Shown: positions 1 to 64,000, counted from the first letter of the stretch. The stretch is 64,000 nt of DNA from a virus (IMGVR_UViG_3300047548_001036:1-64000); one strand, 5' to 3'. Made by a program: numbers and translations. Notes: generated from the letters alone by a model not told the origin.

Positions 1-13
1 GTTGACAATTCTC

Positions 14-131
14 TAATTCAAGTGTATTTATGCAGACTGGAAAGAAACCTTAATAGGCAAAATCTATTAAGAATTGCTGGTTAATAGGCGGAACCTATTA
101 GATAAAACCTATTAACCAGCTGCTGCAATAG
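14..131. repeat. three short palindromes TAATAGG-n7-CCTATTA (two complete, one half-site) downstream of the minus-strand gene at the window start
   Basis: seen directly: ttaataggcaaaatctattaag, ttaataggcggaacctattag, aaaacctattaacc. Confidence 0.5.
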
Positions 132-137
132 CCAAAA

Positions 138-365
138 TCAATCGGGATCTTCACTGAATCCCCAGGTATGGTCAGGAAGATCTGTTATCATGTATTCTTT
201 GCACTCTTCCCAGGCGGCATAGTCGAAATGTTCCCAAACCATGCCCCGTTGACTGTACTTGATACAGTGAACTCTACCGGTGTCATTGACCTGATACACA
301 TATGTATAGTGTGTAGGATACCTAAAATGCGCTAACTCGATGACTTGATCACTCATTCTACTCAT
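138..365 (-). CDS. hypothetical protein (75 aa)
   Basis: ORF with GGGAGA RBS upstream on minus strand. Confidence 0.4.
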   Translation of the reverse strand: MSRMSDQVIELAHFRYPTHYTYVYQVNDTGRVHCIKYSQRGMVWEHFDYAAWEECKEYMITDLPDHTWGFSEDPD

Positions 366-536
366 AGGAATCTCCCTGGATATATAAAGTATATAGCATT
401 TTAGCAGGATTTCTGCTAAAAGTGCAAGTTTTCCTGTAGTTTATTTCAAGGTTTCATTGTGTCTGCAAGGTGCTGTATTTTTCTTGCCGGACAATAGAAA
501 AAATCTATTGAGCCTGGTGTTCAGCGGCATAGTCAA

Positions 537-650
537 AATACTCTGATGTACTCTGATGTACTCTGAGAGAGTCTGATGCGCTCTTAAAGGGTTTGGCGTA
601 ATTTTTCATACTCTGATGCACTCTTAGAGGGTTTGACGTAATTTTTTAAG
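537..650. repeat. direct repeats: TACTCTGATG x2-3 and two copies of a ~35-bp unit (TCTGATGCRCTCTTARAGGGTTTGRCGTAATTTTT)
   Basis: seen directly in non-coding leader. Confidence 0.6.
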
Positions 651-738
651 GGGTTTCCCACTGCCGCGTGTGGGGTTTCTAGAACGAGGGAAAAATTCTG
701 TGAACCCTATCTTCTGACAGTGCATATATGCTAGACGT

Positions 739-775
739 GTGCACGTATGCATGTGTGCATGTGTGCACGTTTATA
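739..775. repeat. alternating purine-pyrimidine tract (GTGCACGTATGCATGTGTGCATGTGTGCACG), Z-DNA prone
   Basis: seen directly. Confidence 0.5.
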
Positions 776-802
776 ATCAAGCGTCTGCGTTTACAGACAC
801 AT

Positions 803-1039
803 GCGCAGCGGACATGTTTGTTCGTTATGTGTTAATCACTGCGCATGCCCACACATGCGCAGCGGACACTTTTACTGTGCATGCGGGTATTCGTGTATAC
901 GTCTGTACTTGCGCAGCGGACATGATCGCTGTATGCATGTCCTTGTGTATGTGTACTCAGGTATGCGCAGCGGACAAATTTATTGAATTCTTTATTTTAT
1001 TCTTCTCATACGTGTATAATGCAACAAGCGCAGCGGACA
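803..1039. repeat. iteron-like array: 5 copies of GCGCAGCGGACA at 803, 857, 911, 965, 1028 (spacing 54, 54, 54, 63 bp)
   Basis: exact 12-mer repeated with helical-phase periodicity. The ORFs predicted here (739-1074, 801-986) are repeat artifacts. Confidence 0.7.
1011..1019 (+). promoter_or_regulatory. candidate extended -10 promoter (GTGTATAAT) overlapping the fifth iteron, upstream of 1071 ORF
   Basis: TG+TATAAT motif. Confidence 0.35.
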
Positions 1040-1070
1040 AATATAACATCGCTGCTTATATTATGGACCT

Positions 1071-1337
1071 ATGACTAAAACAAAAAAATCTACTATTCCA
1101 CCACCCCAACATCGAGATCTCCTGGGACATGTGATTGCGCTTGATGATTACGTGGTCTACCCCAGTCACAATACTCTGGTTGTGGGACGAGTTGCCAAGC
1201 TCAATGCAAAAATGATCGGTATCTCGGATGTTTCACGTCGAGCTTATCATGGTTACACCAACAAGTACCCTGATGATGTCACCGTGGTAGAGGGCGCCCG
1301 TGTCACCTGGTACTTGCTCAAACATGCTGGTGCTTGA
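1071..1337 (+). CDS. hypothetical protein (88 aa)
   Basis: ORF, first gene after leader. Confidence 0.45.
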   Translation: MTKTKKSTIPPPQHRDLLGHVIALDDYVVYPSHNTLVVGRVAKLNAKMIGISDVSRRAYHGYTNKYPDDVTVVEGARVTWYLLKHAGA

Positions 1338-1390
1338 CTTATATTCTGTCTCGTGCAACACTGTGCAATCTAATAAAACTACTACTTAAT

Positions 1391-1933
1391 ATGAATAACA
1401 AACATTACGTTTTCATGCGCGACATCATTGTGCGCTATCATCCCGACTTCACCTGCAGTCGTTACCTACGGGGTCTGGGCTTGCGCAAGCCCCTGCTGTT
1501 CAACATCGAACGCTTGGTGGAGGAGAGTCTAGCTGCCCAGGGTGGCTACAACTTTGTGGATGAGCCCGGGCGGGACTTTGATGATGCCGAAAATTCGGAC
1601 AGCAAAACCGTCAGCGTGGTCAGTAACAGCAACACTCGACCCAGCTACAGCTTTAGCATACACAACGTGGACACCAAGATCGGTAGCTTGCGGGTCAGCG
1701 TGTTCAATCCCTGGAAAGATGGTGTGGACTATATGTATATTCCACGACAGGCAGTCACCCAGCTGCAGGAGAATGATGGCACACGTGGCACTGCCAACAT
1801 GACCAAGCGACGCATACGCACCACCTGGAGCCAGCCCCTGGATCACTACAATCGACTGGACAGCTATCGTGTACCCAGCTTTCCACAGCTGGCACAGTGT
1901 CAGGCAGTGCCCACAGTTCGTTGGACCATTTGA
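1391..1933 (+). CDS. hypothetical protein (start uncertain; ORF opens at 1334)
   Basis: ORF 1334-1933; internal ATG at 1391. Confidence 0.4.
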   Translation: MNNKHYVFMRDIIVRYHPDFTCSRYLRGLGLRKPLLFNIERLVEESLAAQGGYNFVDEPGRDFDDAENSDSKTVSVVSNSNTRPSYSFSIHNVDTKIGSLRVSVFNPWKDGVDYMYIPRQAVTQLQENDGTRGTANMTKRRIRTTWSQPLDHYNRLDSYRVPSFPQLAQCQAVPTVRWTI

Positions 1934-1991
1934 CACGCTCAGTTTGCGCACATACAATAGACACACGTTAACAACACACAGGAATAGACGC

Positions 1992-4160
1992 ATGATTCTC
2001 AACAACGCACCCGTCGACCGGGCCCTGGTCAGTAATGTGGGCGCCGTGGGCGAATTCCGTATTCGCAACAGTGCCAAGGCCTTTAGCATTCTCAGCTCGG
2101 GTTTGTATGCCAACAAGATTCGCGCTATCATTCGAGAGCTCAGTACCAATGCCCTGGACAGTCATCGGGCTGCGGGTCGTGTGCATGTGCCCTATGATCT
2201 GCACTTGCCCACCAGCCTGGAACCCTGGTTTGCCATTCGTGACTATGGTACGGGCCTGGATGCTGCACAAGTACAGGACATCTATACCACTTACTTCGAA
2301 AGTACGAAAACGGAGAGCAATGACTACGTGGGCTGCTTGGGTCTGGGCAGCAAGAGTCCTTTTGCCTACACCGATAACTTTACTGTTACTGCCATCAAGG
2401 GCGGCGTGCGCACCATCTACACTGCCTTCATCAACGAGCAGGGTGTGCCCAGCATTGCGCAGATGATGACCGAAGCCAGTGATGAGCAGTCGGGTGTGGA
2501 GGTCAAGTTTGCCGTGGACAACGCTGCTGACTTCAATCGTTTCCGTCAGGAAGCACAGCATGTCTACCGACATTTTGCCCATCGCCCTGTGGTCAATGTT
2601 GATAACTTTGAGTTCATCAACGTCAAATACGAACAGCGTGACATTGTACCCGGTGTGCATCAGGTCACGCAGCATGGTGCCAGCCTGGCGGTCATGGGCA
2701 ACATTGCCTACCCCATTGATGTGCCCAACCCCGATCAGACTCTGGGTCATCTGGCTAACCTGCTGCGCTGTGGTCTGGAACTGCACTTTGACATTGGTCA
2801 ACTGGACTTCCAGGCCAGTCGTGAAGGTCTCAGCTATATTCCCAGCACCGTGGAAGCTATCCGCCAGCGACTGCAAGAGCTCAATCAGGCACTGTACCAG
2901 GTGCTCGAGCGCGAGGCAGCTGAATACACCAATGCTTGGGAACTGGCGCTCTGGCTGGACCGGCGCCTGGATACCCCGCTTTGGTCGGCTGCTGCCATCA
3001 AGTACGTGACCGACACCCAGTTTCCCCTGATCGACACCAGTCGTGGCAGCTATGACCGCATGAAGAAGTTTGAGTTCACTGAAGACGACTTGGCCTCCAA
3101 GTACAACATCAGCATCCAGGGCTTTACTAGGTATCGCGGTGATGTTGCTGCCAAGCACATGAAGCCGGATAACCGCAGTGTCAATCGCGTGGGTGGGGGC
3201 ATTGTGCGTGAGAACTACTGGCGCATTCGCATTGGCAACGACGTCTACTTTGCTGAAAATGACACCAAGATCGGGGCCATGGAGCGTGGTAAGTATCACT
3301 GGCGCGAGAACCAGAAGACTATGCCCACCACCAGCAACGTGGTCTACATTCTCAGTGCCGTGGACAAGACCCAGCCCATGAAGTTTGCCGAGTTTATGGC
3401 CGCACTGCATAACCCTCCGCGTCAGTGCAAGGTCAGCAGCTGGCTGCAGAAGCCGCGTGCCAACACCGGCGCTGCATTGGCTCGTGATGTCACCGTGCTC
3501 AAGCTCGAGGATGAAGACCGCGGCTATTGGAGTCGTCAACGTGGCAAGGTCTGGCGTGATGCTGGTCGGGCTGATGGGTTCCTTACTGATAAGACTTACT
3601 TCTATCTGCCGCTCAGTAGCTATGCTCTGGTCACCACACATGGCGAAGTTGACGCCAAGCACCTTTGCATTCAGGTTACTAGCTCGGGACTGTTTAACAT
3701 CAGTGATTTCTATGGGGTGCGCAAGGCCGATCTGGATTGGGTCAAGGCCCAGCCCAACTGGGTTAACCTGGAAGATCATCTGGCTGCGCAGTTTAAGAAA
3801 GGGTTCTCGACGAAAACGATTTCGGGTCTGGCTCTCAAAATCTATGAGAACAAGCATACCCGCATGAGCATCAGCGACCCCCTGCTGGACAAGATTGTGG
3901 ATGCCAAGAGCCCGTTTGTTCAGGCTGTGAGTACGTTTAAGGGTATCAGTTCCATTGAATACAATAGTCTGAGTATCGAGTGGTTGGCCCGTCGTTATGC
4001 GGGCAAGGATCCTCTCAAGCAGGCCCTGGCGCTGGCGGATCAGGTGGCTGACAGCTTTGCTAGGTATCCCATGATGCGCTTGGTTAATTCTGGGTACGGG
4101 CTCAACAACATTGAAGTCGTTGCGGAATATATTAATCTGGTGGATCGCACTACGGTATAA
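1992..4160 (+). CDS. rIIA: rIIA-like protein with N-terminal GHKL (Bergerat-fold) ATPase domain
   Basis: N-box IRELSTNALDS, G1 box IRDYGTGLD, G2-like GLGSKSPF. Size ~720 aa. AGGAA RBS before ATG 1992; the first 123 nt of the ORF overlap the previous gene. Confidence 0.6.
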   Translation: MILNNAPVDRALVSNVGAVGEFRIRNSAKAFSILSSGLYANKIRAIIRELSTNALDSHRAAGRVHVPYDLHLPTSLEPWFAIRDYGTGLDAAQVQDIYTTYFESTKTESNDYVGCLGLGSKSPFAYTDNFTVTAIKGGVRTIYTAFINEQGVPSIAQMMTEASDEQSGVEVKFAVDNAADFNRFRQEAQHVYRHFAHRPVVNVDNFEFINVKYEQRDIVPGVHQVTQHGASLAVMGNIAYPIDVPNPDQTLGHLANLLRCGLELHFDIGQLDFQASREGLSYIPSTVEAIRQRLQELNQALYQVLEREAAEYTNAWELALWLDRRLDTPLWSAAAIKYVTDTQFPLIDTSRGSYDRMKKFEFTEDDLASKYNISIQGFTRYRGDVAAKHMKPDNRSVNRVGGGIVRENYWRIRIGNDVYFAENDTKIGAMERGKYHWRENQKTMPTTSNVVYILSAVDKTQPMKFAEFMAALHNPPRQCKVSSWLQKPRANTGAALARDVTVLKLEDEDRGYWSRQRGKVWRDAGRADGFLTDKTYFYLPLSSYALVTTHGEVDAKHLCIQVTSSGLFNISDFYGVRKADLDWVKAQPNWVNLEDHLAAQFKKGFSTKTISGLALKIYENKHTRMSISDPLLDKIVDAKSPFVQAVSTFKGISSIEYNSLSIEWLARRYAGKDPLKQALALADQVADSFARYPMMRLVNSGYGLNNIEVVAEYINLVDRTTV

Positions 4161-4182
4161 GCTAACAGGAGCTCATGCTCCT

Positions 4183-4199
4183 GTGCTATAATATACACA
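4183..4199 (+). promoter_or_regulatory. conserved phage promoter cassette (TGTGCTATAATATACAC)
   Basis: member of the >=15-copy GTGYTATAATACAC family, followed by ACATAGAGCAAACAACAAGGAG leader. Confidence 0.6.
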
Positions 4200-4224
4200 T
4201 AGAGCAAACAACAAGGAGTTAAAT

Positions 4225-4599
4225 ATGCAACACGATGCAGCAGTGCATACCCCGGGACCCTGGATTGTAGATCGCTATGAAGTTGACAAGATCTACATTA
4301 TTGCCGATCAAGGAAAGAGGTGGGATAACCCAGTTGTTTGCTCTCTTTTCCAGGATGTGACCCCTGCGGACTCGGTGACCCTGGGCCCCTGGTTGGAGGC
4401 CTATGAAAACGATCAAGCCAACGCCCGATTAATTGCTTCAGCACCTGACTTGCTAGCAGCATTGAAAGAAGCAGTTCGAATTATAGACATTGCATTTGAC
4501 TACAACATCAATGCATTCAGAATTGATCACAATGATGCAGTCGATGCACTGCTCGATGCCCGCTCTGTTATCGCCAAAGCAACAGGAGAAACTAAATGA
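4225..4599 (+). CDS. hypothetical protein (124 aa)
   Basis: ORF downstream of promoter cassette, AAGGAG RBS. Confidence 0.55.
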   Translation: MQHDAAVHTPGPWIVDRYEVDKIYIIADQGKRWDNPVVCSLFQDVTPADSVTLGPWLEAYENDQANARLIASAPDLLAALKEAVRIIDIAFDYNINAFRIDHNDAVDALLDARSVIAKATGETK

Positions 4600-5189
4600 G
4601 CAAGATCACACTAGACCGCGACGTGGTGGAGCAGGCACTGGAGGCTGCTGATGCGTTTTATTCACATTACAAACGAAACGTTTTTTCTGGCTGTGTTCCA
4701 AGTGAAGTGCTGTATTTTTCTGCAGCCAGAGCATCACTCCGCGCAGCACTGGAGAAACCTGTAGAGCAGGACGAATCCGCCTACCAGCGAGGCGTGACCG
4801 CAGGACGGCACGAGCTGGCCGCCGAGTACCCGCTGCCAGCCGATCTGTATGACAGCAAGGATTGGCGCTGCGGGACATACGCCGAGCGCGTCGAATGGTT
4901 GCACACGATGTATGAAGATGCAAAGAATCAGATCGCAGCACTGGAACAGCCTGTTGAGCAGGAGAGGTGCCACCTGTGTGACTGCACTGGAGACATCCAC
5001 GGCCTTGACGGCGAGTGGCGCGGGGAGTGCCCGTATTGCAGGCCGCAGCCACCTCGCCAGCCGCTGACGGATGAGCAGATCAGCGTTATCGTTGCAAACC
5101 ACCGTCTCAACGTAGGCGACTGGTCCAGGAATGGTGTAAGTGTTGCCCGCGCAGTGGAGCGTGCCCACGGGATCGGGGGTGAGGTATGA
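4596..5189 (+). CDS. hypothetical protein with C-terminal Cys cluster (CHLCDC...CPYC)
   Basis: ORF, ATGA overlap with upstream gene. Confidence 0.5.
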   Translation: MSKITLDRDVVEQALEAADAFYSHYKRNVFSGCVPSEVLYFSAARASLRAALEKPVEQDESAYQRGVTAGRHELAAEYPLPADLYDSKDWRCGTYAERVEWLHTMYEDAKNQIAALEQPVEQERCHLCDCTGDIHGLDGEWRGECPYCRPQPPRQPLTDEQISVIVANHRLNVGDWSRNGVSVARAVERAHGIGGEV

Positions 5190-5404
5190 CCCGAGACGAA
5201 ATTGACATCCTCTGGCAGCGCGCCATGCAACAGGCCGTGGAGGATGGCGAGATGTTCACCCGCTACCACTTCGCCGCCATGGTCGCCGATGCCGAGCGCG
5301 AGGCGTGCGCTCAGGTGTGTGATCGTCGCTACATGGGGGACAACACCCGTGAGGACATGGAGGCCAGGCGGTGCGCTGAAGCTATCAGAGCTAAAAAAGA
5401 TTAA
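5186..5404 (+). CDS. hypothetical protein (72 aa)
   Basis: ORF, ATGA overlap. Confidence 0.45.
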   Translation: MTRDEIDILWQRAMQQAVEDGEMFTRYHFAAMVADAEREACAQVCDRRYMGDNTREDMEARRCAEAIRAKKD

Positions 5405-5428
5405 TGAATTTTCTTACGACTGGGCTTA

Positions 5429-5451
5429 TTGTGCGTATAATTGTACGCATG
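5429..5451 (+). promoter_or_regulatory. candidate promoter with palindrome TGCGTA-n6-TACGCA around TATAAT
   Basis: seen directly. Confidence 0.35.
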
Positions 5452-5488
5452 TTTGCTATGATAGCAGCATTTATTCACTGGAGTACAG

Positions 5489-5666
5489 CGTGATCAAATA
5501 TACACCCGAGTACGAAGATCATCTGTGGTATCCTATTATTGTAACAAACTTCCTTGACGGCACTAGGCAAATTGTTGAAATGCAGGGGCGAGAAGTCAAT
5601 GCCTACAATCGTATTGTAAACCACTACTACACACCACCAAGTTACCCAAGAGGATGGAGAATATGA
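5489..5666 (+). CDS. hypothetical small protein (GTG start)
   Basis: GGAG RBS + GTG. Alternative ORF 5202-5666 overlaps 5186-5404. Confidence 0.3.
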
Positions 5667-5899
5667 AGAATAGTATATACAATGATATTGCACTAGATTG
5701 TAGTGTAAAATACCTTGCTAGCCCCGAGTGGATTTTTACAGACGCAGAACTTGAGCAGTTTGCCGATGCAATCGTTGCACGGTGTCAAAGCGTAATACGG
5801 GCAAGATTGTTCACTCAAGCTCAGACTGAACTACAGGTTGCGCATAACAATGCGCTATACTGTGCAATACATGACATTAACGATCATTTTGGAGATTAA
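5654..5899 (+). CDS. small protein, divergent member of FAELIV..HFG paralog family
   Basis: FADAIVARC ... HFGD motifs. Confidence 0.5.
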   Translation: MENMKNSIYNDIALDCSVKYLASPEWIFTDAELEQFADAIVARCQSVIRARLFTQAQTELQVAHNNALYCAIHDINDHFGD

Positions 5900-5902
5900 G
5901 TA

Positions 5903-6118
5903 ATGAAAAAAAGGTTTGCGGAACTGGCCGAGAATTGTGGTATTTACATCGATCCCCATAACATGGGGGCAACATGGCGTGAAATTGAATTCTTGTGCGA
6001 ACAAGTCGTTCGCGAATGTGCAGAGTTTGTAGACAATAATACCAGTTACGACAATTGCGGTAATGTAGAAGCAGTTACCGGCAGTGAACTCCTTGAACAC
6101 TTTGAAATTAACCCGTGA
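5903..6118 (+). CDS. FAELIV..HFG family small protein
   Basis: MKKRFAELAENCG...VVRECAEF...HFEINP. Confidence 0.55.
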   Translation: MKKRFAELAENCGIYIDPHNMGATWREIEFLCEQVVRECAEFVDNNTSYDNCGNVEAVTGSELLEHFEINP

Positions 6119-6336
6119 ACAAACAAATTCAAGACCTAGTGGATCAAGCTGGAATATGGTGCCCAACACAGGAACACAATACCTGGGTGAAAGGTGAATT
6201 CATTGCCTCGCCGGGAGAACTGTCAACATTTGCTAAATTGATAGTTACTAGCGTATTCGATAAAATTGATGAGCTAGGGTTCGAAGTTTACGAACCGGTA
6301 GTAAAAGCAGTTAAAACACACTTTGGGGTTGAATAA
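6115..6336 (+). CDS. FAELIV..HFG family small protein
   Basis: MNKQIQDLVDQAG...FAKLIV...HFGVE. Confidence 0.55.
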   Translation: MNKQIQDLVDQAGIWCPTQEHNTWVKGEFIASPGELSTFAKLIVTSVFDKIDELGFEVYEPVVKAVKTHFGVE

Positions 6337-6668
6337 TGAGAGAATCGGAAGATTGGATTGATATCGACGGCAAAGACTCAAATGGGTATCCTGCTAGTTA
6401 CGATGGCTCTGATATTCGGTCAGAGTCAAGTGACTATTCCGAATATAACCATATCCCCAAATCAAAGGAGCAAATTCAGGAAGAGCGTATACGTGAGTTC
6501 GAAAACGATATTTCACAAAAACGCAAATCTCTGGAAAGGTGCAAACAGTATTCAGGCGAGGCATTTAAAGAGTATCAGAGATATGAAGATGCCATTTCTC
6601 GATTGAATAAGGAAATTAACGATATTACTTCTTGGATAGGAGAGTTGAGGAATGAACAACCGAATTAA
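6336..6668 (+). CDS. hypothetical acidic/coiled-coil protein (110 aa)
   Basis: ORF. Confidence 0.45.
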   Translation: MRESEDWIDIDGKDSNGYPASYDGSDIRSESSDYSEYNHIPKSKEQIQEERIREFENDISQKRKSLERCKQYSGEAFKEYQRYEDAISRLNKEINDITSWIGELRNEQPN

Positions 6669-6885
6669 AGATCTTGCTGAACAGGCTAGGCGAGAATTTC
6701 TAAAACTGCCAACAGGGTATACATCTGACCAAGTCGGCATGTTTCCACAATTAATGGCAAAGTTTGCCGAACTGATAGTTCGGGAGTGTGCCGAAGTTGC
6801 CTACGAATATGACGCTCCGAAAATGAGCGGACCTGGTATGATTATTGCCGGTAGGATTGAAACACATTTCGGATTTGATGAATGA
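6652..6885 (+). CDS. FAELIV..HFG family small protein
   Basis: MNNRIKDLAEQA...KFAELIVRECAEV...HFGFDE. Confidence 0.6.
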   Translation: MNNRIKDLAEQARREFLKLPTGYTSDQVGMFPQLMAKFAELIVRECAEVAYEYDAPKMSGPGMIIAGRIETHFGFDE

Positions 6886-7118
6886 AACAAGAAATTCTAA
6901 AAGAGATTGCTAGACAAGCCGGGTTCTACTTTTACAACATGCACGATGTTGATGGACAAGACCTAGGTGAAACTGTTGAAGCAGATAGTTGGTCGGCTGT
7001 GGAGAAGTTTGCAGAACTGATTGTCAAAGAGTGTTTTAAGTCAGCAATGGTTGAATCAAAGGGGCATCTGAACCCGGTCGATTTAATTGAATCGATGAAA
7101 GCACGAGTAGGACTATAA
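6882..7118 (+). CDS. FAELIV..HFG family small protein
   Basis: EIARQAGFYF...KFAELIVKEC. Confidence 0.55.
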   Translation: MKQEILKEIARQAGFYFYNMHDVDGQDLGETVEADSWSAVEKFAELIVKECFKSAMVESKGHLNPVDLIESMKARVGL

Positions 7119-7648
7119 TGATTAAAGAAACTATTGAATATCACCTGATCTCCAAGCACTACGGGGATCGTGTGGCCAAAAGAAGTCAGGTCCCGTTGAT
7201 TAACCACATCAATGAGGGCCTTATTGTTCTAGACAGCCTTACTTCAGACATTGCTGCCAAACAGGCGTTCTGCATTCACCCTCTTGTACAAAACGATATG
7301 GATTTGCGAGAAAACTGGCCAACAGTTGCTAACATGTGTACACCCAAGGTAGTTATGTATGCAATGGAATACAGGAATATTGCTAACGCATTCTTAAGTG
7401 ATAAGATTCCTGATTTCCAAAATAGTCCCATCAAGTTAAGTCCCATCGCCGCAGTTAACGACATGTTGATTGCCGATAAGGTTCAAAACTGTAAAGATTT
7501 TTGGACATATCATCATGGCACACATCCTAGGAGCAACGAATTGGAAATTTATTTTGATAAATGGCTAGATGCCCTCGATGTTTCCGAAGAACAGTATGAA
7601 GAATTTTGTATGGTAATCGATACGCTCAGAGCGAATAACGTGTTATAA
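7118..7648 (+). CDS. hypothetical protein (176 aa)
   Basis: ORF. Confidence 0.5.
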   Translation: MIKETIEYHLISKHYGDRVAKRSQVPLINHINEGLIVLDSLTSDIAAKQAFCIHPLVQNDMDLRENWPTVANMCTPKVVMYAMEYRNIANAFLSDKIPDFQNSPIKLSPIAAVNDMLIADKVQNCKDFWTYHHGTHPRSNELEIYFDKWLDALDVSEEQYEEFCMVIDTLRANNVL

Positions 7649-7655
7649 TAACATT

Positions 7656-7880
7656 ATGAATACAGTACTTAAAAGACTACACGACGAAGCAGTGATTTAC
7701 ACTGTCGGGCTTTGCGGGCAAGAACATGCAAACGGACCACGCCCTTTCCAAGAAGTACTCGACGAAAAGTTCGCTGAGTTGATTGTCCGAGAGTGTTGCG
7801 ATGTGTTCGTTGAACTTAGGGCTCGTCCTGCTGATCTAGCTGTGAAAGATGTAAAGAACCATTTCGGAGTTGAAGAATGA
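7656..7880 (+). CDS. FAELIV..HFG family small protein
   Basis: KFAELIVRECCDV...HFGVEE. Confidence 0.6.
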   Translation: MNTVLKRLHDEAVIYTVGLCGQEHANGPRPFQEVLDEKFAELIVRECCDVFVELRARPADLAVKDVKNHFGVEE

Positions 7881-8086
7881 TCACACTTGAATTAGATAAA
7901 GAACAAAGCCGTAAAGTTACAGTTGAGCATATTGCTGATACATTGATTATCCAGAAGCAATACCTTGACGATACACAGATTGCCAAGTACAAGTTCATGC
8001 TGAATGAGTTTGCTATTCTGGTTGAGCTAGACAATATTGCAGATCGGTTTGATCGAGCATGGCCAACCGATGTTAAATGGAGCTAA
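7877..8086 (+). CDS. hypothetical protein (69 aa)
   Basis: ORF, ATGA overlap. Confidence 0.45.
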   Translation: MITLELDKEQSRKVTVEHIADTLIIQKQYLDDTQIAKYKFMLNEFAILVELDNIADRFDRAWPTDVKWS

Positions 8087-8089
8087 CTC

Positions 8090-8305
8090 ATGAGATTTGT
8101 TAAGCGATATAAGTGGGATCCTAACGAAACTAGCGAACATACCCTAGTTAGTGAGATTGTAAACGATGAGTTACCTTGCGGCGTACAGGAGCAGCTACAA
8201 CAACAAGTAAAAATCTTGACTGATATTGTAGGCTTAGTTGTTTCCCGTATGTCAGAGCAACAACTAGTCGAGCTTGCTGATTACTTTGGATGGGATAAAA
8301 AATGA
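8090..8305 (+). CDS. hypothetical protein (71 aa)
   Basis: ORF. Confidence 0.45.
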   Translation: MRFVKRYKWDPNETSEHTLVSEIVNDELPCGVQEQLQQQVKILTDIVGLVVSRMSEQQLVELADYFGWDKK

Positions 8306-8559
8306 ACGAACGAGTACAAGCCCTGTTGCCGAAACCGTGGACATTTCCTTACCCAGACAGGGAAATGTATACCAAGGAACAAATGGTGCATTTTGCCGAA
8401 CAAATTGCAAAGGAAGCAATTGACGAGATCTATACCGTTGGATATAAACCATCAAACGATATAAATGCAGACATTACGGAACTATTCATACTTCGATTGA
8501 AATATCGATTTGGCATTAAACCGACAAAGGACTATCATGACCCTAATGAAACAAATTAA
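8302..8559 (+). CDS. small protein related to FAELIV family (HFAEQIAKEA)
   Basis: MNERVQALL...HFAEQIAKEA. Confidence 0.5.
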   Translation: MNERVQALLPKPWTFPYPDREMYTKEQMVHFAEQIAKEAIDEIYTVGYKPSNDINADITELFILRLKYRFGIKPTKDYHDPNETN

Positions 8560-8944
8560 GAATAAGCAAATTGCAGCACGTAAGGAAGGTTCTGCAGACG
8601 CAAGTCTGCTAACTACTCTGCTAGGCGAAGCTGCCATGGTGGGGAAGAACGCCAATCGTGAAACTACTGATCAGGAAGTAGTTGCGGTAGTTAAGAAGTT
8701 TATCAAGAATATTGACGAGACTATCGCGGCACTGACTACTCGCAACCAAGATGCCGGCAGTTTTCTGGCAGAACGAGCTGTTCTAGAAAAGTTTCTGCCC
8801 TTGCAACTTACCGAACTCGCGCTCGAGAACATTGCTAAACAGCATAAGTCTATGCCGGAGTTTATGAAGTTCCTCAAGGAAAATCATGCAGGTCAGTACG
8901 ACGGCAAGCTGGCATCCACTGTGGCTAAGAAGATTTATAACTAA
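8537..8944 (+). CDS. GatB/YqeY-domain protein
   Basis: resemblance to the GatB_YqeY domain at residues EVVAVVKKFIKN...AERAVLEKFLPLQLTELALENIA. AAGGA RBS before ATG 8537; ORF opens at 8510. Confidence 0.45.
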   Translation: MTLMKQIKNKQIAARKEGSADASLLTTLLGEAAMVGKNANRETTDQEVVAVVKKFIKNIDETIAALTTRNQDAGSFLAERAVLEKFLPLQLTELALENIAKQHKSMPEFMKFLKENHAGQYDGKLASTVAKKIYN

Positions 8945-8954
8945 GGATTAAATC

Positions 8955-9398
8955 ATGGATCTGTTTGTTCAATACAATGAACGTTGCACTCATAGTTCGC
9001 GCGAGCCGGTTGAGTACGGGGATTGGCGCGAAGAGTATGAATTCCGAGTTACAGGGGTTAGTCTTACCAGTCAAGATCGATGGTCTGAGGAAAAGCTAGG
9101 GTGCTTAGTTGATGTTAAAGCAGGCGAGCCAGTATTTGTTCTGTATATGACTTACGACACAGGCGACAGCTTTGGATATGCTACAGGCAAGGGCGAAGTT
9201 ATCTGGGTCTTTAAAGATCCCGCGCTGGCCATGGCAGCTAAGGCAAAGTGGGAAGCTGGAAACGCCAAGCGCGATCCAGATTACTCTATCGAGTTCGAAG
9301 TCGATGGGGGCAAGACTATAAAGCAGCACAACCCGGCAGCTGGATATTTTGAGAATATAGGCTATGTCGAAGTTCAAACATTCTTGTTGAATCCATGA
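8955..9398 (+). CDS. hypothetical protein (147 aa)
   Basis: ORF. Confidence 0.5.
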   Translation: MDLFVQYNERCTHSSREPVEYGDWREEYEFRVTGVSLTSQDRWSEEKLGCLVDVKAGEPVFVLYMTYDTGDSFGYATGKGEVIWVFKDPALAMAAKAKWEAGNAKRDPDYSIEFEVDGGKTIKQHNPAAGYFENIGYVEVQTFLLNP

Positions 9399-9631
9399 AT
9401 CAGATTATTGAAAAACTTTCCAAACAGTGTTATGTAACAGGGCCACTAACCCGAGATGGGTGGCCTGAGTACTGCACTTTTGATGAGCAACGGTTTGCTG
9501 ATCTAATTATTCATGAGTGTATCAATGCATTGGCTGCTGAAATAGTGTATAATGAACACTATACAGAACGCAACAAAATTATCGGAGACATGATGATAGT
9601 TGTAAAGAAACACTTCGGAGATGCACAATGA
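9395..9631 (+). CDS. FAELIV..HFG family small protein
   Basis: RFADLIIHECINA...HFGDAQ. Confidence 0.55.
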   Translation: MNQIIEKLSKQCYVTGPLTRDGWPEYCTFDEQRFADLIIHECINALAAEIVYNEHYTERNKIIGDMMIVVKKHFGDAQ

Positions 9632-9807
9632 AAGACTTGAATGAGACTAACCTGCGATACATTAGTACAATGTCGTCTGAAGATCAACACCAGTGGTATC
9701 TGCGTATTAAAGAGTCTTTGCCAACACTGCGTCGAGTGTTTTCTGCCGAAGATATCAAAGAAATAGAAACTGAAATTGAAAATTATGAGCTCCGTTGGAT
9801 GGAATAA
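9628..9807 (+). CDS. hypothetical small protein (59 aa)
   Basis: ORF below 60-aa cutoff, overlaps stops with neighbours. Confidence 0.35.
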   Translation: MKDLNETNLRYISTMSSEDQHQWYLRIKESLPTLRRVFSAEDIKEIETEIENYELRWME

Positions 9808-9809
9808 AA

Positions 9810-10061
9810 ATGAACGAACGAATCCGAGAGCTAGCTGCACAAGCACATGAATATGCTCGTAACTACGTAGCGGATTGTAAGACTTATGGACACTACATGG
9901 ACTCAGACGAACTCGAACAGCAGTTTGAACGAAAGTTTGCCGAACTGCTGATCCGTGAATGTGCCAGTATTGCCAGGGAAGCTGACTCCGTTAATGTGTT
10001 CGGCGCCGGCTTTGGTTATGAGATTGCAGACAACATCGAACAGCAACTAGGAATCTTCTGA
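9810..10061 (+). CDS. FAELIV..HFG family small protein
   Basis: MNERIRELAAQA...KFAELLIRECASIA. Confidence 0.6.
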   Translation: MNERIRELAAQAHEYARNYVADCKTYGHYMDSDELEQQFERKFAELLIRECASIAREADSVNVFGAGFGYEIADNIEQQLGIF

Positions 10062-10318
10062 TGAATATCCGCAAGCGTTTGAAAAACAAACTCAAGTTGT
10101 TGCCTAGGTATAGTGATCACCAAGCAACCGAATCGCGTAGGCCTCGAAAGAACGCAACTTACTTTAGTGATTGGTGTTGTTCCCAATGTTATTGGGATTG
10201 GGGACGTGGATGGGATGGACACTATAATTATCGGCATAACTGTGCAAAAAGCAATTACGACGGGTTACTGAAGAAATACTGGAAACCAACTGACAACTAC
10301 AAGGATAATAATGAGTAA
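10061..10318 (+). CDS. hypothetical basic, W/C-rich protein (85 aa)
   Basis: ORF. Confidence 0.4.
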   Translation: MNIRKRLKNKLKLLPRYSDHQATESRRPRKNATYFSDWCCSQCYWDWGRGWDGHYNYRHNCAKSNYDGLLKKYWKPTDNYKDNNE

Positions 10319-10496
10319 TTTATGGTTTAATATACGGTTCGGCACACGACACTGGCAGTGGGGTCCGGATGGCATGAACTTTAGTCAGAACCCGGCTCAG
10401 GTTGAATGGAAACACTCTGAACCGGAAACCTGGAGGTGGTTCGCGATTTATACCGCGTTTGGTAAAAATTTGAACCCCACATATGAACTGTGGTAA
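10311..10496 (+). CDS. hypothetical Trp-rich small protein
   Basis: ORF. Confidence 0.35.
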   Translation: MSNLWFNIRFGTRHWQWGPDGMNFSQNPAQVEWKHSEPETWRWFAIYTAFGKNLNPTYELW

Positions 10497-10526
10497 TTTT
10501 AAACCCTATACTTCAGAAACACCACT

Positions 10527-10718
10527 ATGAGTTACATGACATACACAATCAACGAACAGATTAAATTTCTCGAAAGTGAAATCACACGAGTTAAAGAACT
10601 GATAAACGAATCCAGTTTTGATTGCACCACTAGTGTTTACGTTATTGTTAAGCAGTACCGTGATGCTATGAAGAAACATCTGCAAATTCTTCGAATGAAC
10701 CTAGAGGACATCGAATGA
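10527..10718 (+). CDS. hypothetical protein (63 aa)
   Basis: ORF. Confidence 0.4.
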   Translation: MSYMTYTINEQIKFLESEITRVKELINESSFDCTTSVYVIVKQYRDAMKKHLQILRMNLEDIE

Positions 10719-10810
10719 AACGCTTTTGGATGACCTGTACCGAGTGTGCACTAACCGAAGTGATGCAACCATGTGAAGCCTGTCCAAACAGACGGGCACA
10801 AGGACTATGA
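10715..10810 (+). CDS. tiny CxxC..CxxC zinc-ribbon-like peptide (31 aa)
   Basis: MKRFWMTCTECALTEVMQPCEACP, ATGA-coupled. Confidence 0.3.
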   Translation: MKRFWMTCTECALTEVMQPCEACPNRRAQGL

Positions 10811-11091
10811 ACTCTACTTTTGAACGGCTTGCCAAACAAGCCGGTGCACATTGGAATCACGGAGACTTCAATATGGGTGCATCTGTAGAGTTCCAAGAAA
10901 GTGATTTGGAAAAGTTCGCTATGTTGATTGTTCAGCAATGTATACACTACCTCGACGGTGAGATTAACCGGTTGTGCGAGTATCAGAAGTCCTTGCCAGA
11001 CCGAGATGAAAATAAGCGAGACAATGTTGATTTGGTCATTGAAAAATGTATGGACAACATTGCCGGGTTAAAAGAACATTTCGGAATTTAA
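10807..11091 (+). CDS. FAELIV..HFG family small protein
   Basis: MNSTFERLAKQAGAHW...KFAMLIVQQC...EHFGI. Confidence 0.55.
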   Translation: MNSTFERLAKQAGAHWNHGDFNMGASVEFQESDLEKFAMLIVQQCIHYLDGEINRLCEYQKSLPDRDENKRDNVDLVIEKCMDNIAGLKEHFGI

Positions 11092-11101
11092 AAGGTAACT
11101 T

Positions 11102-11626
11102 ATGTGGCACGCACCGCTCCCGTTAAAACTTGTTCCAACGACTAGTTCCGAATCATTTAAACAAATGCCCAGGGGTCACACTGGTCTTCCCCTGCGTCCG
11201 CATCCAGGCGCGTTTGCGGTAAAAAGAAAGCATCATATCCATGAGGGTATAGATTTATATGCACCCGTAGGTACACCCGTGTTTGCTGTCGAGACTGGAG
11301 AAGTCAAATCCGTTAGGCAGTTTACTGGTCCGGAGCTGGGTCATGATTGGTGGCTGCCAACCTGGGCTGTCTGGGTTGAAGGTGCCAGCGGGGTAGTCGT
11401 GTATGGTGAGCTGGAGCCCAGGGTGCATGTCGGCGACCACATTCGTGCCGGGGATTGTGTGGGCGCTATTGTACCGGTGTTAAAAACTAATAAAGGTAGG
11501 CCAACTAGCATGTTGCATTTAGAACTCAGGACACCTAATGCTATGCAGGACATCGACTGGCATGCAGATTCCCGGATGCCTGATGGGTTACTCGATCCTA
11601 CACAATTTTTGTTGGATATTTGTTGA
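11102..11626 (+). CDS. M23 family (LytM-like) metallopeptidase
   Basis: HxGIDLYAPVGTPVFAVETGEV motif typical of peptidase M23. Confidence 0.6.
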   Translation: MWHAPLPLKLVPTTSSESFKQMPRGHTGLPLRPHPGAFAVKRKHHIHEGIDLYAPVGTPVFAVETGEVKSVRQFTGPELGHDWWLPTWAVWVEGASGVVVYGELEPRVHVGDHIRAGDCVGAIVPVLKTNKGRPTSMLHLELRTPNAMQDIDWHADSRMPDGLLDPTQFLLDIC

Positions 11627-11643
11627 AATCTGAGGAGTTAAAA

Positions 11644-11907
11644 ATGACATATGCATATAGTGAGGCTGTAGCCTTTGAGAGCTCGGGAGATTTGCCCTAT
11701 AACCAAGAAACAAAAGAGTTTACGCTCACACACGAAACTTTAGAGCAGTATGCAAGGATCATTGCTTATAAGGTAGCACATAATATTAGTAATGGGTATA
11801 AAATGGATCCCACAATTGATCCGCTAACTTACATCGACTGTCGTAACTTTTCTAACGATAACGGATACCCGGATTATGAAATAATGCCAGTTGACGAATC
11901 AGATTGA
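11644..11907 (+). CDS. hypothetical protein
   Basis: GAGGAG RBS before ATG 11644; ORF opens at 11620. Confidence 0.45.
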   Translation: MTYAYSEAVAFESSGDLPYNQETKEFTLTHETLEQYARIIAYKVAHNISNGYKMDPTIDPLTYIDCRNFSNDNGYPDYEIMPVDESD

Positions 11908-11920
11908 TTATCACTTTCAA

Positions 11921-12172
11921 ATGAACCAACAAATACTTGACATTGTTAGGCAAAATGAACGAATCCGTAATCTCTATGAGATCGGACCAGTTCAGCAGGC
12001 AGAGGTAGAGCAGTTTGCAGAAGACTTGCTGATCATTGCTCGAAATATCGTGTTAAACGGACTTTACGATGAAGAAGAATTTAACCCTGCAGATCCTTGG
12101 CATCAGGGTCACAACCAGGCATTGATCAATGTTGCTGAAGGCATAAAGAACTACTTTGAGTTGCGTGTATAA
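11921..12172 (+). CDS. small protein, divergent FAELIV-like (QFAEDLLIIARN...NYFEL)
   Basis: motif similarity; ORF opens at 11891. Confidence 0.45.
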   Translation: MNQQILDIVRQNERIRNLYEIGPVQQAEVEQFAEDLLIIARNIVLNGLYDEEEFNPADPWHQGHNQALINVAEGIKNYFELRV

Positions 12173-12180
12173 TATACACA
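12164..12180 (+). promoter_or_regulatory. conserved phage promoter cassette
   Basis: CGTGTATAATATACACATAGACAACAAAC. Confidence 0.6.
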
Positions 12181-12202
12181 TAGACAACAAACTGGAGCAG
12201 AT

Positions 12203-12571
12203 ATGAAGCGTGGTGATCAAGTTAGCGTGTGCTACGATGGCAAGTGGGGTCGTCGAGTAGAAGGCACTGTCCTTGCTACTGACCGTGGAGGACGTATCTT
12301 GGTTCGATTTGTTCCTTGGGCCAGTGACCTGGAAAATCCAGTGGATCATTGGTTCCATGTTCGTCGTCGCAGTGCTCGTTATGGTGGGCCGCGCAAGTAT
12401 TTCGCAGGCTTTGTTCCGGTGCAGGTCAGCCTCATGCGCAATCTGTTTGGCACGTATGGAGATTGGTATGAAGTCAAGTCACTTTCGTACAATGTTGATA
12501 ACACCAAAACAGGTCGTTGGTTTCGTAAGCAACTGTACAAGATGAACACCGAAAATAAAACATCCACTTGA
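12203..12571 (+). CDS. hypothetical protein (122 aa)
   Basis: ORF after promoter cassette. Confidence 0.5.
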   Translation: MKRGDQVSVCYDGKWGRRVEGTVLATDRGGRILVRFVPWASDLENPVDHWFHVRRRSARYGGPRKYFAGFVPVQVSLMRNLFGTYGDWYEVKSLSYNVDNTKTGRWFRKQLYKMNTENKTST

Positions 12572-12575
12572 GCCC

Positions 12576-12592
12576 GCGTTATAATACACACA
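12576..12592 (+). promoter_or_regulatory. conserved phage promoter cassette
   Basis: GCGTTATAATACACACATAGACAGCAAAAAC. Confidence 0.6.
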
Positions 12593-12623
12593 TAGACAGC
12601 AAAAACCGTTAAAGGAACACACA

Positions 12624-12917
12624 ATGCGTAAAGAGAACTTGGAATATAATGTCAAGAATGCGATCTCTGCTCTGCAAGATCTGATGGATCAAGGCTACAA
12701 GGTCGAGGATGATACGGTGCTGGAGTGGAAGGACAAGTATTACGACCTAGTGTTCACTATTCGAGATCACCTGTATAATGCCGAGGCCCTGTACAAAGAT
12801 ATGCAAGACAACGGTCTGACTCTAGGCACTGCCGAGGCCGAAGGCTATCTGCGTGGTGCTAGGTACTTGTATAATTGTGTCAAAGATGACATTGCAGGAG
12901 ACGATGGCGAAATTTGA
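12624..12917 (+). CDS. hypothetical protein (97 aa)
   Basis: ORF after promoter cassette, AAAGGAAC RBS. Confidence 0.5.
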   Translation: MRKENLEYNVKNAISALQDLMDQGYKVEDDTVLEWKDKYYDLVFTIRDHLYNAEALYKDMQDNGLTLGTAEAEGYLRGARYLYNCVKDDIAGDDGEI

Positions 12918-12932
12918 GTGTATAATACACAT
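12916..12932 (+). promoter_or_regulatory. conserved phage promoter cassette
   Basis: GAGTGTATAATACACAT. Confidence 0.55.
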
Positions 12933-12959
12933 ATGGACACCAACACAGAGGAACGACAA

Positions 12960-13700
12960 ATGAACATTGAACAAACTATTAACAAACTGGCTGTAGGCTG
13001 CCTGCCTAAGTGGCCGCAGATGCTAGTTTCAGGAAAGCCAGTTACTGTTGAACAGGCCAAGGACATTATCCTGCGCACTGATCGGTTCCTTACTGATGCA
13101 GACGATTTTGCCGGAGGTAATGCTCGTGAGTTTAATCGCGAGTATCGTAAGATGGCCGGATTGACTCGCATTCAGAAAACCAAGCAGTACCCTGAAGGCC
13201 ATAGTTATGTTACTGCTGATTGGGATCTGCAAGACAAAGTCAAAGACGCACTTGGCGTAATTGAAACTGAGTATGTGCGTAATGATTGGGCTAGCTGTAG
13301 TTTCATCGGTGGTCCGCACGGCTGGTGTCATCCTGACGGCACCATTTACTTTGACGACAATGTAGGCAAGTGGCCTAGCATTGAAGACATTTACAGAGAG
13401 TGGGGGGACATCGCTCAAGAATTTCCCTATCTTGACCTGCATGTCACGCTGATGAGCGGTGAGAGCTGCGATGATTACAGCCGCCCAGTGATCAATATTC
13501 GCGTAGTCAATGGCGAGGCTACCTTGGCCGAGCCTGATGACACAGTGCATAGTTATCAGAAGCAGACCTCGGAAGATAAGGTGGAACAATTTGTTGAATC
13601 CATGCGTAATTTTGGTACCAGTCGAGAAATTGGCCTTCCGGCAAAGTGGTATGAAGAATTCGCTGAGCGGGTTCGCACTGCGGTGGCAACCGTGCTATAA
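12960..13700 (+). CDS. hypothetical protein (~246 aa)
   Basis: first ATG with RBS (GAGGAAC) downstream of the promoter box. The ORF-list start 12918 lies inside the -10 box. Confidence 0.5.
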   Translation: MNIEQTINKLAVGCLPKWPQMLVSGKPVTVEQAKDIILRTDRFLTDADDFAGGNAREFNREYRKMAGLTRIQKTKQYPEGHSYVTADWDLQDKVKDALGVIETEYVRNDWASCSFIGGPHGWCHPDGTIYFDDNVGKWPSIEDIYREWGDIAQEFPYLDLHVTLMSGESCDDYSRPVINIRVVNGEATLAEPDDTVHSYQKQTSEDKVEQFVESMRNFGTSREIGLPAKWYEEFAERVRTAVATVL

Positions 13701-13709
13701 TACACATAG
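13690..13709 (+). promoter_or_regulatory. conserved phage promoter cassette
   Basis: CCGTGCTATAATACACATAG. Confidence 0.6.
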
Positions 13710-13728
13710 ACAATAAAGGACTAAGACG

Positions 13729-13953
13729 ATGGCAAAGGCAAAATCATACTTTTGGACTAAAGCAGCAGGGGTCAATGCCGACATTGAACGCCATCGTGAA
13801 CGGGAACAAGAGCTGCAAGCACGCATAGATGAACTGGAGGCCAAACCAGTCAAGACCGAGCGTGATCTGATTGCGATCCGCACTTGGCGGAACTTCATGT
13901 GCCAGCTGCAAGCTAGCAAGGCTGAAGCTGTGGGCCGTCTTGGCCGTAAGTGA
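13729..13953 (+). CDS. hypothetical coiled-coil protein (74 aa)
   Basis: ORF. Confidence 0.45.
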   Translation: MAKAKSYFWTKAAGVNADIERHREREQELQARIDELEAKPVKTERDLIAIRTWRNFMCQLQASKAEAVGRLGRK

Positions 13954-13962
13954 CGCAAATCT

Positions 13963-13977
13963 GTGCTATAATTGACT
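13963..13977 (+). promoter_or_regulatory. conserved phage promoter cassette (variant)
   Basis: TGTGCTATAATTGAC. Confidence 0.5.
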
Positions 13978-14006
13978 TACCGCAACAAACAACACACGAT
14001 CCAAAC

Positions 14007-14147
14007 ATGTTCTACGTTAACCTATTTTTCAGCGCGTACAGTTCATATCTGTTTGCAACTTCAGAAACTGGCCTGGACCGTACGATTAACGGTTTGGCGA
14101 TTTTTCTGAATTTGGCAGCAGTGTGGTTACACCTTGCTAACCAATAA
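14007..14147 (+). CDS. small hydrophobic protein (FFSAYSSYLFATSET...LNLAAVW), paralog of 17372-17518
   Basis: ORF plus paralogy. Confidence 0.45.
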   Translation: MFYVNLFFSAYSSYLFATSETGLDRTINGLAIFLNLAAVWLHLANQ

Positions 14148-14162
14148 CAAAGGAACACTACC

Positions 14163-14279
14163 ATGCAACTGAAACTGAAACTTACTCTCCGCCAAGTCAC
14201 TGCCCGCACCCAAGCTGAAGTTATGGGCCGCACAGTTAATTGGGCAGCGTTTAAGCAGGTCATGGACCGCGCATATTAA
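14163..14279 (+). CDS. small protein MQLKLKLTLRQVTARTQAEVM..., N-terminus paralogous to 16505-16843
   Basis: shared 21-aa N-terminus. Confidence 0.4.
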   Translation: MQLKLKLTLRQVTARTQAEVMGRTVNWAAFKQVMDRAY

Positions 14280-14409
14280 AAGGAACATCGATCATGGAAA
14301 AGCGTGATATCATCACAATTGGAGTCGGATTCGTTATTATGACAGCTGGAATCGTCTGGTTGGTTAGTATTGTTCAGCGTATCAGTTGTGGAAGTTAAAG
14401 GAGAACAGC

Positions 14410-14610
14410 ATGGCACAGATTACCAAACCCATAGCATATCGCGTAGATATCATGGAGTTCGATCGTTTTATGGGCAGCAAGTTGGATGAAACTATCTACT
14501 TTGATAACGAAGCAGAAGCTCGCGAACATGTACGCAATTTCAATTCTCTGAACACTGCAGACACTGTACCGGATTGGTATATGGTTGCTGAATATTGTGG
14601 GCGGGTTTAA
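14410..14610 (+). CDS. hypothetical protein (66 aa)
   Basis: AAAGGAGAA RBS before ATG 14410; ORF opens at 14386. Confidence 0.45.
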   Translation: MAQITKPIAYRVDIMEFDRFMGSKLDETIYFDNEAEAREHVRNFNSLNTADTVPDWYMVAEYCGRV

Positions 14611-14611
14611 T

Positions 14612-14857
14612 ATGAACGAACGAATTCGAGAACTTGCTGAACAGGCTAGCGAAAAAATCAATTACAGAGTCGATCCGAATACATTCAGTGAAATTGACGA
14701 TCCGAACGGTCCCCACATTCGAACACAATTCAATAAAGAAAAGTTCGCCGAGTTGATTGTGAAAGAATGTATGCAAGTGTCAATGAAGTCTGTTGAAATG
14801 GACGCAGATTACGAAGCATGGTATTTGATTAAACAGCATTTCGGAGTTGACGAATGA
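14612..14857 (+). CDS. FAELIV..HFG family small protein
   Basis: MNERIRELAEQASEK...KFAELIVKECMQ...HFGVDE. Confidence 0.6.
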   Translation: MNERIRELAEQASEKINYRVDPNTFSEIDDPNGPHIRTQFNKEKFAELIVKECMQVSMKSVEMDADYEAWYLIKQHFGVDE

Positions 14858-15011
14858 AACAATTTAAGGTATCTGTCCAGATTGGGTTCTATTCGGAACC
14901 TTATGCTCATCACACAGTGTGGGCATACAATAAGCAGGATGCTCTTGCTCGTGTTGATGCAATGTTGCCCAAGTATGCGGGTCATAGATTTTTGAATGTT
15001 GTGATGGCATG
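14854..15011 (+). CDS. hypothetical small protein (52 aa)
   Basis: ATGA-coupled ORF. Confidence 0.35.
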
Positions 15012-15245
15012 AACGAACGAATTGGAAAACTATTGAGTCGGTCCGGTGGTGAATTTTATGAGGGATGGTTAGGTAGTCCCAATACTATCAGGTTTACCGA
15101 GGATGAATTGAAAACTTTCATCGAGTTGATTGTGGAAGAGTGTGTTAGTCAATGCTGGACTGCATCAGAAATTGAACACAAAGGATATGTTATTTCTGAA
15201 TGTTCTAAAAGGATGAGAAAACATTTCGGAGTTGAAAATGAATGA
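15009..15245 (+). CDS. FAELIV..HFG family small protein
   Basis: MNERIGKLL...FIELIVEECVSQ...HFGVENE. Confidence 0.6.
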   Translation: MNERIGKLLSRSGGEFYEGWLGSPNTIRFTEDELKTFIELIVEECVSQCWTASEIEHKGYVISECSKRMRKHFGVENE

Positions 15246-15441
15246 ACGAATTCGAGAACTATCAGCACAGGCTGGCTTCACAGCGAATGATGATCAAAAG
15301 GTTTTCTTGAGGGTATATGAACAAGAACTGGTAAAGTTCGCAAAGTTGATTGCGCAAGAATGCGCTGATATTTGTTACAACAGGGATTATACCTGTGGCA
15401 GCGCATACGGCGATGATATTGTGGAACTTTTTGGAATCTGA
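15241..15441 (+). CDS. FAELIV..HFG family small protein
   Basis: MNERIRELSAQAGF...FAKLIAQECADI...LFGI. Confidence 0.6.
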   Translation, partial: NERIRELSAQAGFTANDDQKVFLRVYEQELVKFAKLIAQECADICYNRDYTCGSAYGDDIVELFGI

Positions 15442-15447
15442 CTGAAC

Positions 15448-15469
15448 TTGTGCTATAATATACACATAC
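15448..15469 (+). promoter_or_regulatory. conserved phage promoter cassette
   Basis: TTGTGCTATAATATACACATAC. Confidence 0.6.
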
Positions 15470-15493
15470 AGTAAACAACACAAAGGACCAAAA

Positions 15494-15742
15494 ATGCAAA
15501 CTGATCTTTACAATACGGCATTGCGTTATGCAAAGATTGTTCGTGATAGCACCAACAGCAATGGCAAACCCAACACCCATGTTAAACGCGATAATGTTCT
15601 GGCGGTGCTCACTTATCAGTTTGCAGGGACTGATGCCACCGGCCAAGGACGAGTTGTTACACGCGAGTTTATGGAACGACTGGCGCGAGATGTGGGTGGA
15701 ACTTACGAACTCAATCCTGCTCGAATTGTGTTCACACGTTAA
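15494..15742 (+). CDS. hypothetical protein (82 aa)
   Basis: ORF. Confidence 0.45.
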   Translation: MQTDLYNTALRYAKIVRDSTNSNGKPNTHVKRDNVLAVLTYQFAGTDATGQGRVVTREFMERLARDVGGTYELNPARIVFTR

Positions 15743-15785
15743 ACTGACATAATATCTGACAACGAAATGGATAAGGAATAAGATC

Positions 15786-16148
15786 ATGGCACGCAAGACC
15801 AAGGCAGAACGCGAAGCAGAAGCACATCTGGCCCGCGTCGAACAGGAAATGAGGGCTCGAGACGCATACCCAGCCCTGCTCATGGAGACGCTAGAACGCG
15901 CAGCCAAACTGAGCTTCGACCTTCGCGTTCGTGACGGCAAGTTCGAAGTCCTTGATAGTAATTCTCCGGTAGACTATTGGACGCTGACCTATGACTACAC
16001 CCCCGACGCTGACAGCGATCTGGACATGCTCCGGTGGGAAGTTGAGCGGCAAGAACAAGCCATAGCAGAAGCCAATCGCAAGATCCAAGCCCGGCAAGCT
16101 GCTCTGGCCAAACTGAGCCTGGAAGAACGCGAACTGCTGGGACTTTAA
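15786..16148 (+). CDS. hypothetical coiled-coil protein (120 aa)
   Basis: ORF. Confidence 0.5.
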   Translation: MARKTKAEREAEAHLARVEQEMRARDAYPALLMETLERAAKLSFDLRVRDGKFEVLDSNSPVDYWTLTYDYTPDADSDLDMLRWEVERQEQAIAEANRKIQARQAALAKLSLEERELLGL

Positions 16149-16268
16149 CACGCAATGAAGCCCATTACTCGAATTAGAATCGCAAGTATTTTAGCTATGC
16201 TACTCTGCCTAATTACAGTCATTGTTGGTAGCATACTTGCCCAATTATAAAGATCTAGAAGACAAACC

Positions 16269-16466
16269 GTGCTGGATAAAATTTATGACCTAGCTTTGGG
16301 TTGGGCTGGATTAGTATGCCTGTGCATAGCGTTGCTAATAGGACTGGCATCTACTGTTGGCCCAGGTCCTGGCTATGATACCAAAGCTGATTGCGAATCT
16401 GCCGGTGGCCAATGGGTACAGACTATGAAAGCCTACCACACCTGTAAGTTCAGTAAATCCAATTAA
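16269..16466 (+). CDS. small membrane protein (65 aa; start uncertain)
   Basis: hydrophobic N-terminus. Confidence 0.35.
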   Translation: MLDKIYDLALGWAGLVCLCIALLIGLASTVGPGPGYDTKADCESAGGQWVQTMKAYHTCKFSKSN

Positions 16467-16468
16467 CC

Positions 16469-16488
16469 CTGTGCTATAATACACTCAC
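16469..16488 (+). promoter_or_regulatory. conserved phage promoter cassette
   Basis: CTGTGCTATAATACACTCAC. Confidence 0.6.
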
Positions 16489-16504
16489 ACAAAGGAACAC
16501 AATC

Positions 16505-16843
16505 ATGCAACTTAAACTTAACCTTACTCCCCGCCAAGTCACTGCCCGTACCCAAGCCGAAGTCATGAGTCGCATTCGTGATCGACATTTGTTCAGTTTT
16601 GGCGGTCTGGGTAATGCTCTTATCCCCTACCCTGGCGACCGCAAAGACCATGTGCGAGTCTATAGCCTGGAGAAGCGTCGTAAGCGTGTTGAACGAGTCA
16701 ACACTGGCTTGGTTCGTAGTACCCATGTGATTAGCCGCGGTCATTGGGTTGGTAACTACTACGATATTCCTGCTAGTCTGCTGGAAGCTGCTGGTCTGAA
16801 AGTTGTTCAAGGACCACGAACTTTTGAGATCAAGAAGCGATAA
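16505..16843 (+). CDS. hypothetical protein (112 aa), N-terminus MQLKLNLTPRQVTARTQAEVM
   Basis: ORF. Confidence 0.5.
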   Translation: MQLKLNLTPRQVTARTQAEVMSRIRDRHLFSFGGLGNALIPYPGDRKDHVRVYSLEKRRKRVERVNTGLVRSTHVISRGHWVGNYYDIPASLLEAAGLKVVQGPRTFEIKKR

Positions 16844-16844
16844 T

Positions 16845-16865
16845 GGTGTTATAATACACTTACAG
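16845..16865 (+). promoter_or_regulatory. conserved phage promoter cassette
   Basis: GGTGTTATAATACACTTACAG. Confidence 0.6.
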
Positions 16866-16886
16866 CAACACACTAGGAGTAGAAAA

Positions 16887-17050
16887 TGACCAATTATGTT
16901 GTCTATCAAGTTGAGTTTGGTGCAGATGTTGATGGTCGCGGACCGGAGCGCTGGAGGTGTGGTGAAGTGGGGCGCTTTGCCACCGAAGCAGAAGCAGAAG
17001 CTTTCATGGAAACTTTCTATGATTACTGTGAGGTTGAGGTAGAAGACTAA
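16887..17050 (+). CDS. hypothetical small protein (54 aa)
   Basis: TAGGAG RBS, follows promoter. Confidence 0.4.
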
Positions 17051-17056
17051 CGGACT

Positions 17057-17078
17057 GATGTTATAATACACTTACAGC
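17057..17078 (+). promoter_or_regulatory. conserved phage promoter cassette
   Basis: TGATGTTATAATACACTTACAG. Confidence 0.6.
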
Positions 17079-17099
17079 AAACAACACCTGGAGTAAGAG

Positions 17100-17318
17100 A
17101 TGGCAACTGTAGCAGAAATGATCGAGTTCTTCAAGACCCTTCCGCAGGATGCCATCGTTGAGTGCGGTGTGGAGCAGATTGGCGGCTATTACACTGAGAT
17201 GGCCATGAAGCCCGTGGACATTGAATCCATCAAAGTCCTCGACTATTCGAGCGAGGAATACCGCAAGCTCTATCCGTCGATGGAAGGAAAAATCTACATC
17301 GAACTCCACGGCGAGTGA
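17100..17318 (+). CDS. hypothetical protein (72 aa)
   Basis: ORF after promoter, GGAG RBS. Confidence 0.5.
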   Translation: MATVAEMIEFFKTLPQDAIVECGVEQIGGYYTEMAMKPVDIESIKVLDYSSEEYRKLYPSMEGKIYIELHGE

Positions 17319-17322
17319 CATT

Positions 17323-17344
17323 CTGTGCTATAATACAATTACAG
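17323..17344 (+). promoter_or_regulatory. conserved phage promoter cassette
   Basis: CTGTGCTATAATACAATTACAG. Confidence 0.6.
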
Positions 17345-17371
17345 CAACACACTACACATTGAGTTCAAAAC

Positions 17372-17518
17372 ATGATCTACATCTACATCAATATCTTTTT
17401 CAGCGTAGTCAGTGCATATCTTTTTGCAACTTCAGAAACCGATTCGTCCCGTGCGATTAGCGGTTTGGCGCTTTTGCTGAATTTGGCAGCAGTATGGGTT
17501 AACATCGCTAATCAATAA
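17372..17518 (+). CDS. small hydrophobic protein, paralog of 14007-14147
   Basis: FFSVVSAYLFATSET...LNLAAVW. Confidence 0.45.
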   Translation: MIYIYINIFFSVVSAYLFATSETDSSRAISGLALLLNLAAVWVNIANQ

Positions 17519-17531
17519 CAAAAGTTCACAC

Positions 17532-17702
17532 ATGCCACTTTATGAAATTAGGTTTAAGGTCATATATCAATATGCTGATCTTAGTGCAAGTGTGGAAACG
17601 ACCCGCATCCGCGCAATGTCCCGCAGTCAAGCAATAGATCAATTCTATGGTGACATGACGGGATACAGTTTTGAAATCATCGACGTTACGGAATGTAATT
17701 AA
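17532..17702 (+). CDS. hypothetical small protein (56 aa)
   Basis: ORF. Confidence 0.3.
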   Translation: MPLYEIRFKVIYQYADLSASVETTRIRAMSRSQAIDQFYGDMTGYSFEIIDVTECN

Positions 17703-17711
17703 GGAATAACC

Positions 17712-17993
17712 ATGTTGACAGCAGCAGAGGCACTTAAAATTAGTTGTGCAAATGATCCCGGCGGGATTGTAACCAAGATTCTATCTCTGGTGGAGGCCGC
17801 AGCAAACCAGGGCGATCGTTCGATTCAGTATCGAGGAGCCGGTTTCGGTGACAGTGCGGTCTATAATGTAGAAACACAATGGCCCAAGATGAATCAGTTG
17901 GTTGTCAAACGTCTACGAGACCTGGGTTACTCTGCGAATGTTCGCTGCGAAGAACGACAGTTTGTTGATCTATGGCTGGAGGTTAATTGGTGA
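17712..17993 (+). CDS. hypothetical protein (93 aa)
   Basis: ORF. Confidence 0.5.
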   Translation: MLTAAEALKISCANDPGGIVTKILSLVEAAANQGDRSIQYRGAGFGDSAVYNVETQWPKMNQLVVKRLRDLGYSANVRCEERQFVDLWLEVNW

Positions 17994-18214
17994 ACATGGA
18001 TCATGTTACAATAGGAACACGGGTGCAGGTTACCACTGGACGTAACGCTGGCGAAGTTGGCAACGTTATTAATACTGAGCGTACACCCAATGGTGTGCTA
18101 TTGGTTTATATTGATTTTGATCGAATGATTAACGTCAACGAGGGGTATGGTTCGGTAAACATGTACCCGGATGGATACTGGGTTTCGGTTAACGATATTA
18201 AGGAAGTTATATGA
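17987..18214 (+). CDS. hypothetical protein (75 aa)
   Basis: ORF. Confidence 0.45.
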   Translation: MVNMDHVTIGTRVQVTTGRNAGEVGNVINTERTPNGVLLVYIDFDRMINVNEGYGSVNMYPDGYWVSVNDIKEVI

Positions 18215-18558
18215 CAGTTCGTTTTGAATTTGAACTCAGTGATGTGGATGCAGAAAACCTGCTAGACATCCTTCATTCGGAGTATACTCGTACTTTGCTC
18301 AATCAAGAGCGTGCCATGGTTAAAGAGCAGACTGCAGAAGCAGGTTGGTACAGTCGGCATGCAGAGTATATTGCACAGCTGAAGGCCAAAATCGCAGCTG
18401 GCAGCAGCCGTGCCGAGGATAATAAAGCAGAACCTGTGTTAACTGATGCAGACATCGAAAAACTTATTGTGCCCGGCGATTATCTGACACCTGCTGGTCT
18501 GGTAAAGTTTGTGCGATCTGTGTTAAACGCTTGTCGACAAGGAGGAACCTTTCAATGA
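18211..18558 (+). CDS. hypothetical protein (115 aa)
   Basis: ORF, ATGA overlap. Confidence 0.5.
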   Translation: MTVRFEFELSDVDAENLLDILHSEYTRTLLNQERAMVKEQTAEAGWYSRHAEYIAQLKAKIAAGSSRAEDNKAEPVLTDADIEKLIVPGDYLTPAGLVKFVRSVLNACRQGGTFQ

Positions 18559-18803
18559 AACAGGTAGAAGTATTTCGTTTGGCCCGGCAAGCCGGATTTG
18601 CCATAGACGTTCACACCGGCAACATTTGTGCATCGCATGGTATGCGCAACTGGGTAATAACTGAAGAACTGCAACGACTTGTTCAACTAGTGGTTGATGC
18701 TGAAAGAGCTGCAGCGGAGAAGCGTATAATTGAAACGTTTAAAACGTTAGGGGATGCATATCTTCCAAACATCATCGACGCAATTAAGGACACACATGAC
18801 TAA
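18555..18803 (+). CDS. hypothetical protein (82 aa)
   Basis: ATGA-coupled ORF, AAGGAGG RBS; ORF opens at 18531. Confidence 0.5.
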   Translation: MKQVEVFRLARQAGFAIDVHTGNICASHGMRNWVITEELQRLVQLVVDAERAAAEKRIIETFKTLGDAYLPNIIDAIKDTHD

Positions 18804-18996
18804 ACTTGAGACCTGGGTCTTGAAGCGGATTATTGCACGAGCCGTTCGCCAGGGCGATCATAAAAATCGAATTGTTGAAATTTTTAAAATGATTCGTATT
18901 GCTTGTGAATACGAGTTTTACGAAGACAACACTGTAACCCTTAACTCAAATCTAAAGGAATGGTTTGAGGAAAGTCTACGAAAGTCCACAAAATGA
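18796..18996 (+). CDS. hypothetical protein (66 aa)
   Basis: ATG overlapping upstream stop; ORF opens at 18754. Confidence 0.4.
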   Translation: MTKLETWVLKRIIARAVRQGDHKNRIVEIFKMIRIACEYEFYEDNTVTLNSNLKEWFEESLRKSTK

Positions 18997-19178
18997 TCGA
19001 ACTACGATGGCGAGAAATTTTAAGTAAAGTTGAGTACAATAAGTCTAGACCTGTAGTGAAAACTGTGCTACAATACAGACAGACACAGGCAGTTGTAAAT
19101 GCAAGCGGCGCAGTTTGCGGACACACTGATTGGTCTGAGTGGGTAGATGTTCCCACTATTCAAGAAATCCCTAACTAA
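18993..19178 (+). CDS. hypothetical protein (61 aa)
   Basis: ORF. Confidence 0.35.
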   Translation: MIELRWREILSKVEYNKSRPVVKTVLQYRQTQAVVNASGAVCGHTDWSEWVDVPTIQEIPN

Positions 19179-19192
19179 CTGAAAGGCAAACT

Positions 19193-20290
19193 ATGTTTCC
19201 GTATATTATTCAAGGCAATTCTATCAGCATCGTCGTCGACCGCAAGCCTTATACCATTAACAAGACGCACATTACCTACGATAAGCTTCGTGCGGCCATC
19301 AAGGCTGAGGACTGGAATGCAGTTCGTGAGCTGGTCGAACCCAAACAGGTGGTGATTAATTATGCAGTGGGCAACGTCACTATCCGTGGTGACGAGTTCT
19401 TCTGGAACAATCGCCCCATGCACAATGCATTGAGCAACAAGATGATCGAGATGCTGCGTGAAGGGTTCACTATCGATCCCCTGATCAACTTCACTGAAAA
19501 CCTCATGCAGAACCCTAGCAAGCGTGCAGTTGATGAACTCTATGGCTTCCTTGACAAGGGCAACCTCCCCATCACACCCGACGGCCACTTCCTGGCTTAC
19601 AAGAAGGTTCGCGAGGATTACACTGACTGCCATACTGGCAAGATCAGCAACCATGTTGGCGCACTCGTTACCATGGAGCGCAATGAAGTTGATGACAACC
19701 GTGATCAGACTTGCAGCACTGGCCTGCACTTCTGCAGTCAAGAGTACCTCAAGAGCTTTGGTGGCGCTCGCACCATGATCCTTAAGATCAACCCGCGTGA
19801 TGTTGTCAGTATCCCTAGCGATTACAACGACAGCAAGGGACGCTGCTGCCAGTACGAAGTTATCGGTGAGCTGGAAGCTGCTCCGGAAAAAGCTTTTACC
19901 AAACCCGTGCAAGCTAACGCACAGGGTGTCAAGACTATTGAACCCAAGACTGGCAGCACCCCGTTCTATCATGGCTACAACGATGGCTATCAAGGACTCT
20001 ACCATGCTTCGGATGCATATTGCCTGAGTGAAAAGGATCGCACTGATTACAACGAAGGTTACAGCAAGGGCAACACGGATCGTTGGAATGGCACCGAACG
20101 TTATCGTTACGTTCCCAAGCCGCAAGTTGACAGTCGTGGTCGCGCACTAAGTATGACCAAGGATGCTATTCGCAAGCGCGAGGCCCGTGCACGGGCCCGT
20201 GCGCAAGCTGCTGCTAACAATGTAGCTGCTGCTACTGTAGCTACTGCTAACGCTAACACGGGCTCTGCATGGCCCTTCCCTAAGGCCTAA
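19193..20290 (+). CDS. hypothetical protein (365 aa) with Tyr/Asp/Gly-rich segment and Ala-rich C-terminal tail
   Basis: large ORF with RBS; no family recognised. Confidence 0.55.
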   Translation: MFPYIIQGNSISIVVDRKPYTINKTHITYDKLRAAIKAEDWNAVRELVEPKQVVINYAVGNVTIRGDEFFWNNRPMHNALSNKMIEMLREGFTIDPLINFTENLMQNPSKRAVDELYGFLDKGNLPITPDGHFLAYKKVREDYTDCHTGKISNHVGALVTMERNEVDDNRDQTCSTGLHFCSQEYLKSFGGARTMILKINPRDVVSIPSDYNDSKGRCCQYEVIGELEAAPEKAFTKPVQANAQGVKTIEPKTGSTPFYHGYNDGYQGLYHASDAYCLSEKDRTDYNEGYSKGNTDRWNGTERYRYVPKPQVDSRGRALSMTKDAIRKREARARARAQAAANNVAAATVATANANTGSAWPFPKA

Positions 20291-20293
20291 GCT

Positions 20294-20470
20294 ATGGCAA
20301 AGATGATCTTGGTATTCTTGATTGTCTTTGCCTTGGTCTTTGCGGGTATGGAAACATTCCGTAGCATGACCCAAGGTGAACGATGGTCATTGACAAAAAG
20401 TGTAGGCTATAGTATAATTATTGCTGTAGTAACTCTAATCTTGCTTGCAGGGTTTGTTATACTTTTTTAA
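20294..20470 (+). CDS. small two-helix membrane protein (58 aa)
   Basis: MAKMILVFLIVFALVFAG ... IIIAVVTLILLAGFVILF. Confidence 0.4.
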   Translation: MAKMILVFLIVFALVFAGMETFRSMTQGERWSLTKSVGYSIIIAVVTLILLAGFVILF

Positions 20471-20479
20471 GGATTTAAA

Positions 20480-21520
20480 ATGAAGCAAAAGATTCTTCCT
20501 GCAATGCTGGCCGCATGCCTAGTTTCTGCAGTTACTGTAGATGCATATGCAGCTATCGGTCGGGCTGGCGGCGGCGCTCGTCCATCGTTTAGTAGGGCTG
20601 TATCCGCACCGAAGGTTCCTTCGGTTCCATATTCGAAACCGGCGATAAGTCCGTCACAGGCAAGACCAGGAGGAATCGGTGGGACTACTGGATCCGTCGG
20701 AGTCAGGAAGCCCGAAGTAACTCAGCAGGTTGCTAACAAAGTAAATCCTCAGCCAGCCACTAGCCCAGGCACAGTTCAAAGTAGGCCAGCATATGCTCCA
20801 ACAAATCCTGCTACTACTCCGGTTTACTCGCAGCCTGCCTCCAATGTAACTAATGGCAGCACATTTATGAGCTCCTTGGGCGGGGCATTTGTTGGTAGCG
20901 CGTTGGGTAACATGATTTTTGGGAATCATGGAGCTACTGGTAGCACTACAGTAATTAACAATGGGGCAGGTGTTTCTGCTTCACCTGCAGCAACCACTAC
21001 AGCGGGCCCTAGTACAGGACCTACTAACTATGTTGACTCAAATGGAGTAGTTACCAGCCAGCAATATCAACCACAGTCATACGGACTGTGGGGGTTTATT
21101 AAGGATGTATTCCTATTCGGTGTTCTCGTTCTACTAATTGGAGGAATTGGATTCGTGTTTTACCAAGGATTTAAAAAATTGAAAGCATACTGGAATCGTG
21201 AGCGCGGCATTGCACCTGCTCAACCAGTTAATCCAACGCAAATGTTCTGGCGCATTCAGCAAATGCATGCTGAAGGTAGTGTGTCGGGTTTGACGGAACT
21301 ACTTGGTCCAGATGTGCTCGACGAGCTCACTCAGAACTTGCAACCTTATACGTTGCTCATTAGCCAAGTCAGTCACGAGGTTGTACTGTCAAATGCTCGA
21401 GAGTTCAGTGTTCACTACACCTTCTATGAAGATAGCACCAAGCTTGAACAAGTCTGGCACTATGAACTGATCAATGGCAGTTGGAAACTCAACGGCATTG
21501 AAAACATTGAAGCATGTTGA
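20480..21520 (+). CDS. secreted/membrane protein: signal peptide, S/T/P/A-rich region, one TM helix, Tim44-like C-terminal domain
   Basis: MKQKILPAMLAACLVSAVTVDAYAA; TM LFGVLVLLIGGIGFVFY; weak Tim44-like similarity in the C-terminal region. Confidence 0.5.
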   Translation: MKQKILPAMLAACLVSAVTVDAYAAIGRAGGGARPSFSRAVSAPKVPSVPYSKPAISPSQARPGGIGGTTGSVGVRKPEVTQQVANKVNPQPATSPGTVQSRPAYAPTNPATTPVYSQPASNVTNGSTFMSSLGGAFVGSALGNMIFGNHGATGSTTVINNGAGVSASPAATTTAGPSTGPTNYVDSNGVVTSQQYQPQSYGLWGFIKDVFLFGVLVLLIGGIGFVFYQGFKKLKAYWNRERGIAPAQPVNPTQMFWRIQQMHAEGSVSGLTELLGPDVLDELTQNLQPYTLLISQVSHEVVLSNAREFSVHYTFYEDSTKLEQVWHYELINGSWKLNGIENIEAC

Positions 21521-21576
21521 CTAACACGCTGATTGCAGCTATAATTAATACGTAAACAACTTTAAAGGAAACACAC

Positions 21577-22377
21577 ATGAAACGTTTTGCAACTCTTTCC
21601 GTCCTGGCTGCTGCTGTTCTGGCTACTGGCTGTACTCGAATTACTACCGGCGAGGTCGGCGTTCGAGTTGACATGAGCCGTCAAGTTCAAGGTGCTGAAC
21701 TTATGCCCGGTAGCTGGAACCAAACGCTGATTGGCGATGTGCTGACTTTCCCGGTCAAGGACATTGCAGTCACTCTGGAAAACAAAGCGCCCATGACTGC
21801 AGATAACAGTGCGCTGGCAGACTTTGATATCACTGTGGTCTACGGCATCAATCCATCCAGTGTTGCCGAACTTTACACTACCAAGAGCAAGAGTTTCCAT
21901 GCTTATAATGATAAGGAGGGCGATACCTATCTCATGTATAACTACATGGTGACCTTGGTCAACAACGCCAGCTACAAAGCAGTTCGCCAATACAAGGCAT
22001 TGGAGGTTGCAGATAATCGAGCTAAGATTGAAGAAGAAATCAAGGCCCTAGTTACCGAGCAGCTCAAGGAAGAAAAGCTGGACACTGCACTCACGCTGAA
22101 CGTGGTTCAGGTGCGCAACGTTGCCCCTAACGCTGAGATCCTTAAGGCAGCTACTGAGTTCGTTCGCAGTCAAAACGAACTGAAGATCAAGGAAAACGAA
22201 GTGGCAATTGCCAAGAAGGAAAGTGAGCGTATGGCTGCACTGGCACAGAACAGTCAGCAGAGCATTGCATACATGAATGCTCAGGCACAGCTCATGATTG
22301 CAGAAGGTATCAAGAACGGCAAGGTGCAAACCATTGTTGTTCCGGCTAACTTCAATTCGCTGATGTTGCCCAAATAA
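21577..22377 (+). CDS. SPFH (band-7/prohibitin-like) domain lipoprotein
   Basis: lipobox LATGC; SPFH-like core TGEVGVRV...; C-terminal Ala/Glu-rich coiled coil. Confidence 0.5.
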   Translation: MKRFATLSVLAAAVLATGCTRITTGEVGVRVDMSRQVQGAELMPGSWNQTLIGDVLTFPVKDIAVTLENKAPMTADNSALADFDITVVYGINPSSVAELYTTKSKSFHAYNDKEGDTYLMYNYMVTLVNNASYKAVRQYKALEVADNRAKIEEEIKALVTEQLKEEKLDTALTLNVVQVRNVAPNAEILKAATEFVRSQNELKIKENEVAIAKKESERMAALAQNSQQSIAYMNAQAQLMIAEGIKNGKVQTIVVPANFNSLMLPK

Positions 22378-22395
22378 TCGTTAGTTGGCATTAGC

Positions 22396-22428
22396 TAGGC
22401 CCGCAAGGGCCTTTTTTTAAGAATTAAA
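22396..22428 (+). terminator. rho-independent terminator
   Basis: AGGCCCGCAAGGGCCT followed by T7. Confidence 0.7.
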
Positions 22429-22429
22429 A

Positions 22430-22753
22430 ATGAAACTCTATATTGCAGTATTGGATGAGTTCCCGGACTATATGGTGCCTACTCTAGTGGCCCATGCTGT
22501 ACTAGGGGCTCACCTAGAATTTGAACACCGTTTGGAGTACCGTGGGTGGCTGCTAAATTCTTTTAAGAAATGCGTATTGCGGGTTAACCAAAAGGAGTTT
22601 GATAAGATTGCGGCACTTGATGATGTGTATCTTGCTCACGAAAATAAAACTCTGAGTGCTAAAAAATCGTGTGCAGTGGTGATGCCGCGCGAAGATAACC
22701 CCAACGTACTAAAATTTGCCAAACTTTGGAAACCAAACGGAGGTGTACAATGA
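22430..22753 (+). CDS. hypothetical protein (107 aa)
   Basis: ORF. Confidence 0.5.
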   Translation: MKLYIAVLDEFPDYMVPTLVAHAVLGAHLEFEHRLEYRGWLLNSFKKCVLRVNQKEFDKIAALDDVYLAHENKTLSAKKSCAVVMPREDNPNVLKFAKLWKPNGGVQ

Positions 22754-22989
22754 CCATCCTAGTAGATATGCGAGGTGACCGTTTTCATGAAGGTTGCAAG
22801 GTTGCAAGGGCAGTACATTCAGGTAAGATCGCCATTTGTACCGTAACACGCATACACAATGGTCAGATCTATTTAGATTTTAGTAAGGTGCCAATTAATT
22901 ATCCCAGGAGGCTACTGATCCTTGAAAAGGATCCCTTGATTTCCATGATGGATAAGTACGAAAAAACAAATAACCTTCCGTCAGTTTAA
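22750..22989 (+). CDS. hypothetical protein (79 aa)
   Basis: GGAGG RBS, ATGA overlap; ORF opens at 22726. Confidence 0.45.
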   Translation: MTILVDMRGDRFHEGCKVARAVHSGKIAICTVTRIHNGQIYLDFSKVPINYPRRLLILEKDPLISMMDKYEKTNNLPSV

Positions 22990-23005
22990 ACTAGGAGTAT
23001 CGACT

Positions 23006-23281
23006 ATGAGTGTCTGGGCCAATGTGTCGGGAAACATTACGGTAAGTAAGCATTGCCGTTTGTCAATTGCCAAGCTAATCAAGGAAATGTTTGACGAACA
23101 TAACATCAATAAGATTAATCAAGTTAACCGAGACCAGGTATTTTCAACTGATGTTGACTTTGTATTTTCCTTGGACGGCATGGATGCTGCAATCCAAGTC
23201 AATAAGTTTGTCCTGGCGATAAAGGATGCTGATAAACATGCTAGGGTAGACCTTGATGCAACTGTTAGGTTTCTAGCCTAA
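23006..23281 (+). CDS. hypothetical protein (91 aa)
   Basis: ORF. Confidence 0.45.
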   Translation: MSVWANVSGNITVSKHCRLSIAKLIKEMFDEHNINKINQVNRDQVFSTDVDFVFSLDGMDAAIQVNKFVLAIKDADKHARVDLDATVRFLA

Positions 23282-23289
23282 CGCTTCTT

Positions 23290-24444
23290 ATGAATAATAC
23301 AGTCGTCGATTACTACAAACACCTATGTTCAGAATGGAACTTTACACCGACTGCACCTGTTAGCACCGGCTACGAGTCTGTGGAACCACAGTTAAAGAGC
23401 CTGTCCAAACAACGATGGGAATCGGAAAATGAGGCAGGCAAGCAGGCAATTGAGCAGGAAGTGTTTGATATCTACCGTGAGGTGGATGTGCTTCCCATCA
23501 CATACTACACACTAGATGGATGCGTGAGTGAACTCAAATCAATTGCAAGCAAATCAGCTGCCGTTGAGCATGGGAGCATTGGTGTGGGTAACACTGCAGG
23601 ACAAAGCTTCTGCCGCTTTTGGTTCCCTAACATGCAGGAAGCCCGTAACCTCAAGGACAAAGAGGCTAGCTTGCGCAGTAGGTTCTACAACGACACTAAG
23701 CTTAGACGGGCTATACAGCTCTGCTACAAGCATCGCAACGAGGGGGACAGGAGTGTGCTGCCCCAGAACATTAGACGGGCACTGGACCTCGTCTGCGGCG
23801 GCAGCATACAAAACTTCAAGCCCATGAGCGCTCGTGCAGTCTACGAGGAAATATGCCCACAAATGTTTGGGCGTTTACTAGACTTCAGCTCGGGCTATGG
23901 CGGGCGCATGCTGGGCGCCCTAACTAGCAACATGCGTTATCACTACACGGGCATTGATCCAAATACAAAAACATACCACGGGCTAGATGCACTGGGAAAC
24001 CTACTCACGGACCTGGGCATGGGCAGTGGTGTTGACATGCACCATACAGTCAGTGAAGAGTTTGATGCTGATACGGGTACGTTTGATGCAGCCTTCTCCA
24101 GCCCGCCCTACTTCAATCTAGAGATCTACTCGGACGAGCCCACACAGTGCATGAACCGGTGTTCCAACCTAGATGCATGGTTTGAACTGTATGTTGAGCC
24201 TACCTTGAGGATGCTGCACAAAGTCTTAGCACATGATGCAATCTATGCCGTAAACATTGCAGATTACAAAATTAATCAGACAACATTTGAAATCGAACAA
24301 CGCTGGAAAGAGTTGTCCACCAAGCTGAACTTTAGGTACGAACGCGACATCAAAATGATGCTAAATGTTCGACCTGGCAATGGCAACAACAAATTGCAAA
24401 ATGGTCACAAGCATGAGCTCATTTACGTTTTTAGAAAAGTCTAA
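23290..24444 (+). CDS. DNA amino-methyltransferase (N6-adenine or N4-cytosine)
   Basis: motif I LDFSSGYGG before motif IV SPPY (AAFSSPPYFN). Confidence 0.6.
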   Translation: MNNTVVDYYKHLCSEWNFTPTAPVSTGYESVEPQLKSLSKQRWESENEAGKQAIEQEVFDIYREVDVLPITYYTLDGCVSELKSIASKSAAVEHGSIGVGNTAGQSFCRFWFPNMQEARNLKDKEASLRSRFYNDTKLRRAIQLCYKHRNEGDRSVLPQNIRRALDLVCGGSIQNFKPMSARAVYEEICPQMFGRLLDFSSGYGGRMLGALTSNMRYHYTGIDPNTKTYHGLDALGNLLTDLGMGSGVDMHHTVSEEFDADTGTFDAAFSSPPYFNLEIYSDEPTQCMNRCSNLDAWFELYVEPTLRMLHKVLAHDAIYAVNIADYKINQTTFEIEQRWKELSTKLNFRYERDIKMMLNVRPGNGNNKLQNGHKHELIYVFRKV

Positions 24445-24455
24445 CTCTTTCTAGC

Positions 24456-24492
24456 TTGACTAGATGCATGAGTGTGTGTATAATAAACACAT
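24456..24492 (+). promoter_or_regulatory. sigma70-consensus promoter TTGACT-17-TGTATAAT plus conserved cassette
   Basis: TTGACT at 24456-61, TATAAT at 24479-84, TG at -15/-14. Confidence 0.65.
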
Positions 24493-24512
24493 AAACTAAC
24501 AGAGGTACATAT

Positions 24513-25454
24513 ATGGGATGTTGGAATAAGACCTGCGGCCTAAGCGGCTTGCACATTTGGAGTGGTACTGAGGTAATTGTGTTTGCGCTTGAGCAACACA
24601 CTGATTACCATGATCGCTGCTACACTACTGCATTCTGGAAGCCTGTATGGGTTCCGTTTTACAGCAAATATAACGACTACGGCGGTGGTGAGGGGAGCTA
24701 TGGCATTGGCTTTGACTTGCTGATGAAAGGTCTCAAAGAGCAGCTTATTGAAAAAGATGTGGGCGAGAATGAATGCCACGATATTGCCGTTCGTGCAGCT
24801 GACATGAATGAAGAATTGTTCTTCAACGCTGTACACGAAGGTCGTCTGGAAGTCACCGGCTGGAGGAACAAGACCAGCCTAGTTGATTTTGTCATGTTCC
24901 GCAAAGATGTGGTCGACGATATTCTTGCCAACTTCAAGTGTGAAGACTACGTGGGCGATGGCAAGGGCACACACGGCTGGAACGACAACTACATCACCTA
25001 CGGATTCTCTGACGTGCTAGCCTCCGTTCCCGAGTTCATGACCAAGTTGAAAGCAAAACTTGAAAGCGTAACTGATCCGGCCATGCGTAAGTATGCAGGT
25101 AGTCGTGAATTGTTTGACTTCCGAGACCCCAACCTAGCAGCCAAGTACCTGCGTGACAGCGACAATTATCGTTATAGTAAGTTGATCCGACCTTTTACTG
25201 AACTGGACTCACTGGTCATGGATGGGCGTCTGGAACAAGCAGAAGAGCTACTCAAAGACTGGCTGACCATGAGCTATCTAGATTCATTTATGCACTCAAC
25301 ACGTAAGGTGTGGGTACCCGGAAGTCATGAAGGCAGCCAGGCAAGCAGTCATCATGGGTATCGCGTATTGTCCGCAGCGGTAAACTCTGCACTGGATCGT
25401 GAGAAAGCAGAATTCCTGGAAGAAAATGACATTGAAGAATGGAGTGACATGTGA
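24513..25454 (+). CDS. hypothetical protein (313 aa)
   Basis: ORF after promoter. Confidence 0.55.
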   Translation: MGCWNKTCGLSGLHIWSGTEVIVFALEQHTDYHDRCYTTAFWKPVWVPFYSKYNDYGGGEGSYGIGFDLLMKGLKEQLIEKDVGENECHDIAVRAADMNEELFFNAVHEGRLEVTGWRNKTSLVDFVMFRKDVVDDILANFKCEDYVGDGKGTHGWNDNYITYGFSDVLASVPEFMTKLKAKLESVTDPAMRKYAGSRELFDFRDPNLAAKYLRDSDNYRYSKLIRPFTELDSLVMDGRLEQAEELLKDWLTMSYLDSFMHSTRKVWVPGSHEGSQASSHHGYRVLSAAVNSALDREKAEFLEENDIEEWSDM

Positions 25455-25603
25455 TGTTGTTTGATATTTTATCTTTAGTATTTTTTATGACGGCATTTGC
25501 TGCAGTCTGGACATTTGGGTTTTTTGTATTTGACGCAGAAATCCTTGACGGATACTTTAAGAAAAAGCTGCAGCGGAAATTTAATAAAGACGAAATTAAG
25601 TAA
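25454..25603 (+). CDS. small membrane protein (49 aa)
   Basis: ATGTGATG overlap; hydrophobic helix. Confidence 0.3.
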   Translation: MLFDILSLVFFMTAFAAVWTFGFFVFDAEILDGYFKKKLQRKFNKDEIK

Positions 25604-25621
25604 ACACAACAGGAGTAAAAC

Positions 25622-25828
25622 ATGCTAAAAGAACGACTTGAACTCGTTGAATTCGAAATCGAAAAGGTAACCCGTGAACTGATTGCGCTGTATCAGCAGA
25701 TTGCGATCAGGGGTAACGCCTCCCCGGCTAGCGAGGCCCTGTATCATACAAAGAAAAACGAGCTAGCTAGTCTGACGCATGCCAAGATCGAAATCATGGC
25801 CTTGCTGGAGCAGAACCCTAACATGTAA
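25622..25828 (+). CDS. hypothetical protein (68 aa)
   Basis: ORF, AGGAG RBS. Confidence 0.45.
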   Translation: MLKERLELVEFEIEKVTRELIALYQQIAIRGNASPASEALYHTKKNELASLTHAKIEIMALLEQNPNM

Positions 25829-25850
25829 CTGTGTTATAATACATATACAC
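25829..25850 (+). promoter_or_regulatory. conserved phage promoter cassette
   Basis: CTGTGTTATAATACATATACAC. Confidence 0.6.
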
Positions 25851-25870
25851 TAACACGCAAGGGCACATAC

Positions 25871-26476
25871 ATGAACCGACTTGAACAGCTTGAAAAGAAC
25901 CATACCAAGTATATGGAAGGTATTAAGAAGTATGCAGTCTCCGATCAACCCGAAATGCGGGCGCTGACTGATCTGCTCTTGGAGACTGAGGCTAACCCCT
26001 GGGGGTTCTTGCCCGAAGTCTGGGCGAGCTGTACTGAAAGTTCGTCAGGAATGTATTCGCTGTTGAACAACATCCATCACTCTCTGTACGACGATGGCGA
26101 CATTAGTTTCCCCATTGTTAACGGAGAACCGCGTATTGCGTTTGTATGGAAGGGCGAGGACAATTACGCTAATTATGTGCTCAGTGAAACTGAAAAGCGT
26201 ATGCGAGATCAATATGATTCGGAATACACTATCGAGTTCTGTACTGATGCACTAGACTTTGTAGCCCGGCATAAAGAGTACCATCGTACGGATATTCAAC
26301 GTTGTTTTATTCTTGATGCTGCCATGCATGGCATTACATTTGCAGTCAATCACTACTGCGAATATGCAAACTTTGACTCGGATTGGGAGTTTGACGACGA
26401 GATCATGGACAAGATCATGAAGCGTCGAGCAGTGTTTGGACATACTCCAGTTGACTATCCTGAGCCCAAGGAGTAA
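25871..26476 (+). CDS. hypothetical protein (201 aa)
   Basis: ORF. Confidence 0.55.
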   Translation: MNRLEQLEKNHTKYMEGIKKYAVSDQPEMRALTDLLLETEANPWGFLPEVWASCTESSSGMYSLLNNIHHSLYDDGDISFPIVNGEPRIAFVWKGEDNYANYVLSETEKRMRDQYDSEYTIEFCTDALDFVARHKEYHRTDIQRCFILDAAMHGITFAVNHYCEYANFDSDWEFDDEIMDKIMKRRAVFGHTPVDYPEPKE

Positions 26477-26478
26477 AC

Positions 26479-26808
26479 ATGTTTAGTTGGTTTAAGAAGA
26501 AACCGGTAGATCAACAGATTGTTGACAACAGCAACGATACAGTGTATAATAACAGTAGTTACCAAGATACTAACACCCCAGGAGAAACACCTATGTATCA
26601 AATCCCCCCGCGTCGTCCGCCCCCAGCACCTGCGGTTTGCTTGTACACTGTGGGAAATACACTCGATGGTCAAACTGTGCTTAGGATCTCTGACAACGAG
26701 CTCTACAGCACAACTACATTGACCATGAACCCTGCTAGTGTTAAGCAGCTAATTCGTATGCTTAACGCTAGTCTTGCTGACGAAGAAGAGGAAGATGACG
26801 ATGCGTAA
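26479..26808 (+). CDS. hypothetical Pro-rich/acidic protein (109 aa)
   Basis: ORF. Confidence 0.45.
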   Translation: MFSWFKKKPVDQQIVDNSNDTVYNNSSYQDTNTPGETPMYQIPPRRPPPAPAVCLYTVGNTLDGQTVLRISDNELYSTTTLTMNPASVKQLIRMLNASLADEEEEDDDA

Positions 26809-26968
26809 GATTTGGGAATTCCTATGGGATGGCTGTTGGCACCACTGGCAAGCAAAAGAGAAGAGAACAATGTACAGCAAGGAGTCCGATAAACTTCCAA
26901 TCGGAAACAAGTACGTTTATCAATGCAGCAAATGTTTTAAAATTAAATCTACTAAGGACTATCAATGA
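26795..26968 (+). CDS. small Cys/His/Trp-rich protein (putative Zn ribbon)
   Basis: C..C..H..C..C pattern; ORF opens at 26774. Confidence 0.35.
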   Translation: MTMRKIWEFLWDGCWHHWQAKEKRTMYSKESDKLPIGNKYVYQCSKCFKIKSTKDYQ

Positions 26969-27237
26969 AATTTCGAGGCGTTACTCTTATTGAACTAATG
27001 ATTGTCCTAGCCATACTAGGCATTCTTGCGGGTGTGGTAGTTCCCAGCGTTATCGGAGGAAACACGCATGTCAGCTCCGGTTACAGTATTGGCATCAACG
27101 GCACTGTGGAGGAGCGTTGTATTGCTGGCTATAAGTTTGTAGTTGGTAACAAGGGTCAGCCTACACAGGTCTTGGACCAATTTGGAAAAGGGGTACCATG
27201 TGACAATCAAGTATCAACTCCGGGGCAGTTCAAATAA
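26965..27237 (+). CDS. type IV pilin / pseudopilin-like protein (class III signal peptide)
   Basis: MKFRG|VTLIELMIVLAILGILAG: G at -1, E at +5, hydrophobic helix. Confidence 0.55.
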   Translation: MKFRGVTLIELMIVLAILGILAGVVVPSVIGGNTHVSSGYSIGINGTVEERCIAGYKFVVGNKGQPTQVLDQFGKGVPCDNQVSTPGQFK

Positions 27238-27336
27238 TGTGGGAACAAATTTTTAACTGGCTGAATCCATTCTTCTGGGGATTCATTATCGGTATTGCCT
27301 GTATGCCTATGCTAACGTTTATTCGTGTAGTTCGAC

Positions 27337-27672
27337 ATGAACTCAGGCTGGCAATCCAGGAATGGAAGAAACCCAATGGTTAGTTACAAAGACTACTTTG
27401 AAAAGAACAGATACAAACCCAAATACTTCCTTGGAGATCGGGTTATCGGCAAATGGAATAAAATTCCCTTTGTGGGCACCGTGGGAAACGATAGTCTGGT
27501 TTCCGAAGAAGAAGGTCCAAAGATTTCTGTTATGCTGGACTTGCCTATCAAGTATAAAGGTGAAATCAAGACAATTATATTTTGCAAGCACAGAGAAGTG
27601 AGGAAATTTCCAGAATGGACAGAGAAATCATTGGATACCAAGAAACCCAAGAGGGTTACAAGGAAATCCTAA
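27337..27672 (+). CDS. hypothetical Lys-rich protein (alternatives: 27362-27601 or a 48-aa membrane ORF 27236-27382)
   Basis: competing overlapping ORFs, none with strong RBS. Confidence 0.25.
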   Translation: MNSGWQSRNGRNPMVSYKDYFEKNRYKPKYFLGDRVIGKWNKIPFVGTVGNDSLVSEEEGPKISVMLDLPIKYKGEIKTIIFCKHREVRKFPEWTEKSLDTKKPKRVTRKS

Positions 27673-27830
27673 AACGCCGCAGCGGAGGAATTTATACACA
27701 GGCGCTTATTACCTGCACCGACTGCAAAACTATGATCAGTAGTTCAGGAGGTCCCAGATACAATAGCGTCTGCGTTAACTGCTATGGCATACGCAAGCTC
27801 GCAGGATTTGTTGATGGTAAAAAGGTCTAG
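27615..27830 (+). CDS. small CxxC-n27-CxxC zinc-ribbon protein
   Basis: GAGGAAA RBS before ATG 27615; ORF opens at 27582. Confidence 0.4.
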   Translation: MDREIIGYQETQEGYKEILKRRSGGIYTQALITCTDCKTMISSSGGPRYNSVCVNCYGIRKLAGFVDGKKV

Positions 27831-27858
27831 AAAAAATTTCGTTTCATTTCTTCTAGAC
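27825..27858. terminator. palindrome GTCTAGAA-n18-TTCTAGAC spanning the stops of two convergent genes
   Basis: seen directly; no clear U-tract. Confidence 0.35.
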
Positions 27859-28351
27859 GTTGCAGTATCTTAGGCAGTACTTTGCTTTCTGTTTCTCCAG
27901 CCGTGGTAACTGTTTCGGGAGGGTTATCTAGCATAACCAATGCGTTTTTAACAGGCTTTGGTGCAATGTCTACTACAGGGTCCACTACAGGGTCAACTAC
28001 TGGAACAGGATCTGGAACCATACTAGGAACCCACTCTGGCACCATTTCAGCTGGAGTCGAAACTTCCTCAATTATATCTAGATCTTCCTTAACAGGAACC
28101 TCGGGTTCTGCCTCCTTGGGAGGGTTGCGTACAACAAATGACATTAAGACGTTGGCGACTTCAACGATTTCCCTTTCAGTAGGATGTGGTGGTATTGTAG
28201 GATAAGCTACACGAAGACGCTGAGTTTTCCACAAATGTTCACTCTCAATTAACCATTTGTTGTGTAACTCAGCTCTTCTGTCAGTATACTCGCTAGTAAC
28301 CAACTCTTTGGCCATTCTAAGGATTTCTAAGTTGACCGGATCGTATTCCAT
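27827..28351 (-). CDS. Pro-rich hypothetical protein (174 aa)
   Basis: ORF, first gene of minus-strand cassette (last transcribed). Confidence 0.5.
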   Translation of the reverse strand: MEYDPVNLEILRMAKELVTSEYTDRRAELHNKWLIESEHLWKTQRLRVAYPTIPPHPTEREIVEVANVLMSFVVRNPPKEAEPEVPVKEDLDIIEEVSTPAEMVPEWVPSMVPDPVPVVDPVVDPVVDIAPKPVKNALVMLDNPPETVTTAGETESKVLPKILQRLEEMKRNFF

Positions 28352-28353
28352 GG

Positions 28354-28764
28354 TTATTTGCTAGTAGTTGGGGCAGGTGGTGTTGGTTCCGGCGGAGCTG
28401 GTTCGGTGGGTACTGGCTCGCAACTAGCACCGTATGGCATCGCATCGTATGCGCCAACAATATCCTCAAAATCAGTAAGATCTAGTATAACGCTAGGGTT
28501 ACTTAGGTCCAGCATATTTTCCACCATTTCATGTAGTTCCATGTCAGAGTTGACATCTTCTTTGGCATACTCAAGCAGTTTAAGCATTAGAGGAACGTTT
28601 ACCTTTAAGATGGGTTGTATTAGCTTGGGCCTTCTTGTTGGATCAACAGGCTGCATCTGAGGAGCCATTTGCGGCATTTGAGGCGGCATTGTATCAAAGT
28701 ATTCTTCGACGGTAGTTGTTTTCTTATACATATTACTTCCTTTTATTAGATCTTTTGCTAGCAC
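28354..28764 (-). CDS. Pro-rich hypothetical protein (136 aa)
   Basis: ORF. Confidence 0.5.
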   Translation of the reverse strand: MLAKDLIKGSNMYKKTTTVEEYFDTMPPQMPQMAPQMQPVDPTRRPKLIQPILKVNVPLMLKLLEYAKEDVNSDMELHEMVENMLDLSNPSVILDLTDFEDIVGAYDAMPYGASCEPVPTEPAPPEPTPPAPTTSK

Positions 28765-28984
28765 GGATTTTAGTACCAGGCGCCCTCATTTGATTAATGT
28801 TTGCATACTGATAAACGTCCTCCATGTACCCGCTGTTGTAGATATCTTGGTATATACCTGCGTAATAGTCAGGATAGTAGTATGGGTGATAGACATAATG
28901 TGGATAATACCGAGGATAATAACGGGGATAATAATGATAGTAATGATCGTAATACATAATATCTTCCTTTAAATAATCCACCAA
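28733..28984 (-). CDS. tyrosine-rich small protein (YYPRYYPRYYPHYVYHPYYYPDYY)
   Basis: ORF; extreme Tyr content. Confidence 0.4.
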   Translation of the reverse strand: MVDYLKEDIMYYDHYYHYYPRYYPRYYPHYVYHPYYYPDYYAGIYQDIYNSGYMEDVYQYANINQMRAPGTKIRASKRSNKRK

Positions 28985-29421
28985 CCTGCTGCTCGATAAA
29001 CAATTTGCACACTTTGGTTAGGCACGCTGATCGTATAATTTGTTTTTTTATCAATTAGTGTCCCGGTTGGCGGTTGTATTGTTATCTTTCCAGATCCTTG
29101 TCCGTATTCATCTTTTATAATATAAACGCGACCTTCTGGAGGAGTGTTGGGCAAAGTAATTGTTACTGCTGATGAGGAACTAACTCCAATGTATTCGTCA
29201 TCAATGGTTGCAGTATAACTTGTGGTTGTTCCGTAGACATGAATCAGATCGGCTCCAGTTGAGCTGATCATAATGAAATCAGTGTCGTACTCTACGGTAA
29301 TACCTGCTCCGGAGATTATTTCTGGGCTGCTGATAATTCCAGTGTCGTCGACGTTGATATAATTACCAACTTTGACTACACCGTATTCGGTTTTGCTAGT
29401 TGGTTGTGCTAGATAAGACAT
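28969..29421 (-). CDS. structural-like protein sharing C-terminal domain (..AAGWWII) with next gene
   Basis: AAGGAG RBS before MSYLAQPT; paralogous C-terminus. Confidence 0.5.
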   Translation of the reverse strand: MSYLAQPTSKTEYGVVKVGNYINVDDTGIISSPEIISGAGITVEYDTDFIMISSTGADLIHVYGTTTSYTATIDDEYIGVSSSSAVTITLPNTPPEGRVYIIKDEYGQGSGKITIQPPTGTLIDKKTNYTISVPNQSVQIVYRAAGWWII

Positions 29422-29432
29422 TCTTATTCTCC

Positions 29433-30130
<698 letters not shown>

Positions 30131-30144
30131 ACAAAACGAACGGA

Positions 30145-31044
30145 TTAACGAACGTTATTGCTTGTGCTAGACTGACCAACACCGGCCATTGTACCGAAGT
30201 TAACCATGCCTTGACGAGTGTCAGCTAGTTGGCTGTTGAAGTTCTGCATCATGGACTGTAGTTGAGCAAACTGAGCACCAAATTGGTTTTGCTCAGCAGC
30301 GTGTCTCCAGTGGCGATGTGCGTGACGCTCTTCAACTAATTCAGCATTGCGCTCAACTAGACCACGGTTTAGGTCGTGATACTTAAGGTCATTGATAAGC
30401 CCACGGGTACGATCACCTTCAGCTCCGATCTTGTCAGCAAGATACTGAGTATTCTTCTGAGCTTCGATAATGCCCTTGAGTGCAGCTAGTTCAGTATCCT
30501 TAGCAACACCTGCAAATCCTGCAACAACTTGCTGTTGTTGAGCAACGATTTGAGCGCGGATGTCTTGGGTGTCACGAGCAACTGTGAAGAAACGATCTCC
30601 CATTTGTGTTCGTAAATCTGCAACATCCTTAGCATTACGATCTTGAGCGTTTTCAACGCGGCTGCTTAGGTTGAAGTTAGAGTTATTGATAGCTGCATCT
30701 AAGCGATCAGTCGATGCCTCAACGCGACTTACAGTTTCATAACGTCCATCTTTAACGGCGTTAACGGTGTTGAAGTCGCCCTTTAGACCTTCTTTAACGA
30801 TTTCGTTAACATTGTCACCTATTTGACGGCTTAGTTCAAAAGCTTGACGCTGTTGTTCTAAACGAATGTCACTAGCTGTTGACGCAACTAGATCGCCAGT
30901 CTTGTCAATTCCAGCTGCAACTTCACGGCGAATATCGCCGCTACGTTCTGCCATGTTGTAACGAAGCTCTGCGGTGTGCTCAGCAGCTTCACGACGAATG
31001 TCAGCGTGCTGGTTTGTTAGCAATTGTGTATCTACTTCTGCCAT
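30145..31044 (-). CDS. coiled-coil, Ala/Gln/Asp-rich hypothetical (structural?) protein (299 aa)
   Basis: AGGAGAAAATT RBS; low-complexity helical repeats. Confidence 0.55.
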   Translation of the reverse strand: MAEVDTQLLTNQHADIRREAAEHTAELRYNMAERSGDIRREVAAGIDKTGDLVASTASDIRLEQQRQAFELSRQIGDNVNEIVKEGLKGDFNTVNAVKDGRYETVSRVEASTDRLDAAINNSNFNLSSRVENAQDRNAKDVADLRTQMGDRFFTVARDTQDIRAQIVAQQQQVVAGFAGVAKDTELAALKGIIEAQKNTQYLADKIGAEGDRTRGLINDLKYHDLNRGLVERNAELVEERHAHRHWRHAAEQNQFGAQFAQLQSMMQNFNSQLADTRQGMVNFGTMAGVGQSSTSNNVR

Positions 31045-31114
31045 AATTTTCTCCTAATTAGATTATGTCTTGAGCAGATAAAATATCATCTGCTCATAAT
31101 TACTTAAAAAGGTT

Positions 31115-31150
31115 TAGGTCCTAAAAACCTAAACCTTTGTTGATGGTTAT
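31115..31150 (-). terminator. rho-independent terminator (minus strand)
   Basis: AGGTTTAGG-loop-CCTAAACCT followed by TTTTT on minus strand. Confidence 0.55.
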
Positions 31151-31159
31151 ACTTCGGTA

Positions 31160-31741
31160 TTAAATGGCAGCGATAGAGAATTGCTGTATGTTGTTATAAA
31201 CGATACCCCATCCAAACTCTTGAGCTAGCTGGTTAATACATTGGTGTCCAGCATCTAATGAGGCGATATCTGCAGCCCAATCGCCTTGATCTCTGGATTC
31301 AACTTGGTTAACTGTTTGAGTTAAATGTTCTGTCCACACCGGGCCCATTTTGGTCACAGGCCAGTCTGTAGGATCAACCATGGCCATCCAATTAACGATA
31401 TCGTTTCCGTTGTCTGTTAACTTGGTTTTGACATCGACTAAGTCTGCTTTATTCTTAACCGCAGTGATATATTCTGCAGCAAAAGCAACATGTTTTTTTA
31501 GTAATGCTACAAATGCATCAACTTGTTCAAGACTATAATAAGGAGCAAGCAAAGCACCTATGTCTTCTTGATTTTTTAACAATCTAGCAGATATCGCTTC
31601 AACGTCAGGCAATCCCGCTAGAATGCTAACAATAGCCTGTCTTGTATAGTACAAGTGCTCGGTCCAATAGTAAGTGGATTTTTTGCAAATGCTATTAATT
31701 GCTTCTGGATTTTCTTTATAATAGGTTGTAACTTTGTACAT
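31160..31741 (-). CDS. hypothetical protein (193 aa)
   Basis: GGAGGAGAG RBS before MYKVTTYY; ORF opens at 31810. Confidence 0.5.
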   Translation of the reverse strand: MYKVTTYYKENPEAINSICKKSTYYWTEHLYYTRQAIVSILAGLPDVEAISARLLKNQEDIGALLAPYYSLEQVDAFVALLKKHVAFAAEYITAVKNKADLVDVKTKLTDNGNDIVNWMAMVDPTDWPVTKMGPVWTEHLTQTVNQVESRDQGDWAADIASLDAGHQCINQLAQEFGWGIVYNNIQQFSIAAI

Positions 31742-31760
31742 GGTGCTCTCCTCCATGTAC

Positions 31761-32534
31761 TTAAACGGGTAGTGCGTCAGAATCGGTAGACGGTAGTCTA
31801 CCCTGTACATTATTGGTTAACGGAAATCGTTTGGAAAACAATGCAAGCTGTGTTCTGTTTTTGCAACCATATTTTTTAAGAACTTTACCAACATGTAACT
31901 TAACTGTACTTTCACTGATATCCAACATCTTTGCAATGACTTTATTAGTTGCTCCTCGGTCACATATTAGTTTTAAAATTTGTTCTTCGCGAGGAGTTAG
32001 ATCAATGGTGTTTTTCTTACATACTATGGATTTTTTAGGCTTGAGCAAATCCAATACATGTTTAGGTATACTGTAATCTCCTGAAATGGTGCGCTTTAGG
32101 TTTTCTTTAACTAACTCATATCCCCATTTTTCGGTTAACAGCGTACCTAAAAAGATATCAGGCATTAGGATTGCTTGTCGAATTAACTTAGGATCGGTAA
32201 TATCTCCGACTAACAAGCAAATTTTAGTTTCTCGTCTAACAGGTTTTCCGATACCGTTCCTGTAAACCGTGCATTTTATTAGCGTAGATAAAGTATTGAT
32301 CATGTCAAATGCGTCCGCTTCGGCATGCGCATCAACTAATCGAGAAAGTGGCAGTGTTATAACGTCTATCCTAAGGGTCGGATCGCTTAACATTGGGAAT
32401 AGTTCAGAAATTGCATCAACTTCAATGAAGTCTATCCCTAACTCTCGTTCAATGGTTGCTAGCGCCCTCTGCTGAATAGTGTTAGAAACAGGCGGCTGCA
32501 TATATGTAAATACTAACCGTTTTTCGTTGCTCAT
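31761..32534 (-). CDS. LuxR/GerE-family HTH transcriptional regulator with atypical receiver-like N-terminal domain
   Basis: C-terminal LTPREEQILKLICDRGATNKVIAKMLDISESTVKLHVGKVLKKYGCKNRTQLA; GGGAGA RBS. Confidence 0.6.
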   Translation of the reverse strand: MSNEKRLVFTYMQPPVSNTIQQRALATIERELGIDFIEVDAISELFPMLSDPTLRIDVITLPLSRLVDAHAEADAFDMINTLSTLIKCTVYRNGIGKPVRRETKICLLVGDITDPKLIRQAILMPDIFLGTLLTEKWGYELVKENLKRTISGDYSIPKHVLDLLKPKKSIVCKKNTIDLTPREEQILKLICDRGATNKVIAKMLDISESTVKLHVGKVLKKYGCKNRTQLALFSKRFPLTNNVQGRLPSTDSDALPV

Positions 32535-32703
32535 TTTTAATCTCCCTATAATAATACTTACGCACTAGTAGTACAAGGCATGATGTGCACGAGTACTACC
32601 TGTACTTCAGCATATGTAATTGTGACAGCCAATTTCAATAATTTTACGCTACTATTTGATAGATGTCTATGCATCCGACTTTTATTTTTGCTAACTAATC
32701 CAG

Positions 32704-32737
32704 TTGACTTTACAGCTAAAGTGCGCTATAATACAGC
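32704..32737 (+). promoter_or_regulatory. sigma70 consensus promoter TTGACT-17-TATAAT + conserved cassette
   Basis: TTGACT 32704-09, TATAAT 32727-32. Confidence 0.65.
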
Positions 32738-32739
32738 TA

Positions 32740-33056
32740 TGACAGAACACTGCTATGTTGCATATTTTGACTGCTTGGGTTTCGAGTGCATTTTGGATGC
32801 AACCGCACATGACCGAAAACGGACTTGGAATGCCTTACAGGACAAATCTAGTGAACGGTTTCCTTTAACTGAGTTACTCTTGCGAGCTAGGCTTAATACA
32901 CAACGAAACCCCGAAGTCTGGAGCTTTTGGAGTGAGATTGACCTAGAAACACTTAACCGTTATTCGATCGAAATGCCGCAGCAATTTGCAGATCTCATTC
33001 GTGAAAAAGGTACTCCTCTTTACCAATCAGGTAAACAATCGCAAGTTATCAAATAA
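32740..33056 (+). CDS. hypothetical protein (105 aa)
   Basis: ATG 8 nt after -10 box (near-leaderless). The ORF-list start 32580 spans the promoter. Confidence 0.45.
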
Positions 33057-33132
33057 GCATGATATGGTATAGAGATGTTACCGTTCGAAAGCATTTGAAT
33101 ATCGATTTGTGTCAAAGTATTATGGTGATCAT

Positions 33133-33528
33133 ATGAATATTGGTGTTTACAGCAGAATTAAAATTCTGAAAGATTTTGAATACTGGGGCGTACCCCAGTA
33201 TTATGCAGATCCGATCTATAACTATCTAATACACGGATTTGATCCAGGCAGCTTCTTTACCAGCGTGTTAGCTAATGACTTTGTGGGCGCAGTTAGGCAT
33301 AGCCACGTCAGCAACAACATGGAGTCTCTGAAACACCTTTGCGGCTGGATGAATGAATTCTTACCCAAACAACTTTGGGGCAACTACAATAAAGTAAACA
33401 ACTGGGTGTTAAAATCAGATCAGGAACGCCGTGAATTTCTTGAAAAAGAGCGTATAATCTTTACTGAAAAAGAAGAAACTTGGAAAACTCTGCAGGGAGA
33501 AGATACCTGGGAACCCATGTTATTTTAA
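33133..33528 (+). CDS. hypothetical protein (131 aa)
   Basis: ORF; ORF opens at 33109. Confidence 0.45.
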   Translation: MNIGVYSRIKILKDFEYWGVPQYYADPIYNYLIHGFDPGSFFTSVLANDFVGAVRHSHVSNNMESLKHLCGWMNEFLPKQLWGNYNKVNNWVLKSDQERREFLEKERIIFTEKEETWKTLQGEDTWEPMLF

Positions 33529-33532
33529 TACC

Positions 33533-33781
33533 ATGAACATGAACGAAAATATTCAAGAGCTAGCCGAGCAAGCAGGGTTTTATGTTGCGATGTTCGATCC
33601 AGGTAACCAAGAAAACGCAAAGCTAGAACGCTTTGCTGAATTGATAATTAAACGATCCGCTGATCTGATCGCCATGCATGCAGGTCAACTGAGACAGTTT
33701 AACTTTGAACTAAACGCCAAGACTGCAGATACCGCAGCGGGGTTATTGCTAGAGCACTTTGGATTTAAGGAAACACAATGA
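33533..33781 (+). CDS. FAELIV..HFG family small protein (outlying member)
   Basis: MNENIQELAEQAGFY...RFAELIIKR...HFGFKE. Confidence 0.55.
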   Translation: MNMNENIQELAEQAGFYVAMFDPGNQENAKLERFAELIIKRSADLIAMHAGQLRQFNFELNAKTADTAAGLLLEHFGFKETQ

Positions 33782-34173
33782 GCGATACACTTGAACATGT
33801 TGTAGCAGACGGCGTGCAGTTTCTGCAGAGCCTTACTGCACATTATGGTGCAGAAAAAGGCATGGAAGTGTGGGAAGCAATGAGCGCGGCTGTAGGCAAC
33901 GAAGTTAAAGGCAAAGTATTCTTTGCCATGCTCACTGGTGCCGGCGGAGGCAAGCGAGTTAAGTTCACAACTGGAAATCCTACGTTTGCCGTTAACGGAG
34001 CAGTTGCTTGCATTAAGGCAATGAGGTCAGCCACTCGTATGCTAGACTTGAAGGCAGCTAAGGACCTGTATGATCAAAGCAAGACAGGTTATGTGACTTG
34101 CACTGCGGACAGTCCGGAACAAGCTCGTATGCTTATACGAGATCTTCGCGACTTAGGATGTGTGATTTCCTAA
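33778..34173 (+). CDS. hypothetical protein (131 aa)
   Basis: ATGA-coupled ORF. Confidence 0.5.
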   Translation: MSDTLEHVVADGVQFLQSLTAHYGAEKGMEVWEAMSAAVGNEVKGKVFFAMLTGAGGGKRVKFTTGNPTFAVNGAVACIKAMRSATRMLDLKAAKDLYDQSKTGYVTCTADSPEQARMLIRDLRDLGCVIS

Positions 34174-34175
34174 TT

Positions 34176-34195
34176 CTGTGTTATAATAAACTAAC
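34176..34195 (+). promoter_or_regulatory. conserved phage promoter cassette
   Basis: CTGTGTTATAATAAACTAAC. Confidence 0.6.
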
Positions 34196-34210
34196 AAACA
34201 AGGAACTAAT

Positions 34211-34765
34211 ATGATTACTCTCAAAGATTGGCTGGAAGCAATTAATTATCGTATCACTGGCGGCGATGAATATGGCTGGAACTGCTTTGGTAACAATGCC
34301 AGGATGCTAGATAGCTGGGACAACGACCAAGACGGTGTTCATTCCAGTATTGTTTTTGATACAGTTACACAAGAAGTTTACCTAGCTGAAGTAAATGATT
34401 ATGCACGCAATCGTGCATATCGGTTGGTTAATCCTGTCTACAACGATGCACGTATTAGCGAAGCCGCAGCCCGCAATGTCGACGATGATGTTGCGTGGGA
34501 AGAAGTTAACTTTGTAGATCTCGAAACTGACGAAGACTTTCTAGAAAAATGTCAGGCTATCATGAACTACGAAGATTACGATGTGCGTGTGGCCGTTCCT
34601 TTGGAAATGGATCAAGAAAATCTGTTTCGTCTTATGAAACTGGCACACGAGCGAGACATTACACTTAATCAACTAGTTGAGCAGGCTATTCTCAACGCGC
34701 TTGATGAGTTTGAACAGAATCCTGTAGAATTTGCAGCTCGACTAAAGGAATATGCGCATGGCTAA
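34211..34765 (+). CDS. hypothetical acidic protein (184 aa)
   Basis: ORF after promoter. Confidence 0.55.
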   Translation: MITLKDWLEAINYRITGGDEYGWNCFGNNARMLDSWDNDQDGVHSSIVFDTVTQEVYLAEVNDYARNRAYRLVNPVYNDARISEAAARNVDDDVAWEEVNFVDLETDEDFLEKCQAIMNYEDYDVRVAVPLEMDQENLFRLMKLAHERDITLNQLVEQAILNALDEFEQNPVEFAARLKEYAHG

Positions 34766-34958
34766 AGTTTGGCTTAATAAAGAGGACATTGATGCAATTC
34801 AACGCATCTTGGGGCAATTTCCCGATGTCTATCGGTTCCGGCTACACGAGCACAGCCAAAGTGGAATTGGCAGTTGTATTGACATGGTTTTTGATGCCGA
34901 AGTCAACCAAACTAAGTGTAAGATAACCGTGCCTATCGCCGACGAAACAAAATGGTAA
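34752..34958 (+). CDS. hypothetical protein (68 aa)
   Basis: ORF. Confidence 0.45.
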   Translation: MRMAKVWLNKEDIDAIQRILGQFPDVYRFRLHEHSQSGIGSCIDMVFDAEVNQTKCKITVPIADETKW

Positions 34959-35191
34959 AACAAATACTGGCTTTTCTTAAGTGGAAAATTTCAAAGTATA
35001 CAGTGTCTGATTATCTTTGGATGACAGCTTGTATCATGGTTGCGGTTGGCTATTATTATGCCCATTGGGTATTTTGGATCGGGCTAACACTAGGTGCAGG
35101 AAGCATATTTAGTTTCCTAATTCGAATCCAATGGGAGCAATGGAAGCAAGAACGTAATAAATTGTTTGAAACAATCAAGGACGGAAAATGA
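34952..35191 (+). CDS. small membrane protein (79 aa)
   Basis: two hydrophobic helices. Confidence 0.45.
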   Translation: MVKQILAFLKWKISKYTVSDYLWMTACIMVAVGYYYAHWVFWIGLTLGAGSIFSFLIRIQWEQWKQERNKLFETIKDGK

Positions 35192-35667
35192 AGAAGATTT
35201 TTTATACCAAAGAAGTTTCTGCTGGAGGGAAAGTCAAGTATGTTCCCGTGGCCGAGTATGATAACGATTACCTTGATAGCTTTCCAAAAGGTAATCACTT
35301 GGTCATGTGTTATCCGGGCGGTAAATCTCGTAGATTCAATATAGATCCGGATTATGCCGCCATGATCGCAGCGGGAAGGGTTGCAGAGGATGCTATTTGT
35401 GATGCTATTCGCAAGGCGGCTGAACTACGTCCGGCTAAGACTCCCATCACCGACCAACAACTAGCTGCTTGGAAAGCCCTGGCCGAGGCTTTCGGTGACG
35501 AATTGTGTACGCTTAACGGGTTATGCATACATGGCGTTGCGGTTGCGGGTGTTAAGGCAATGCAAGCAGAGGCTGACAAGCTATTGGCTAATCCTGCAGT
35601 AAAGAAAGCGTATGAGCATTTTCAAATGATCTGTAGTCTTACACGAGAACAAGAATCGAAAGTATGA
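35188..35667 (+). CDS. hypothetical protein (159 aa)
   Basis: ATGA-coupled ORF. Confidence 0.5.
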   Translation: MKKIFYTKEVSAGGKVKYVPVAEYDNDYLDSFPKGNHLVMCYPGGKSRRFNIDPDYAAMIAAGRVAEDAICDAIRKAAELRPAKTPITDQQLAAWKALAEAFGDELCTLNGLCIHGVAVAGVKAMQAEADKLLANPAVKKAYEHFQMICSLTREQESKV

Positions 35668-35945
35668 TTACTACAATCTGGGCACTTGAGCAAGATAAGT
35701 TTGATGAGGCCGACATGTCATGGTGCACGGGGTTGGGAGTAACAGTTAAAGTAGAGCCACTTTATTCTATGACTTACTCCTATGGACAATACGTAGGACA
35801 AGTAGTTCACGGATTGCGTATTAGACTAGCTAGTCTAAATAAAAAACAAGAAAATATGCTAAAGTTAAAGTACGGCAATCGACTTATAGAAATTCAAAGA
35901 TATACGGAACTTGACGAACATGAGCTACGCAACCTCAACTTCTAA
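35664..35945 (+). CDS. hypothetical protein (93 aa)
   Basis: ORF. Confidence 0.45.
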   Translation: MITTIWALEQDKFDEADMSWCTGLGVTVKVEPLYSMTYSYGQYVGQVVHGLRIRLASLNKKQENMLKLKYGNRLIEIQRYTELDEHELRNLNF

Positions 35946-36246
35946 AGCTGGATCTATACTAGAGTTTGTGCAGAGAGAAAAAGAATTGCACAAACAAAAG
36001 TACTTGCAACAAACAGTTGGAGAGGTATTATCTAATCCTATGAGCACAGGTATTAAAGACTGGGACAAGCGTTTTGCAACCCAAGGCTACTACTATGTGC
36101 CAATACCAATACGCAAAGGGTCGATTATTCAGATAATCGAGTGGTGCAATACACAATTCGGTAAAGACCACTTCTCTTTTGCCGCTGGTAAAATTTGGTT
36201 TGAAACGGAAAAGGCTGCTAACTGGTTTGTATTAAGGTGGAGTTAA
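35920..36246 (+). CDS. WC..G / TLFxLRWS family small protein (array member 1)
   Basis: IIEWCNTQFGKDH ... ANWFVLRWS; ORF opens at 35911. Confidence 0.55.
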   Translation: MSYATSTSKAGSILEFVQREKELHKQKYLQQTVGEVLSNPMSTGIKDWDKRFATQGYYYVPIPIRKGSIIQIIEWCNTQFGKDHFSFAAGKIWFETEKAANWFVLRWS

Positions 36247-36554
36247 TGAAAAAAGTAATGATACCTATAATTAATAAAGTTATGCCATCCCTAATCGTAC
36301 AAGAGATCACAGGGGTTCAACCTATGGGAGATTTAAGGTCTTATTTTATTCAGTCAAACCATAAAGAAGAAGTTCCGGAAGGATTCGTTGTAGTTGACGT
36401 TAAGTGGTTCTGTTGGGAGATTAAAGAATGGATCGAAAAACAAAACCCAAGCAAATGGAAACCGTCTGAGGATGAACGAAGTTTAGTACTGCACGCACGA
36501 TATATCATTTCTGAAGATTTATATACCATACTCGCATTAAAGTTTTCAAAATGA
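36246..36554 (+). CDS. divergent member of RWS family (…LYTILALKFSK)
   Basis: TAATGA coupling; ORF opens at 36237. Confidence 0.45.
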   Translation: MKKVMIPIINKVMPSLIVQEITGVQPMGDLRSYFIQSNHKEEVPEGFVVVDVKWFCWEIKEWIEKQNPSKWKPSEDERSLVLHARYIISEDLYTILALKFSK

Positions 36555-36778
36555 CCTATCGAGTTAACGTATGCGAACATCCAACCTGGATCAAAGCTTT
36601 TGAAAAATTTGCAGACACTGTTTGGTTTTTTATGCCTGAAACCACGAATGAATTTCGAATACGTGGTGATATAAACGAAGCGCTAAGTGTTTGGCACTGT
36701 AAAAGTATCACAAACACCCCGTTTATCGAGTTTAGATCCGAAAAGGATGCTATAATATTTTTGTTGAGGTGGACATGA
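36551..36778 (+). CDS. RWS family small protein
   Basis: …EKDAIIFLLRWT. Confidence 0.55.
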   Translation: MTYRVNVCEHPTWIKAFEKFADTVWFFMPETTNEFRIRGDINEALSVWHCKSITNTPFIEFRSEKDAIIFLLRWT

Positions 36779-36984
36779 GGCAATTAAACAAGGCCATTTG
36801 GCCGCACTGTATTACTGTTGGGCAAGGCGATAACTACGCCGCCATCACTCGTGCAGAAAAGTGGGCAACACAAAAACTAGGAAAAAAGACACATCGGTGG
36901 ACTATGGTCCAGGGCTATGAATCTACACGGTTCTATTTTAAGGAAGGCCGTGATGCCACATTATTTTCTCTATCATGTCTGTAG
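36775..36984 (+). CDS. RWS family member with degenerate C-terminus (…RDATLFSLSCL)
   Basis: motif truncated relative to next gene (RDATLFSLRWGL). Confidence 0.4.
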   Translation: MRQLNKAIWPHCITVGQGDNYAAITRAEKWATQKLGKKTHRWTMVQGYESTRFYFKEGRDATLFSLSCL

Positions 36985-37214
36985 TAGTTAGAACAAATAA
37001 TCAAGAGAGAACAATAATCGAAATGGATGAGTTATTTCGATGGTGCCTCTCTACATTTGGAATTCCGGGCAACGAGCTCGATTCAACCTGGATGTATGGA
37101 AAAACTCCAGATTGGACCGGATCTTCTCGGCCTAACGGCCCGTGGGATGTCGAATGGATTGAATTTCGAAATGATCGAGATGCCACACTGTTTTCTTTAA
37201 GATGGGGTTTATAA
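36975..37214 (+). CDS. RWS family small protein
   Basis: LFRWCLSTFGIPGN ... RDATLFSLRWGL. Confidence 0.6.
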   Translation: MSVVVRTNNQERTIIEMDELFRWCLSTFGIPGNELDSTWMYGKTPDWTGSSRPNGPWDVEWIEFRNDRDATLFSLRWGL

Positions 37215-37439
37215 ATGAACTGGCAATTTCGATTACGTGAGATTCATGTTCTGCTAATGAATAGCACATCGGAGTTAACTAGTAACGCAGCTGGTTTTGC
37301 AACCTTGATAATGCACCAGCATTATCCGGGTAAATATCGAGTTGTCGAGAATTATGAGCCTGCTCGAGGATGCTTTGAATTCAAACTAAAATTCGACGAT
37401 CCGCGTGAAGAAACATTATTTTTAATAAAATATTCATGA
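37215..37439 (+). CDS. RWS family small protein
   Basis: …REETLFLIKYS. Confidence 0.5.
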   Translation: MNWQFRLREIHVLLMNSTSELTSNAAGFATLIMHQHYPGKYRVVENYEPARGCFEFKLKFDDPREETLFLIKYS

Positions 37440-37648
37440 AACCAATTGACCATGTCATGGCCCATTTTGGGCTATACTTTATGAATGAAATAACACGGCG
37501 TAAAGTGGTCTATTTTCTTAACGAAAATTACCCTGAAGCAACATGGGAGGTTGAATTTTTTAAGGATAATGTTAATCAAAAAATAGTGATCAACCCTGTG
37601 TTCAAAAATCCAAAAGATGAAACTTTCTACCGGTTAATGTGGAGTTAA
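37436..37648 (+). CDS. RWS family small protein
   Basis: …KDETFYRLMWS. Confidence 0.5.
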   Translation: MKPIDHVMAHFGLYFMNEITRRKVVYFLNENYPEATWEVEFFKDNVNQKIVINPVFKNPKDETFYRLMWS

Positions 37649-37649
37649 T

Positions 37650-37880
37650 GTGATCATTTATACGTATCCTAATCCTTTTCCTCTTGGCGGTCACGTAGTA
37701 TCATTTCTTTCTTTTCGGTTAATTGACAACATCAAGGAATGGTGTTATAATACATACGGAGAACCGGGAATACCTACTAATACTACTTCTAGATGGTACG
37801 ACAGCATAAAATATGGAGAAATTTTATTTAGAGATGAAAGAGATGTAACATTATTCTTACTGAGATGGTCAAGCGAATGA
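37650..37880 (+). CDS. RWS family small protein
   Basis: IKEWCYNTYGEPG ... RDVTLFLLRWSSE. Confidence 0.6.
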   Translation: MIIYTYPNPFPLGGHVVSFLSFRLIDNIKEWCYNTYGEPGIPTNTTSRWYDSIKYGEILFRDERDVTLFLLRWSSE

Positions 37881-38299
37881 TAAGCAAACTTAAACATTGG
37901 ATTTCCCAAAAACTGTTAGCTCGTAAGCTACGTAAAAGCGGATTCCGTACCTGGGAAGCGTACAATCGTTGGTACGATCCAGATGTTGACCAACGAGCGC
38001 ACCGTGTAGAAGATTTCTACTGCGGTTATCCCTATGTTTACTGCTTTGAAGATCGAGGACACCATGCTTATCAATTAATTTATGATCACGGTCCCGGCGG
38101 ATATAAAGATGCTATCGATACTATCAGTGAATGGTGTAAACATACATGTAAAGATAAAACCAGGATTGATTTTCACAGAGTATCCAAAGAAAGCTGGGAT
38201 ACTCGGTGGGTAGTTAATGAACTAGGTGGCGGAGATTATATATTTGTAGCATTTAAAAGTGAAAGAGATTACCTATGGTTTCTAATGAAGTGGTCGTAA
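37876..38299 (+). CDS. RWS family protein (larger, 141 aa)
   Basis: ISEWCKHTCKDKT ... RDYLWFLMKWS; ATGA overlap. Confidence 0.55.
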
Positions 38300-38493
38300 C
38301 TGTAGACCTTGGTCCTTTATCTTATAAGTTAGCTAGAGACATCATCTTCTGGTGCTATCGAAACGGACATGATCAAGAAAAGTGCCACGAGCTAATTAAT
38401 TACATGTGCAGTGTTGCTCCTCCAGAAGTATTAGACTGGACTGTAACGCTTCCTGAAAAGAACTTTACTTGGTTTTTACTAAAGCACTCATGA
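38275..38493 (+). CDS. RWS family small protein
   Basis: IIFWCYRNGHDQ ... KNFTWFLLKHS. Confidence 0.5.
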   Translation: MVSNEVVVTVDLGPLSYKLARDIIFWCYRNGHDQEKCHELINYMCSVAPPEVLDWTVTLPEKNFTWFLLKHS

Positions 38494-38717
38494 AACGTTT
38501 AGATTACGAAGTAATAGTCCCTCGAAGATCGGTGCATGAGAATGTACAAATAGATCTATGGTGTACTAAGCAATGGGGTCTGAGATGGGATCCTATTGAT
38601 AATCGAGAAGGACATTGGGCAGTATTTTGGGCAGGACCGAAAATTCGTCCAAGTTCTTTCAGATGGCGTTTTGATACACAAGAACGCGCTAACTGGTTTG
38701 CACTGAAGTGGCTATGA
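38490..38717 (+). CDS. RWS family small protein
   Basis: IDLWCTKQWGLRW ... RANWFALKWL; ATGA overlap. Confidence 0.55.
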   Translation: MKRLDYEVIVPRRSVHENVQIDLWCTKQWGLRWDPIDNREGHWAVFWAGPKIRPSSFRWRFDTQERANWFALKWL

Positions 38718-38929
38718 AATATAGAATCATAGAACTCGGACCCTGGGCAATAAAAGGCCATCCTTACGACTGTAAAATAGAATTAATTGACTACGGACTC
38801 GATACACGTGAGCAAATCGCGGATTGGTTAGAAGAATCTAAAATTCCGCACTTCACATTCGGACGAACAAGTTCGGTTATTTACTTAGAGAAAAAACACG
38901 CTACTTGGTTTGCACTACGATGGACTTGA
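38714..38929 (+). CDS. RWS family small protein
   Basis: …KKHATWFALRWT. Confidence 0.55.
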   Translation: MKYRIIELGPWAIKGHPYDCKIELIDYGLDTREQIADWLEESKIPHFTFGRTSSVIYLEKKHATWFALRWT

Positions 38930-39129
38930 CTTTACCTTTTACCGGCAATCACCGCGCCGTGTCGTATGTTCGAGAAAAATATAAGTTAAAAGACTACCAA
39001 ACTTCAGCCGAACTTTTTGAGAAAGAATTCAACTGTAAGATAAAGTGGAACTGGGGAGATTGCTATATTGAATTTAATGATGAAAAATCTTACATATGGT
39101 ATCAACTAAAATGGTCAACGTCTTCTTAA
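38920..39129 (+). CDS. RWS family small protein
   Basis: …EKSYIWYQLKWSTSS. Confidence 0.5.
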   Translation: MDLTLPFTGNHRAVSYVREKYKLKDYQTSAELFEKEFNCKIKWNWGDCYIEFNDEKSYIWYQLKWSTSS

Positions 39130-39344
39130 CCGATAAAGGCATTGCTTACCGAGATACCGAGCAGCACTTTGCTAGTATAGATGCATGGGCACAGAAATAC
39201 TGCCCAACATACGTAGGGTATCATGTGCAAGATGTTAGCGACGTTAGTTACTACTACGACCAAATTGCCTGCTATCAATTTAACGAAGAACGGTGTGCAA
39301 ACTGGTTTAAATTAAAGTGGAGCAGCAATGAGTGCCGTAGTTAG
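39111..39344 (+). CDS. RWS family small protein
   Basis: IDAWAQKYCPTY ... RCANWFKLKWSS. Confidence 0.5.
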   Translation: MVNVFLTDKGIAYRDTEQHFASIDAWAQKYCPTYVGYHVQDVSDVSYYYDQIACYQFNEERCANWFKLKWSSNECRS

Positions 39345-39525
39345 TTTAAAATACGACCCTGCTTGGGTAGCGTTAGACTGGGCAAAAAAGCACTGCCGCA
39401 GCTACATTACTAATGTGCAAGCATCTGCTATAAATTATCCGGCGGGCGTTAAAATCAACTACTATTTTGCTAGCGAACGAGATGCGTTTTTGTTTAAACT
39501 ACGGTGGAGCGATCAAGTTGTCTAA
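39328..39525 (+). CDS. RWS family small protein
   Basis: VALDWAKKHCRSY ... RDAFLFKLRWSDQVV. Confidence 0.55.
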   Translation: MSAVVSLKYDPAWVALDWAKKHCRSYITNVQASAINYPAGVKINYYFASERDAFLFKLRWSDQVV

Positions 39526-39739
39526 ACAGGATTATTGCATACACTTTGCCGAAGTGTCGCACCTTTCTATGCAAGAAAGATTTGAAGCTGCTATGTGGTG
39601 CTTAATTCGATTTGATCAAGCTACAGTAGATCTGTTTGGAACTAAACAAGTAATCGGCCGATATAGCACCGAAACTGTTTACGGTTTCTACTTTGCTAGA
39701 GAAAAAGATGTTACAATGTTTAGACTAGCATGGGGATGA
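39467..39739 (+). CDS. RWS family small protein (start uncertain)
   Basis: …KDVTMFRLAWG. Confidence 0.45.
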   Translation: MLANEMRFCLNYGGAIKLSKQDYCIHFAEVSHLSMQERFEAAMWCLIRFDQATVDLFGTKQVIGRYSTETVYGFYFAREKDVTMFRLAWG

Positions 39740-39742
39740 TAA

Positions 39743-39895
39743 ATGAACTGGCAATATAACGGAGTAGCACCGTGGACTGACATTGTAGATTGGTGTTGGT
39801 CTACGTTTGGTGCAGATAATGTTTCAGCTAAGTGGGAAACTATTCATTTTAGCCGCCCTCGAGACTACACTTTATTTTTGTTAAAGTGGGGATAA
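39743..39895 (+). CDS. RWS family small protein (50 aa)
   Basis: IVDWCWSTFGADN ... RDYTLFLLKWG. Confidence 0.5.
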   Translation: MNWQYNGVAPWTDIVDWCWSTFGADNVSAKWETIHFSRPRDYTLFLLKWG

Positions 39896-39896
39896 C

Positions 39897-40106
39897 ATGA
39901 AAACTCTTCCTAAACATCCGTACTTACAAAATATTGTTAACGAATATCATCGCGTAAGCGGTGGAACTTGGCCGGTAGGGCCTGAATACAGATATTGGCT
40001 TGCCCAGTTTGGATTTAAAGTTCCTGTACGAGAAGACTACCTAGAGTTTCCGGATGACTTTAGCGAAAAAGAACTGCTACTGTTTACTATAAGGTTCGGC
40101 GGATGA
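39897..40106 (+). CDS. RWS family small protein
   Basis: …KELLLFTIRFGG. Confidence 0.5.
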   Translation: MKTLPKHPYLQNIVNEYHRVSGGTWPVGPEYRYWLAQFGFKVPVREDYLEFPDDFSEKELLLFTIRFGG

Positions 40107-40360
40107 GACAATTAACTACACTTACAAAAACTTGGAAGGGTGTAGAGTACTATTGCGTTGATGTAGAAATGAATGACCCGGATGCAAGTAATAGCTTAAC
40201 TACTTGGATAGCAATGCAGAGGTGGTGTATAAATCTGCTAGGGCCGCAAGGAGACCCGTGGGAAGAGTCGGTTCCAAGGTGGTATTTTAACAACAGCAAG
40301 TTTTGGTTTAGAGAAGATCATAACCGGACACTGTTTATACTAAGATGGTCTCATGGTTAG
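40103..40360 (+). CDS. RWS family small protein
   Basis: WIAMQRWCINLLGP ... HNRTLFILRWSHG. Confidence 0.6.
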   Translation: MRQLTTLTKTWKGVEYYCVDVEMNDPDASNSLTTWIAMQRWCINLLGPQGDPWEESVPRWYFNNSKFWFREDHNRTLFILRWSHG

Positions 40361-40532
40361 AATATGCATACAGTGCCCTATTACTTGGGCCGACCAGCTT
40401 GCGTGGATTCATCAACGGTGTAAAAATTACCGTGATGTTACCAACTGGCGAAGTTGGTGTTTAGGCGTTCATCCTATTTACTACGAGCTCACAGAAAAAG
40501 ATGCCACTCTATTTCATCTTAGGTGGAGCTAA
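40353..40532 (+). CDS. RWS family small protein (59 aa, below ORF-track cutoff)
   Basis: my translation: MVRICIQCPITWADQLAWIHQRCKNYRDV...EKDATLFHLRWS. Confidence 0.45.
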   Translation: MVRICIQCPITWADQLAWIHQRCKNYRDVTNWRSWCLGVHPIYYELTEKDATLFHLRWS

Positions 40533-40747
40533 TGGACTACAAAGCTGTCATCGCACTTAAAACTAATAATGTTTGGGACACAGAAGCTCGTGTTAATGAG
40601 ATATGGGAGATTAAAGAATGGCTAGACGAATTAGTAAAATGGCAAAGAGGGATGTATTCTGTGCAATATTTAACAACTAGCCAACAATTACTGGTTTGGT
40701 TCAGAGAAGAACGACATGCAACGATGTGCTCCTTGAGGTGGTCATGA
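40532..40747 (+). CDS. RWS family small protein
   Basis: IKEWLDELVKWQRG ... RHATMCSLRWS; TAATG coupling. Confidence 0.55.
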   Translation: MDYKAVIALKTNNVWDTEARVNEIWEIKEWLDELVKWQRGMYSVQYLTTSQQLLVWFREERHATMCSLRWS

Positions 40748-41121
40748 GTTTAAGGATGCTATGGAAAATGAATAAAAAATCAAGCGACTGGTGGGTGCTT
40801 GACGTTATAAGTAACCGTAAGCAGTTGGTTAATATCTGGCATACAGTCTGGTGGAAATTGATGCCTGGAACGGAAATTAAAGTGCCGTGGCCACATGGAT
40901 GGACTGAACCCGTAGTGTCAGCAGACGGTAGTATTGTTCAAACAGAATCCAGTGACCCAAACGACCATTATAGGCCGTGGCTTGTTAAAAATGTAGGCCG
41001 GCAAGGATGGGACTGGCAGTGGGATCTACGCGACTACGACATCATTGATAATACATTAACTATTAAGTTTCGGCAAGGAAAATCAAAGTGGGCAACGGTT
41101 GCAGCAATTAAATGGAGTTAA
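40744..41121 (+). CDS. RWS family protein (125 aa)
   Basis: …KSKWATVAAIKWS; ATGA overlap. Confidence 0.5.
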   Translation: MSLRMLWKMNKKSSDWWVLDVISNRKQLVNIWHTVWWKLMPGTEIKVPWPHGWTEPVVSADGSIVQTESSDPNDHYRPWLVKNVGRQGWDWQWDLRDYDIIDNTLTIKFRQGKSKWATVAAIKWS

Positions 41122-41122
41122 C

Positions 41123-41545
41123 ATGAGAGCACAAGATTACATATACCTATTTGAAAAAAACTTAAACAAGTTCTGTTCGCAGTATCGAGCCCATGTAAAA
41201 GCAGGACAACCGATGCGTAGAGTTGATCCTATATGGGCCGATCCTATCTCTAATAATTATCGTGATTTTCATGTGACTACATACGAAGTTCCTACCGTGG
41301 AGATCGTTATTAGTGAAAATGATTTATCTGCGCTAATGAACGACCTTGCTGAAATGGATACGTCGGAGTATAACGAATTTGTAAGATACAATAAAATTTT
41401 AGGCCGAGGGTTTATGAACGATCTACAAACATACAAATATCGCCAGTCTAAGGAAGAACACATAAGAAATCAAAACCCTGGAGTAAAAAAAGCTTGGGAA
41501 AACTATCAGCTTATGCTAAAATTAGCAGGGAATAATACACAATGA
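41123..41545 (+). CDS. hypothetical protein (140 aa), not a family member
   Basis: GGAG RBS; ORF opens at 41099. Confidence 0.5.
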   Translation: MRAQDYIYLFEKNLNKFCSQYRAHVKAGQPMRRVDPIWADPISNNYRDFHVTTYEVPTVEIVISENDLSALMNDLAEMDTSEYNEFVRYNKILGRGFMNDLQTYKYRQSKEEHIRNQNPGVKKAWENYQLMLKLAGNNTQ

Positions 41546-41664
41546 ATAAAATTTCTTATACTATTAGGTGGCAACAAAACTACAATACCTGGGATCAGCT
41601 GGAGATCCCAATTACAGATTTTACAGAAGCTCGAGCAGTATTAGACAGGATCATGAAACTATGA
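41542..41664 (+). CDS. tiny ORF (40 aa) MNKISYTIRWQQ..., possible family remnant
   Basis: ATGA-coupled at both ends. Confidence 0.25.
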   Translation: MNKISYTIRWQQNYNTWDQLEIPITDFTEARAVLDRIMKL

Positions 41665-41894
41665 CCGTAGCACATATGAAACTAAAAACCTGTGAAGTTG
41701 GCTTGTTTAGACTTCCGGGTATAGTTATAGAACATGACAAAGATGTAGGAGACTCGGAAATGAAGCGGCGGCTTGACGAAGCAGAGGTGTGGAGTGAAGA
41801 AACTAACTGTGGTAAGCGTATGAATGACTACTTGTGGTCTTTCCGCAACGAAAAGCAGAGAGACATGTTTATACTTAGATGGAGTGAACAATAA
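41661..41894 (+). CDS. RWS family small protein
   Basis: …KQRDMFILRWSEQ; ORF opens at 41568. Confidence 0.5.
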   Translation: MTVAHMKLKTCEVGLFRLPGIVIEHDKDVGDSEMKRRLDEAEVWSEETNCGKRMNDYLWSFRNEKQRDMFILRWSEQ

Positions 41895-42003
41895 TGGGGC
41901 AGGGTACACCACCTTGAATCGACGAAAATTTAATTCCGGAATTGTTGATGCACAAAATAAATTTCAAATAATTGACAATAAGATAGTTGAATACCGCAGG
42001 ATC

Positions 42004-42246
42004 ATGGTGCATCAGTTTACGGTCAAAGAAGAAGACACTGAACTGTTTGCATCAACTGAGCTCTGGAAATGGCAACAGAGCGAACAAGGCAAATGGGTAA
42101 TAGAACATGCTGTAGAACAACCGGAATGGCATATCATTGACAATCCTACCTGGTTTGTCACCAAGGTTGCAGTGATTGCCAGGTTGTCGGGGAAGGACAT
42201 AACATTTTGGGAGCTTAAATGGGGGAACACTATTAGACAACTCTAG
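42004..42246 (+). CDS. RWS family small protein (start uncertain; ORF opens at 41824)
   Basis: LWKWQQSEQGKW ... KDITFWELKWGNT. Confidence 0.4.
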   Translation: MVHQFTVKEEDTELFASTELWKWQQSEQGKWVIEHAVEQPEWHIIDNPTWFVTKVAVIARLSGKDITFWELKWGNTIRQL

Positions 42247-42252
42247 TATTAT

Positions 42253-42273
42253 GTTGTATAATATATGTACACA
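42253..42273 (+). promoter_or_regulatory. conserved phage promoter cassette
   Basis: TGTTGTATAATATATGTACAC. Confidence 0.55.
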
Positions 42274-42291
42274 GACACTAAAGAGGCTTGT

Positions 42292-42642
42292 ATGACTGGA
42301 TATAGTACCGTAATTAAACTTCGTCGATTCGAAGAAGATATCGATAAACTTGGTCTGCGCATGGCATACCCCAAATATGGTGGGCTTAGTAACCAGGGAT
42401 ACGGGGAAGTTCTAGCTCTGCTTCCCAAAGACAATGACAGCCTTCCTATATACAGTCGAGATGCAGAACTGTTTGTTGGCACACTGGAGCAAGCTGAAGA
42501 ATGGCTTCGAGGTGTCGCCTGGGCAAGGCAATACGATCAGCTATTAGGACTAACGGATGACAAAAAACGAGAAAGAAAAGAACAGATTGAACGAAATCGT
42601 TTGTTGCTTAGAACAATTAAAGAACCAGGGGCTGTTAACTAA
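42292..42642 (+). CDS. hypothetical protein (116 aa)
   Basis: AAAGAGG RBS after promoter. The ORF-list start 42265 lies within the -10 region. Confidence 0.5.
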   Translation: MTGYSTVIKLRRFEEDIDKLGLRMAYPKYGGLSNQGYGEVLALLPKDNDSLPIYSRDAELFVGTLEQAEEWLRGVAWARQYDQLLGLTDDKKRERKEQIERNRLLLRTIKEPGAVN

Positions 42643-42664
42643 CTCTAACCGCTACACAATACAC

Positions 42665-42856
42665 ATGTCACGTATGAATAAAACACTTACCCCAAACACT
42701 GCCTGGACTGATCAGGAAGGACAGAAGTTTGTAGTCACCGGACTTAACCAACAGAAATCTCAAACCTGGGTCACTTATAAAAAAGTATCCAACGGACTAA
42801 CATTCAAGTGTCTTGTCCCGGCATTCCTGCAACGATTTTTTGAATTTATTAACTAA
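42665..42856 (+). CDS. hypothetical protein (start uncertain; ORF opens at 42557)
   Basis: ORF. Confidence 0.3.
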   Translation: MSRMNKTLTPNTAWTDQEGQKFVVTGLNQQKSQTWVTYKKVSNGLTFKCLVPAFLQRFFEFIN

Positions 42857-42865
42857 GGCAACTAC

Positions 42866-43226
42866 TGTGGACATTTTTCTCTTGGCTCTAATTTGTGGAA
42901 TCGTTGGCTTTGTTTTGGGCTGGCTTATGCATGCAAAAGTGCTTGCCGACCGTCTACTGGAAGACCCGGATAGCATGATCAAAGCATTGCAAGACTACAA
43001 AGAAGAAGAACAGCTAAATGCTCGATCAACTTCAGCAAATGTACGAGAACTCGAAGTAGAACAAAAGGATGGTGTATTCTATCTGTATGCTAAGGATAAT
43101 GGGCAGTTCCTTTCTCAGGCATCCACACTAGATGATGCACTTGAGCTAGTGTACGAGCGTTTTCCAAATCAAGAATTTCAAGGGGTTATTTCCAAAGAAG
43201 ATGCAAAACGAATGGGTCTGTCCTAA
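42866..43226 (+). CDS. membrane-anchored hypothetical protein (N-terminal TM helix)
   Basis: AAGG RBS + GTG; DIFLLALICGIVGFVLGWLM. Confidence 0.4.
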
Positions 43227-43233
43227 CTAAAGT

Positions 43234-43265
43234 ACAGAGCATTTTCCAAAATGCTCTTTTTTGCC
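43234..43265 (+). terminator. rho-independent terminator
   Basis: AGAGCATTTT-CC-AAAATGCTCT followed by TTTTT. Confidence 0.65.
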
Positions 43266-43289
43266 TTATAAATACATCAAGGTGGCAAT

Positions 43290-44114
43290 ATGAAAACAAG
43301 AGTATTAGTTACAGGACACGATGGCTTTATAGGCCGCAACATGACAAGTTGGTTAGACCAACAAGGCTACCTAGTAGATGGATGGGAATGGGACCCAGAC
43401 ACATTCCCCAATGTAGAAAGCTATGATTGGGTTATACATCTAGGTGCCATTACAGATTCCACAGTGCGCGATGTTGATGCAGTTATGAGACAGAACTTTG
43501 AGTTTAGTCAGCGATTGTTCAACGAATGCAACGCACATGGCACGCATTTTCAGTATGCCAGTACAAGTAGTGTTTACGGAAATACTAAAGATTTTTCTGA
43601 AACAGCACCATGTTTTCCTCAGAGTCCGTACGCATGGAGCAAATACTTGTTCGACCGCTGGGTGTTTCAACAACCACATAACATAATGGTTCAGGGTTTC
43701 CGATATTTCAACGTCTATGGTAAATGGATGCATTTAAGAAAAGGACGAACAAACTTTATATACCGATGCCGTCAACAAGCAAAGAAGCAGGGCTATATCG
43801 AAGTTTGGGAAGGTGCAGAGCATGTGCGCAGGGACTGGACCTGGGTCGGCGACCTATGTCGCTTACATACAGATTTTATTGAATCAGTGGTGGGCAGTGG
43901 TATCTGGAACGTGGGAACGGGACTTTCCCATAGCTTTCTAGACATTGCAGAAACGATTGCAGAACAAGAAGGTGTAGAAATTCGAGAAGTGCCTGTTCCG
44001 GACGAAGAACGAGCCAAATGGAGACAAAGCACCTGTGCCAACCTTAAACATTTAAAAGAAACTGTGGGCAAACGCCCCTGGCTTAATGTTTATGAATGGT
44101 TAGAAAAAGAATAA
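43290..44114 (+). CDS. NAD-dependent epimerase/dehydratase (SDR family; ADP-heptose-6-epimerase / UDP-sugar epimerase-like)
   Basis: N-terminal Rossmann VLVTGHDGFIGRN; size 274 aa. Confidence 0.55.
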   Translation: MKTRVLVTGHDGFIGRNMTSWLDQQGYLVDGWEWDPDTFPNVESYDWVIHLGAITDSTVRDVDAVMRQNFEFSQRLFNECNAHGTHFQYASTSSVYGNTKDFSETAPCFPQSPYAWSKYLFDRWVFQQPHNIMVQGFRYFNVYGKWMHLRKGRTNFIYRCRQQAKKQGYIEVWEGAEHVRRDWTWVGDLCRLHTDFIESVVGSGIWNVGTGLSHSFLDIAETIAEQEGVEIREVPVPDEERAKWRQSTCANLKHLKETVGKRPWLNVYEWLEKE

Positions 44115-44125
44115 ATATTAATACT

Positions 44126-44374
44126 ATGCTAATACACGAATTTATTAATCAACAAGATATCGACGACTTAGACGAAAAGGCCAGTCGAGCACTATGCCTA
44201 AGTACCAAATCAAACAAATCACTGGGTGCAAGTAATTTATCCAGTTGTAAAGCACAAGGCCTACGCTCACGCGAGGGTAAAAAGAAATACAAGATAGGAA
44301 AGAAGAACATCTCAGTTGGTGGACAAAAGGTCAAGGGCGAAAAATATGGTGGCCCAATTCATGATTATGGTTGA
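44126..44374 (+). CDS. hypothetical basic protein (start uncertain)
   Basis: ORF 44096-44374. Confidence 0.3.
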   Translation: MLIHEFINQQDIDDLDEKASRALCLSTKSNKSLGASNLSSCKAQGLRSREGKKKYKIGKKNISVGGQKVKGEKYGGPIHDYG

Positions 44375-44392
44375 TCCACAAGATAGTTAAAA

Positions 44393-45349
44393 ATGAAAGC
44401 TAGAGAATTTTTAAAAGAAGCTAAATCAGCCAAGTATAACAACTTGGCTATGAAGTATGCCTTTAATGATAATGCTTTAATATTGAAGGCATTTTCTAAA
44501 GAAGGCCCGTTAGCTTTCGCCAAATTTCTAAAAGAAGATCAGAATCTTTATCCACAACATCTATTTGTACATGATGACCATCAAAACAAAGGTATTGCTA
44601 AAGCAATGTATGACTATCTAAAGAGTGAAGGTTATACCATTCATAGAAGTCATGATCAAACTAAGGCAGGTGCTGGGTTTTGGGATAATCATCGTGGTAA
44701 AGGGTCGTCAGTTTGGGAAGAAGCTGCACTAGGTGAAGCTCCATTGCCCGCGGACTGGGATCCTGCGCAATATCGGCCAGGCACCACATTCAAGGATCGC
44801 CTAGCTTATGCTTTAGAAAGAGCAAAAAAGCTAGGAACTGGATCCAGTCGAGTTGCCACCATTATTGAATATCAAGGTCGTCCTACAGTGTTAAAGATTG
44901 CAAAAAATCGAAAAGGACTGGCACAAAACTCTGTAGAAGCCAGCATATTAGAGGATTGGTATGCCAAGAAACTGGATATCCTAATCCCTCTGATTGATTA
45001 CGACGAGCAAAATCAAGACCCCACGTGGATTCACACCGAAGTAGCAAATAAAGCTACTGAAAGGCAGTTGTGCAACCTTATGAAATGCGATAACTTAAGT
45101 CAGCTGGTTAATATGTCGAGTTCTATCGCAAAAAGGAAAATGTTTCAAGATCATTTTAGATCCAAAGGCCGAAGTGAAGAGGATATTGAAATCGTCAGTG
45201 AATATGCTGACAAGTTATACGAGCTGTATACAAATTTCGATGTAGAATTAGTGGACATGATCGGCGCCCGTAATTGGGGCATCTACAATGGCAAGCCAGT
45301 TATAATCGATATTGGGTTTAATACCGATGTAATGAAAAGGTTTTATTAA
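44393..45349 (+). CDS. putative capsid-packaged internal protein: CTS-like N-terminus MKAREFLKEA, GNAT-like segment, unknown C-terminal domain
   Basis: N-terminus matches T4 IP capsid-targeting sequence pattern MK..EF(I/L).EA; QNKGIAKAMYDY resembles GNAT motif A. Confidence 0.5.
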   Translation: MKAREFLKEAKSAKYNNLAMKYAFNDNALILKAFSKEGPLAFAKFLKEDQNLYPQHLFVHDDHQNKGIAKAMYDYLKSEGYTIHRSHDQTKAGAGFWDNHRGKGSSVWEEAALGEAPLPADWDPAQYRPGTTFKDRLAYALERAKKLGTGSSRVATIIEYQGRPTVLKIAKNRKGLAQNSVEASILEDWYAKKLDILIPLIDYDEQNQDPTWIHTEVANKATERQLCNLMKCDNLSQLVNMSSSIAKRKMFQDHFRSKGRSEEDIEIVSEYADKLYELYTNFDVELVDMIGARNWGIYNGKPVIIDIGFNTDVMKRFY

Positions 45350-46207
45350 ATGAGAGCTAGAGAATTTTTAAGAGAAGCACCTAACCCTGCAGCAACTGCT
45401 ACAGCACCAGTGACACCAAAACCAGGTGCATTTAGCGTAGATGTGCCACAGGGCAGGCGAGGGGTTGAAGTTGCAGATTTACAAAAAGCTCTGATAGCAT
45501 TAGGTTATCAGCTGCCCAAGCACGGTGTTGATGGTATACGTGGTCCGGAAACTAGCGCAGCCGTAAAACAATTTCAACAAGACACCCAGTTAAACACAGA
45601 TGGAATTCCTGGACCAGAAACCATTGATAAACTTAATGATGTCTTAGCATCTAAGCCTAACATTACTGCTACTCTTAAAAAGAGTCTGCCCGCAGAAGTA
45701 AAAGCACCTGCTGCTAGTAGCTCGAACATTGATACCACACACATTCAAGATCCTACGTTTAATGGAAAGCTTAAGAAAATTGCAGATGACCTTGGAGTTA
45801 AATCTTCGGACCTGATTGCCATAATGAAACTGGAATCGGGTGTGAATCCTAAAGCAGTTAACTCTATGTCTGGTGCAACAGGACTTATACAGTTTATGCC
45901 TAAAACGGCACAGTCCCTAGGCACAACTACACAAGCACTGTATAGTATGTCTGCTGTAGACCAACTCGATTATGTCTACAAATACTTTAAAATGGTAGGT
46001 GTTAAGCCAGGTATGACCTTACAGGATTTATACATGGCAGTGTTTATGCCTGCAGCAATGGGCAAGGGCCCCGACCATGTGTTGGGGCAAAAAGATGCGC
46101 CTGGTTTTGCCGGCAAAGTGTACGCACAAAACGCAGGCCTAGACAAAAATCGGGACGGAACAATAACTGTTGCAGATGCAACTCAATCGGTATCAAAATT
46201 TGCATGA
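45350..46207 (+). CDS. peptidoglycan-binding + lytic transglycosylase (SLT-like) protein with CTS-like N-terminus MRAREFLREA
   Basis: PG_binding_1-like LQKALIALGY...DGIRGPETSAAVKQFQ; SLT motif ESGVNPKAVNSMSGATGLIQFMPKTA. Confidence 0.6.
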   Translation: MRAREFLREAPNPAATATAPVTPKPGAFSVDVPQGRRGVEVADLQKALIALGYQLPKHGVDGIRGPETSAAVKQFQQDTQLNTDGIPGPETIDKLNDVLASKPNITATLKKSLPAEVKAPAASSSNIDTTHIQDPTFNGKLKKIADDLGVKSSDLIAIMKLESGVNPKAVNSMSGATGLIQFMPKTAQSLGTTTQALYSMSAVDQLDYVYKYFKMVGVKPGMTLQDLYMAVFMPAAMGKGPDHVLGQKDAPGFAGKVYAQNAGLDKNRDGTITVADATQSVSKFA

Positions 46208-46755
46208 AACATCTTATAGGAAACTTACTTATCTCTCCTCCTAGCATTGACCATGGATTCTTTCAGAAAAGCGTTATACTGCTAACTGAAGATCACTCCG
46301 GAGGCAATGTAGGAGTCGTATTGAACAAAACTAGCAAAGTAAGTTTAAACGAGTTTGCAAAGCATAATAATGTTATATTAGATGTGCCAGGGTATGCACA
46401 TATAGGAGGACCAGTAAACCCAAAAGCGTTGACCATGATTCACACCAATGATTGGGCTTGTTCGAATACTATGCGTATCAATGATTTGTTCAGTATTAGT
46501 AGCAGCCCTGATATATTTAATTACTTGGCCAATGGATATTGTCCGGAACATTGGAGGATATTTGTTGGTTTGTGTAAATGGACTCCGGGACAGTTATCAA
46601 AAGAGGTTAATGGGTTACCTCCATATGAACATAAGTCTAGCTGGTTAACCGCAACCGCGGACTTGGATATTGTGTTCGAAACAGATGCCGATGACCAGTG
46701 GAGTGAATCCATAGAAAGATCAGGTTCTGAATTCGCTCAAAACCTCTTTGAATAA
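46204..46755 (+). CDS. YqgE/AlgH family (DUF179/UPF0301) protein
   Basis: GNLLISPPSIDHGFFQKSVILLTEDHSGGNVGVVLNK matches YqgE/AlgH N-terminal signature. Confidence 0.6.
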   Translation: MKHLIGNLLISPPSIDHGFFQKSVILLTEDHSGGNVGVVLNKTSKVSLNEFAKHNNVILDVPGYAHIGGPVNPKALTMIHTNDWACSNTMRINDLFSISSSPDIFNYLANGYCPEHWRIFVGLCKWTPGQLSKEVNGLPPYEHKSSWLTATADLDIVFETDADDQWSESIERSGSEFAQNLFE

Positions 46756-46811
46756 ATACTAATCTATCGTATAATGTAGTAGTTACAGTACTACACACGC
46801 AGAGCATTATT

Positions 46812-47327
46812 ATGAGCGATACACTTTTACTAAATTCGGATGCGCAGCCTGTCAGCTGGTTACCACTTAGCACATTGACATGGCAAGATGCCATTAAGTA
46901 CATGATTCTTGAAAAAGCTCGTGTAGTTGAATGGCATGAAAATTGGATAGTACATTCTGCCAGTTGGGAAACTCAGGTCCCGGCAGTTATGATGTTAACT
47001 GAATACATGAAACCAAAAACTGCAGTTAGATTTTCCAAGTCTAATGTGTTTTTACGAGATCAGTACACCTGCGCTTACTGCGGATCTAAACTAGAAAAGG
47101 GCGTATGCACATTAGATCATATTTTACCTAGTAGCCATGGTGGACGTACTACGTTCGAAAATTGCGTAACTGCATGTTCGCCGTGTAACGCACGAAAAGG
47201 AAACAATAAGAAGATTGTTCCCAAGTTTAAGCCGCACAAACCTGATTTTTGGGAATTGGTGCACAAACGCAAGCTGCAACCGTTTCATGTCAAACATCCA
47301 AGTTGGTTTGACTACATACAAGTATGA
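46812..47327 (+). CDS. HNH endonuclease
   Basis: CAYCGSKL...LDHILPSSHGGRTTFENCVTACSPCNARKGN. Confidence 0.7.
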   Translation: MSDTLLLNSDAQPVSWLPLSTLTWQDAIKYMILEKARVVEWHENWIVHSASWETQVPAVMMLTEYMKPKTAVRFSKSNVFLRDQYTCAYCGSKLEKGVCTLDHILPSSHGGRTTFENCVTACSPCNARKGNNKKIVPKFKPHKPDFWELVHKRKLQPFHVKHPSWFDYIQV

Positions 47328-47734
47328 AGCAATTTTTATGGAAACTGTTGGGCTTTGCTAGTCTGTGTCTGGCATACATTGGGTTGATTACTCCGGGCTT
47401 GCCTTACTCGCCGTTTATTGTATTTGCTGCCTATTGCTTTTCAAAAGGGAGCCCGCGTATGCATGCCTGGATTTACAATCACAAGGTATTTGGGCCATTT
47501 CTAACAAACTGGACCGAAAAACGAGTGTTCCCCATACGTATGAAATTCTTCATGCTGGCCATGATGACTACCAGTTTAATCATCATGTTTAGCAGCGGAG
47601 TTAAACTCATAGGTGTTATTTCTACTGCAATTTTCATGGCACTGGTTGCTATCTGGGCCTGGAGATTCCCCAGCAGTGTGACCGAACATGAACGTAGAAT
47701 TGCACAAGGTAAAAAGATCGGTTGGTTTAAATAA
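47324..47734 (+). CDS. YbaN-like inner membrane protein (DUF454)
   Basis: [50 protein letters not shown]. Confidence 0.55.
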
Positions 47735-48914
47735 TTGCTTTCAGTGCATTTATTAAATCTTCAATCATACCATCTGTATGCATAGGGGTAGGAACTAATC
47801 TTAAACGTTCAGTTCCTACATCTACTGTTGGTGAATTTATAGCCTGAACATATATGCTATACTCATTTAACAATATATCACTGAACTCCTTAGTCTTAAA
47901 CGCATCACCTATCAATATGGGAACGATATGCGTATTGCTAGGCATAAACGGCAACCCTGCTTTATCTAATAAGTACTTGAGTTTTTGGACTCTACCCTGA
48001 TGCTCTTCTCTAAGACTGTTGTGTTCTTTTAGATATCTTACAGACGCCAATGCCCCTGCACACAACACGGGACTAAGACTGGTTGTAAAAATAAACCCTG
48101 CTGCAATACTACGAATTGCATCAATAACTACAGAATCTGCAGCAATGTATCCCCCCTGAACACCAAATGCCTTACCCAAGGTGCCGTTTACAATATCAAC
48201 ACGATCTTGTAATCCTAGTTTCTCTAATTTGCCGGCGCCTGTTCCTCCATACAGTCCAACGGCGTGGACTTCGTCGATGTAAGTCATAGCCTGGTATTGA
48301 TCTGCAAGGTCGCAAATTTCACGAATCTTGCTGACATCACCGTCCATGGAATAGACGCTTTCAAACACCACACATGGTGTTTTTCCTTGCTCTCGACTAC
48401 GTCGTAAACACGATTCTAGATCATCTAAGTCATTGTGAATAAAAACTTGTTTTGCAGCCTGGCTATGTTTAATGCCTACGATTATACTGTTATGATTTTT
48501 ACTATCACTGATAAATTCGATGTTAGGGATTATTTTGGACAATGCAATCATAGTCCATTCATTGGCCACATAGGCACTGCTGAACAACAGTGCTCGATTT
48601 TTCTTGTGTAATGTAGCAAGCTCATGTTCTAATGCTACATGATAATGAGTGGTTCCAGATATATTACGTGTGCCACCACTGCCTGCACCAGTCATATCAA
48701 TCGCGGTATGCATGGCATCAAGTACAACTTTATGCTGCCCCATGCCCAAATAATCATTACTGCACCAGTTTACGATGTTCTTAATAGCGTATGGTCCGTA
48801 CCAAATTGAATTAGGAAACTTCCCACTTTCTCGCAATATGTTGTTAAAAACCCTGTATTTGCCCTGCTGTTTTAAGTCAGTGATAACATTTTGAAATATA
48901 CTTCGGTCTATCAT
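47727..48914 (-). CDS. hemA: 5-aminolevulinate synthase (PLP-dependent alpha-oxoamine synthase family)
   Basis: KYRVFNNI...[12 protein letters not shown]...[13 protein letters not shown]...ELATLHKK and PLP-lysine region TLGKAFG. Confidence 0.75.
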
Positions 48915-48964
48915 ATGTCGCTCATTATATGCTTATATTTATCTATGACGACTTTAAAACTTTG

Positions 48965-48994
48965 ATACGTAATGATAATCTAAACCTAGATTAT
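48965..48994. promoter_or_regulatory. Fur-box-like palindrome TAATGATAATCTAAACCTAGATTATCAT between divergent hemA-like and tail-fiber genes
   Basis: 9-bp perfect inverted arms GATAATCTA/TAGATTATC; first 11 nt match Fur consensus (TAATGATAATC). Confidence 0.4.
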
Positions 48995-49007
48995 CATAAA
49001 TATAGTT

Positions 49008-49571
49008 ATGGCAAAGAAAATAATTAACATCGGAAGTGCTCCTAACTCTAGAGACGGCGACACCGTTCGAACAGCATTTAATAAAATAAATCAGAACTTC
49101 GACGAGTTGTATCAACAAGTATCTGCAATAACGGGTGTTGCAGATCCTGATGCTATATCTAACTTGGACATTAAAGGGTCTGTTTATGCAGAAGACGGAA
49201 CCTTAATGATCGACGCAGCATCTGGCAAAATTTTACCTTCAGCATTACCCAATAATACACCGTCGAGTTACACGTTTAATGCTATATTTGATAGTCAAGG
49301 AAACTTGTCTGCGATTGATGGATTACCGGAAGGTTGGTCGGCTAACGTATCCGACAACTTTGTTACAATTATACATCCGTTGATGAGGCTGCCAAATACT
49401 ATCAGCTACTGGGGTCACCGAGATAATGGAGAGTTTAGATTAAGATTCCCAACACCGGGGTATCCAGCGCTGGTATTACCCTCTATGGATTATAGAATAG
49501 AATTACAATTAACTGCTGCAACAACAGGTGCAGACGAGAATCAATTTGCCGTAATAACTATAATGATTTAA
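49008..49571 (+). CDS. putative tail fiber / virion structural protein (187 aa)
   Basis: N-terminal MAKKIINIGSAPNSRDGDTVRTAFNKINQNFDELY motif resembling tail-fiber N-termini; first gene of fiber cluster. Confidence 0.45.
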   Translation: MAKKIINIGSAPNSRDGDTVRTAFNKINQNFDELYQQVSAITGVADPDAISNLDIKGSVYAEDGTLMIDAASGKILPSALPNNTPSSYTFNAIFDSQGNLSAIDGLPEGWSANVSDNFVTIIHPLMRLPNTISYWGHRDNGEFRLRFPTPGYPALVLPSMDYRIELQLTAATTGADENQFAVITIMI

Positions 49572-49572
49572 A

Positions 49573-50910
49573 ATGACCCAACTTGCACCTCCGAAGATTT
49601 TAAAAATAAATGTAACTAGATTGGATCCACTCGATGCATATGGATCTGAACCGTTTGCATCTCAGCCATGGAAATTCAGAGTTAGGTTATTAGTAGAACC
49701 ACAGATACACAGTGATTTACGAACCCCTAGACCTGGAATATATAACGGATTTGATGTAGTACCTGGCAATTTTATTTCTACTCAACGATCAAAAATTTTA
49801 AAAATTGATCAAATAGAATCACAAACTGCTGACCAGCTAATTTGTATATGCTCAGATACTAATCGTATAAACTCCAGCATTGACGAAAACCAAACTGGCG
49901 AAAGTGCAATTGAAACAGGATACGGGTTACTATTTACCGCAACTAAAGGTGTTCCGGTATTATTCCCATTACCAGGTAATATACAAGGTATCAGCACCAG
50001 CGATTTAATTGGAATCATTGGTAGATTCTTCTACTCCGATGCATCTGGATTTGCAGAAGGCGTATTAGGTTACACCGGATCTCAAGGCTATAGAGGATAT
50101 ACTGGCAGTAGAGGCCCATCGGGTACCAATATTGTTGTAAAAGGAAACGTACCTACTGCAAGTGATTTGCCTCCTACTGGAAATGCAGTCAACGATTCAT
50201 ATTTTGCTGATGACACCAAAGAACTATGGATATGGAGTAGTGCTGGCAACTGGTATAGTGCGGGACGTATCGTAGGCCCAACAGGTGACGTAGGATATAC
50301 CGGATCCGCTGGATACACGGGTAGTCAGGGTATTTCTGGATACACGGGTAGCCAAGGCCTACCTGGAGATCAAGGTGGCATCGGGTTTACTGGAAGTCAG
50401 GGCTATGTAGGTAGTCGAGGTGTCGAAGGCCCCGCTGGGCCTATCGGATATGCTGGTAGCCAAGGTGAAACTGGTTACGTCGGTAGTCGAGGACTACAAG
50501 GGTTCCGTGGAGAGTTAGGATATACTGGTAGCCAAGGTCCACAAGGTGCACCGGGAACGGCTGGTGGTACAGGGGCGTCTGGTTACACAGGTAGTCAAGG
50601 TATACAAGGATTTGCAGGTCCATCAGGCTACGCAGGTAGTCGAGGGTCCTTAGGATACACGGGATCGATTGGATATACCGGTAGTACTGGGATAATGGGG
50701 TACACCGGTAGCACGGGCGGGGATGGCGCAGATGGATATACCGGTAGCCGAGGATATACCGGTAGTAATGGACCAAATGCGATTGGACAGGCGACAATTA
50801 GCCAGGTACAAGCAGAAAACGGGGCAGTTTTGGTATATTCTGCTCAAGTCAACGAGTGGGCACCAAAAGTAACGCTTGATGCTCAAATCGTAGAAGGCGG
50901 GTTTTTTTAA
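49573..50910 (+). CDS. collagen-like repeat tail fiber protein
   Basis: ~30 GYTGSxG / G-X-Y repeats (GYTGSQGYRGYTGSRGPSG...). Confidence 0.65.
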   Translation: MTQLAPPKILKINVTRLDPLDAYGSEPFASQPWKFRVRLLVEPQIHSDLRTPRPGIYNGFDVVPGNFISTQRSKILKIDQIESQTADQLICICSDTNRINSSIDENQTGESAIETGYGLLFTATKGVPVLFPLPGNIQGISTSDLIGIIGRFFYSDASGFAEGVLGYTGSQGYRGYTGSRGPSGTNIVVKGNVPTASDLPPTGNAVNDSYFADDTKELWIWSSAGNWYSAGRIVGPTGDVGYTGSAGYTGSQGISGYTGSQGLPGDQGGIGFTGSQGYVGSRGVEGPAGPIGYAGSQGETGYVGSRGLQGFRGELGYTGSQGPQGAPGTAGGTGASGYTGSQGIQGFAGPSGYAGSRGSLGYTGSIGYTGSTGIMGYTGSTGGDGADGYTGSRGYTGSNGPNAIGQATISQVQAENGAVLVYSAQVNEWAPKVTLDAQIVEGGFF

Positions 50911-50938
50911 TAAATATAAAAAATAGGAGCAATGTCAA

Positions 50939-53713
50939 ATGGCATCAGAAATTAGAATCAAACGGTCAGGTAATACAGTTGTACCAACCAGTTTAAAACC
51001 AGGAGAATTGGCGTATTCTTGGGCGAACGGGGCAGATAAACTTTATATAGGTTGGGGTACTGACCAAAATGGAAATTCAACAGATATAGTATCGATTGGT
51101 GGTAAATTTTTCACCGACATGTTGGATCATACTGCAGGTACACTCACTGCTAGTTCGGCAATCATAGTCGATTCCAACAGTAAAATTGATCAGCTATTAG
51201 TTGATAACTTAAAACTTGATGCCAATACATTAAGCAGCACTGACACCAACGGTAATATACTAATTTCTCCCGACGGTACCGGGTATGTTCAAATTGTTGG
51301 TACAAACGGGCTAGTCCTTCCTGTAGGAACTACTGCACAACAAGGTCCTGCAGTTACTGGTGCTGTTCGTTTCAACTCAACCACAAGTCAGTACGAAGGG
51401 TATAACGGTACTAATTGGGCGTCACTGGGTGGAGTTCGATCAGTTGATGGGTTAACTTACATAACTGCAGAATCTACACCTGGTGCATCAAACGACACCA
51501 TAAGTTTCTATACCGCCGACAGTGCTACTACAACCACGTTAGCAGCCACACTAACCGCAACATCGCTAGATATTAATCTTACTACTGATTCTACATCCAC
51601 TTCATCTGGTGCATTGATTGTTGACGGTGGCGCCGGAATTGCTAAGAACTTATATGTGGGTGGTGATCTAAGGGCCCTAGGGGACACTTACCTAGGTGAT
51701 TCAACAACAGATAGCCTACTAGTTACTGGAGACGTAACTGTTAGCTTGCCTGACAATACATCAATTGCACTTGATATTAAACAAGGTGACGACTCATATA
51801 TCAAGGTTGTAACTACTGATGATGCTGAGAAAGTTGTTTTTGGTACTATTACAGATGTAAACATTGCTAGCACCACAGCCGCAACAAGTACGACAACTGG
51901 CGCGTTGACAGTTGCGGGGGGTGTGGGAATTGCCGGTGCATTATATGTCGCCGGTGCAATTAGTGCTGAATCCGCAACATTCGATTCCATCAATGCTACA
52001 CCAATTGGAAACGTAACACCCGACACTGGTGCATTTACTGTTCTTAATGTTGATAATCTTCAACTCGATGATAGCACTCTTAGTTCAACTAACGTTAATG
52101 GTGACATTAACATTACGCCTAATGGAACTGGTAAGCTAGTATTAGCTAATCCTTACGTTGGTACAGACTCTTTACAAGAATATATTGAAGATAGTGTTAA
52201 TTCGTTAGTTGCAGCTGGTGAAGGCATTGATGTTACCTATGATGACGTTAACGGCACCTTAACAATTGATGCTGAAATTGCAACAACTACCAATCGAGGT
52301 GTTGCATCGTTTGCTGACGCAGATTTTAATGTAACAGACGGCGCTGTTGAATTAAAAGATACTGTTGTTAAAGGATTCACAGTTGACGCCGACGCAGTAG
52401 TTACTCCTTCCGGCCACTCTGTTAAGATTACTGGCGGAGAAGGCATTGATGTCACTGTAGACGGTGCTGTAATTACCGTTGCAGGCGAAGATGCAACCAC
52501 TACCAATAAGGGCGTTGCATCGTTTGATACTGCTAACTTTACTGTAACCAACGGTGCTGTTTCAACAAAAGACATTACATTAGGTACATCAACATTAACT
52601 AACGGCTCAACCACACTTAGTTTATCTGGACTACAATCTCTCGCTGTCGATAACTTAACTATTGATGGTAACGAAATTAGTTCTAGTAACGCTAATGGTA
52701 ACATTAGCTTAAATCCAAATGGCACTGGTACAGTTGATGTTAACGGCGCAAGAATTACAACACTTGCTACTCCAGTTGACGGGACAGATGCTGCTACTAA
52801 GGCATATGTTGACTCTGTAGCAAATGGATTAGATGTTAAACAGTCAGTTCGCGTAGCAACAACTTCCGTATTAACTGCTACATACAGCAACGGTACCAAC
52901 GGCGAAGGCGCCACATTAACAAACGCAGGATCGCAAGCGGCGCTGGTACTTGATGGAGTCAGTGTTGTTCAAGGTGACCGTGTCTTAGTTAAAGATCAAA
53001 CGACGGCGTTACAGAACGGTATTTACGTTGTCACTACTGTTGGTTCAGGAAGTACTAACTGGGTATTAACACGAGCAACTGACTTTGATAACAGCCCAGG
53101 AACAGAAGTTACTGCAGGCGTATTTACCTTCGTTGAAGAAGGTACTAGCCTACAAGACAATGGATATGTTGTTACAACAAATGGTCCAGTTGTAATTGGC
53201 ACAACAGACATCGTTTGGAATCAGTTCTCGGGTGCTGGTCAAATCGATGCAGGTGATGCGTTAACCAAGACTGGAAACAGACTAGACGTTGTCGTTGCTG
53301 CTAGTGGCGGTATCGAAATTTCTGGTGATGCTTTACAACTAAAATCAAGTGTTGCTGGAGCAGGGTTAACATACACCTCAGGCGTTATAAATGTTGTTGG
53401 TACAACAGATCGAATTACCGTTAACGCTGACTCCATTGATATTGCTAGTACATACGTAGGTCAAACCAGCATAACAACTTTGGGAACAATTACAACAGGT
53501 GTTTGGAATGGCACAACTGTAACGGTTCCATACGGCGGTACTGGAGTAACTTCGTTTACAACTAACGGCATAGTCTATGGTAATGGGTCCGGAGCACTAC
53601 AAGTTACTGCAGCAGGAACCTGGGATTCTACACATAGCGTGGGACAACTATTAAGCGTAAATAGCAGCGGAGTTCCTACATGGACTAACATCATAGATGG
53701 CGGAACATTCTAA
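50939..53713 (+). CDS. large tail fiber protein (924 aa)
   Basis: N-terminal IKRS...GELAYSWANGADKLYIG tail-fiber motif; RFNSTTSQYEGYNGTNWASLGG repeat; Thr/Gly/Ala-rich beta-rich repeats. Confidence 0.7.
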   Translation: MASEIRIKRSGNTVVPTSLKPGELAYSWANGADKLYIGWGTDQNGNSTDIVSIGGKFFTDMLDHTAGTLTASSAIIVDSNSKIDQLLVDNLKLDANTLSSTDTNGNILISPDGTGYVQIVGTNGLVLPVGTTAQQGPAVTGAVRFNSTTSQYEGYNGTNWASLGGVRSVDGLTYITAESTPGASNDTISFYTADSATTTTLAATLTATSLDINLTTDSTSTSSGALIVDGGAGIAKNLYVGGDLRALGDTYLGDSTTDSLLVTGDVTVSLPDNTSIALDIKQGDDSYIKVVTTDDAEKVVFGTITDVNIASTTAATSTTTGALTVAGGVGIAGALYVAGAISAESATFDSINATPIGNVTPDTGAFTVLNVDNLQLDDSTLSSTNVNGDINITPNGTGKLVLANPYVGTDSLQEYIEDSVNSLVAAGEGIDVTYDDVNGTLTIDAEIATTTNRGVASFADADFNVTDGAVELKDTVVKGFTVDADAVVTPSGHSVKITGGEGIDVTVDGAVITVAGEDATTTNKGVASFDTANFTVTNGAVSTKDITLGTSTLTNGSTTLSLSGLQSLAVDNLTIDGNEISSSNANGNISLNPNGTGTVDVNGARITTLATPVDGTDAATKAYVDSVANGLDVKQSVRVATTSVLTATYSNGTNGEGATLTNAGSQAALVLDGVSVVQGDRVLVKDQTTALQNGIYVVTTVGSGSTNWVLTRATDFDNSPGTEVTAGVFTFVEEGTSLQDNGYVVTTNGPVVIGTTDIVWNQFSGAGQIDAGDALTKTGNRLDVVVAASGGIEISGDALQLKSSVAGAGLTYTSGVINVVGTTDRITVNADSIDIASTYVGQTSITTLGTITTGVWNGTTVTVPYGGTGVTSFTTNGIVYGNGSGALQVTAAGTWDSTHSVGQLLSVNSSGVPTWTNIIDGGTF

Positions 53714-53720
53714 CTAATGT

Positions 53721-53748
53721 AAAATAAAAAAAGCGGGCAAGGCCCGCT
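53721..53748. terminator. bidirectional rho-independent terminator between convergent genes
   Basis: A7-GCGGGCAAGGCCCGC-T7. Confidence 0.8.
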
Positions 53749-53752
53749 TTTT

Positions 53753-55012
53753 TTATCTCCTGCTAAAATGATAGTCGCCGTCAGGACCATTATCGCAAAA
53801 CGGTCCTGACAGGAAATTAAATCCTAGGGATAGCACATATCTAATTACTTCATCCCTTAACGGTGCGCCTTTATTGTACTCTACCGCTTGCAACTCGAGT
53901 ATTAAATCAGTGCAATGCCTTAGACATTCTGTTGCACCCATTAAGACATCAAGTTCGGCCCCTTGTACATCCATTTTAATTAAATTTGGCATGGGCAGAC
54001 CTTTTTGTTTGACCACAGTATCAAGTGTCATGGCAGTAACAGTTCTTTTATGTTTTTCATTAAACAGCTCTTTAGCAGCCGGACTTAATTCTACGTTTTC
54101 TCTGTAATAACTGTTTCCTCCCGGATGTTCAGTATTTTGATAAAACTCTAGTGTTCTTCCATCATAGTTACTGAGCACTCCAATCGCGTAGTCAAGTCCC
54201 TTTTCCTTATATAAGGACTCGACTTCTGGCATAGCCTCAAATGCTATAAATTTAGCATCGGGCCATATCGCACTAGCTTCATTGGTCCAATGTAATACAC
54301 ATGCACCTATGTCGTAAATTACATTGGGCGTTACTTGATGACTCAAGGCTTTTAAATAATCCACATGAGTCTGAGGTAACAGGCGCCGACTGCCTAATTC
54401 CTTAAGGTGTTGTTGAACAGTGGGTGTTGGATTGTCATCAACTACAAACACGCTACTTCCATGATGCCCGCAATGTATGCTGGTATCTGCAAATATCTTA
54501 TATCCTTTTTCTTTTGCACGCAAGCAAAAATAAGTATCTTCGCTAACAGTATTTGCATGGTCTATGGCGGACTTATAAACAAACTGAGGATACCCAATAT
54601 CTCTAATCACTTGGCTTTTAACCAACACACATCCAAATCCACAGCCATCAACTTCAACCAGACCTTTTCCTTTAATACTATTATAAGATATGTTAATTCC
54701 ATTATTATAAAGTTCAAGAATGTGCTGCCCGGGTTTCCTTTGAATATACAGGCCTGAAACTACGTCTTTGTCATGTGCCAATAATTTCTTTAACGTATCG
54801 GGCTTAAATGATATGTCACTATCTACACTGAACAAATAATCATACTTTTCAGCCCAATGTGCAATTAAATTTCTAATCTGATCAACTTGATCCGAAACAA
54901 AAGGTTGGAATGTTAAATTATGTCCGGCCGGAACTTCTAAGTCATATATGCTTTTAAATGTTTCTGGTTCAACGTACTTATCAGTTGGGACTGCGATTAA
55001 AATTGTTTTCAT
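53753..55012 (-). CDS. bifunctional glycosyltransferase (DxD, GT2-like) / FkbM-family methyltransferase
   Basis: N-terminal domain with DSD; C-terminal VIYDIGACVLHW...MDVQGAELDVL (FkbM-like). Confidence 0.55.
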   Translation of the reverse strand: MKTILIAVPTDKYVEPETFKSIYDLEVPAGHNLTFQPFVSDQVDQIRNLIAHWAEKYDYLFSVDSDISFKPDTLKKLLAHDKDVVSGLYIQRKPGQHILELYNNGINISYNSIKGKGLVEVDGCGFGCVLVKSQVIRDIGYPQFVYKSAIDHANTVSEDTYFCLRAKEKGYKIFADTSIHCGHHGSSVFVVDDNPTPTVQQHLKELGSRRLLPQTHVDYLKALSHQVTPNVIYDIGACVLHWTNEASAIWPDAKFIAFEAMPEVESLYKEKGLDYAIGVLSNYDGRTLEFYQNTEHPGGNSYYRENVELSPAAKELFNEKHKRTVTAMTLDTVVKQKGLPMPNLIKMDVQGAELDVLMGATECLRHCTDLILELQAVEYNKGAPLRDEVIRYVLSLGFNFLSGPFCDNGPDGDYHFSRR

Positions 55013-55070
55013 GGTATATTTGCAATAAAAATTAACTTTTGATAAATATATTTATCAAAAGGAGATTCTA

Positions 55071-56087
55071 ATGGATTATATTCCCTATACATATCTCATA
55101 GGATGGTCAAAATTAAACAAATGGTATTACGGAGTTGAGTACGGAATTAAAAAAATTCCTTGTGCAAATCCAAAAAACTTATGGACCACATACTTTACTT
55201 CTTCGAACATAGTTTCTCACTTTCGAAAAACCCACGGAGAACCAGATATTATTCAGGTAAGAAAACTTTTTTCTAAAGGGCCTCTAGAAGAAAGGATGGA
55301 AATGTCTATAAATTGGGAGAAGAAAGTTTTATCGAAAATTAACATTGGAGATGAAAAGTGGATTAATGGAAGAATTGGGGGCAATATTTGCCCTTCTGCT
55401 AATAAAAAAATTGCTAGACTTCGATACGGAGTCGATAATGTTTTTCAAGCAGAAGAAATAAAGAAAAAAATAAAAGAAAGAAATTTAAAAAAATTTGGAG
55501 TTGAACACCCGTCATACTCGACAGTTTTATTAGACAAGAAAAAGAAAAATAATATTGAAAAATACGGAATCACTTGTAATTTGAGTTTTTCTTCTGTGAG
55601 AGAGAAAGCAAAAGAATCGCTTCGAACAGAAGAGGTTAAAAAGAAAAGAAAAGAAACTATTAAAAGTAGATACGGGGTCGAACACCTAACACAATCCAAC
55701 GACATTAAAGCGCGTGTACTTGCAACTCGTAGCATTTTATCAGAAAGACCTAATGTTAAACTTATAAAAGAATATCAAAGAGTTTTTAATATAACATTGA
55801 CTAGCGGTTGGTATCAAGGATCAGATGAAAAATTAATCTTAATACTACAAGAAATACATTCCATGTATGGAGTATACTCTTATAGTGAGTTGTCTGAAAT
55901 TGCGTTACCTAAAAAATATTCATCTTCTATAAAAGAATTACAAGAGAGACCTATTGTGAAAAAAATTAAACAATATAAAGATACATACGGTAGAAAAATT
56001 AAAATAGGTCGCTCATGGGATAGAAAATCTGAAGAGTATCTTATTGAAGTTTTAAGTATGCTGGAAAAAACGTACGGACTACTTTAA
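55071..56087 (+). CDS. GIY-YIG homing endonuclease-like protein with K-rich repeated (K/R)YGVEHP modules
   Basis: YTYLIGWSKLNKWYYGVEYG ... SHFRKTHGE ... EERMEMSINWEKK ... NGRIGG; four YGV(E/D)(H/N) repeats; very AT-rich. Confidence 0.5.
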   Translation: MDYIPYTYLIGWSKLNKWYYGVEYGIKKIPCANPKNLWTTYFTSSNIVSHFRKTHGEPDIIQVRKLFSKGPLEERMEMSINWEKKVLSKINIGDEKWINGRIGGNICPSANKKIARLRYGVDNVFQAEEIKKKIKERNLKKFGVEHPSYSTVLLDKKKKNNIEKYGITCNLSFSSVREKAKESLRTEEVKKKRKETIKSRYGVEHLTQSNDIKARVLATRSILSERPNVKLIKEYQRVFNITLTSGWYQGSDEKLILILQEIHSMYGVYSYSELSEIALPKKYSSSIKELQERPIVKKIKQYKDTYGRKIKIGRSWDRKSEEYLIEVLSMLEKTYGLL

Positions 56088-59000
56088 AATTCTGTCTTTA
56101 TACGTGGCTAAATAAGAAACGCTAGCACCTGCAGTTTTAGCTCGTTCTACAAAATCTAGTTCTTCAATTTTTTCAGATTCTAAAGGTTGAAAGTGTGGGT
56201 AATTTAAAAGATTAACAAAAACTGTTTGTTTAATAAACAAACAAGACATGTTATCTAATAATACTATATCTTTATTCTTAGCTAACATATCTATTAAGAG
56301 AGATTTATCTAATATTGTATCTCTTTTTAAAAGAAGCGTATAATCATAATGTTGAGCCCAATGCGCAATTAAGTTTCTAATCTGAGACCTAGAATATCCG
56401 TAGAAGTACTGAAAGTGTGTTTTATATCCTTCAGGAACTTCTAAGTCGTAAACACTTTTAAAAGTTTCAGGTTCAATGTACTTATTTGTTGGGATTGCAA
56501 TTAGTATTTGCTTTTCTCTATTGGTATGAGATGTAGTAGTTTTTTGAGTGTGAACCACGGGCGCGTCCTTGTTGATGTTTTCCGAGAGTTTTGCAGACCA
56601 ATCTTGATAAAATGGAAGTTCTTTTTCGTAATATCCGCCGGTAATAGATTTATCACTTGAGGTTTGCGCCATTGGAGATTCAAATCTGGTATTATAAATC
56701 ATAATAGGTGCAGCCTTTCTAGTCACAGAGCAATGAAAGATAAAGTCATCACCAAAGTAAATTTCCAACTCTGGAATAATAGGAACCCAGTCGGACTTGT
56801 GCATGAACATTAGTTGTCCAAAACAATGGATAATATCTCCAGGTTTCCATTCAATGAAGTCTATGGAAAAGTCTGTGCTTGCTGGCTGATTGAAATGTGC
56901 TTCTCCAGTTATTAACCCGTGAACAGGAGAACCTGGCTGTATCCTAGATTCCAACTTAGAGAATACTGCAGGATCCACCCAAATATCATCGTTAGCAATG
57001 CATAACTTGTCGTATGTTGACAGAGCGACACCGAGATTCCATGCAGGATTAACTTTAATGTTTGTTGTCTGGTTAATCATTCGTATTTTAGTATTCTGCA
57101 AAATATCCCAGTCTGGTGTTTTTGCAACATCGTTATTGATAAGAATGATTTCCCCAACGAGATCCTGTCCAATATAACTTCTTAGAGCTTTGTCCATTAC
57201 CGGCAATGCTCTCCACATAGTGGGAATAATTACTGAAAATTTATTTTTCAGAGTCTTTTGTTCAAGTATGGCATTGGCATTCCGTGTTTGTTCAACTCCA
57301 TTAACTTTATAGTCGTTTAATGGGTTGATGTCATTGTAATTGTAAACCACATCTTGAACCACTTTAACTTTATCAGGATCAGCTTTCTCAATTAGTGAAT
57401 AGAAAACCGCACCATCACCTCCGGCTTTGTACCAATTTCCATATTGATCTTTAAATACAGATTCATCGACCCCATCAAGCAATGATGCTTTAAATGTACG
57501 TAGATGCGTATAAGGCATATTCCAGTTAAACTTATGGGTTCTGTAAGATTTATTAGCTTTAACAGATTTTGGATAGGGTTGCGCTACTAATGGAATTTTA
57601 TCTGCCTGGCTCCAACAACTTCCGTAGCTGAACTCAGTGGTTCCGTCATACAAATTATTGTAGTAATGGAATATTTGATTGCTATTAACTAGGCTATCAT
57701 CACCATCTAACAGCATAATAATATCTTCAGGGTTGCAATATTTTTTAATTGTGGTTATTTGATTGTAAACTGCTCCGCGATTTTCTGTATTTTTAAGTAC
57801 TTGTATCTTATCTCGAAAATGTAAGGGAACAGACTCAATTGCAGTTTCAAATGTAGAATCTGTACTGGCATCATCAATGATAAACATCTCCCAGTTGTCA
57901 TAATCTTGTATTACCACGCTGGCAATACATTTGGCTATATACCTCTCAGCATTATATACTGGTGTTATGATCTTAATTGCTTTCTCTTTGGTGCGTGGGA
58001 TATACCTTTCTTCTTTATTAGAGAATCGTCGACCAAATACTTGTTGCACTCGATTATTAATTTTGGATACAGCTCGATACTCGTGAACTGGTAAGTATTG
58101 TCCCAGTATACGATACAGGTGCTGTTTCCATTGCAGGGCAACGGTATCCCAGGTGGATATGTCTTTTACTATGTTACAATAGTATTGCTTCTGTTGAAGC
58201 AAATATCTATCAGAACTGGCACGCAGAGTTAAATCGACAAACTTGTCAACTTGTGCAGAAGCATTGATTCCGGGGAATAACCCGTTTGGTTCTATTGCAT
58301 AATCTATTAGATAGCAGGCTTGGGTGACTGCAGTTTCTTCTAATGCACCAAACCGAGTGGTAATTAACGGAGTATTGTAAATTAAGGATTCTAAAGAACT
58401 GATGCCAAATGTTTCCGGAAATGCACCAGGGTAAATTGTAAAACTAGCATTTGAAAGTATTTCTGCTATTTCACTTTGCTTGATTACACCAGTAAACTCT
58501 ATATCTAAGTCTCTGTATTTAGGATCATCAACCATGGAACGCCAAGTTTTTTCTTGTTCGTCTGGTTCGGCGTTTTCTCTAAAACGGTAGTATCCGCCGA
58601 TAACTTTCAGCTTTGCTTGCGGGATGTGTTCTTTGACTTTTGGCCAAATAGAATTTACCAAAGGTAGCATGCCCTTGGTAACAGACGCATTATAAACATA
58701 TAGATAAGGATCTTTTGCAGCAATATCCACCTCGTCTTTGTAGTTGACTATACCATTGCGAGTCATGAAAACATTATTTTTAAGAACTTCAAACATTCTA
58801 CGTTTTCCGTGATCACAATTAGTAACATAACTTGTGTGGAAGTCGCTCAGCGTAAACAGTTCGTTAATGTCTTTATTGACCACTAGGTCTTCTAGCAGGT
58901 GATCTCCCTTACAAAAGGTATCATGCATCCAGACTGCTCTATACTTTGCAGATGTTTTTATTTTTTGGTATCGCTGTGGATTATATCCTGCAAATTCAGA

Positions 59001-59294
59001 ATATAGTTGTGGTGTCAGGAACGGGATCACAGTTCGAGAACTGATAACAACATCATAGACAAAACTATTAGGACTGTCTAACTCTGTATGATCTCTATAG
59101 GTAACTCCGTCATAGACACCCGGGACTGCTTCAGAATCGATGCAGTTATTAAACACGGTCACCTTAAACCCCAGTTTTGCTAATTCTTTACTCATTAGGA
59201 TAACAGCAGATTCAGACCCACCTAATCCTCTTTTTGATAGGGTTGTGCCATCATAGGTTAACCCGATTACATCAATAATTGCTATGGAAATCAT
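56079..59294 (-). CDS. multidomain glycosyltransferase (GT4/GT1-like + two GT2-like modules + degenerate copy of the neighbouring GT N-domain), 1071 aa
   Basis: FPETFGISSLESLIYNTPLITTRFG (GT1/4); IITPVYNAERYIAKCIASVVIQDYDNWEMFIIDDASTD (GT2); FSVIIPTMWRALP...; C-term LIAIPTNKYIEPETFKSVYDLEVPEGY. Confidence 0.65.
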   Translation of the reverse strand: MISIAIIDVIGLTYDGTTLSKRGLGGSESAVILMSKELAKLGFKVTVFNNCIDSEAVPGVYDGVTYRDHTELDSPNSFVYDVVISSRTVIPFLTPQLYSEFAGYNPQRYQKIKTSAKYRAVWMHDTFCKGDHLLEDLVVNKDINELFTLSDFHTSYVTNCDHGKRRMFEVLKNNVFMTRNGIVNYKDEVDIAAKDPYLYVYNASVTKGMLPLVNSIWPKVKEHIPQAKLKVIGGYYRFRENAEPDEQEKTWRSMVDDPKYRDLDIEFTGVIKQSEIAEILSNASFTIYPGAFPETFGISSLESLIYNTPLITTRFGALEETAVTQACYLIDYAIEPNGLFPGINASAQVDKFVDLTLRASSDRYLLQQKQYYCNIVKDISTWDTVALQWKQHLYRILGQYLPVHEYRAVSKINNRVQQVFGRRFSNKEERYIPRTKEKAIKIITPVYNAERYIAKCIASVVIQDYDNWEMFIIDDASTDSTFETAIESVPLHFRDKIQVLKNTENRGAVYNQITTIKKYCNPEDIIMLLDGDDSLVNSNQIFHYYNNLYDGTTEFSYGSCWSQADKIPLVAQPYPKSVKANKSYRTHKFNWNMPYTHLRTFKASLLDGVDESVFKDQYGNWYKAGGDGAVFYSLIEKADPDKVKVVQDVVYNYNDINPLNDYKVNGVEQTRNANAILEQKTLKNKFSVIIPTMWRALPVMDKALRSYIGQDLVGEIILINNDVAKTPDWDILQNTKIRMINQTTNIKVNPAWNLGVALSTYDKLCIANDDIWVDPAVFSKLESRIQPGSPVHGLITGEAHFNQPASTDFSIDFIEWKPGDIIHCFGQLMFMHKSDWVPIIPELEIYFGDDFIFHCSVTRKAAPIMIYNTRFESPMAQTSSDKSITGGYYEKELPFYQDWSAKLSENINKDAPVVHTQKTTTSHTNREKQILIAIPTNKYIEPETFKSVYDLEVPEGYKTHFQYFYGYSRSQIRNLIAHWAQHYDYTLLLKRDTILDKSLLIDMLAKNKDIVLLDNMSCLFIKQTVFVNLLNYPHFQPLESEKIEELDFVERAKTAGASVSYLATYKDRILK

Positions 59295-59449
59295 TTTATA
59301 CTTTTATAATTAACTATATATGCTTGCTCATAGTCTTACGACTAAAAACCCGTAATTCATTCTAAATGGAACGGATAAATAGATTATACGTGAATATTAC
59401 ACGAAAAACAAGTACTCTTAGCCTATATAGGCAATTATGAGGGGGCCAT

Positions 59450-61072
59450 ATGGCAAATAAAATTCAAATTAAACGTAGTGCTGTTCCCGGTAAAGCGCCT
59501 GCCATAGGTGATATTGACCTGGGCGAACTAGCCATTAACACATACGACGGAAAACTCTTTCTTAAGAAAGAGTTTGTTAACGACCAAGGAAATCAAGAAC
59601 AATCTATCATACAGTTTTTCGGTAAAGTTTATATCGAAAATACACTGTATGTTCAAAAAAATGGAAAAAATTCCAACGATGGAAAAAGTTGGGATACTGC
59701 TGTAGCCACACTTGAAAAGGCATTAGAACTTGCATGGGACAGAACGAGCCCAACATTAATTGACATTGCGCCAGGAACATACGAATCTGAAGGTAATCTT
59801 GATATGCCTGACCAATGTGCAATTCGAGCAGTGCATCGAACAGTAATTATTAAACCTAAAACTGGATTTGAAGTTAATAATGTTATACGTATGGGATCCG
59901 GATGCTTTATAGAAGGACTTCTGTTCGAGGATTGGAAACTTGATAATTTAACCGCCCCTACAAAAGGATTTGCAGTATCGTTTAGGCCCGGAGCGGTCAT
60001 AACTCGAGCCCCGTATGCTCACAAAATTGCAGTCAGAACAACTCCTTATTGGAGTACAGTGGCGCCTCCTCTAGATCGTAACAATGCAAATCCACTGGTG
60101 GGTATCGGTGGCGGTGTAATTCTGGCAGACGGTGCGGTGTGTTCTCCATATTCCGTATACCCAAACATAATGACTTGGGGTGCTACTCCTGTAAGTCATA
60201 ACGGAATCGGGTACTGTGCAAAAAACGGTGCATTAATTAATGCAGTTAACGCGGTTTCTATGTGGGCACATAAGCATTTCTTAGCCCTATCTGGTGGGCA
60301 AATTATTTTATCAAGTTGCTCAACACAATTCGGCGACTACACAATGGTTGCGTCTGGATTTCGACAAATTATAATACCCACAGAGGTTACAATTGCCCTT
60401 AGTGTACAAACTGCTGATGCTACTGCAATCACTAATGCAAAAACTACAATCATTGATAATTTATGGAATGCTCTAGTAGCACAAGGTTATACTACTGGAT
60501 GGAACGCCGAGGATGAAACTTTTACCCGTCGAGATGCTGGGTCTTTTTTACAGTCAATGAGCTGGGTACTGGAAAGCGCCAACGAAAAACCAATGCTAGA
60601 TTTTGCAAAAGGATTATATAAAGTAGATGGTACTGCCGTATTCTCATCTGATAAACTTAGTTCATTTACATTCTCATTTAACTACATGAGAGATCAAATT
60701 AATGCAATCGTTAGTTCACCTTCGCAGACTATTATCACTGCATTAACCGCAGCATTAAATACCACTATTTCTAATCCAGCCAAAAGAGCCGAACCATCGA
60801 CTATTACTGCAATAGGACATACTTGGACTGCTATACTAGCAGGAGTTGCGTTGACAAAAATTCCACCGGCAAGGAACCAAGCCACTATTGCAGAATCAAT
60901 ACTAGAGCTTAATCAGGGTGTCGTTATTGCATCAGGACAAGACGACCAAGGATCTGCATTGTTTATCGGAGGATTAGAAATCAACGCCGATACCGGAGAA
61001 CTAACAGGTCCTCCTTTTGATCAAGCAGTTAATCGAATCGCAACACGAGCAGCTATTGCAAGGAGTTTTTAA
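59450..61072 (+). CDS. tailspike/tail fiber protein with probable right-handed beta-helix domain
   Basis: N-terminal MANKIQIKRSAVPGKAPAIGDIDLGELAINTYDGKLFLK; GTYESEGNL... beta-helix-like region. Confidence 0.55.
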   Translation: MANKIQIKRSAVPGKAPAIGDIDLGELAINTYDGKLFLKKEFVNDQGNQEQSIIQFFGKVYIENTLYVQKNGKNSNDGKSWDTAVATLEKALELAWDRTSPTLIDIAPGTYESEGNLDMPDQCAIRAVHRTVIIKPKTGFEVNNVIRMGSGCFIEGLLFEDWKLDNLTAPTKGFAVSFRPGAVITRAPYAHKIAVRTTPYWSTVAPPLDRNNANPLVGIGGGVILADGAVCSPYSVYPNIMTWGATPVSHNGIGYCAKNGALINAVNAVSMWAHKHFLALSGGQIILSSCSTQFGDYTMVASGFRQIIIPTEVTIALSVQTADATAITNAKTTIIDNLWNALVAQGYTTGWNAEDETFTRRDAGSFLQSMSWVLESANEKPMLDFAKGLYKVDGTAVFSSDKLSSFTFSFNYMRDQINAIVSSPSQTIITALTAALNTTISNPAKRAEPSTITAIGHTWTAILAGVALTKIPPARNQATIAESILELNQGVVIASGQDDQGSALFIGGLEINADTGELTGPPFDQAVNRIATRAAIARSF

Positions 61073-61075
61073 ATT

Positions 61076-61540
61076 ATGTCAAGAATTACATGTCGTACAC
61101 CATCAACTGGTAAACCATTAAGAATTTCACAAGCAAACGTTCCAACAACGAACACCACAATTGCCGAAGCTCCTGACTTTTCAGTCCCGGATGCTTCAGA
61201 AAAGTTTTCTACAAGAGATCCAGTCGATGACACAAGAGCTATTAGGCCCGGAGAAATATTCTTTTTAACTCCACTATCGGCAAAAAATAAGACTAGTTCA
61301 ACCCAATGGATTGAAGTTTCTATTGTAACGGAAGATTCGATTACTATTGAGTTTGGGAAGATTGAAGTTCCGGCATATGATACCGCGTTGATCCCGATTC
61401 AGGGACGTAGTTTGTTTAAAAGAGATGCAGCCGGTACATACGGAGACCGGTTAATAGTAAAAGCGCAAAATGCTGACACCTTTGATGTTTGGGCTTCTGG
61501 AGAAGAAAAACTATCTAACGAGCACGCTGGCGTGGTTTAA
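61076..61540 (+). CDS. virion structural protein candidate (154 aa)
   Basis: ORF within fiber cluster. Confidence 0.45.
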   Translation: MSRITCRTPSTGKPLRISQANVPTTNTTIAEAPDFSVPDASEKFSTRDPVDDTRAIRPGEIFFLTPLSAKNKTSSTQWIEVSIVTEDSITIEFGKIEVPAYDTALIPIQGRSLFKRDAAGTYGDRLIVKAQNADTFDVWASGEEKLSNEHAGVV

Positions 61541-61542
61541 TA

Positions 61543-62430
61543 ATGTCGAATGATGTAGAATACCTTTCAGGAAGAGTAAAGAAAACTCCGCCGTCACAAG
61601 TATCGGCGGATAGATACCAGTGGCTTAAACCCAACGACGTCGAACCAGACCTAGGAATTCCCCCAGTTAATAATGCAGTGGCTGCATCTCTAACTTCAGG
61701 TACAAGAAAATGGTTAGAGCTATCGTCCGGATTAAAAATAACCAGCGATGTAGTAACGGTTGACGAAACAACTGTTCCAGTTGATACAACTAATTTCATT
61801 TACAGTTCCTCTTCCAACCTTGCAGATGTATTAGCAGACCTTGATACAAATATTTCCGCGGCAGTTGGAGGGAATTTAGCTACTGTTAATCACGATAGTT
61901 CTTTATCAGGTGCTGGAACAGTATCATCGCCATTAAGTGTTCTTAAATGGGCCACCCCAGTTAGTATATCGTTAACAGGCGATGTAAGCGGAACAGTGTC
62001 TATTGATGGTAGTGGTAATGTTAGTTTAGAGACAACCATTACCGTAACCGGTGGATCAGCGTCTGATTTACTGACCATTACCAAATCGTTAACACTAACA
62101 ACCGATTGGCAAGATGTAGGCATTTCAGGAACGAACTTAACCACAGGATCTTACCTAATTCAATTATTTGCCAACGATGTGGGAGCAGGTGGTACAAACA
62201 CCAACGAGTATTATACAGGTACAATGAGTTGGTATGCGGGTGCAACAGGCTCTAGTAATGAGTTACCCACAGATGAAATACCGTTACATCGAGCCGGTGC
62301 CGGAGGAGACGGATCTTTGTATTTGCGTACTTACAGGTCTTCCAACGGTTTTTTAAAACTTCAAATTTATGCAAATCAACCGAATACATCAGCTTCCAAC
62401 TATGTATTCAAATTTAGACGATTGATCTGA
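61543..62430 (+). CDS. tail fiber-associated structural protein (295 aa)
   Basis: Ser/Thr/Gly-rich beta-rich ORF, coupled to upstream gene. Confidence 0.5.
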   Translation: MSNDVEYLSGRVKKTPPSQVSADRYQWLKPNDVEPDLGIPPVNNAVAASLTSGTRKWLELSSGLKITSDVVTVDETTVPVDTTNFIYSSSSNLADVLADLDTNISAAVGGNLATVNHDSSLSGAGTVSSPLSVLKWATPVSISLTGDVSGTVSIDGSGNVSLETTITVTGGSASDLLTITKSLTLTTDWQDVGISGTNLTTGSYLIQLFANDVGAGGTNTNEYYTGTMSWYAGATGSSNELPTDEIPLHRAGAGGDGSLYLRTYRSSNGFLKLQIYANQPNTSASNYVFKFRRLI

Positions 62431-62458
62431 TAAATAAGGTAAAATAAGGAGAAGCTAA

Positions 62459-64000
62459 ATGGCTTTTAAAATTAAAGACGGTGTCAGGATTGGTACCGTA
62501 GACATATTTAATAATTCAGCAGAAACATTAAATTTAAATGTTAAAGATACCAATGCAGGCACTGGTAAAGTTACGATTAATACAGCCTCATTAGGATCTA
62601 CTACTTATACTCAAACACTACAGGCTGCAACAGGAACCATTGCATTAACCAGTGATGTTACTAATGATTTCGGTGTCGTAAAGATTGTTAACACAGATTC
62701 TGGATATACCTGGGTCACTACAGACAATACTACTACCTCAGCTGATGCGAGGGCAGATACTCTTTCAATCGTTGCTGCAAAAACAGGATCGACTTATGGT
62801 ATCCAGGTAAAGGTTGATGCTGCGGCGGATGCTATAGGTATTGCACACGCAGACACATCAACACTATCAGGTGCTCAAGGTACCGCAGGTATCGCATCTA
62901 TTACCCTAGATGAAATGGGTCACATAACAGCAGTGACCACCGCTACTTACCTGACTACCAGTAAAAATGTAGTTGGTGCGAGTAACACAGCCACTGCAGA
63001 TGCGGCAGCTACTAATGGAAACGTATACCTAAATCATTTAGCTAATGGTTCTGTATCTAGTGCTCATAAGATCACAGGCGCTGGTAGTACAACAGTTACC
63101 AGCGATGCTAGCGGCAATATTACTATTACTTCTACAGATAATAATACTGACACCCTGCAAAGCGTAGCGGATGATACTGGAACTACTGAACGATTCATAC
63201 ACTTTGTTAACAGCGCCACTGGTGCACAAACTGCAGGATCGTCTGCAAACTTTAAGTTCACCCCTGGTACAACAACCGGTTCACCAACATTACTAATTGG
63301 TGGAGCCACTGGCACCTCTCCCGTTATCACTACCACAAGTACAGGCACAGTATCCGTTTTCAATACAAACGCTACAGTTGCAAATGCATTCGGTGCCGCA
63401 ACAACTGTTAGTATTGGTGCGTCAACAGGTACTACTACCGTTAACAACAACTTAGTGGTGACCGGTAACTTAACAGTTAATGGTACCAGCACAATTGTTA
63501 ACTCAACAGTCACTTCAGTCGACGATCCGGTTCTAATCTTAGGCGGGGACACATCAACAGTTGAAGTGACAAAGGATCGTGGTATTGAAGCAAAGTGGAA
63601 TGGCACAACGCTAACCATGACCAACTTTATCGGTGCTGGTACTACCACTGTAACTGGTACTGTTGCCAGTACAACTGGTTATGCTGTCGGTGATATTATT
63701 ACTATCAGCGGAGCAACTGGTACTGAGCAGTCTAAGCTAAACGGAACCTGGAAGATTGCGTCTGTACCAAACGGTACAACGTTTACCTTTGTTGTATCGT
63801 CTACTGTTTCAGCTGGTACTCTTACTACAACCCTAGGTACTACAGTTAAGTCTAAGGATGCGTTTTTTGGTCTTGATCAAAGCACCGGTAAGTTTACATT
63901 TATACCACAAGCTGATAATAACGGTGAAGTATTCTCTGGTACCAAGGGTGAAATTGATGCTTATGTGGCGTTTAGTAACGTTACAGGAGCTACGCTACAA
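62459..64000 (+). CDS. tail fiber / structural protein, 3' partial (runs off window)
   Basis: AGGAGAAG RBS + ATG 62459; open frame to window end by my translation; Thr/Gly/Ala/Val-rich. Confidence 0.55.
   Translation, partial: MAFKIKDGVRIGTVDIFNNSAETLNLNVKDTNAGTGKVTINTASLGSTTYTQTLQAATGTIALTSDVTNDFGVVKIVNTDSGYTWVTTDNTTTSADARADTLSIVAAKTGSTYGIQVKVDAAADAIGIAHADTSTLSGAQGTAGIASITLDEMGHITAVTTATYLTTSKNVVGASNTATADAAATNGNVYLNHLANGSVSSAHKITGAGSTTVTSDASGNITITSTDNNTDTLQSVADDTGTTERFIHFVNSATGAQTAGSSANFKFTPGTTTGSPTLLIGGATGTSPVITTTSTGTVSVFNTNATVANAFGAATTVSIGASTGTTTVNNNLVVTGNLTVNGTSTIVNSTVTSVDDPVLILGGDTSTVEVTKDRGIEAKWNGTTLTMTNFIGAGTTTVTGTVASTTGYAVGDIITISGATGTEQSKLNGTWKIASVPNGTTFTFVVSSTVSAGTLTTTLGTTVKSKDAFFGLDQSTGKFTFIPQADNNGEVFSGTKGEIDAYVAFSNVTGATLQ

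What the first reader, a model, noticed from the sequence alone, without database searches (positions are those of the whole stretch)
53753..59294. Glycosylation locus inside the tail-fiber cluster: 1071-aa four-module glycosyltransferase, GT/FkbM-methyltransferase fusion, AT-rich GIY-YIG endonuclease gene between paralogous domain copies
Two minus-strand enzymes lie between tail-fiber genes. The 1071-aa protein has a GT1/4-like module, two GT2-like modules (IITPVYNAERYI...IIDDASTD; FSVIIPTMWRALP) and a C-terminal copy of the LIA(V/I)PT(D/N)KY(V/I)EPETFKS(I/V)YDLEVP domain. That domain also forms the N-terminus of the downstream 419-aa GT-FkbM fusion. In the 419-aa protein it retains a DSD motif, while the copy on the 1071-aa protein has KRD and is probably inactive. 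A + strand, AT- and Lys-rich GIY-YIG-like ORF (55071-56087) with four (K/R)YGVEHP-type repeats sits exactly between the two homologous copies. It looks like a homing endonuclease that inserted at, or promoted, a duplication junction. With the epimerase at 43290-44114 this argues for phage-directed glycan synthesis. The target could be virion fibre glycosylation, DNA hypermodification or host surface polysaccharide remodelling.
Basis: partly seen in the sequence, partly recalled or inferred. Interest (0 to 1): 0.65.

Follow-up and report, generated by a model that had tools for sequence, protein, structure and literature searches.

The report
Mobile endonuclease cassette splits glycosylation gene
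The two sugar-adding enzymes are the two halves of one multi-domain phage gene, cut in two by a selfish endonuclease cassette that carries spare copies of the domain it interrupts, so that both halves stay intact open reading frames.

Summary
I found a 1071-aa GT4+GT2+GT2+degenerate-GT-A protein, a 419-aa GT-A+FkbM protein, and an AT-rich antisense GIY-YIG gene between two paralogous GT-A copies.

In most relatives the two enzymes are one uninterrupted gene of 1105-1586 aa, or a tight operon. Those relatives have no endonuclease and no second GT-A copy.

The same arrangement [..M4'] – endonuclease – [M4..] recurs in a minority of alleles (about 2-4% of family clusters). At least 12 non-identical endonuclease-bearing loci were read, in at least four well-supported host-gene lineages and several domain architectures. 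M4' is the upstream pseudo-copy; M4 is the catalytic downstream copy.

- M4' always lacks the DxD motif and forms one clade (bootstrap 99).
- Its first 41 codons follow the host-gene lineage.
- Cassette-specific sequence starts at SR(S/T/P)Q.
- The downstream catalytic copy always has a scrambled FQYFYGY segment.

A near-identical relative (L101) has lost 958 bp of the endonuclease gene between two 9-bp repeats but keeps M4'.

Best reading: a SegE-like homing-endonuclease cassette inserted at codon 41/42 of module 4. It carries a pseudo-remainder of the domain, a palindromic late-promoter pair, and a new 5' end for the catalytic domain.

The glycan target is unproven. I favour the collagen-like fibres.

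The parts
56079..59294 (-). Upstream half of the split gene (1071 aa): GT4 (GT-B, EX7E motif PETFGISSLE), GT2 module 2 (DDASTD / DGDD), GT2-like module 3 (NDD), linker, then pseudo-domain M4'.
   Evidence: Collinear and in frame with the N-terminal two-thirds of the single fused ORFs in 80 related loci.
56394..56516 (-). M4' segment a (aa 927-967, EKQILIAIPT...FQYFYGY). This is the host-derived first 41 codons of module 4, the left side of the insertion point.
   Evidence: 82% identical to own-lineage uninterrupted alleles against 69% to other M4' copies. The same pattern holds in L089 and L097; the rare FQYFWGY is shared only with the fused sister L074.
56082..56393 (-). M4' segment b (aa 968-1071, SRSQ...RILK). 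This cassette-borne degenerate remainder of the GT-A domain has KRD in place of DxD and a deletion of about 45 aa.
   Evidence: M4' is monophyletic at bootstrap 99. No DxD in any of 11 copies checked: 7 aligned alleles plus P0263-P0265 and P0269. 28.5% GC. No in-frame stops in 7 lineages against 8-15 in the other frames. AlphaFold pLDDT 93.7; top Foldseek hit STIV A197, E 7e-5.
55071..56087 (+). Free-standing SegE-type GIY-YIG endonuclease gene (338 aa) with a C-terminal DUF7487 helical-repeat domain. It is antisense to the split gene, and its 3' end overlaps the stop of the 1071-aa ORF by 9 nt.
   Evidence: Orthologues at 40-64% identity occupy the same site in L082-L086, L089-L097.
55036..55061 (.). 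Perfect 26-nt palindrome CTTTTGATAAATA|TATTTATCAAAAG holding two back-to-back ATAAATA late-promoter-like cores. One faces the endonuclease gene; the other faces the 419-aa gene.
   Evidence: An equivalent TAAATA..TATTTA inverted pair is present in L089, L091 and L094. ATAAATA occurs only 11 times in the window, and nearly all occurrences lie just upstream of gene starts.
55027..55035 (+). Left copy of the 9-bp direct repeat AAAAATTAA. It is one end-point of the 958-bp endonuclease deletion seen in relative L101.
55994..56002 (+). Right copy of the 9-bp direct repeat AAAAATTAA, inside the endonuclease ORF. It is the other end-point of the L101 deletion.
53753..55012 (-). Downstream half of the split gene (419 aa): catalytic GT-A module 4 (aa 1-195, DSD motif) fused to an FkbM-family methyltransferase (aa about 230-400).
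   Evidence: Collinear with the C-terminal third of the fused ORFs.
54884..55012 (-). New 5' end of module 4 (codons 1-43). It includes the HEG-allele-specific segment FQPFVSDQ, which replaces FQYF(Y/F)GY(N/Q) of uninterrupted alleles.
   Evidence: The segment is altered in every allele linked to the endonuclease and unaltered in all 34 fused alleles aligned.

Best explanation
The locus is one modular glycan-building gene: GT4 - GT2 - GT2 - GT-A - FkbM O-methyltransferase. It belongs to a T4-like phage and has been invaded by a mobile SegE-type GIY-YIG homing-endonuclease cassette.

The cassette sits inside the fourth module, between codon 41 (...FQYFYGY) and codon 42. From left to right on the gene's strand it carries:
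1. A degenerate remainder of the interrupted GT-A domain (SRSQ... to the stop, no DxD). This closes the upstream fragment as a folded pseudo-domain, M4'.
2. The endonuclease gene, antisense.
3. A palindromic pair of late-promoter-like elements.
4. A new start codon plus about 41-43 replacement codons, which restore a complete catalytic GT-A domain in front of the methyltransferase.

The insertion therefore splits the gene into two expressed proteins without removing any catalytic module.

The intact sequence around codons 35-46 of uninterrupted alleles is the likely recognition or cleavage region. It is broken in complementary ways in the two resident copies, which would make the carrier immune.

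Steps that are shown:
- The gene is uninterrupted in relatives.
- The cassette has the same position and anatomy in many lineages.
- M4' has a single origin, while the host gene is polyphyletic.
- The endonuclease has decayed in a sister genome.

Steps that are inferred:
- The endonuclease has nuclease activity.
- The target site lies at codons 35-46.
- Spread occurs by double-strand-break repair.
- M4' acts as a scaffold or docking domain.
- The enzymes build a short methyl-capped glycan on virion fibre proteins.
For: One gene in relatives:
- In all 80 best IMG/VR relatives, the homologues of the two ORFs form one ORF in one frame, 1105-1586 aa. None has the endonuclease.
- Other relatives are tight operons [GT4-GT2][M3][M4-MT] with 4-bp overlaps, and have no M4'.

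Recurrent cassette:
- Endonuclease orthologues at 40-64% identity lie at the same site with the same layout in L082-L086 and L089-L097.
- M4'-type proteins occur in at least five architectures, including stand-alone 135-145-aa ORFs.

Single origin against a polyphyletic host gene (bootstrapped NJ):
- M4' monophyly 99/100.
- Monophyly of endonuclease-bearing alleles 0/100.
- Window with fused L002/L003/L029: 100.
- L089 with fused L015/17/28/53/64: 99.
- L097 with fused L074: 100.

Mosaic boundaries:
- M4' residues 2-34 are closest to own-lineage intact alleles (77-82%).
- Residues 35-46 are closest to other M4' copies in two of the three lineages tested (82-83% against 64-72% to own-lineage fused alleles; L097 gives 71% against 75%). 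In the sequence itself the lineage signal runs through FQYF(Y/F/W)GY, and the cassette-specific SR(S/T/P)Q starts at codon 42 in every copy.
- In the downstream M4, only residues 35-46 deviate from the lineage.

Composition: M4'b is 28.5% GC and the endonuclease gene 31%, against 36-41% in the host modules.

Decay stage: L101 is 83-92% nt identical to the window. It lacks window 55036-55993 exactly, between two AAAAATTAA repeats. It keeps M4' and the last 32 endonuclease codons.

Promoters: ATAAATA is confined to gene-upstream positions in the window. The back-to-back pair is conserved in three other cassette-bearing loci, L089, L091 and L094.

M4' is maintained: no stops over 100-107 codons in 7 lineages, pN below pS, and a confident GT-A model.
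Against: - No activity data exist.
- The residue two positions after YYG is Arg in SegE-profile-positive relatives and Glu here. The canonical catalytic Arg is therefore not identified.
- Endonuclease divergence between lineages (43-77% identity) is about the same as host-gene divergence. An old, mostly vertical association cannot be excluded on distance alone.
- Trees are NJ on recombining sequences.
- Codons 2-34 of the downstream copy resemble the host lineage rather than a cassette lineage. This needs extra gene conversion between the two copies to explain. A 29/31-nt identical patch in the window shows such conversion happens.
- Synonymous sites are saturated, so the transfers cannot be dated.
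- All relatives are metagenomic contigs.
- The M4' structure model used an alignment dominated by catalytic M4 sequences.
- The glycan target rests only on gene neighbourhood.
Confidence: 0.72

Rival explanations
1. The split is old and inherited vertically. One ancient insertion and duplication happened in the ancestor of the family. The endonuclease is now a resident, possibly domesticated gene. The many uninterrupted alleles arose by repeated loss, for example by recombination between the direct repeats M4' and M4.
For: Endonuclease, M4' and host-gene divergences are of similar size. Orientation, overlap and layout are conserved down to 40% endonuclease identity. Loss does occur, as in L101.
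Against: The one observed loss leaves M4' and an endonuclease stub, not a clean fused gene. Fused alleles carry FQYF(Y/F)GY followed by N/Q-(I/V)-D-Q. That would require a crossover inside a window of 2-3 codons, repeated at least 3-4 times. M4' segment a follows the local host lineage in every background, including unfused operons. The cassette is present in only about 2-4% of family clusters.
Confidence: 0.17
2. The 338-aa protein is no longer a homing enzyme. It is a domesticated DNA-binding regulator or defence/anti-defence nuclease that controls the divergent late promoters. M4' is simply a useful non-catalytic subunit.
For: The Arg seen in SegE-type relatives is replaced by Glu. There is a perfect palindrome between the two divergent genes. 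I-TevI is known to autorepress through an operator at its own late promoter (cited in PMC12619734 and PMC10448857). The ORF is full length in many lineages.
Against: Y, Y, G, E and N of the GIY-YIG core are invariant across 53 sequences. The Glu variant is shared by a very large family with diverse DNA-binding tails, which argues for an active enzyme. The gene is dispensable, since it is deleted in L101. It is sporadic, which is the behaviour of a selfish element.
Confidence: 0.08
3. The enzymes do not decorate virion fibres. Instead they modify phage DNA with sugars or remodel host surface polysaccharide.
For: Phage GTs are known to hypermodify DNA and to alter O-antigens (reviewed in PMC12619734). 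The GT2 module resembles polysaccharide GTs such as TuaG, EpsE and WcaA.
Against: Neither protein has a transmembrane segment. Three to four different GT modules plus an O-methyltransferase in one polypeptide fits stepwise assembly of a capped oligosaccharide, as in PBCV-1 A064R (PMC9614988). The gene is embedded among collagen-like and fibre genes in the window and in many relatives. The 419-aa gene has a late-type promoter.
Confidence: 0.3

Closest known systems
Genes-in-pieces made by free-standing homing endonucleases in T4-like phages (mobE in Aeromonas phage Aeh1 nrdA; mobA in T4 gene 39/60; a seg gene in gene 43 of phage 25)
   Same: A free-standing endonuclease gene lies inside a gene that is contiguous in related phages. 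This yields two separately translated polypeptides (PMC2988022).
   Different: Those splits are simple cuts with no duplicated sequence. Here the insert carries a degenerate 3' remainder and a fresh 5' start of the interrupted domain, plus its own promoter pair. One complete catalytic domain is rebuilt and a pseudo-domain is left on the other fragment. The host gene is also a dispensable glycosylation gene, not a replication gene.
T4 Seg endonucleases (SegE-type GIY-YIG) and I-TevI
   Different: The tail is a DUF7487 helical KYGVEHP-repeat array, not NUMOD/zinc-finger/HTH. The gene is antisense to its host gene. The SegE-type Arg after YYG is Glu. No Pfam GIY-YIG hit on the protein itself.
Partial gene duplications next to homing-endonuclease ORFs in fungal mitochondrial genomes (atp6, cob C-terminal duplications)
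   Same: Endonuclease insertion is associated with a duplicated piece of the host gene, so that one complete copy survives (PMC6279837).
   Different: In mitochondria the displaced fragment is an untranslated relic. Here the displaced copy stays in frame, is kept open in all lineages, and is predicted to fold. The replaced part is the 5' end, with a promoter, rather than the 3' end.
Chlorovirus PBCV-1 A064R (and A111/114R) multidomain glycosyltransferases
   Same: Virus-encoded soluble protein with several GT domains and a terminal methyltransferase. It builds and methyl-caps a glycan on a virion protein (PMC9614988).
   Different: No sequence relationship was tested or claimed. The domain types differ: GT4 + GT2 + GT2 + A197-like GT-A + FkbM here. 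The substrate is unknown.
Non-catalytic GT-A domains paired with catalytic ones (human collagen galactosyltransferase COLGALT1 GT1 domain; LH3 accessory domain)
   Same: A GT-A fold domain without catalytic function that stabilises a catalytic partner (PMC12003778). COLGALT1 and LH3 are among the best structural matches of the M4' model.
   Different: The resemblance is at fold level only (E 3e-4, about 13% identity). M4' sits on a different polypeptide from its catalytic paralogue. Its role is inferred.

Membership tests
GIY-YIG nuclease superfamily (SegE-type) | GIY-YIG alpha/beta fold with the conserved Tyr, Tyr-Gly, Glu and Asn | tested here: met
GIY-YIG nuclease superfamily (SegE-type) | Conserved catalytic arginine | tested here: inconclusive
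   The position that is Arg in PF19835-positive relatives (YYGxR) is Glu in the window protein and its clade. R64 is nearly invariant and could substitute. No structural superposition of side chains was available.
GIY-YIG nuclease superfamily (SegE-type) | Direct profile match of the protein itself | tested here: not met
   No Pfam, NCBIfam or PDB sequence hit to a GIY-YIG family at E<=1 for the window protein. Only PHROG 'homing endonuclease' families matched, through the DUF7487 part.
Homing endonuclease gene (mobile, site-specific) | Presence/absence polymorphism at one fixed site among homologous genes, not following host-gene phylogeny | tested here: met
Homing endonuclease gene (mobile, site-specific) | Cleaves the endonuclease-free allele and is copied into it; the carrier allele is resistant | not testable with these tools
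   Only indirect evidence. Both resident copies differ from intact alleles within codons 35-46. In fused alleles this is the best-conserved DNA stretch of the first 52 codons.
Endonuclease-split 'genes in pieces' | The gene is contiguous in related genomes and interrupted only by the endonuclease gene | tested here: met
   Single ORFs of 1105-1586 aa in relatives, but with an added duplicated module not seen in the classical cases.
Endonuclease-split 'genes in pieces' | The two polypeptides reassemble into a working enzyme | not testable with these tools
   No complex prediction or experiment was possible.
GT-A glycosyltransferase (module 4 of the 419-aa protein) | Nucleotide-sugar-binding Rossmann-like fold with a DxD motif | tested here: met
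   DSD is conserved across the family. Sub-threshold GT-A Pfam hits, and PDB A197 at E 5e-3.
GT-A glycosyltransferase (M4' at the end of the 1071-aa protein) | DxD motif | tested here: not met
   KRD in the window. NRD, KQN, KPN, ERD, DKN and KNY in other alleles. Also absent in P0263-P0265 and P0269. The fold is predicted GT-A. It is therefore a pseudo-enzyme, not a catalytic member.
FkbM-family methyltransferase | Match to PF05050 / TIGR01444 above curated cut-offs | tested here: met
   59.1 bits against 22.7; 67.8 bits against 37.7.
GT4 (GT-B) and GT2 (GT-A) modules of the 1071-aa protein | Profile matches above cut-off and catalytic motifs (EX7E; DxD) | tested here: met
   PF13692 35 bits, PF00534 32.5 bits, PF00535 88 bits, and 26.1 bits for module 3. 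The motifs PETFGISSLE, DGDD and NDD can be read in the sequence.

The most novel reading that the evidence does not exclude
A 'self-patching' homing cassette. The endonuclease travels with a circularly permuted duplicate of the protein domain it interrupts, plus a bidirectional late promoter. Each homing event then converts a single multi-domain gene (or operon) into two expressed genes. It rebuilds the catalytic domain and leaves a selected pseudo-glycosyltransferase domain that may dock the two halves together. This would achieve at the DNA/domain level what introns and inteins achieve by splicing.
Probability: 0.4. Interest if true: 0.75.

Novelty: new variant of a known kind. Interest (0 to 1): 0.6.

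Why it matters
Free-standing homing endonucleases are usually thought to survive either in intergenic DNA or by crude gene splitting that the host enzyme happens to tolerate. This locus suggests a third route: the element carries duplicated pieces of its target domain and its own promoters, so insertion is nearly harmless.

All stages are visible in natural sequences, which makes the idea directly testable:
- empty sites in several architectures;
- occupied sites in at least four lineages;
- a decaying copy.

The locus also points to a candidate recognition site, and it supplies a natural example of a pseudo-glycosyltransferase domain kept under selection.

Separately, it flags a widespread family of four- to five-module GT-methyltransferase genes next to collagen-like fibre genes in T4-like aquatic phages. 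About 800 homologues scored E<=1e-30. These are candidates for virion glycosylation.

Tried and rejected
- Megablast of the 7-kb region against 50,697 phage records found nothing. tblastn found only distant single-domain hits.
- Sequence searches of the endonuclease against PDB, both single sequence and profile, gave nothing.
- I tested whether the two module-4 copies are each other's closest relatives, by protein identity and by shared synonymous codons. This was uninformative because the sites are saturated.
- dN/dS and dS comparisons to date cassette transfer were saturated and biased by AT content.
- A sigma-70 promoter and terminator scan showed no enrichment.
- A search of the window for a 2OG-Fe(II) hydroxylase, like those near the gene in L099 and L100, and for further copies of the endonuclease family, found none.
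- I considered that the window allele is a unique local accident. This is rejected.
- I considered that M4' is a truncated relic. This is rejected: it spans the whole domain with internal deletions and is kept open in all lineages.
- I considered that the cassette carries the whole of M4'. This is rejected because its first 41 codons follow the host lineage.

Full report
**What is in the window**

The three ORFs are exactly as described.

The 1071-aa minus-strand protein contains:
- a GT-B/GT4 module (Glycos_transf_1 / Glyco_trans_1_4, residues 193-323, with an EX7E motif);
- a strong GT2 module (residues 442-560, E 8e-25);
- a second GT2-like module 3 (about 689-790, 26.1 bits against a cut-off of 23.3, NDD motif);
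- a C-terminal 145 residues that match no glycosyltransferase profile.

The 419-aa protein is an FkbM-family methyltransferase (above both the Pfam and TIGRFAM cut-offs). It is preceded by a small GT-A domain whose only solved relative by sequence is STIV A197. I call this domain module 4, or M4.

Residues 928-1011 of the large protein are 55% identical to residues 2-85 of the small one (E 5e-25). I call this copy M4'. It has KRD where M4 has DSD.

Neither enzyme has a transmembrane segment.

The flanking genes match tail-fibre, baseplate and collagen-like families. The window also carries rIIA, rIIB, a gp5-like hub and a gp9/10-like protein, so this is a T4-like myovirus.

**The endonuclease**

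The + strand ORF (31% GC) hits only DUF7487 and PHROG 'homing endonuclease' families. It hits no GIY-YIG profile directly.

Evidence that it is nevertheless a GIY-YIG enzyme:
- It has 1834 homologues.
- In an alignment of 53, Y8, Y19, G21, E83 and N99 are invariant.
- 9 of 20 homologues match Pfam SegE_GIY-YIG.
- The C-terminal two-thirds is an array of helical KYGVEHP-type repeats.

One caveat: the Arg that follows YYG in SegE-positive relatives is Glu here.

**The two enzymes are one gene elsewhere**

A scan of viral contigs found 294 relatives of the 419-aa protein.

In all 80 loci kept, the homologues of both window proteins lie in one reading frame as a single ORF:
- 1105-1144 aa without module 3;
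- 1352-1414 aa with module 3;
- up to 1586 aa with extra modules.

None of these contains the endonuclease or a second module 4.

In the larger protein collection, many relatives are instead tight operons [GT4-GT2][M3][M4-MT] with 4-bp overlaps. These also lack both the endonuclease and M4'.

**The same insertion recurs**

Orthologues of the endonuclease (40-64% identity) always lie antisense between a GT gene that ends in an M4' and a gene that begins with M4. This holds in L082-L086 and L089-L097, from independent assemblies of 52-163-kb T4-like contigs.

Every M4' checked lacks DxD, shares FQ(Y/F)F(Y/W)GY-SR(S/T/P)Q, and carries the same deletion of about 45 residues.

M4'-type sequences make up about 5 of 241 family representatives. 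M4 copies with the cassette signature make up about 5 of the 120 best clusters. They occur behind short, long, double-GT4 and methyltransferase-containing architectures, and also as stand-alone 135-145-aa ORFs in operon-type backgrounds.

**Phylogeny and mosaic structure**

In bootstrapped NJ trees:
- M4' is monophyletic (99/100).
- Endonuclease-bearing alleles are never monophyletic for the GT, M4 or MT parts (0/100).
- The window groups with the fused alleles L002/L003/L029 (100).
- L089 groups with fused L015/17/28/53/64 (99).
- L097 groups with fused L074 (100).
- L091/92/95/96 form their own clade (100).

Segment analysis shows where ancestry switches:
- The first 41 codons of each M4' follow the local host lineage. 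L097 and its fused sister L074 alone share FQYFWGY.
- From SR(S/T/P)Q onward, the sequence is cassette-specific.
- In the downstream M4, only codons 35-46 deviate. Uninterrupted alleles have FQYF(Y/F)GY(N/Q) there. Cassette alleles have a related F-x-P-F-x-G-D-Q type segment. The association was perfect in all alleles examined.
- The rest of the downstream M4 follows the host lineage.

M4'b and the endonuclease gene are 28-31% GC, against 36-41% for the host modules.

I conclude that the mobile unit runs from codon 42 of M4' to about codon 43 of M4.

**Expression signals**

Between the endonuclease and the 419-aa gene lies a perfect 26-nt palindrome with two back-to-back ATAAATA cores.

ATAAATA occurs only 11 times in 64 kb. 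Almost every occurrence lies 12-75 nt upstream of a gene start in the right orientation. This makes it a credible T4-type late-promoter core.

The inverted pair is conserved in L089, L091 and L094. The cassette thus appears to bring a promoter for the downstream half. This is an inference.

**Decay**

L101, from another sample, is 83% (GT side) and 92% (M4-MT side) nt identical to the window. It lacks window 55036-55993 precisely, between two AAAAATTAA repeats. It retains M4' (KRD) and the last 32 codons of the endonuclease.

So loss happens by microhomology deletion and leaves a scar. This argues that clean uninterrupted alleles were never invaded.

**Is M4' junk?**

Its cassette-borne 100-107 codons have no stop in seven lineages, against 8-15 stops in each other frame. 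Its pN is 0.35-0.42, against 0.23-0.28 for M4 and the endonuclease, and remains below pS.

AlphaFold gives a compact GT-A core (pLDDT 93.7). Its best matches are STIV A197, then human collagen galactosyltransferase and LH3. The alignment used was dominated by catalytic M4 sequences.

I read M4' as a maintained pseudo-enzyme domain, possibly a scaffold or docking partner. A non-catalytic GT-A domain stabilises COLGALT1 in this way (PMC12003778).

**Mechanism proposed**

A SegE-like endonuclease recognises the conserved FQYFYGY-N(I/V)DQVRNLIA region of intact alleles. In fused alleles this is the best-conserved DNA of the first 52 codons.

Repair from a carrier genome copies in the cassette. The upstream fragment is closed by M4'b, and the catalytic domain is rebuilt downstream.

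Both resident copies are altered on complementary sides of the junction, which would protect the carrier.

Short gene-conversion patches between the copies exist (29/31 nt identical in the window), but they never restore the junction.

Activity, target and docking are inferred.

**Function of the enzymes**

Three catalytic GT modules of different families, a fourth A197-like GT-A, and an O-methyltransferase-type domain sit in one soluble protein. The gene is embedded among collagen-like (GYTGSx repeats) and fibre genes here and in relatives. In L096 it lies next to nucleotide-sugar genes.

This best fits stepwise synthesis of a short methyl-capped glycan on virion fibres, as with PBCV-1 A064R (PMC9614988). 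I give this roughly even odds. DNA or host-surface targets are not excluded.

**Comparison and novelty**

Endonuclease-split genes are known in T4-like phages (nrdA/mobE, 39-60/mobA, gene 43) but without duplication (PMC2988022). Partial host-gene duplications beside endonuclease ORFs are known in fungal mitochondria, as untranslated relics (PMC6279837).

What I found described nowhere is the combination seen here: a permuted duplicate of the interrupted domain, its own promoter pair, a selected pseudo-domain, and recurrence in several architectures. I file it as a new variant of a known kind.

Noticed in passing
window 43268, 46752, 48936(-), 48996, 50910, 55042, 55049(-), 59375, 62430: ATAAATA is rarer than chance (11 occurrences against 16 expected). 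It is almost exclusively placed 12-75 nt upstream of gene starts in the correct orientation, which makes it a likely T4-type late-promoter core. None lies upstream of the 1071-aa gene on its strand, so the two halves of the split gene may be timed differently.
   Followed up: partly
window 1869-4160 and 19193-20290: rIIA-like and rIIB-like genes are about 15 kb apart, separated by many small ORFs. In T4 they are adjacent.
   Followed up: no
window 43290-48914: Upstream of the fibre cluster lie an NAD epimerase/RmlD-like gene, a GNAT-like gene, a gp5-like hub lysozyme and a class I/II aminotransferase (minus strand, with its own ATAAATA). Some of these may feed sugar or amino-sugar precursors to the GT genes.
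   Followed up: partly
window 49573-50910: A collagen-like fibre protein with about 40 G-x-y triplets, dominated by GYT-GSQ/GSR. It lies in a locally GC-rich stretch (up to 55%). The Thr/Ser-rich triplets are plausible O-glycosylation sites.
   Followed up: no
L101:1-5088 versus window 53693-59159: Nucleotide identity to the window differs on the two sides of the endonuclease site: 83% over the GT gene and 92% over the M4-MT gene. This is expected if the site is a recombination boundary.
   Followed up: partly
L095:1791-3182 and L095:5809-5958 / L096:3723-3872: L095 has a second DUF7487-type protein (463 aa) inserted between the neck-protein and gp13 genes. L095 and L096 share a conserved 49-aa ORF between the endonuclease and the M4-MT gene.
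   Followed up: no
L092:5162-5752, L083, L093, L097:544-1146: In several cassette-bearing alleles the downstream gene is module 4 alone (196-200 aa). The FkbM methyltransferase part is missing from that gene.
   Followed up: no
L096:7500-9798; L099:10250-10798; L100:9917-10462: Relatives carry nucleotide-sugar genes (epimerase, cupin, PfkB kinase, cytidylyltransferase-like) directly next to the GT gene. Others carry a 2OG-Fe(II) oxygenase near it. The window has no homologue of the oxygenase.
   Followed up: partly
L023:9388-9998 and protein P0263: Some fused alleles contain an additional class-I methyltransferase-like domain inside the gene. This shows that the family shuffles modules freely.
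   Followed up: no
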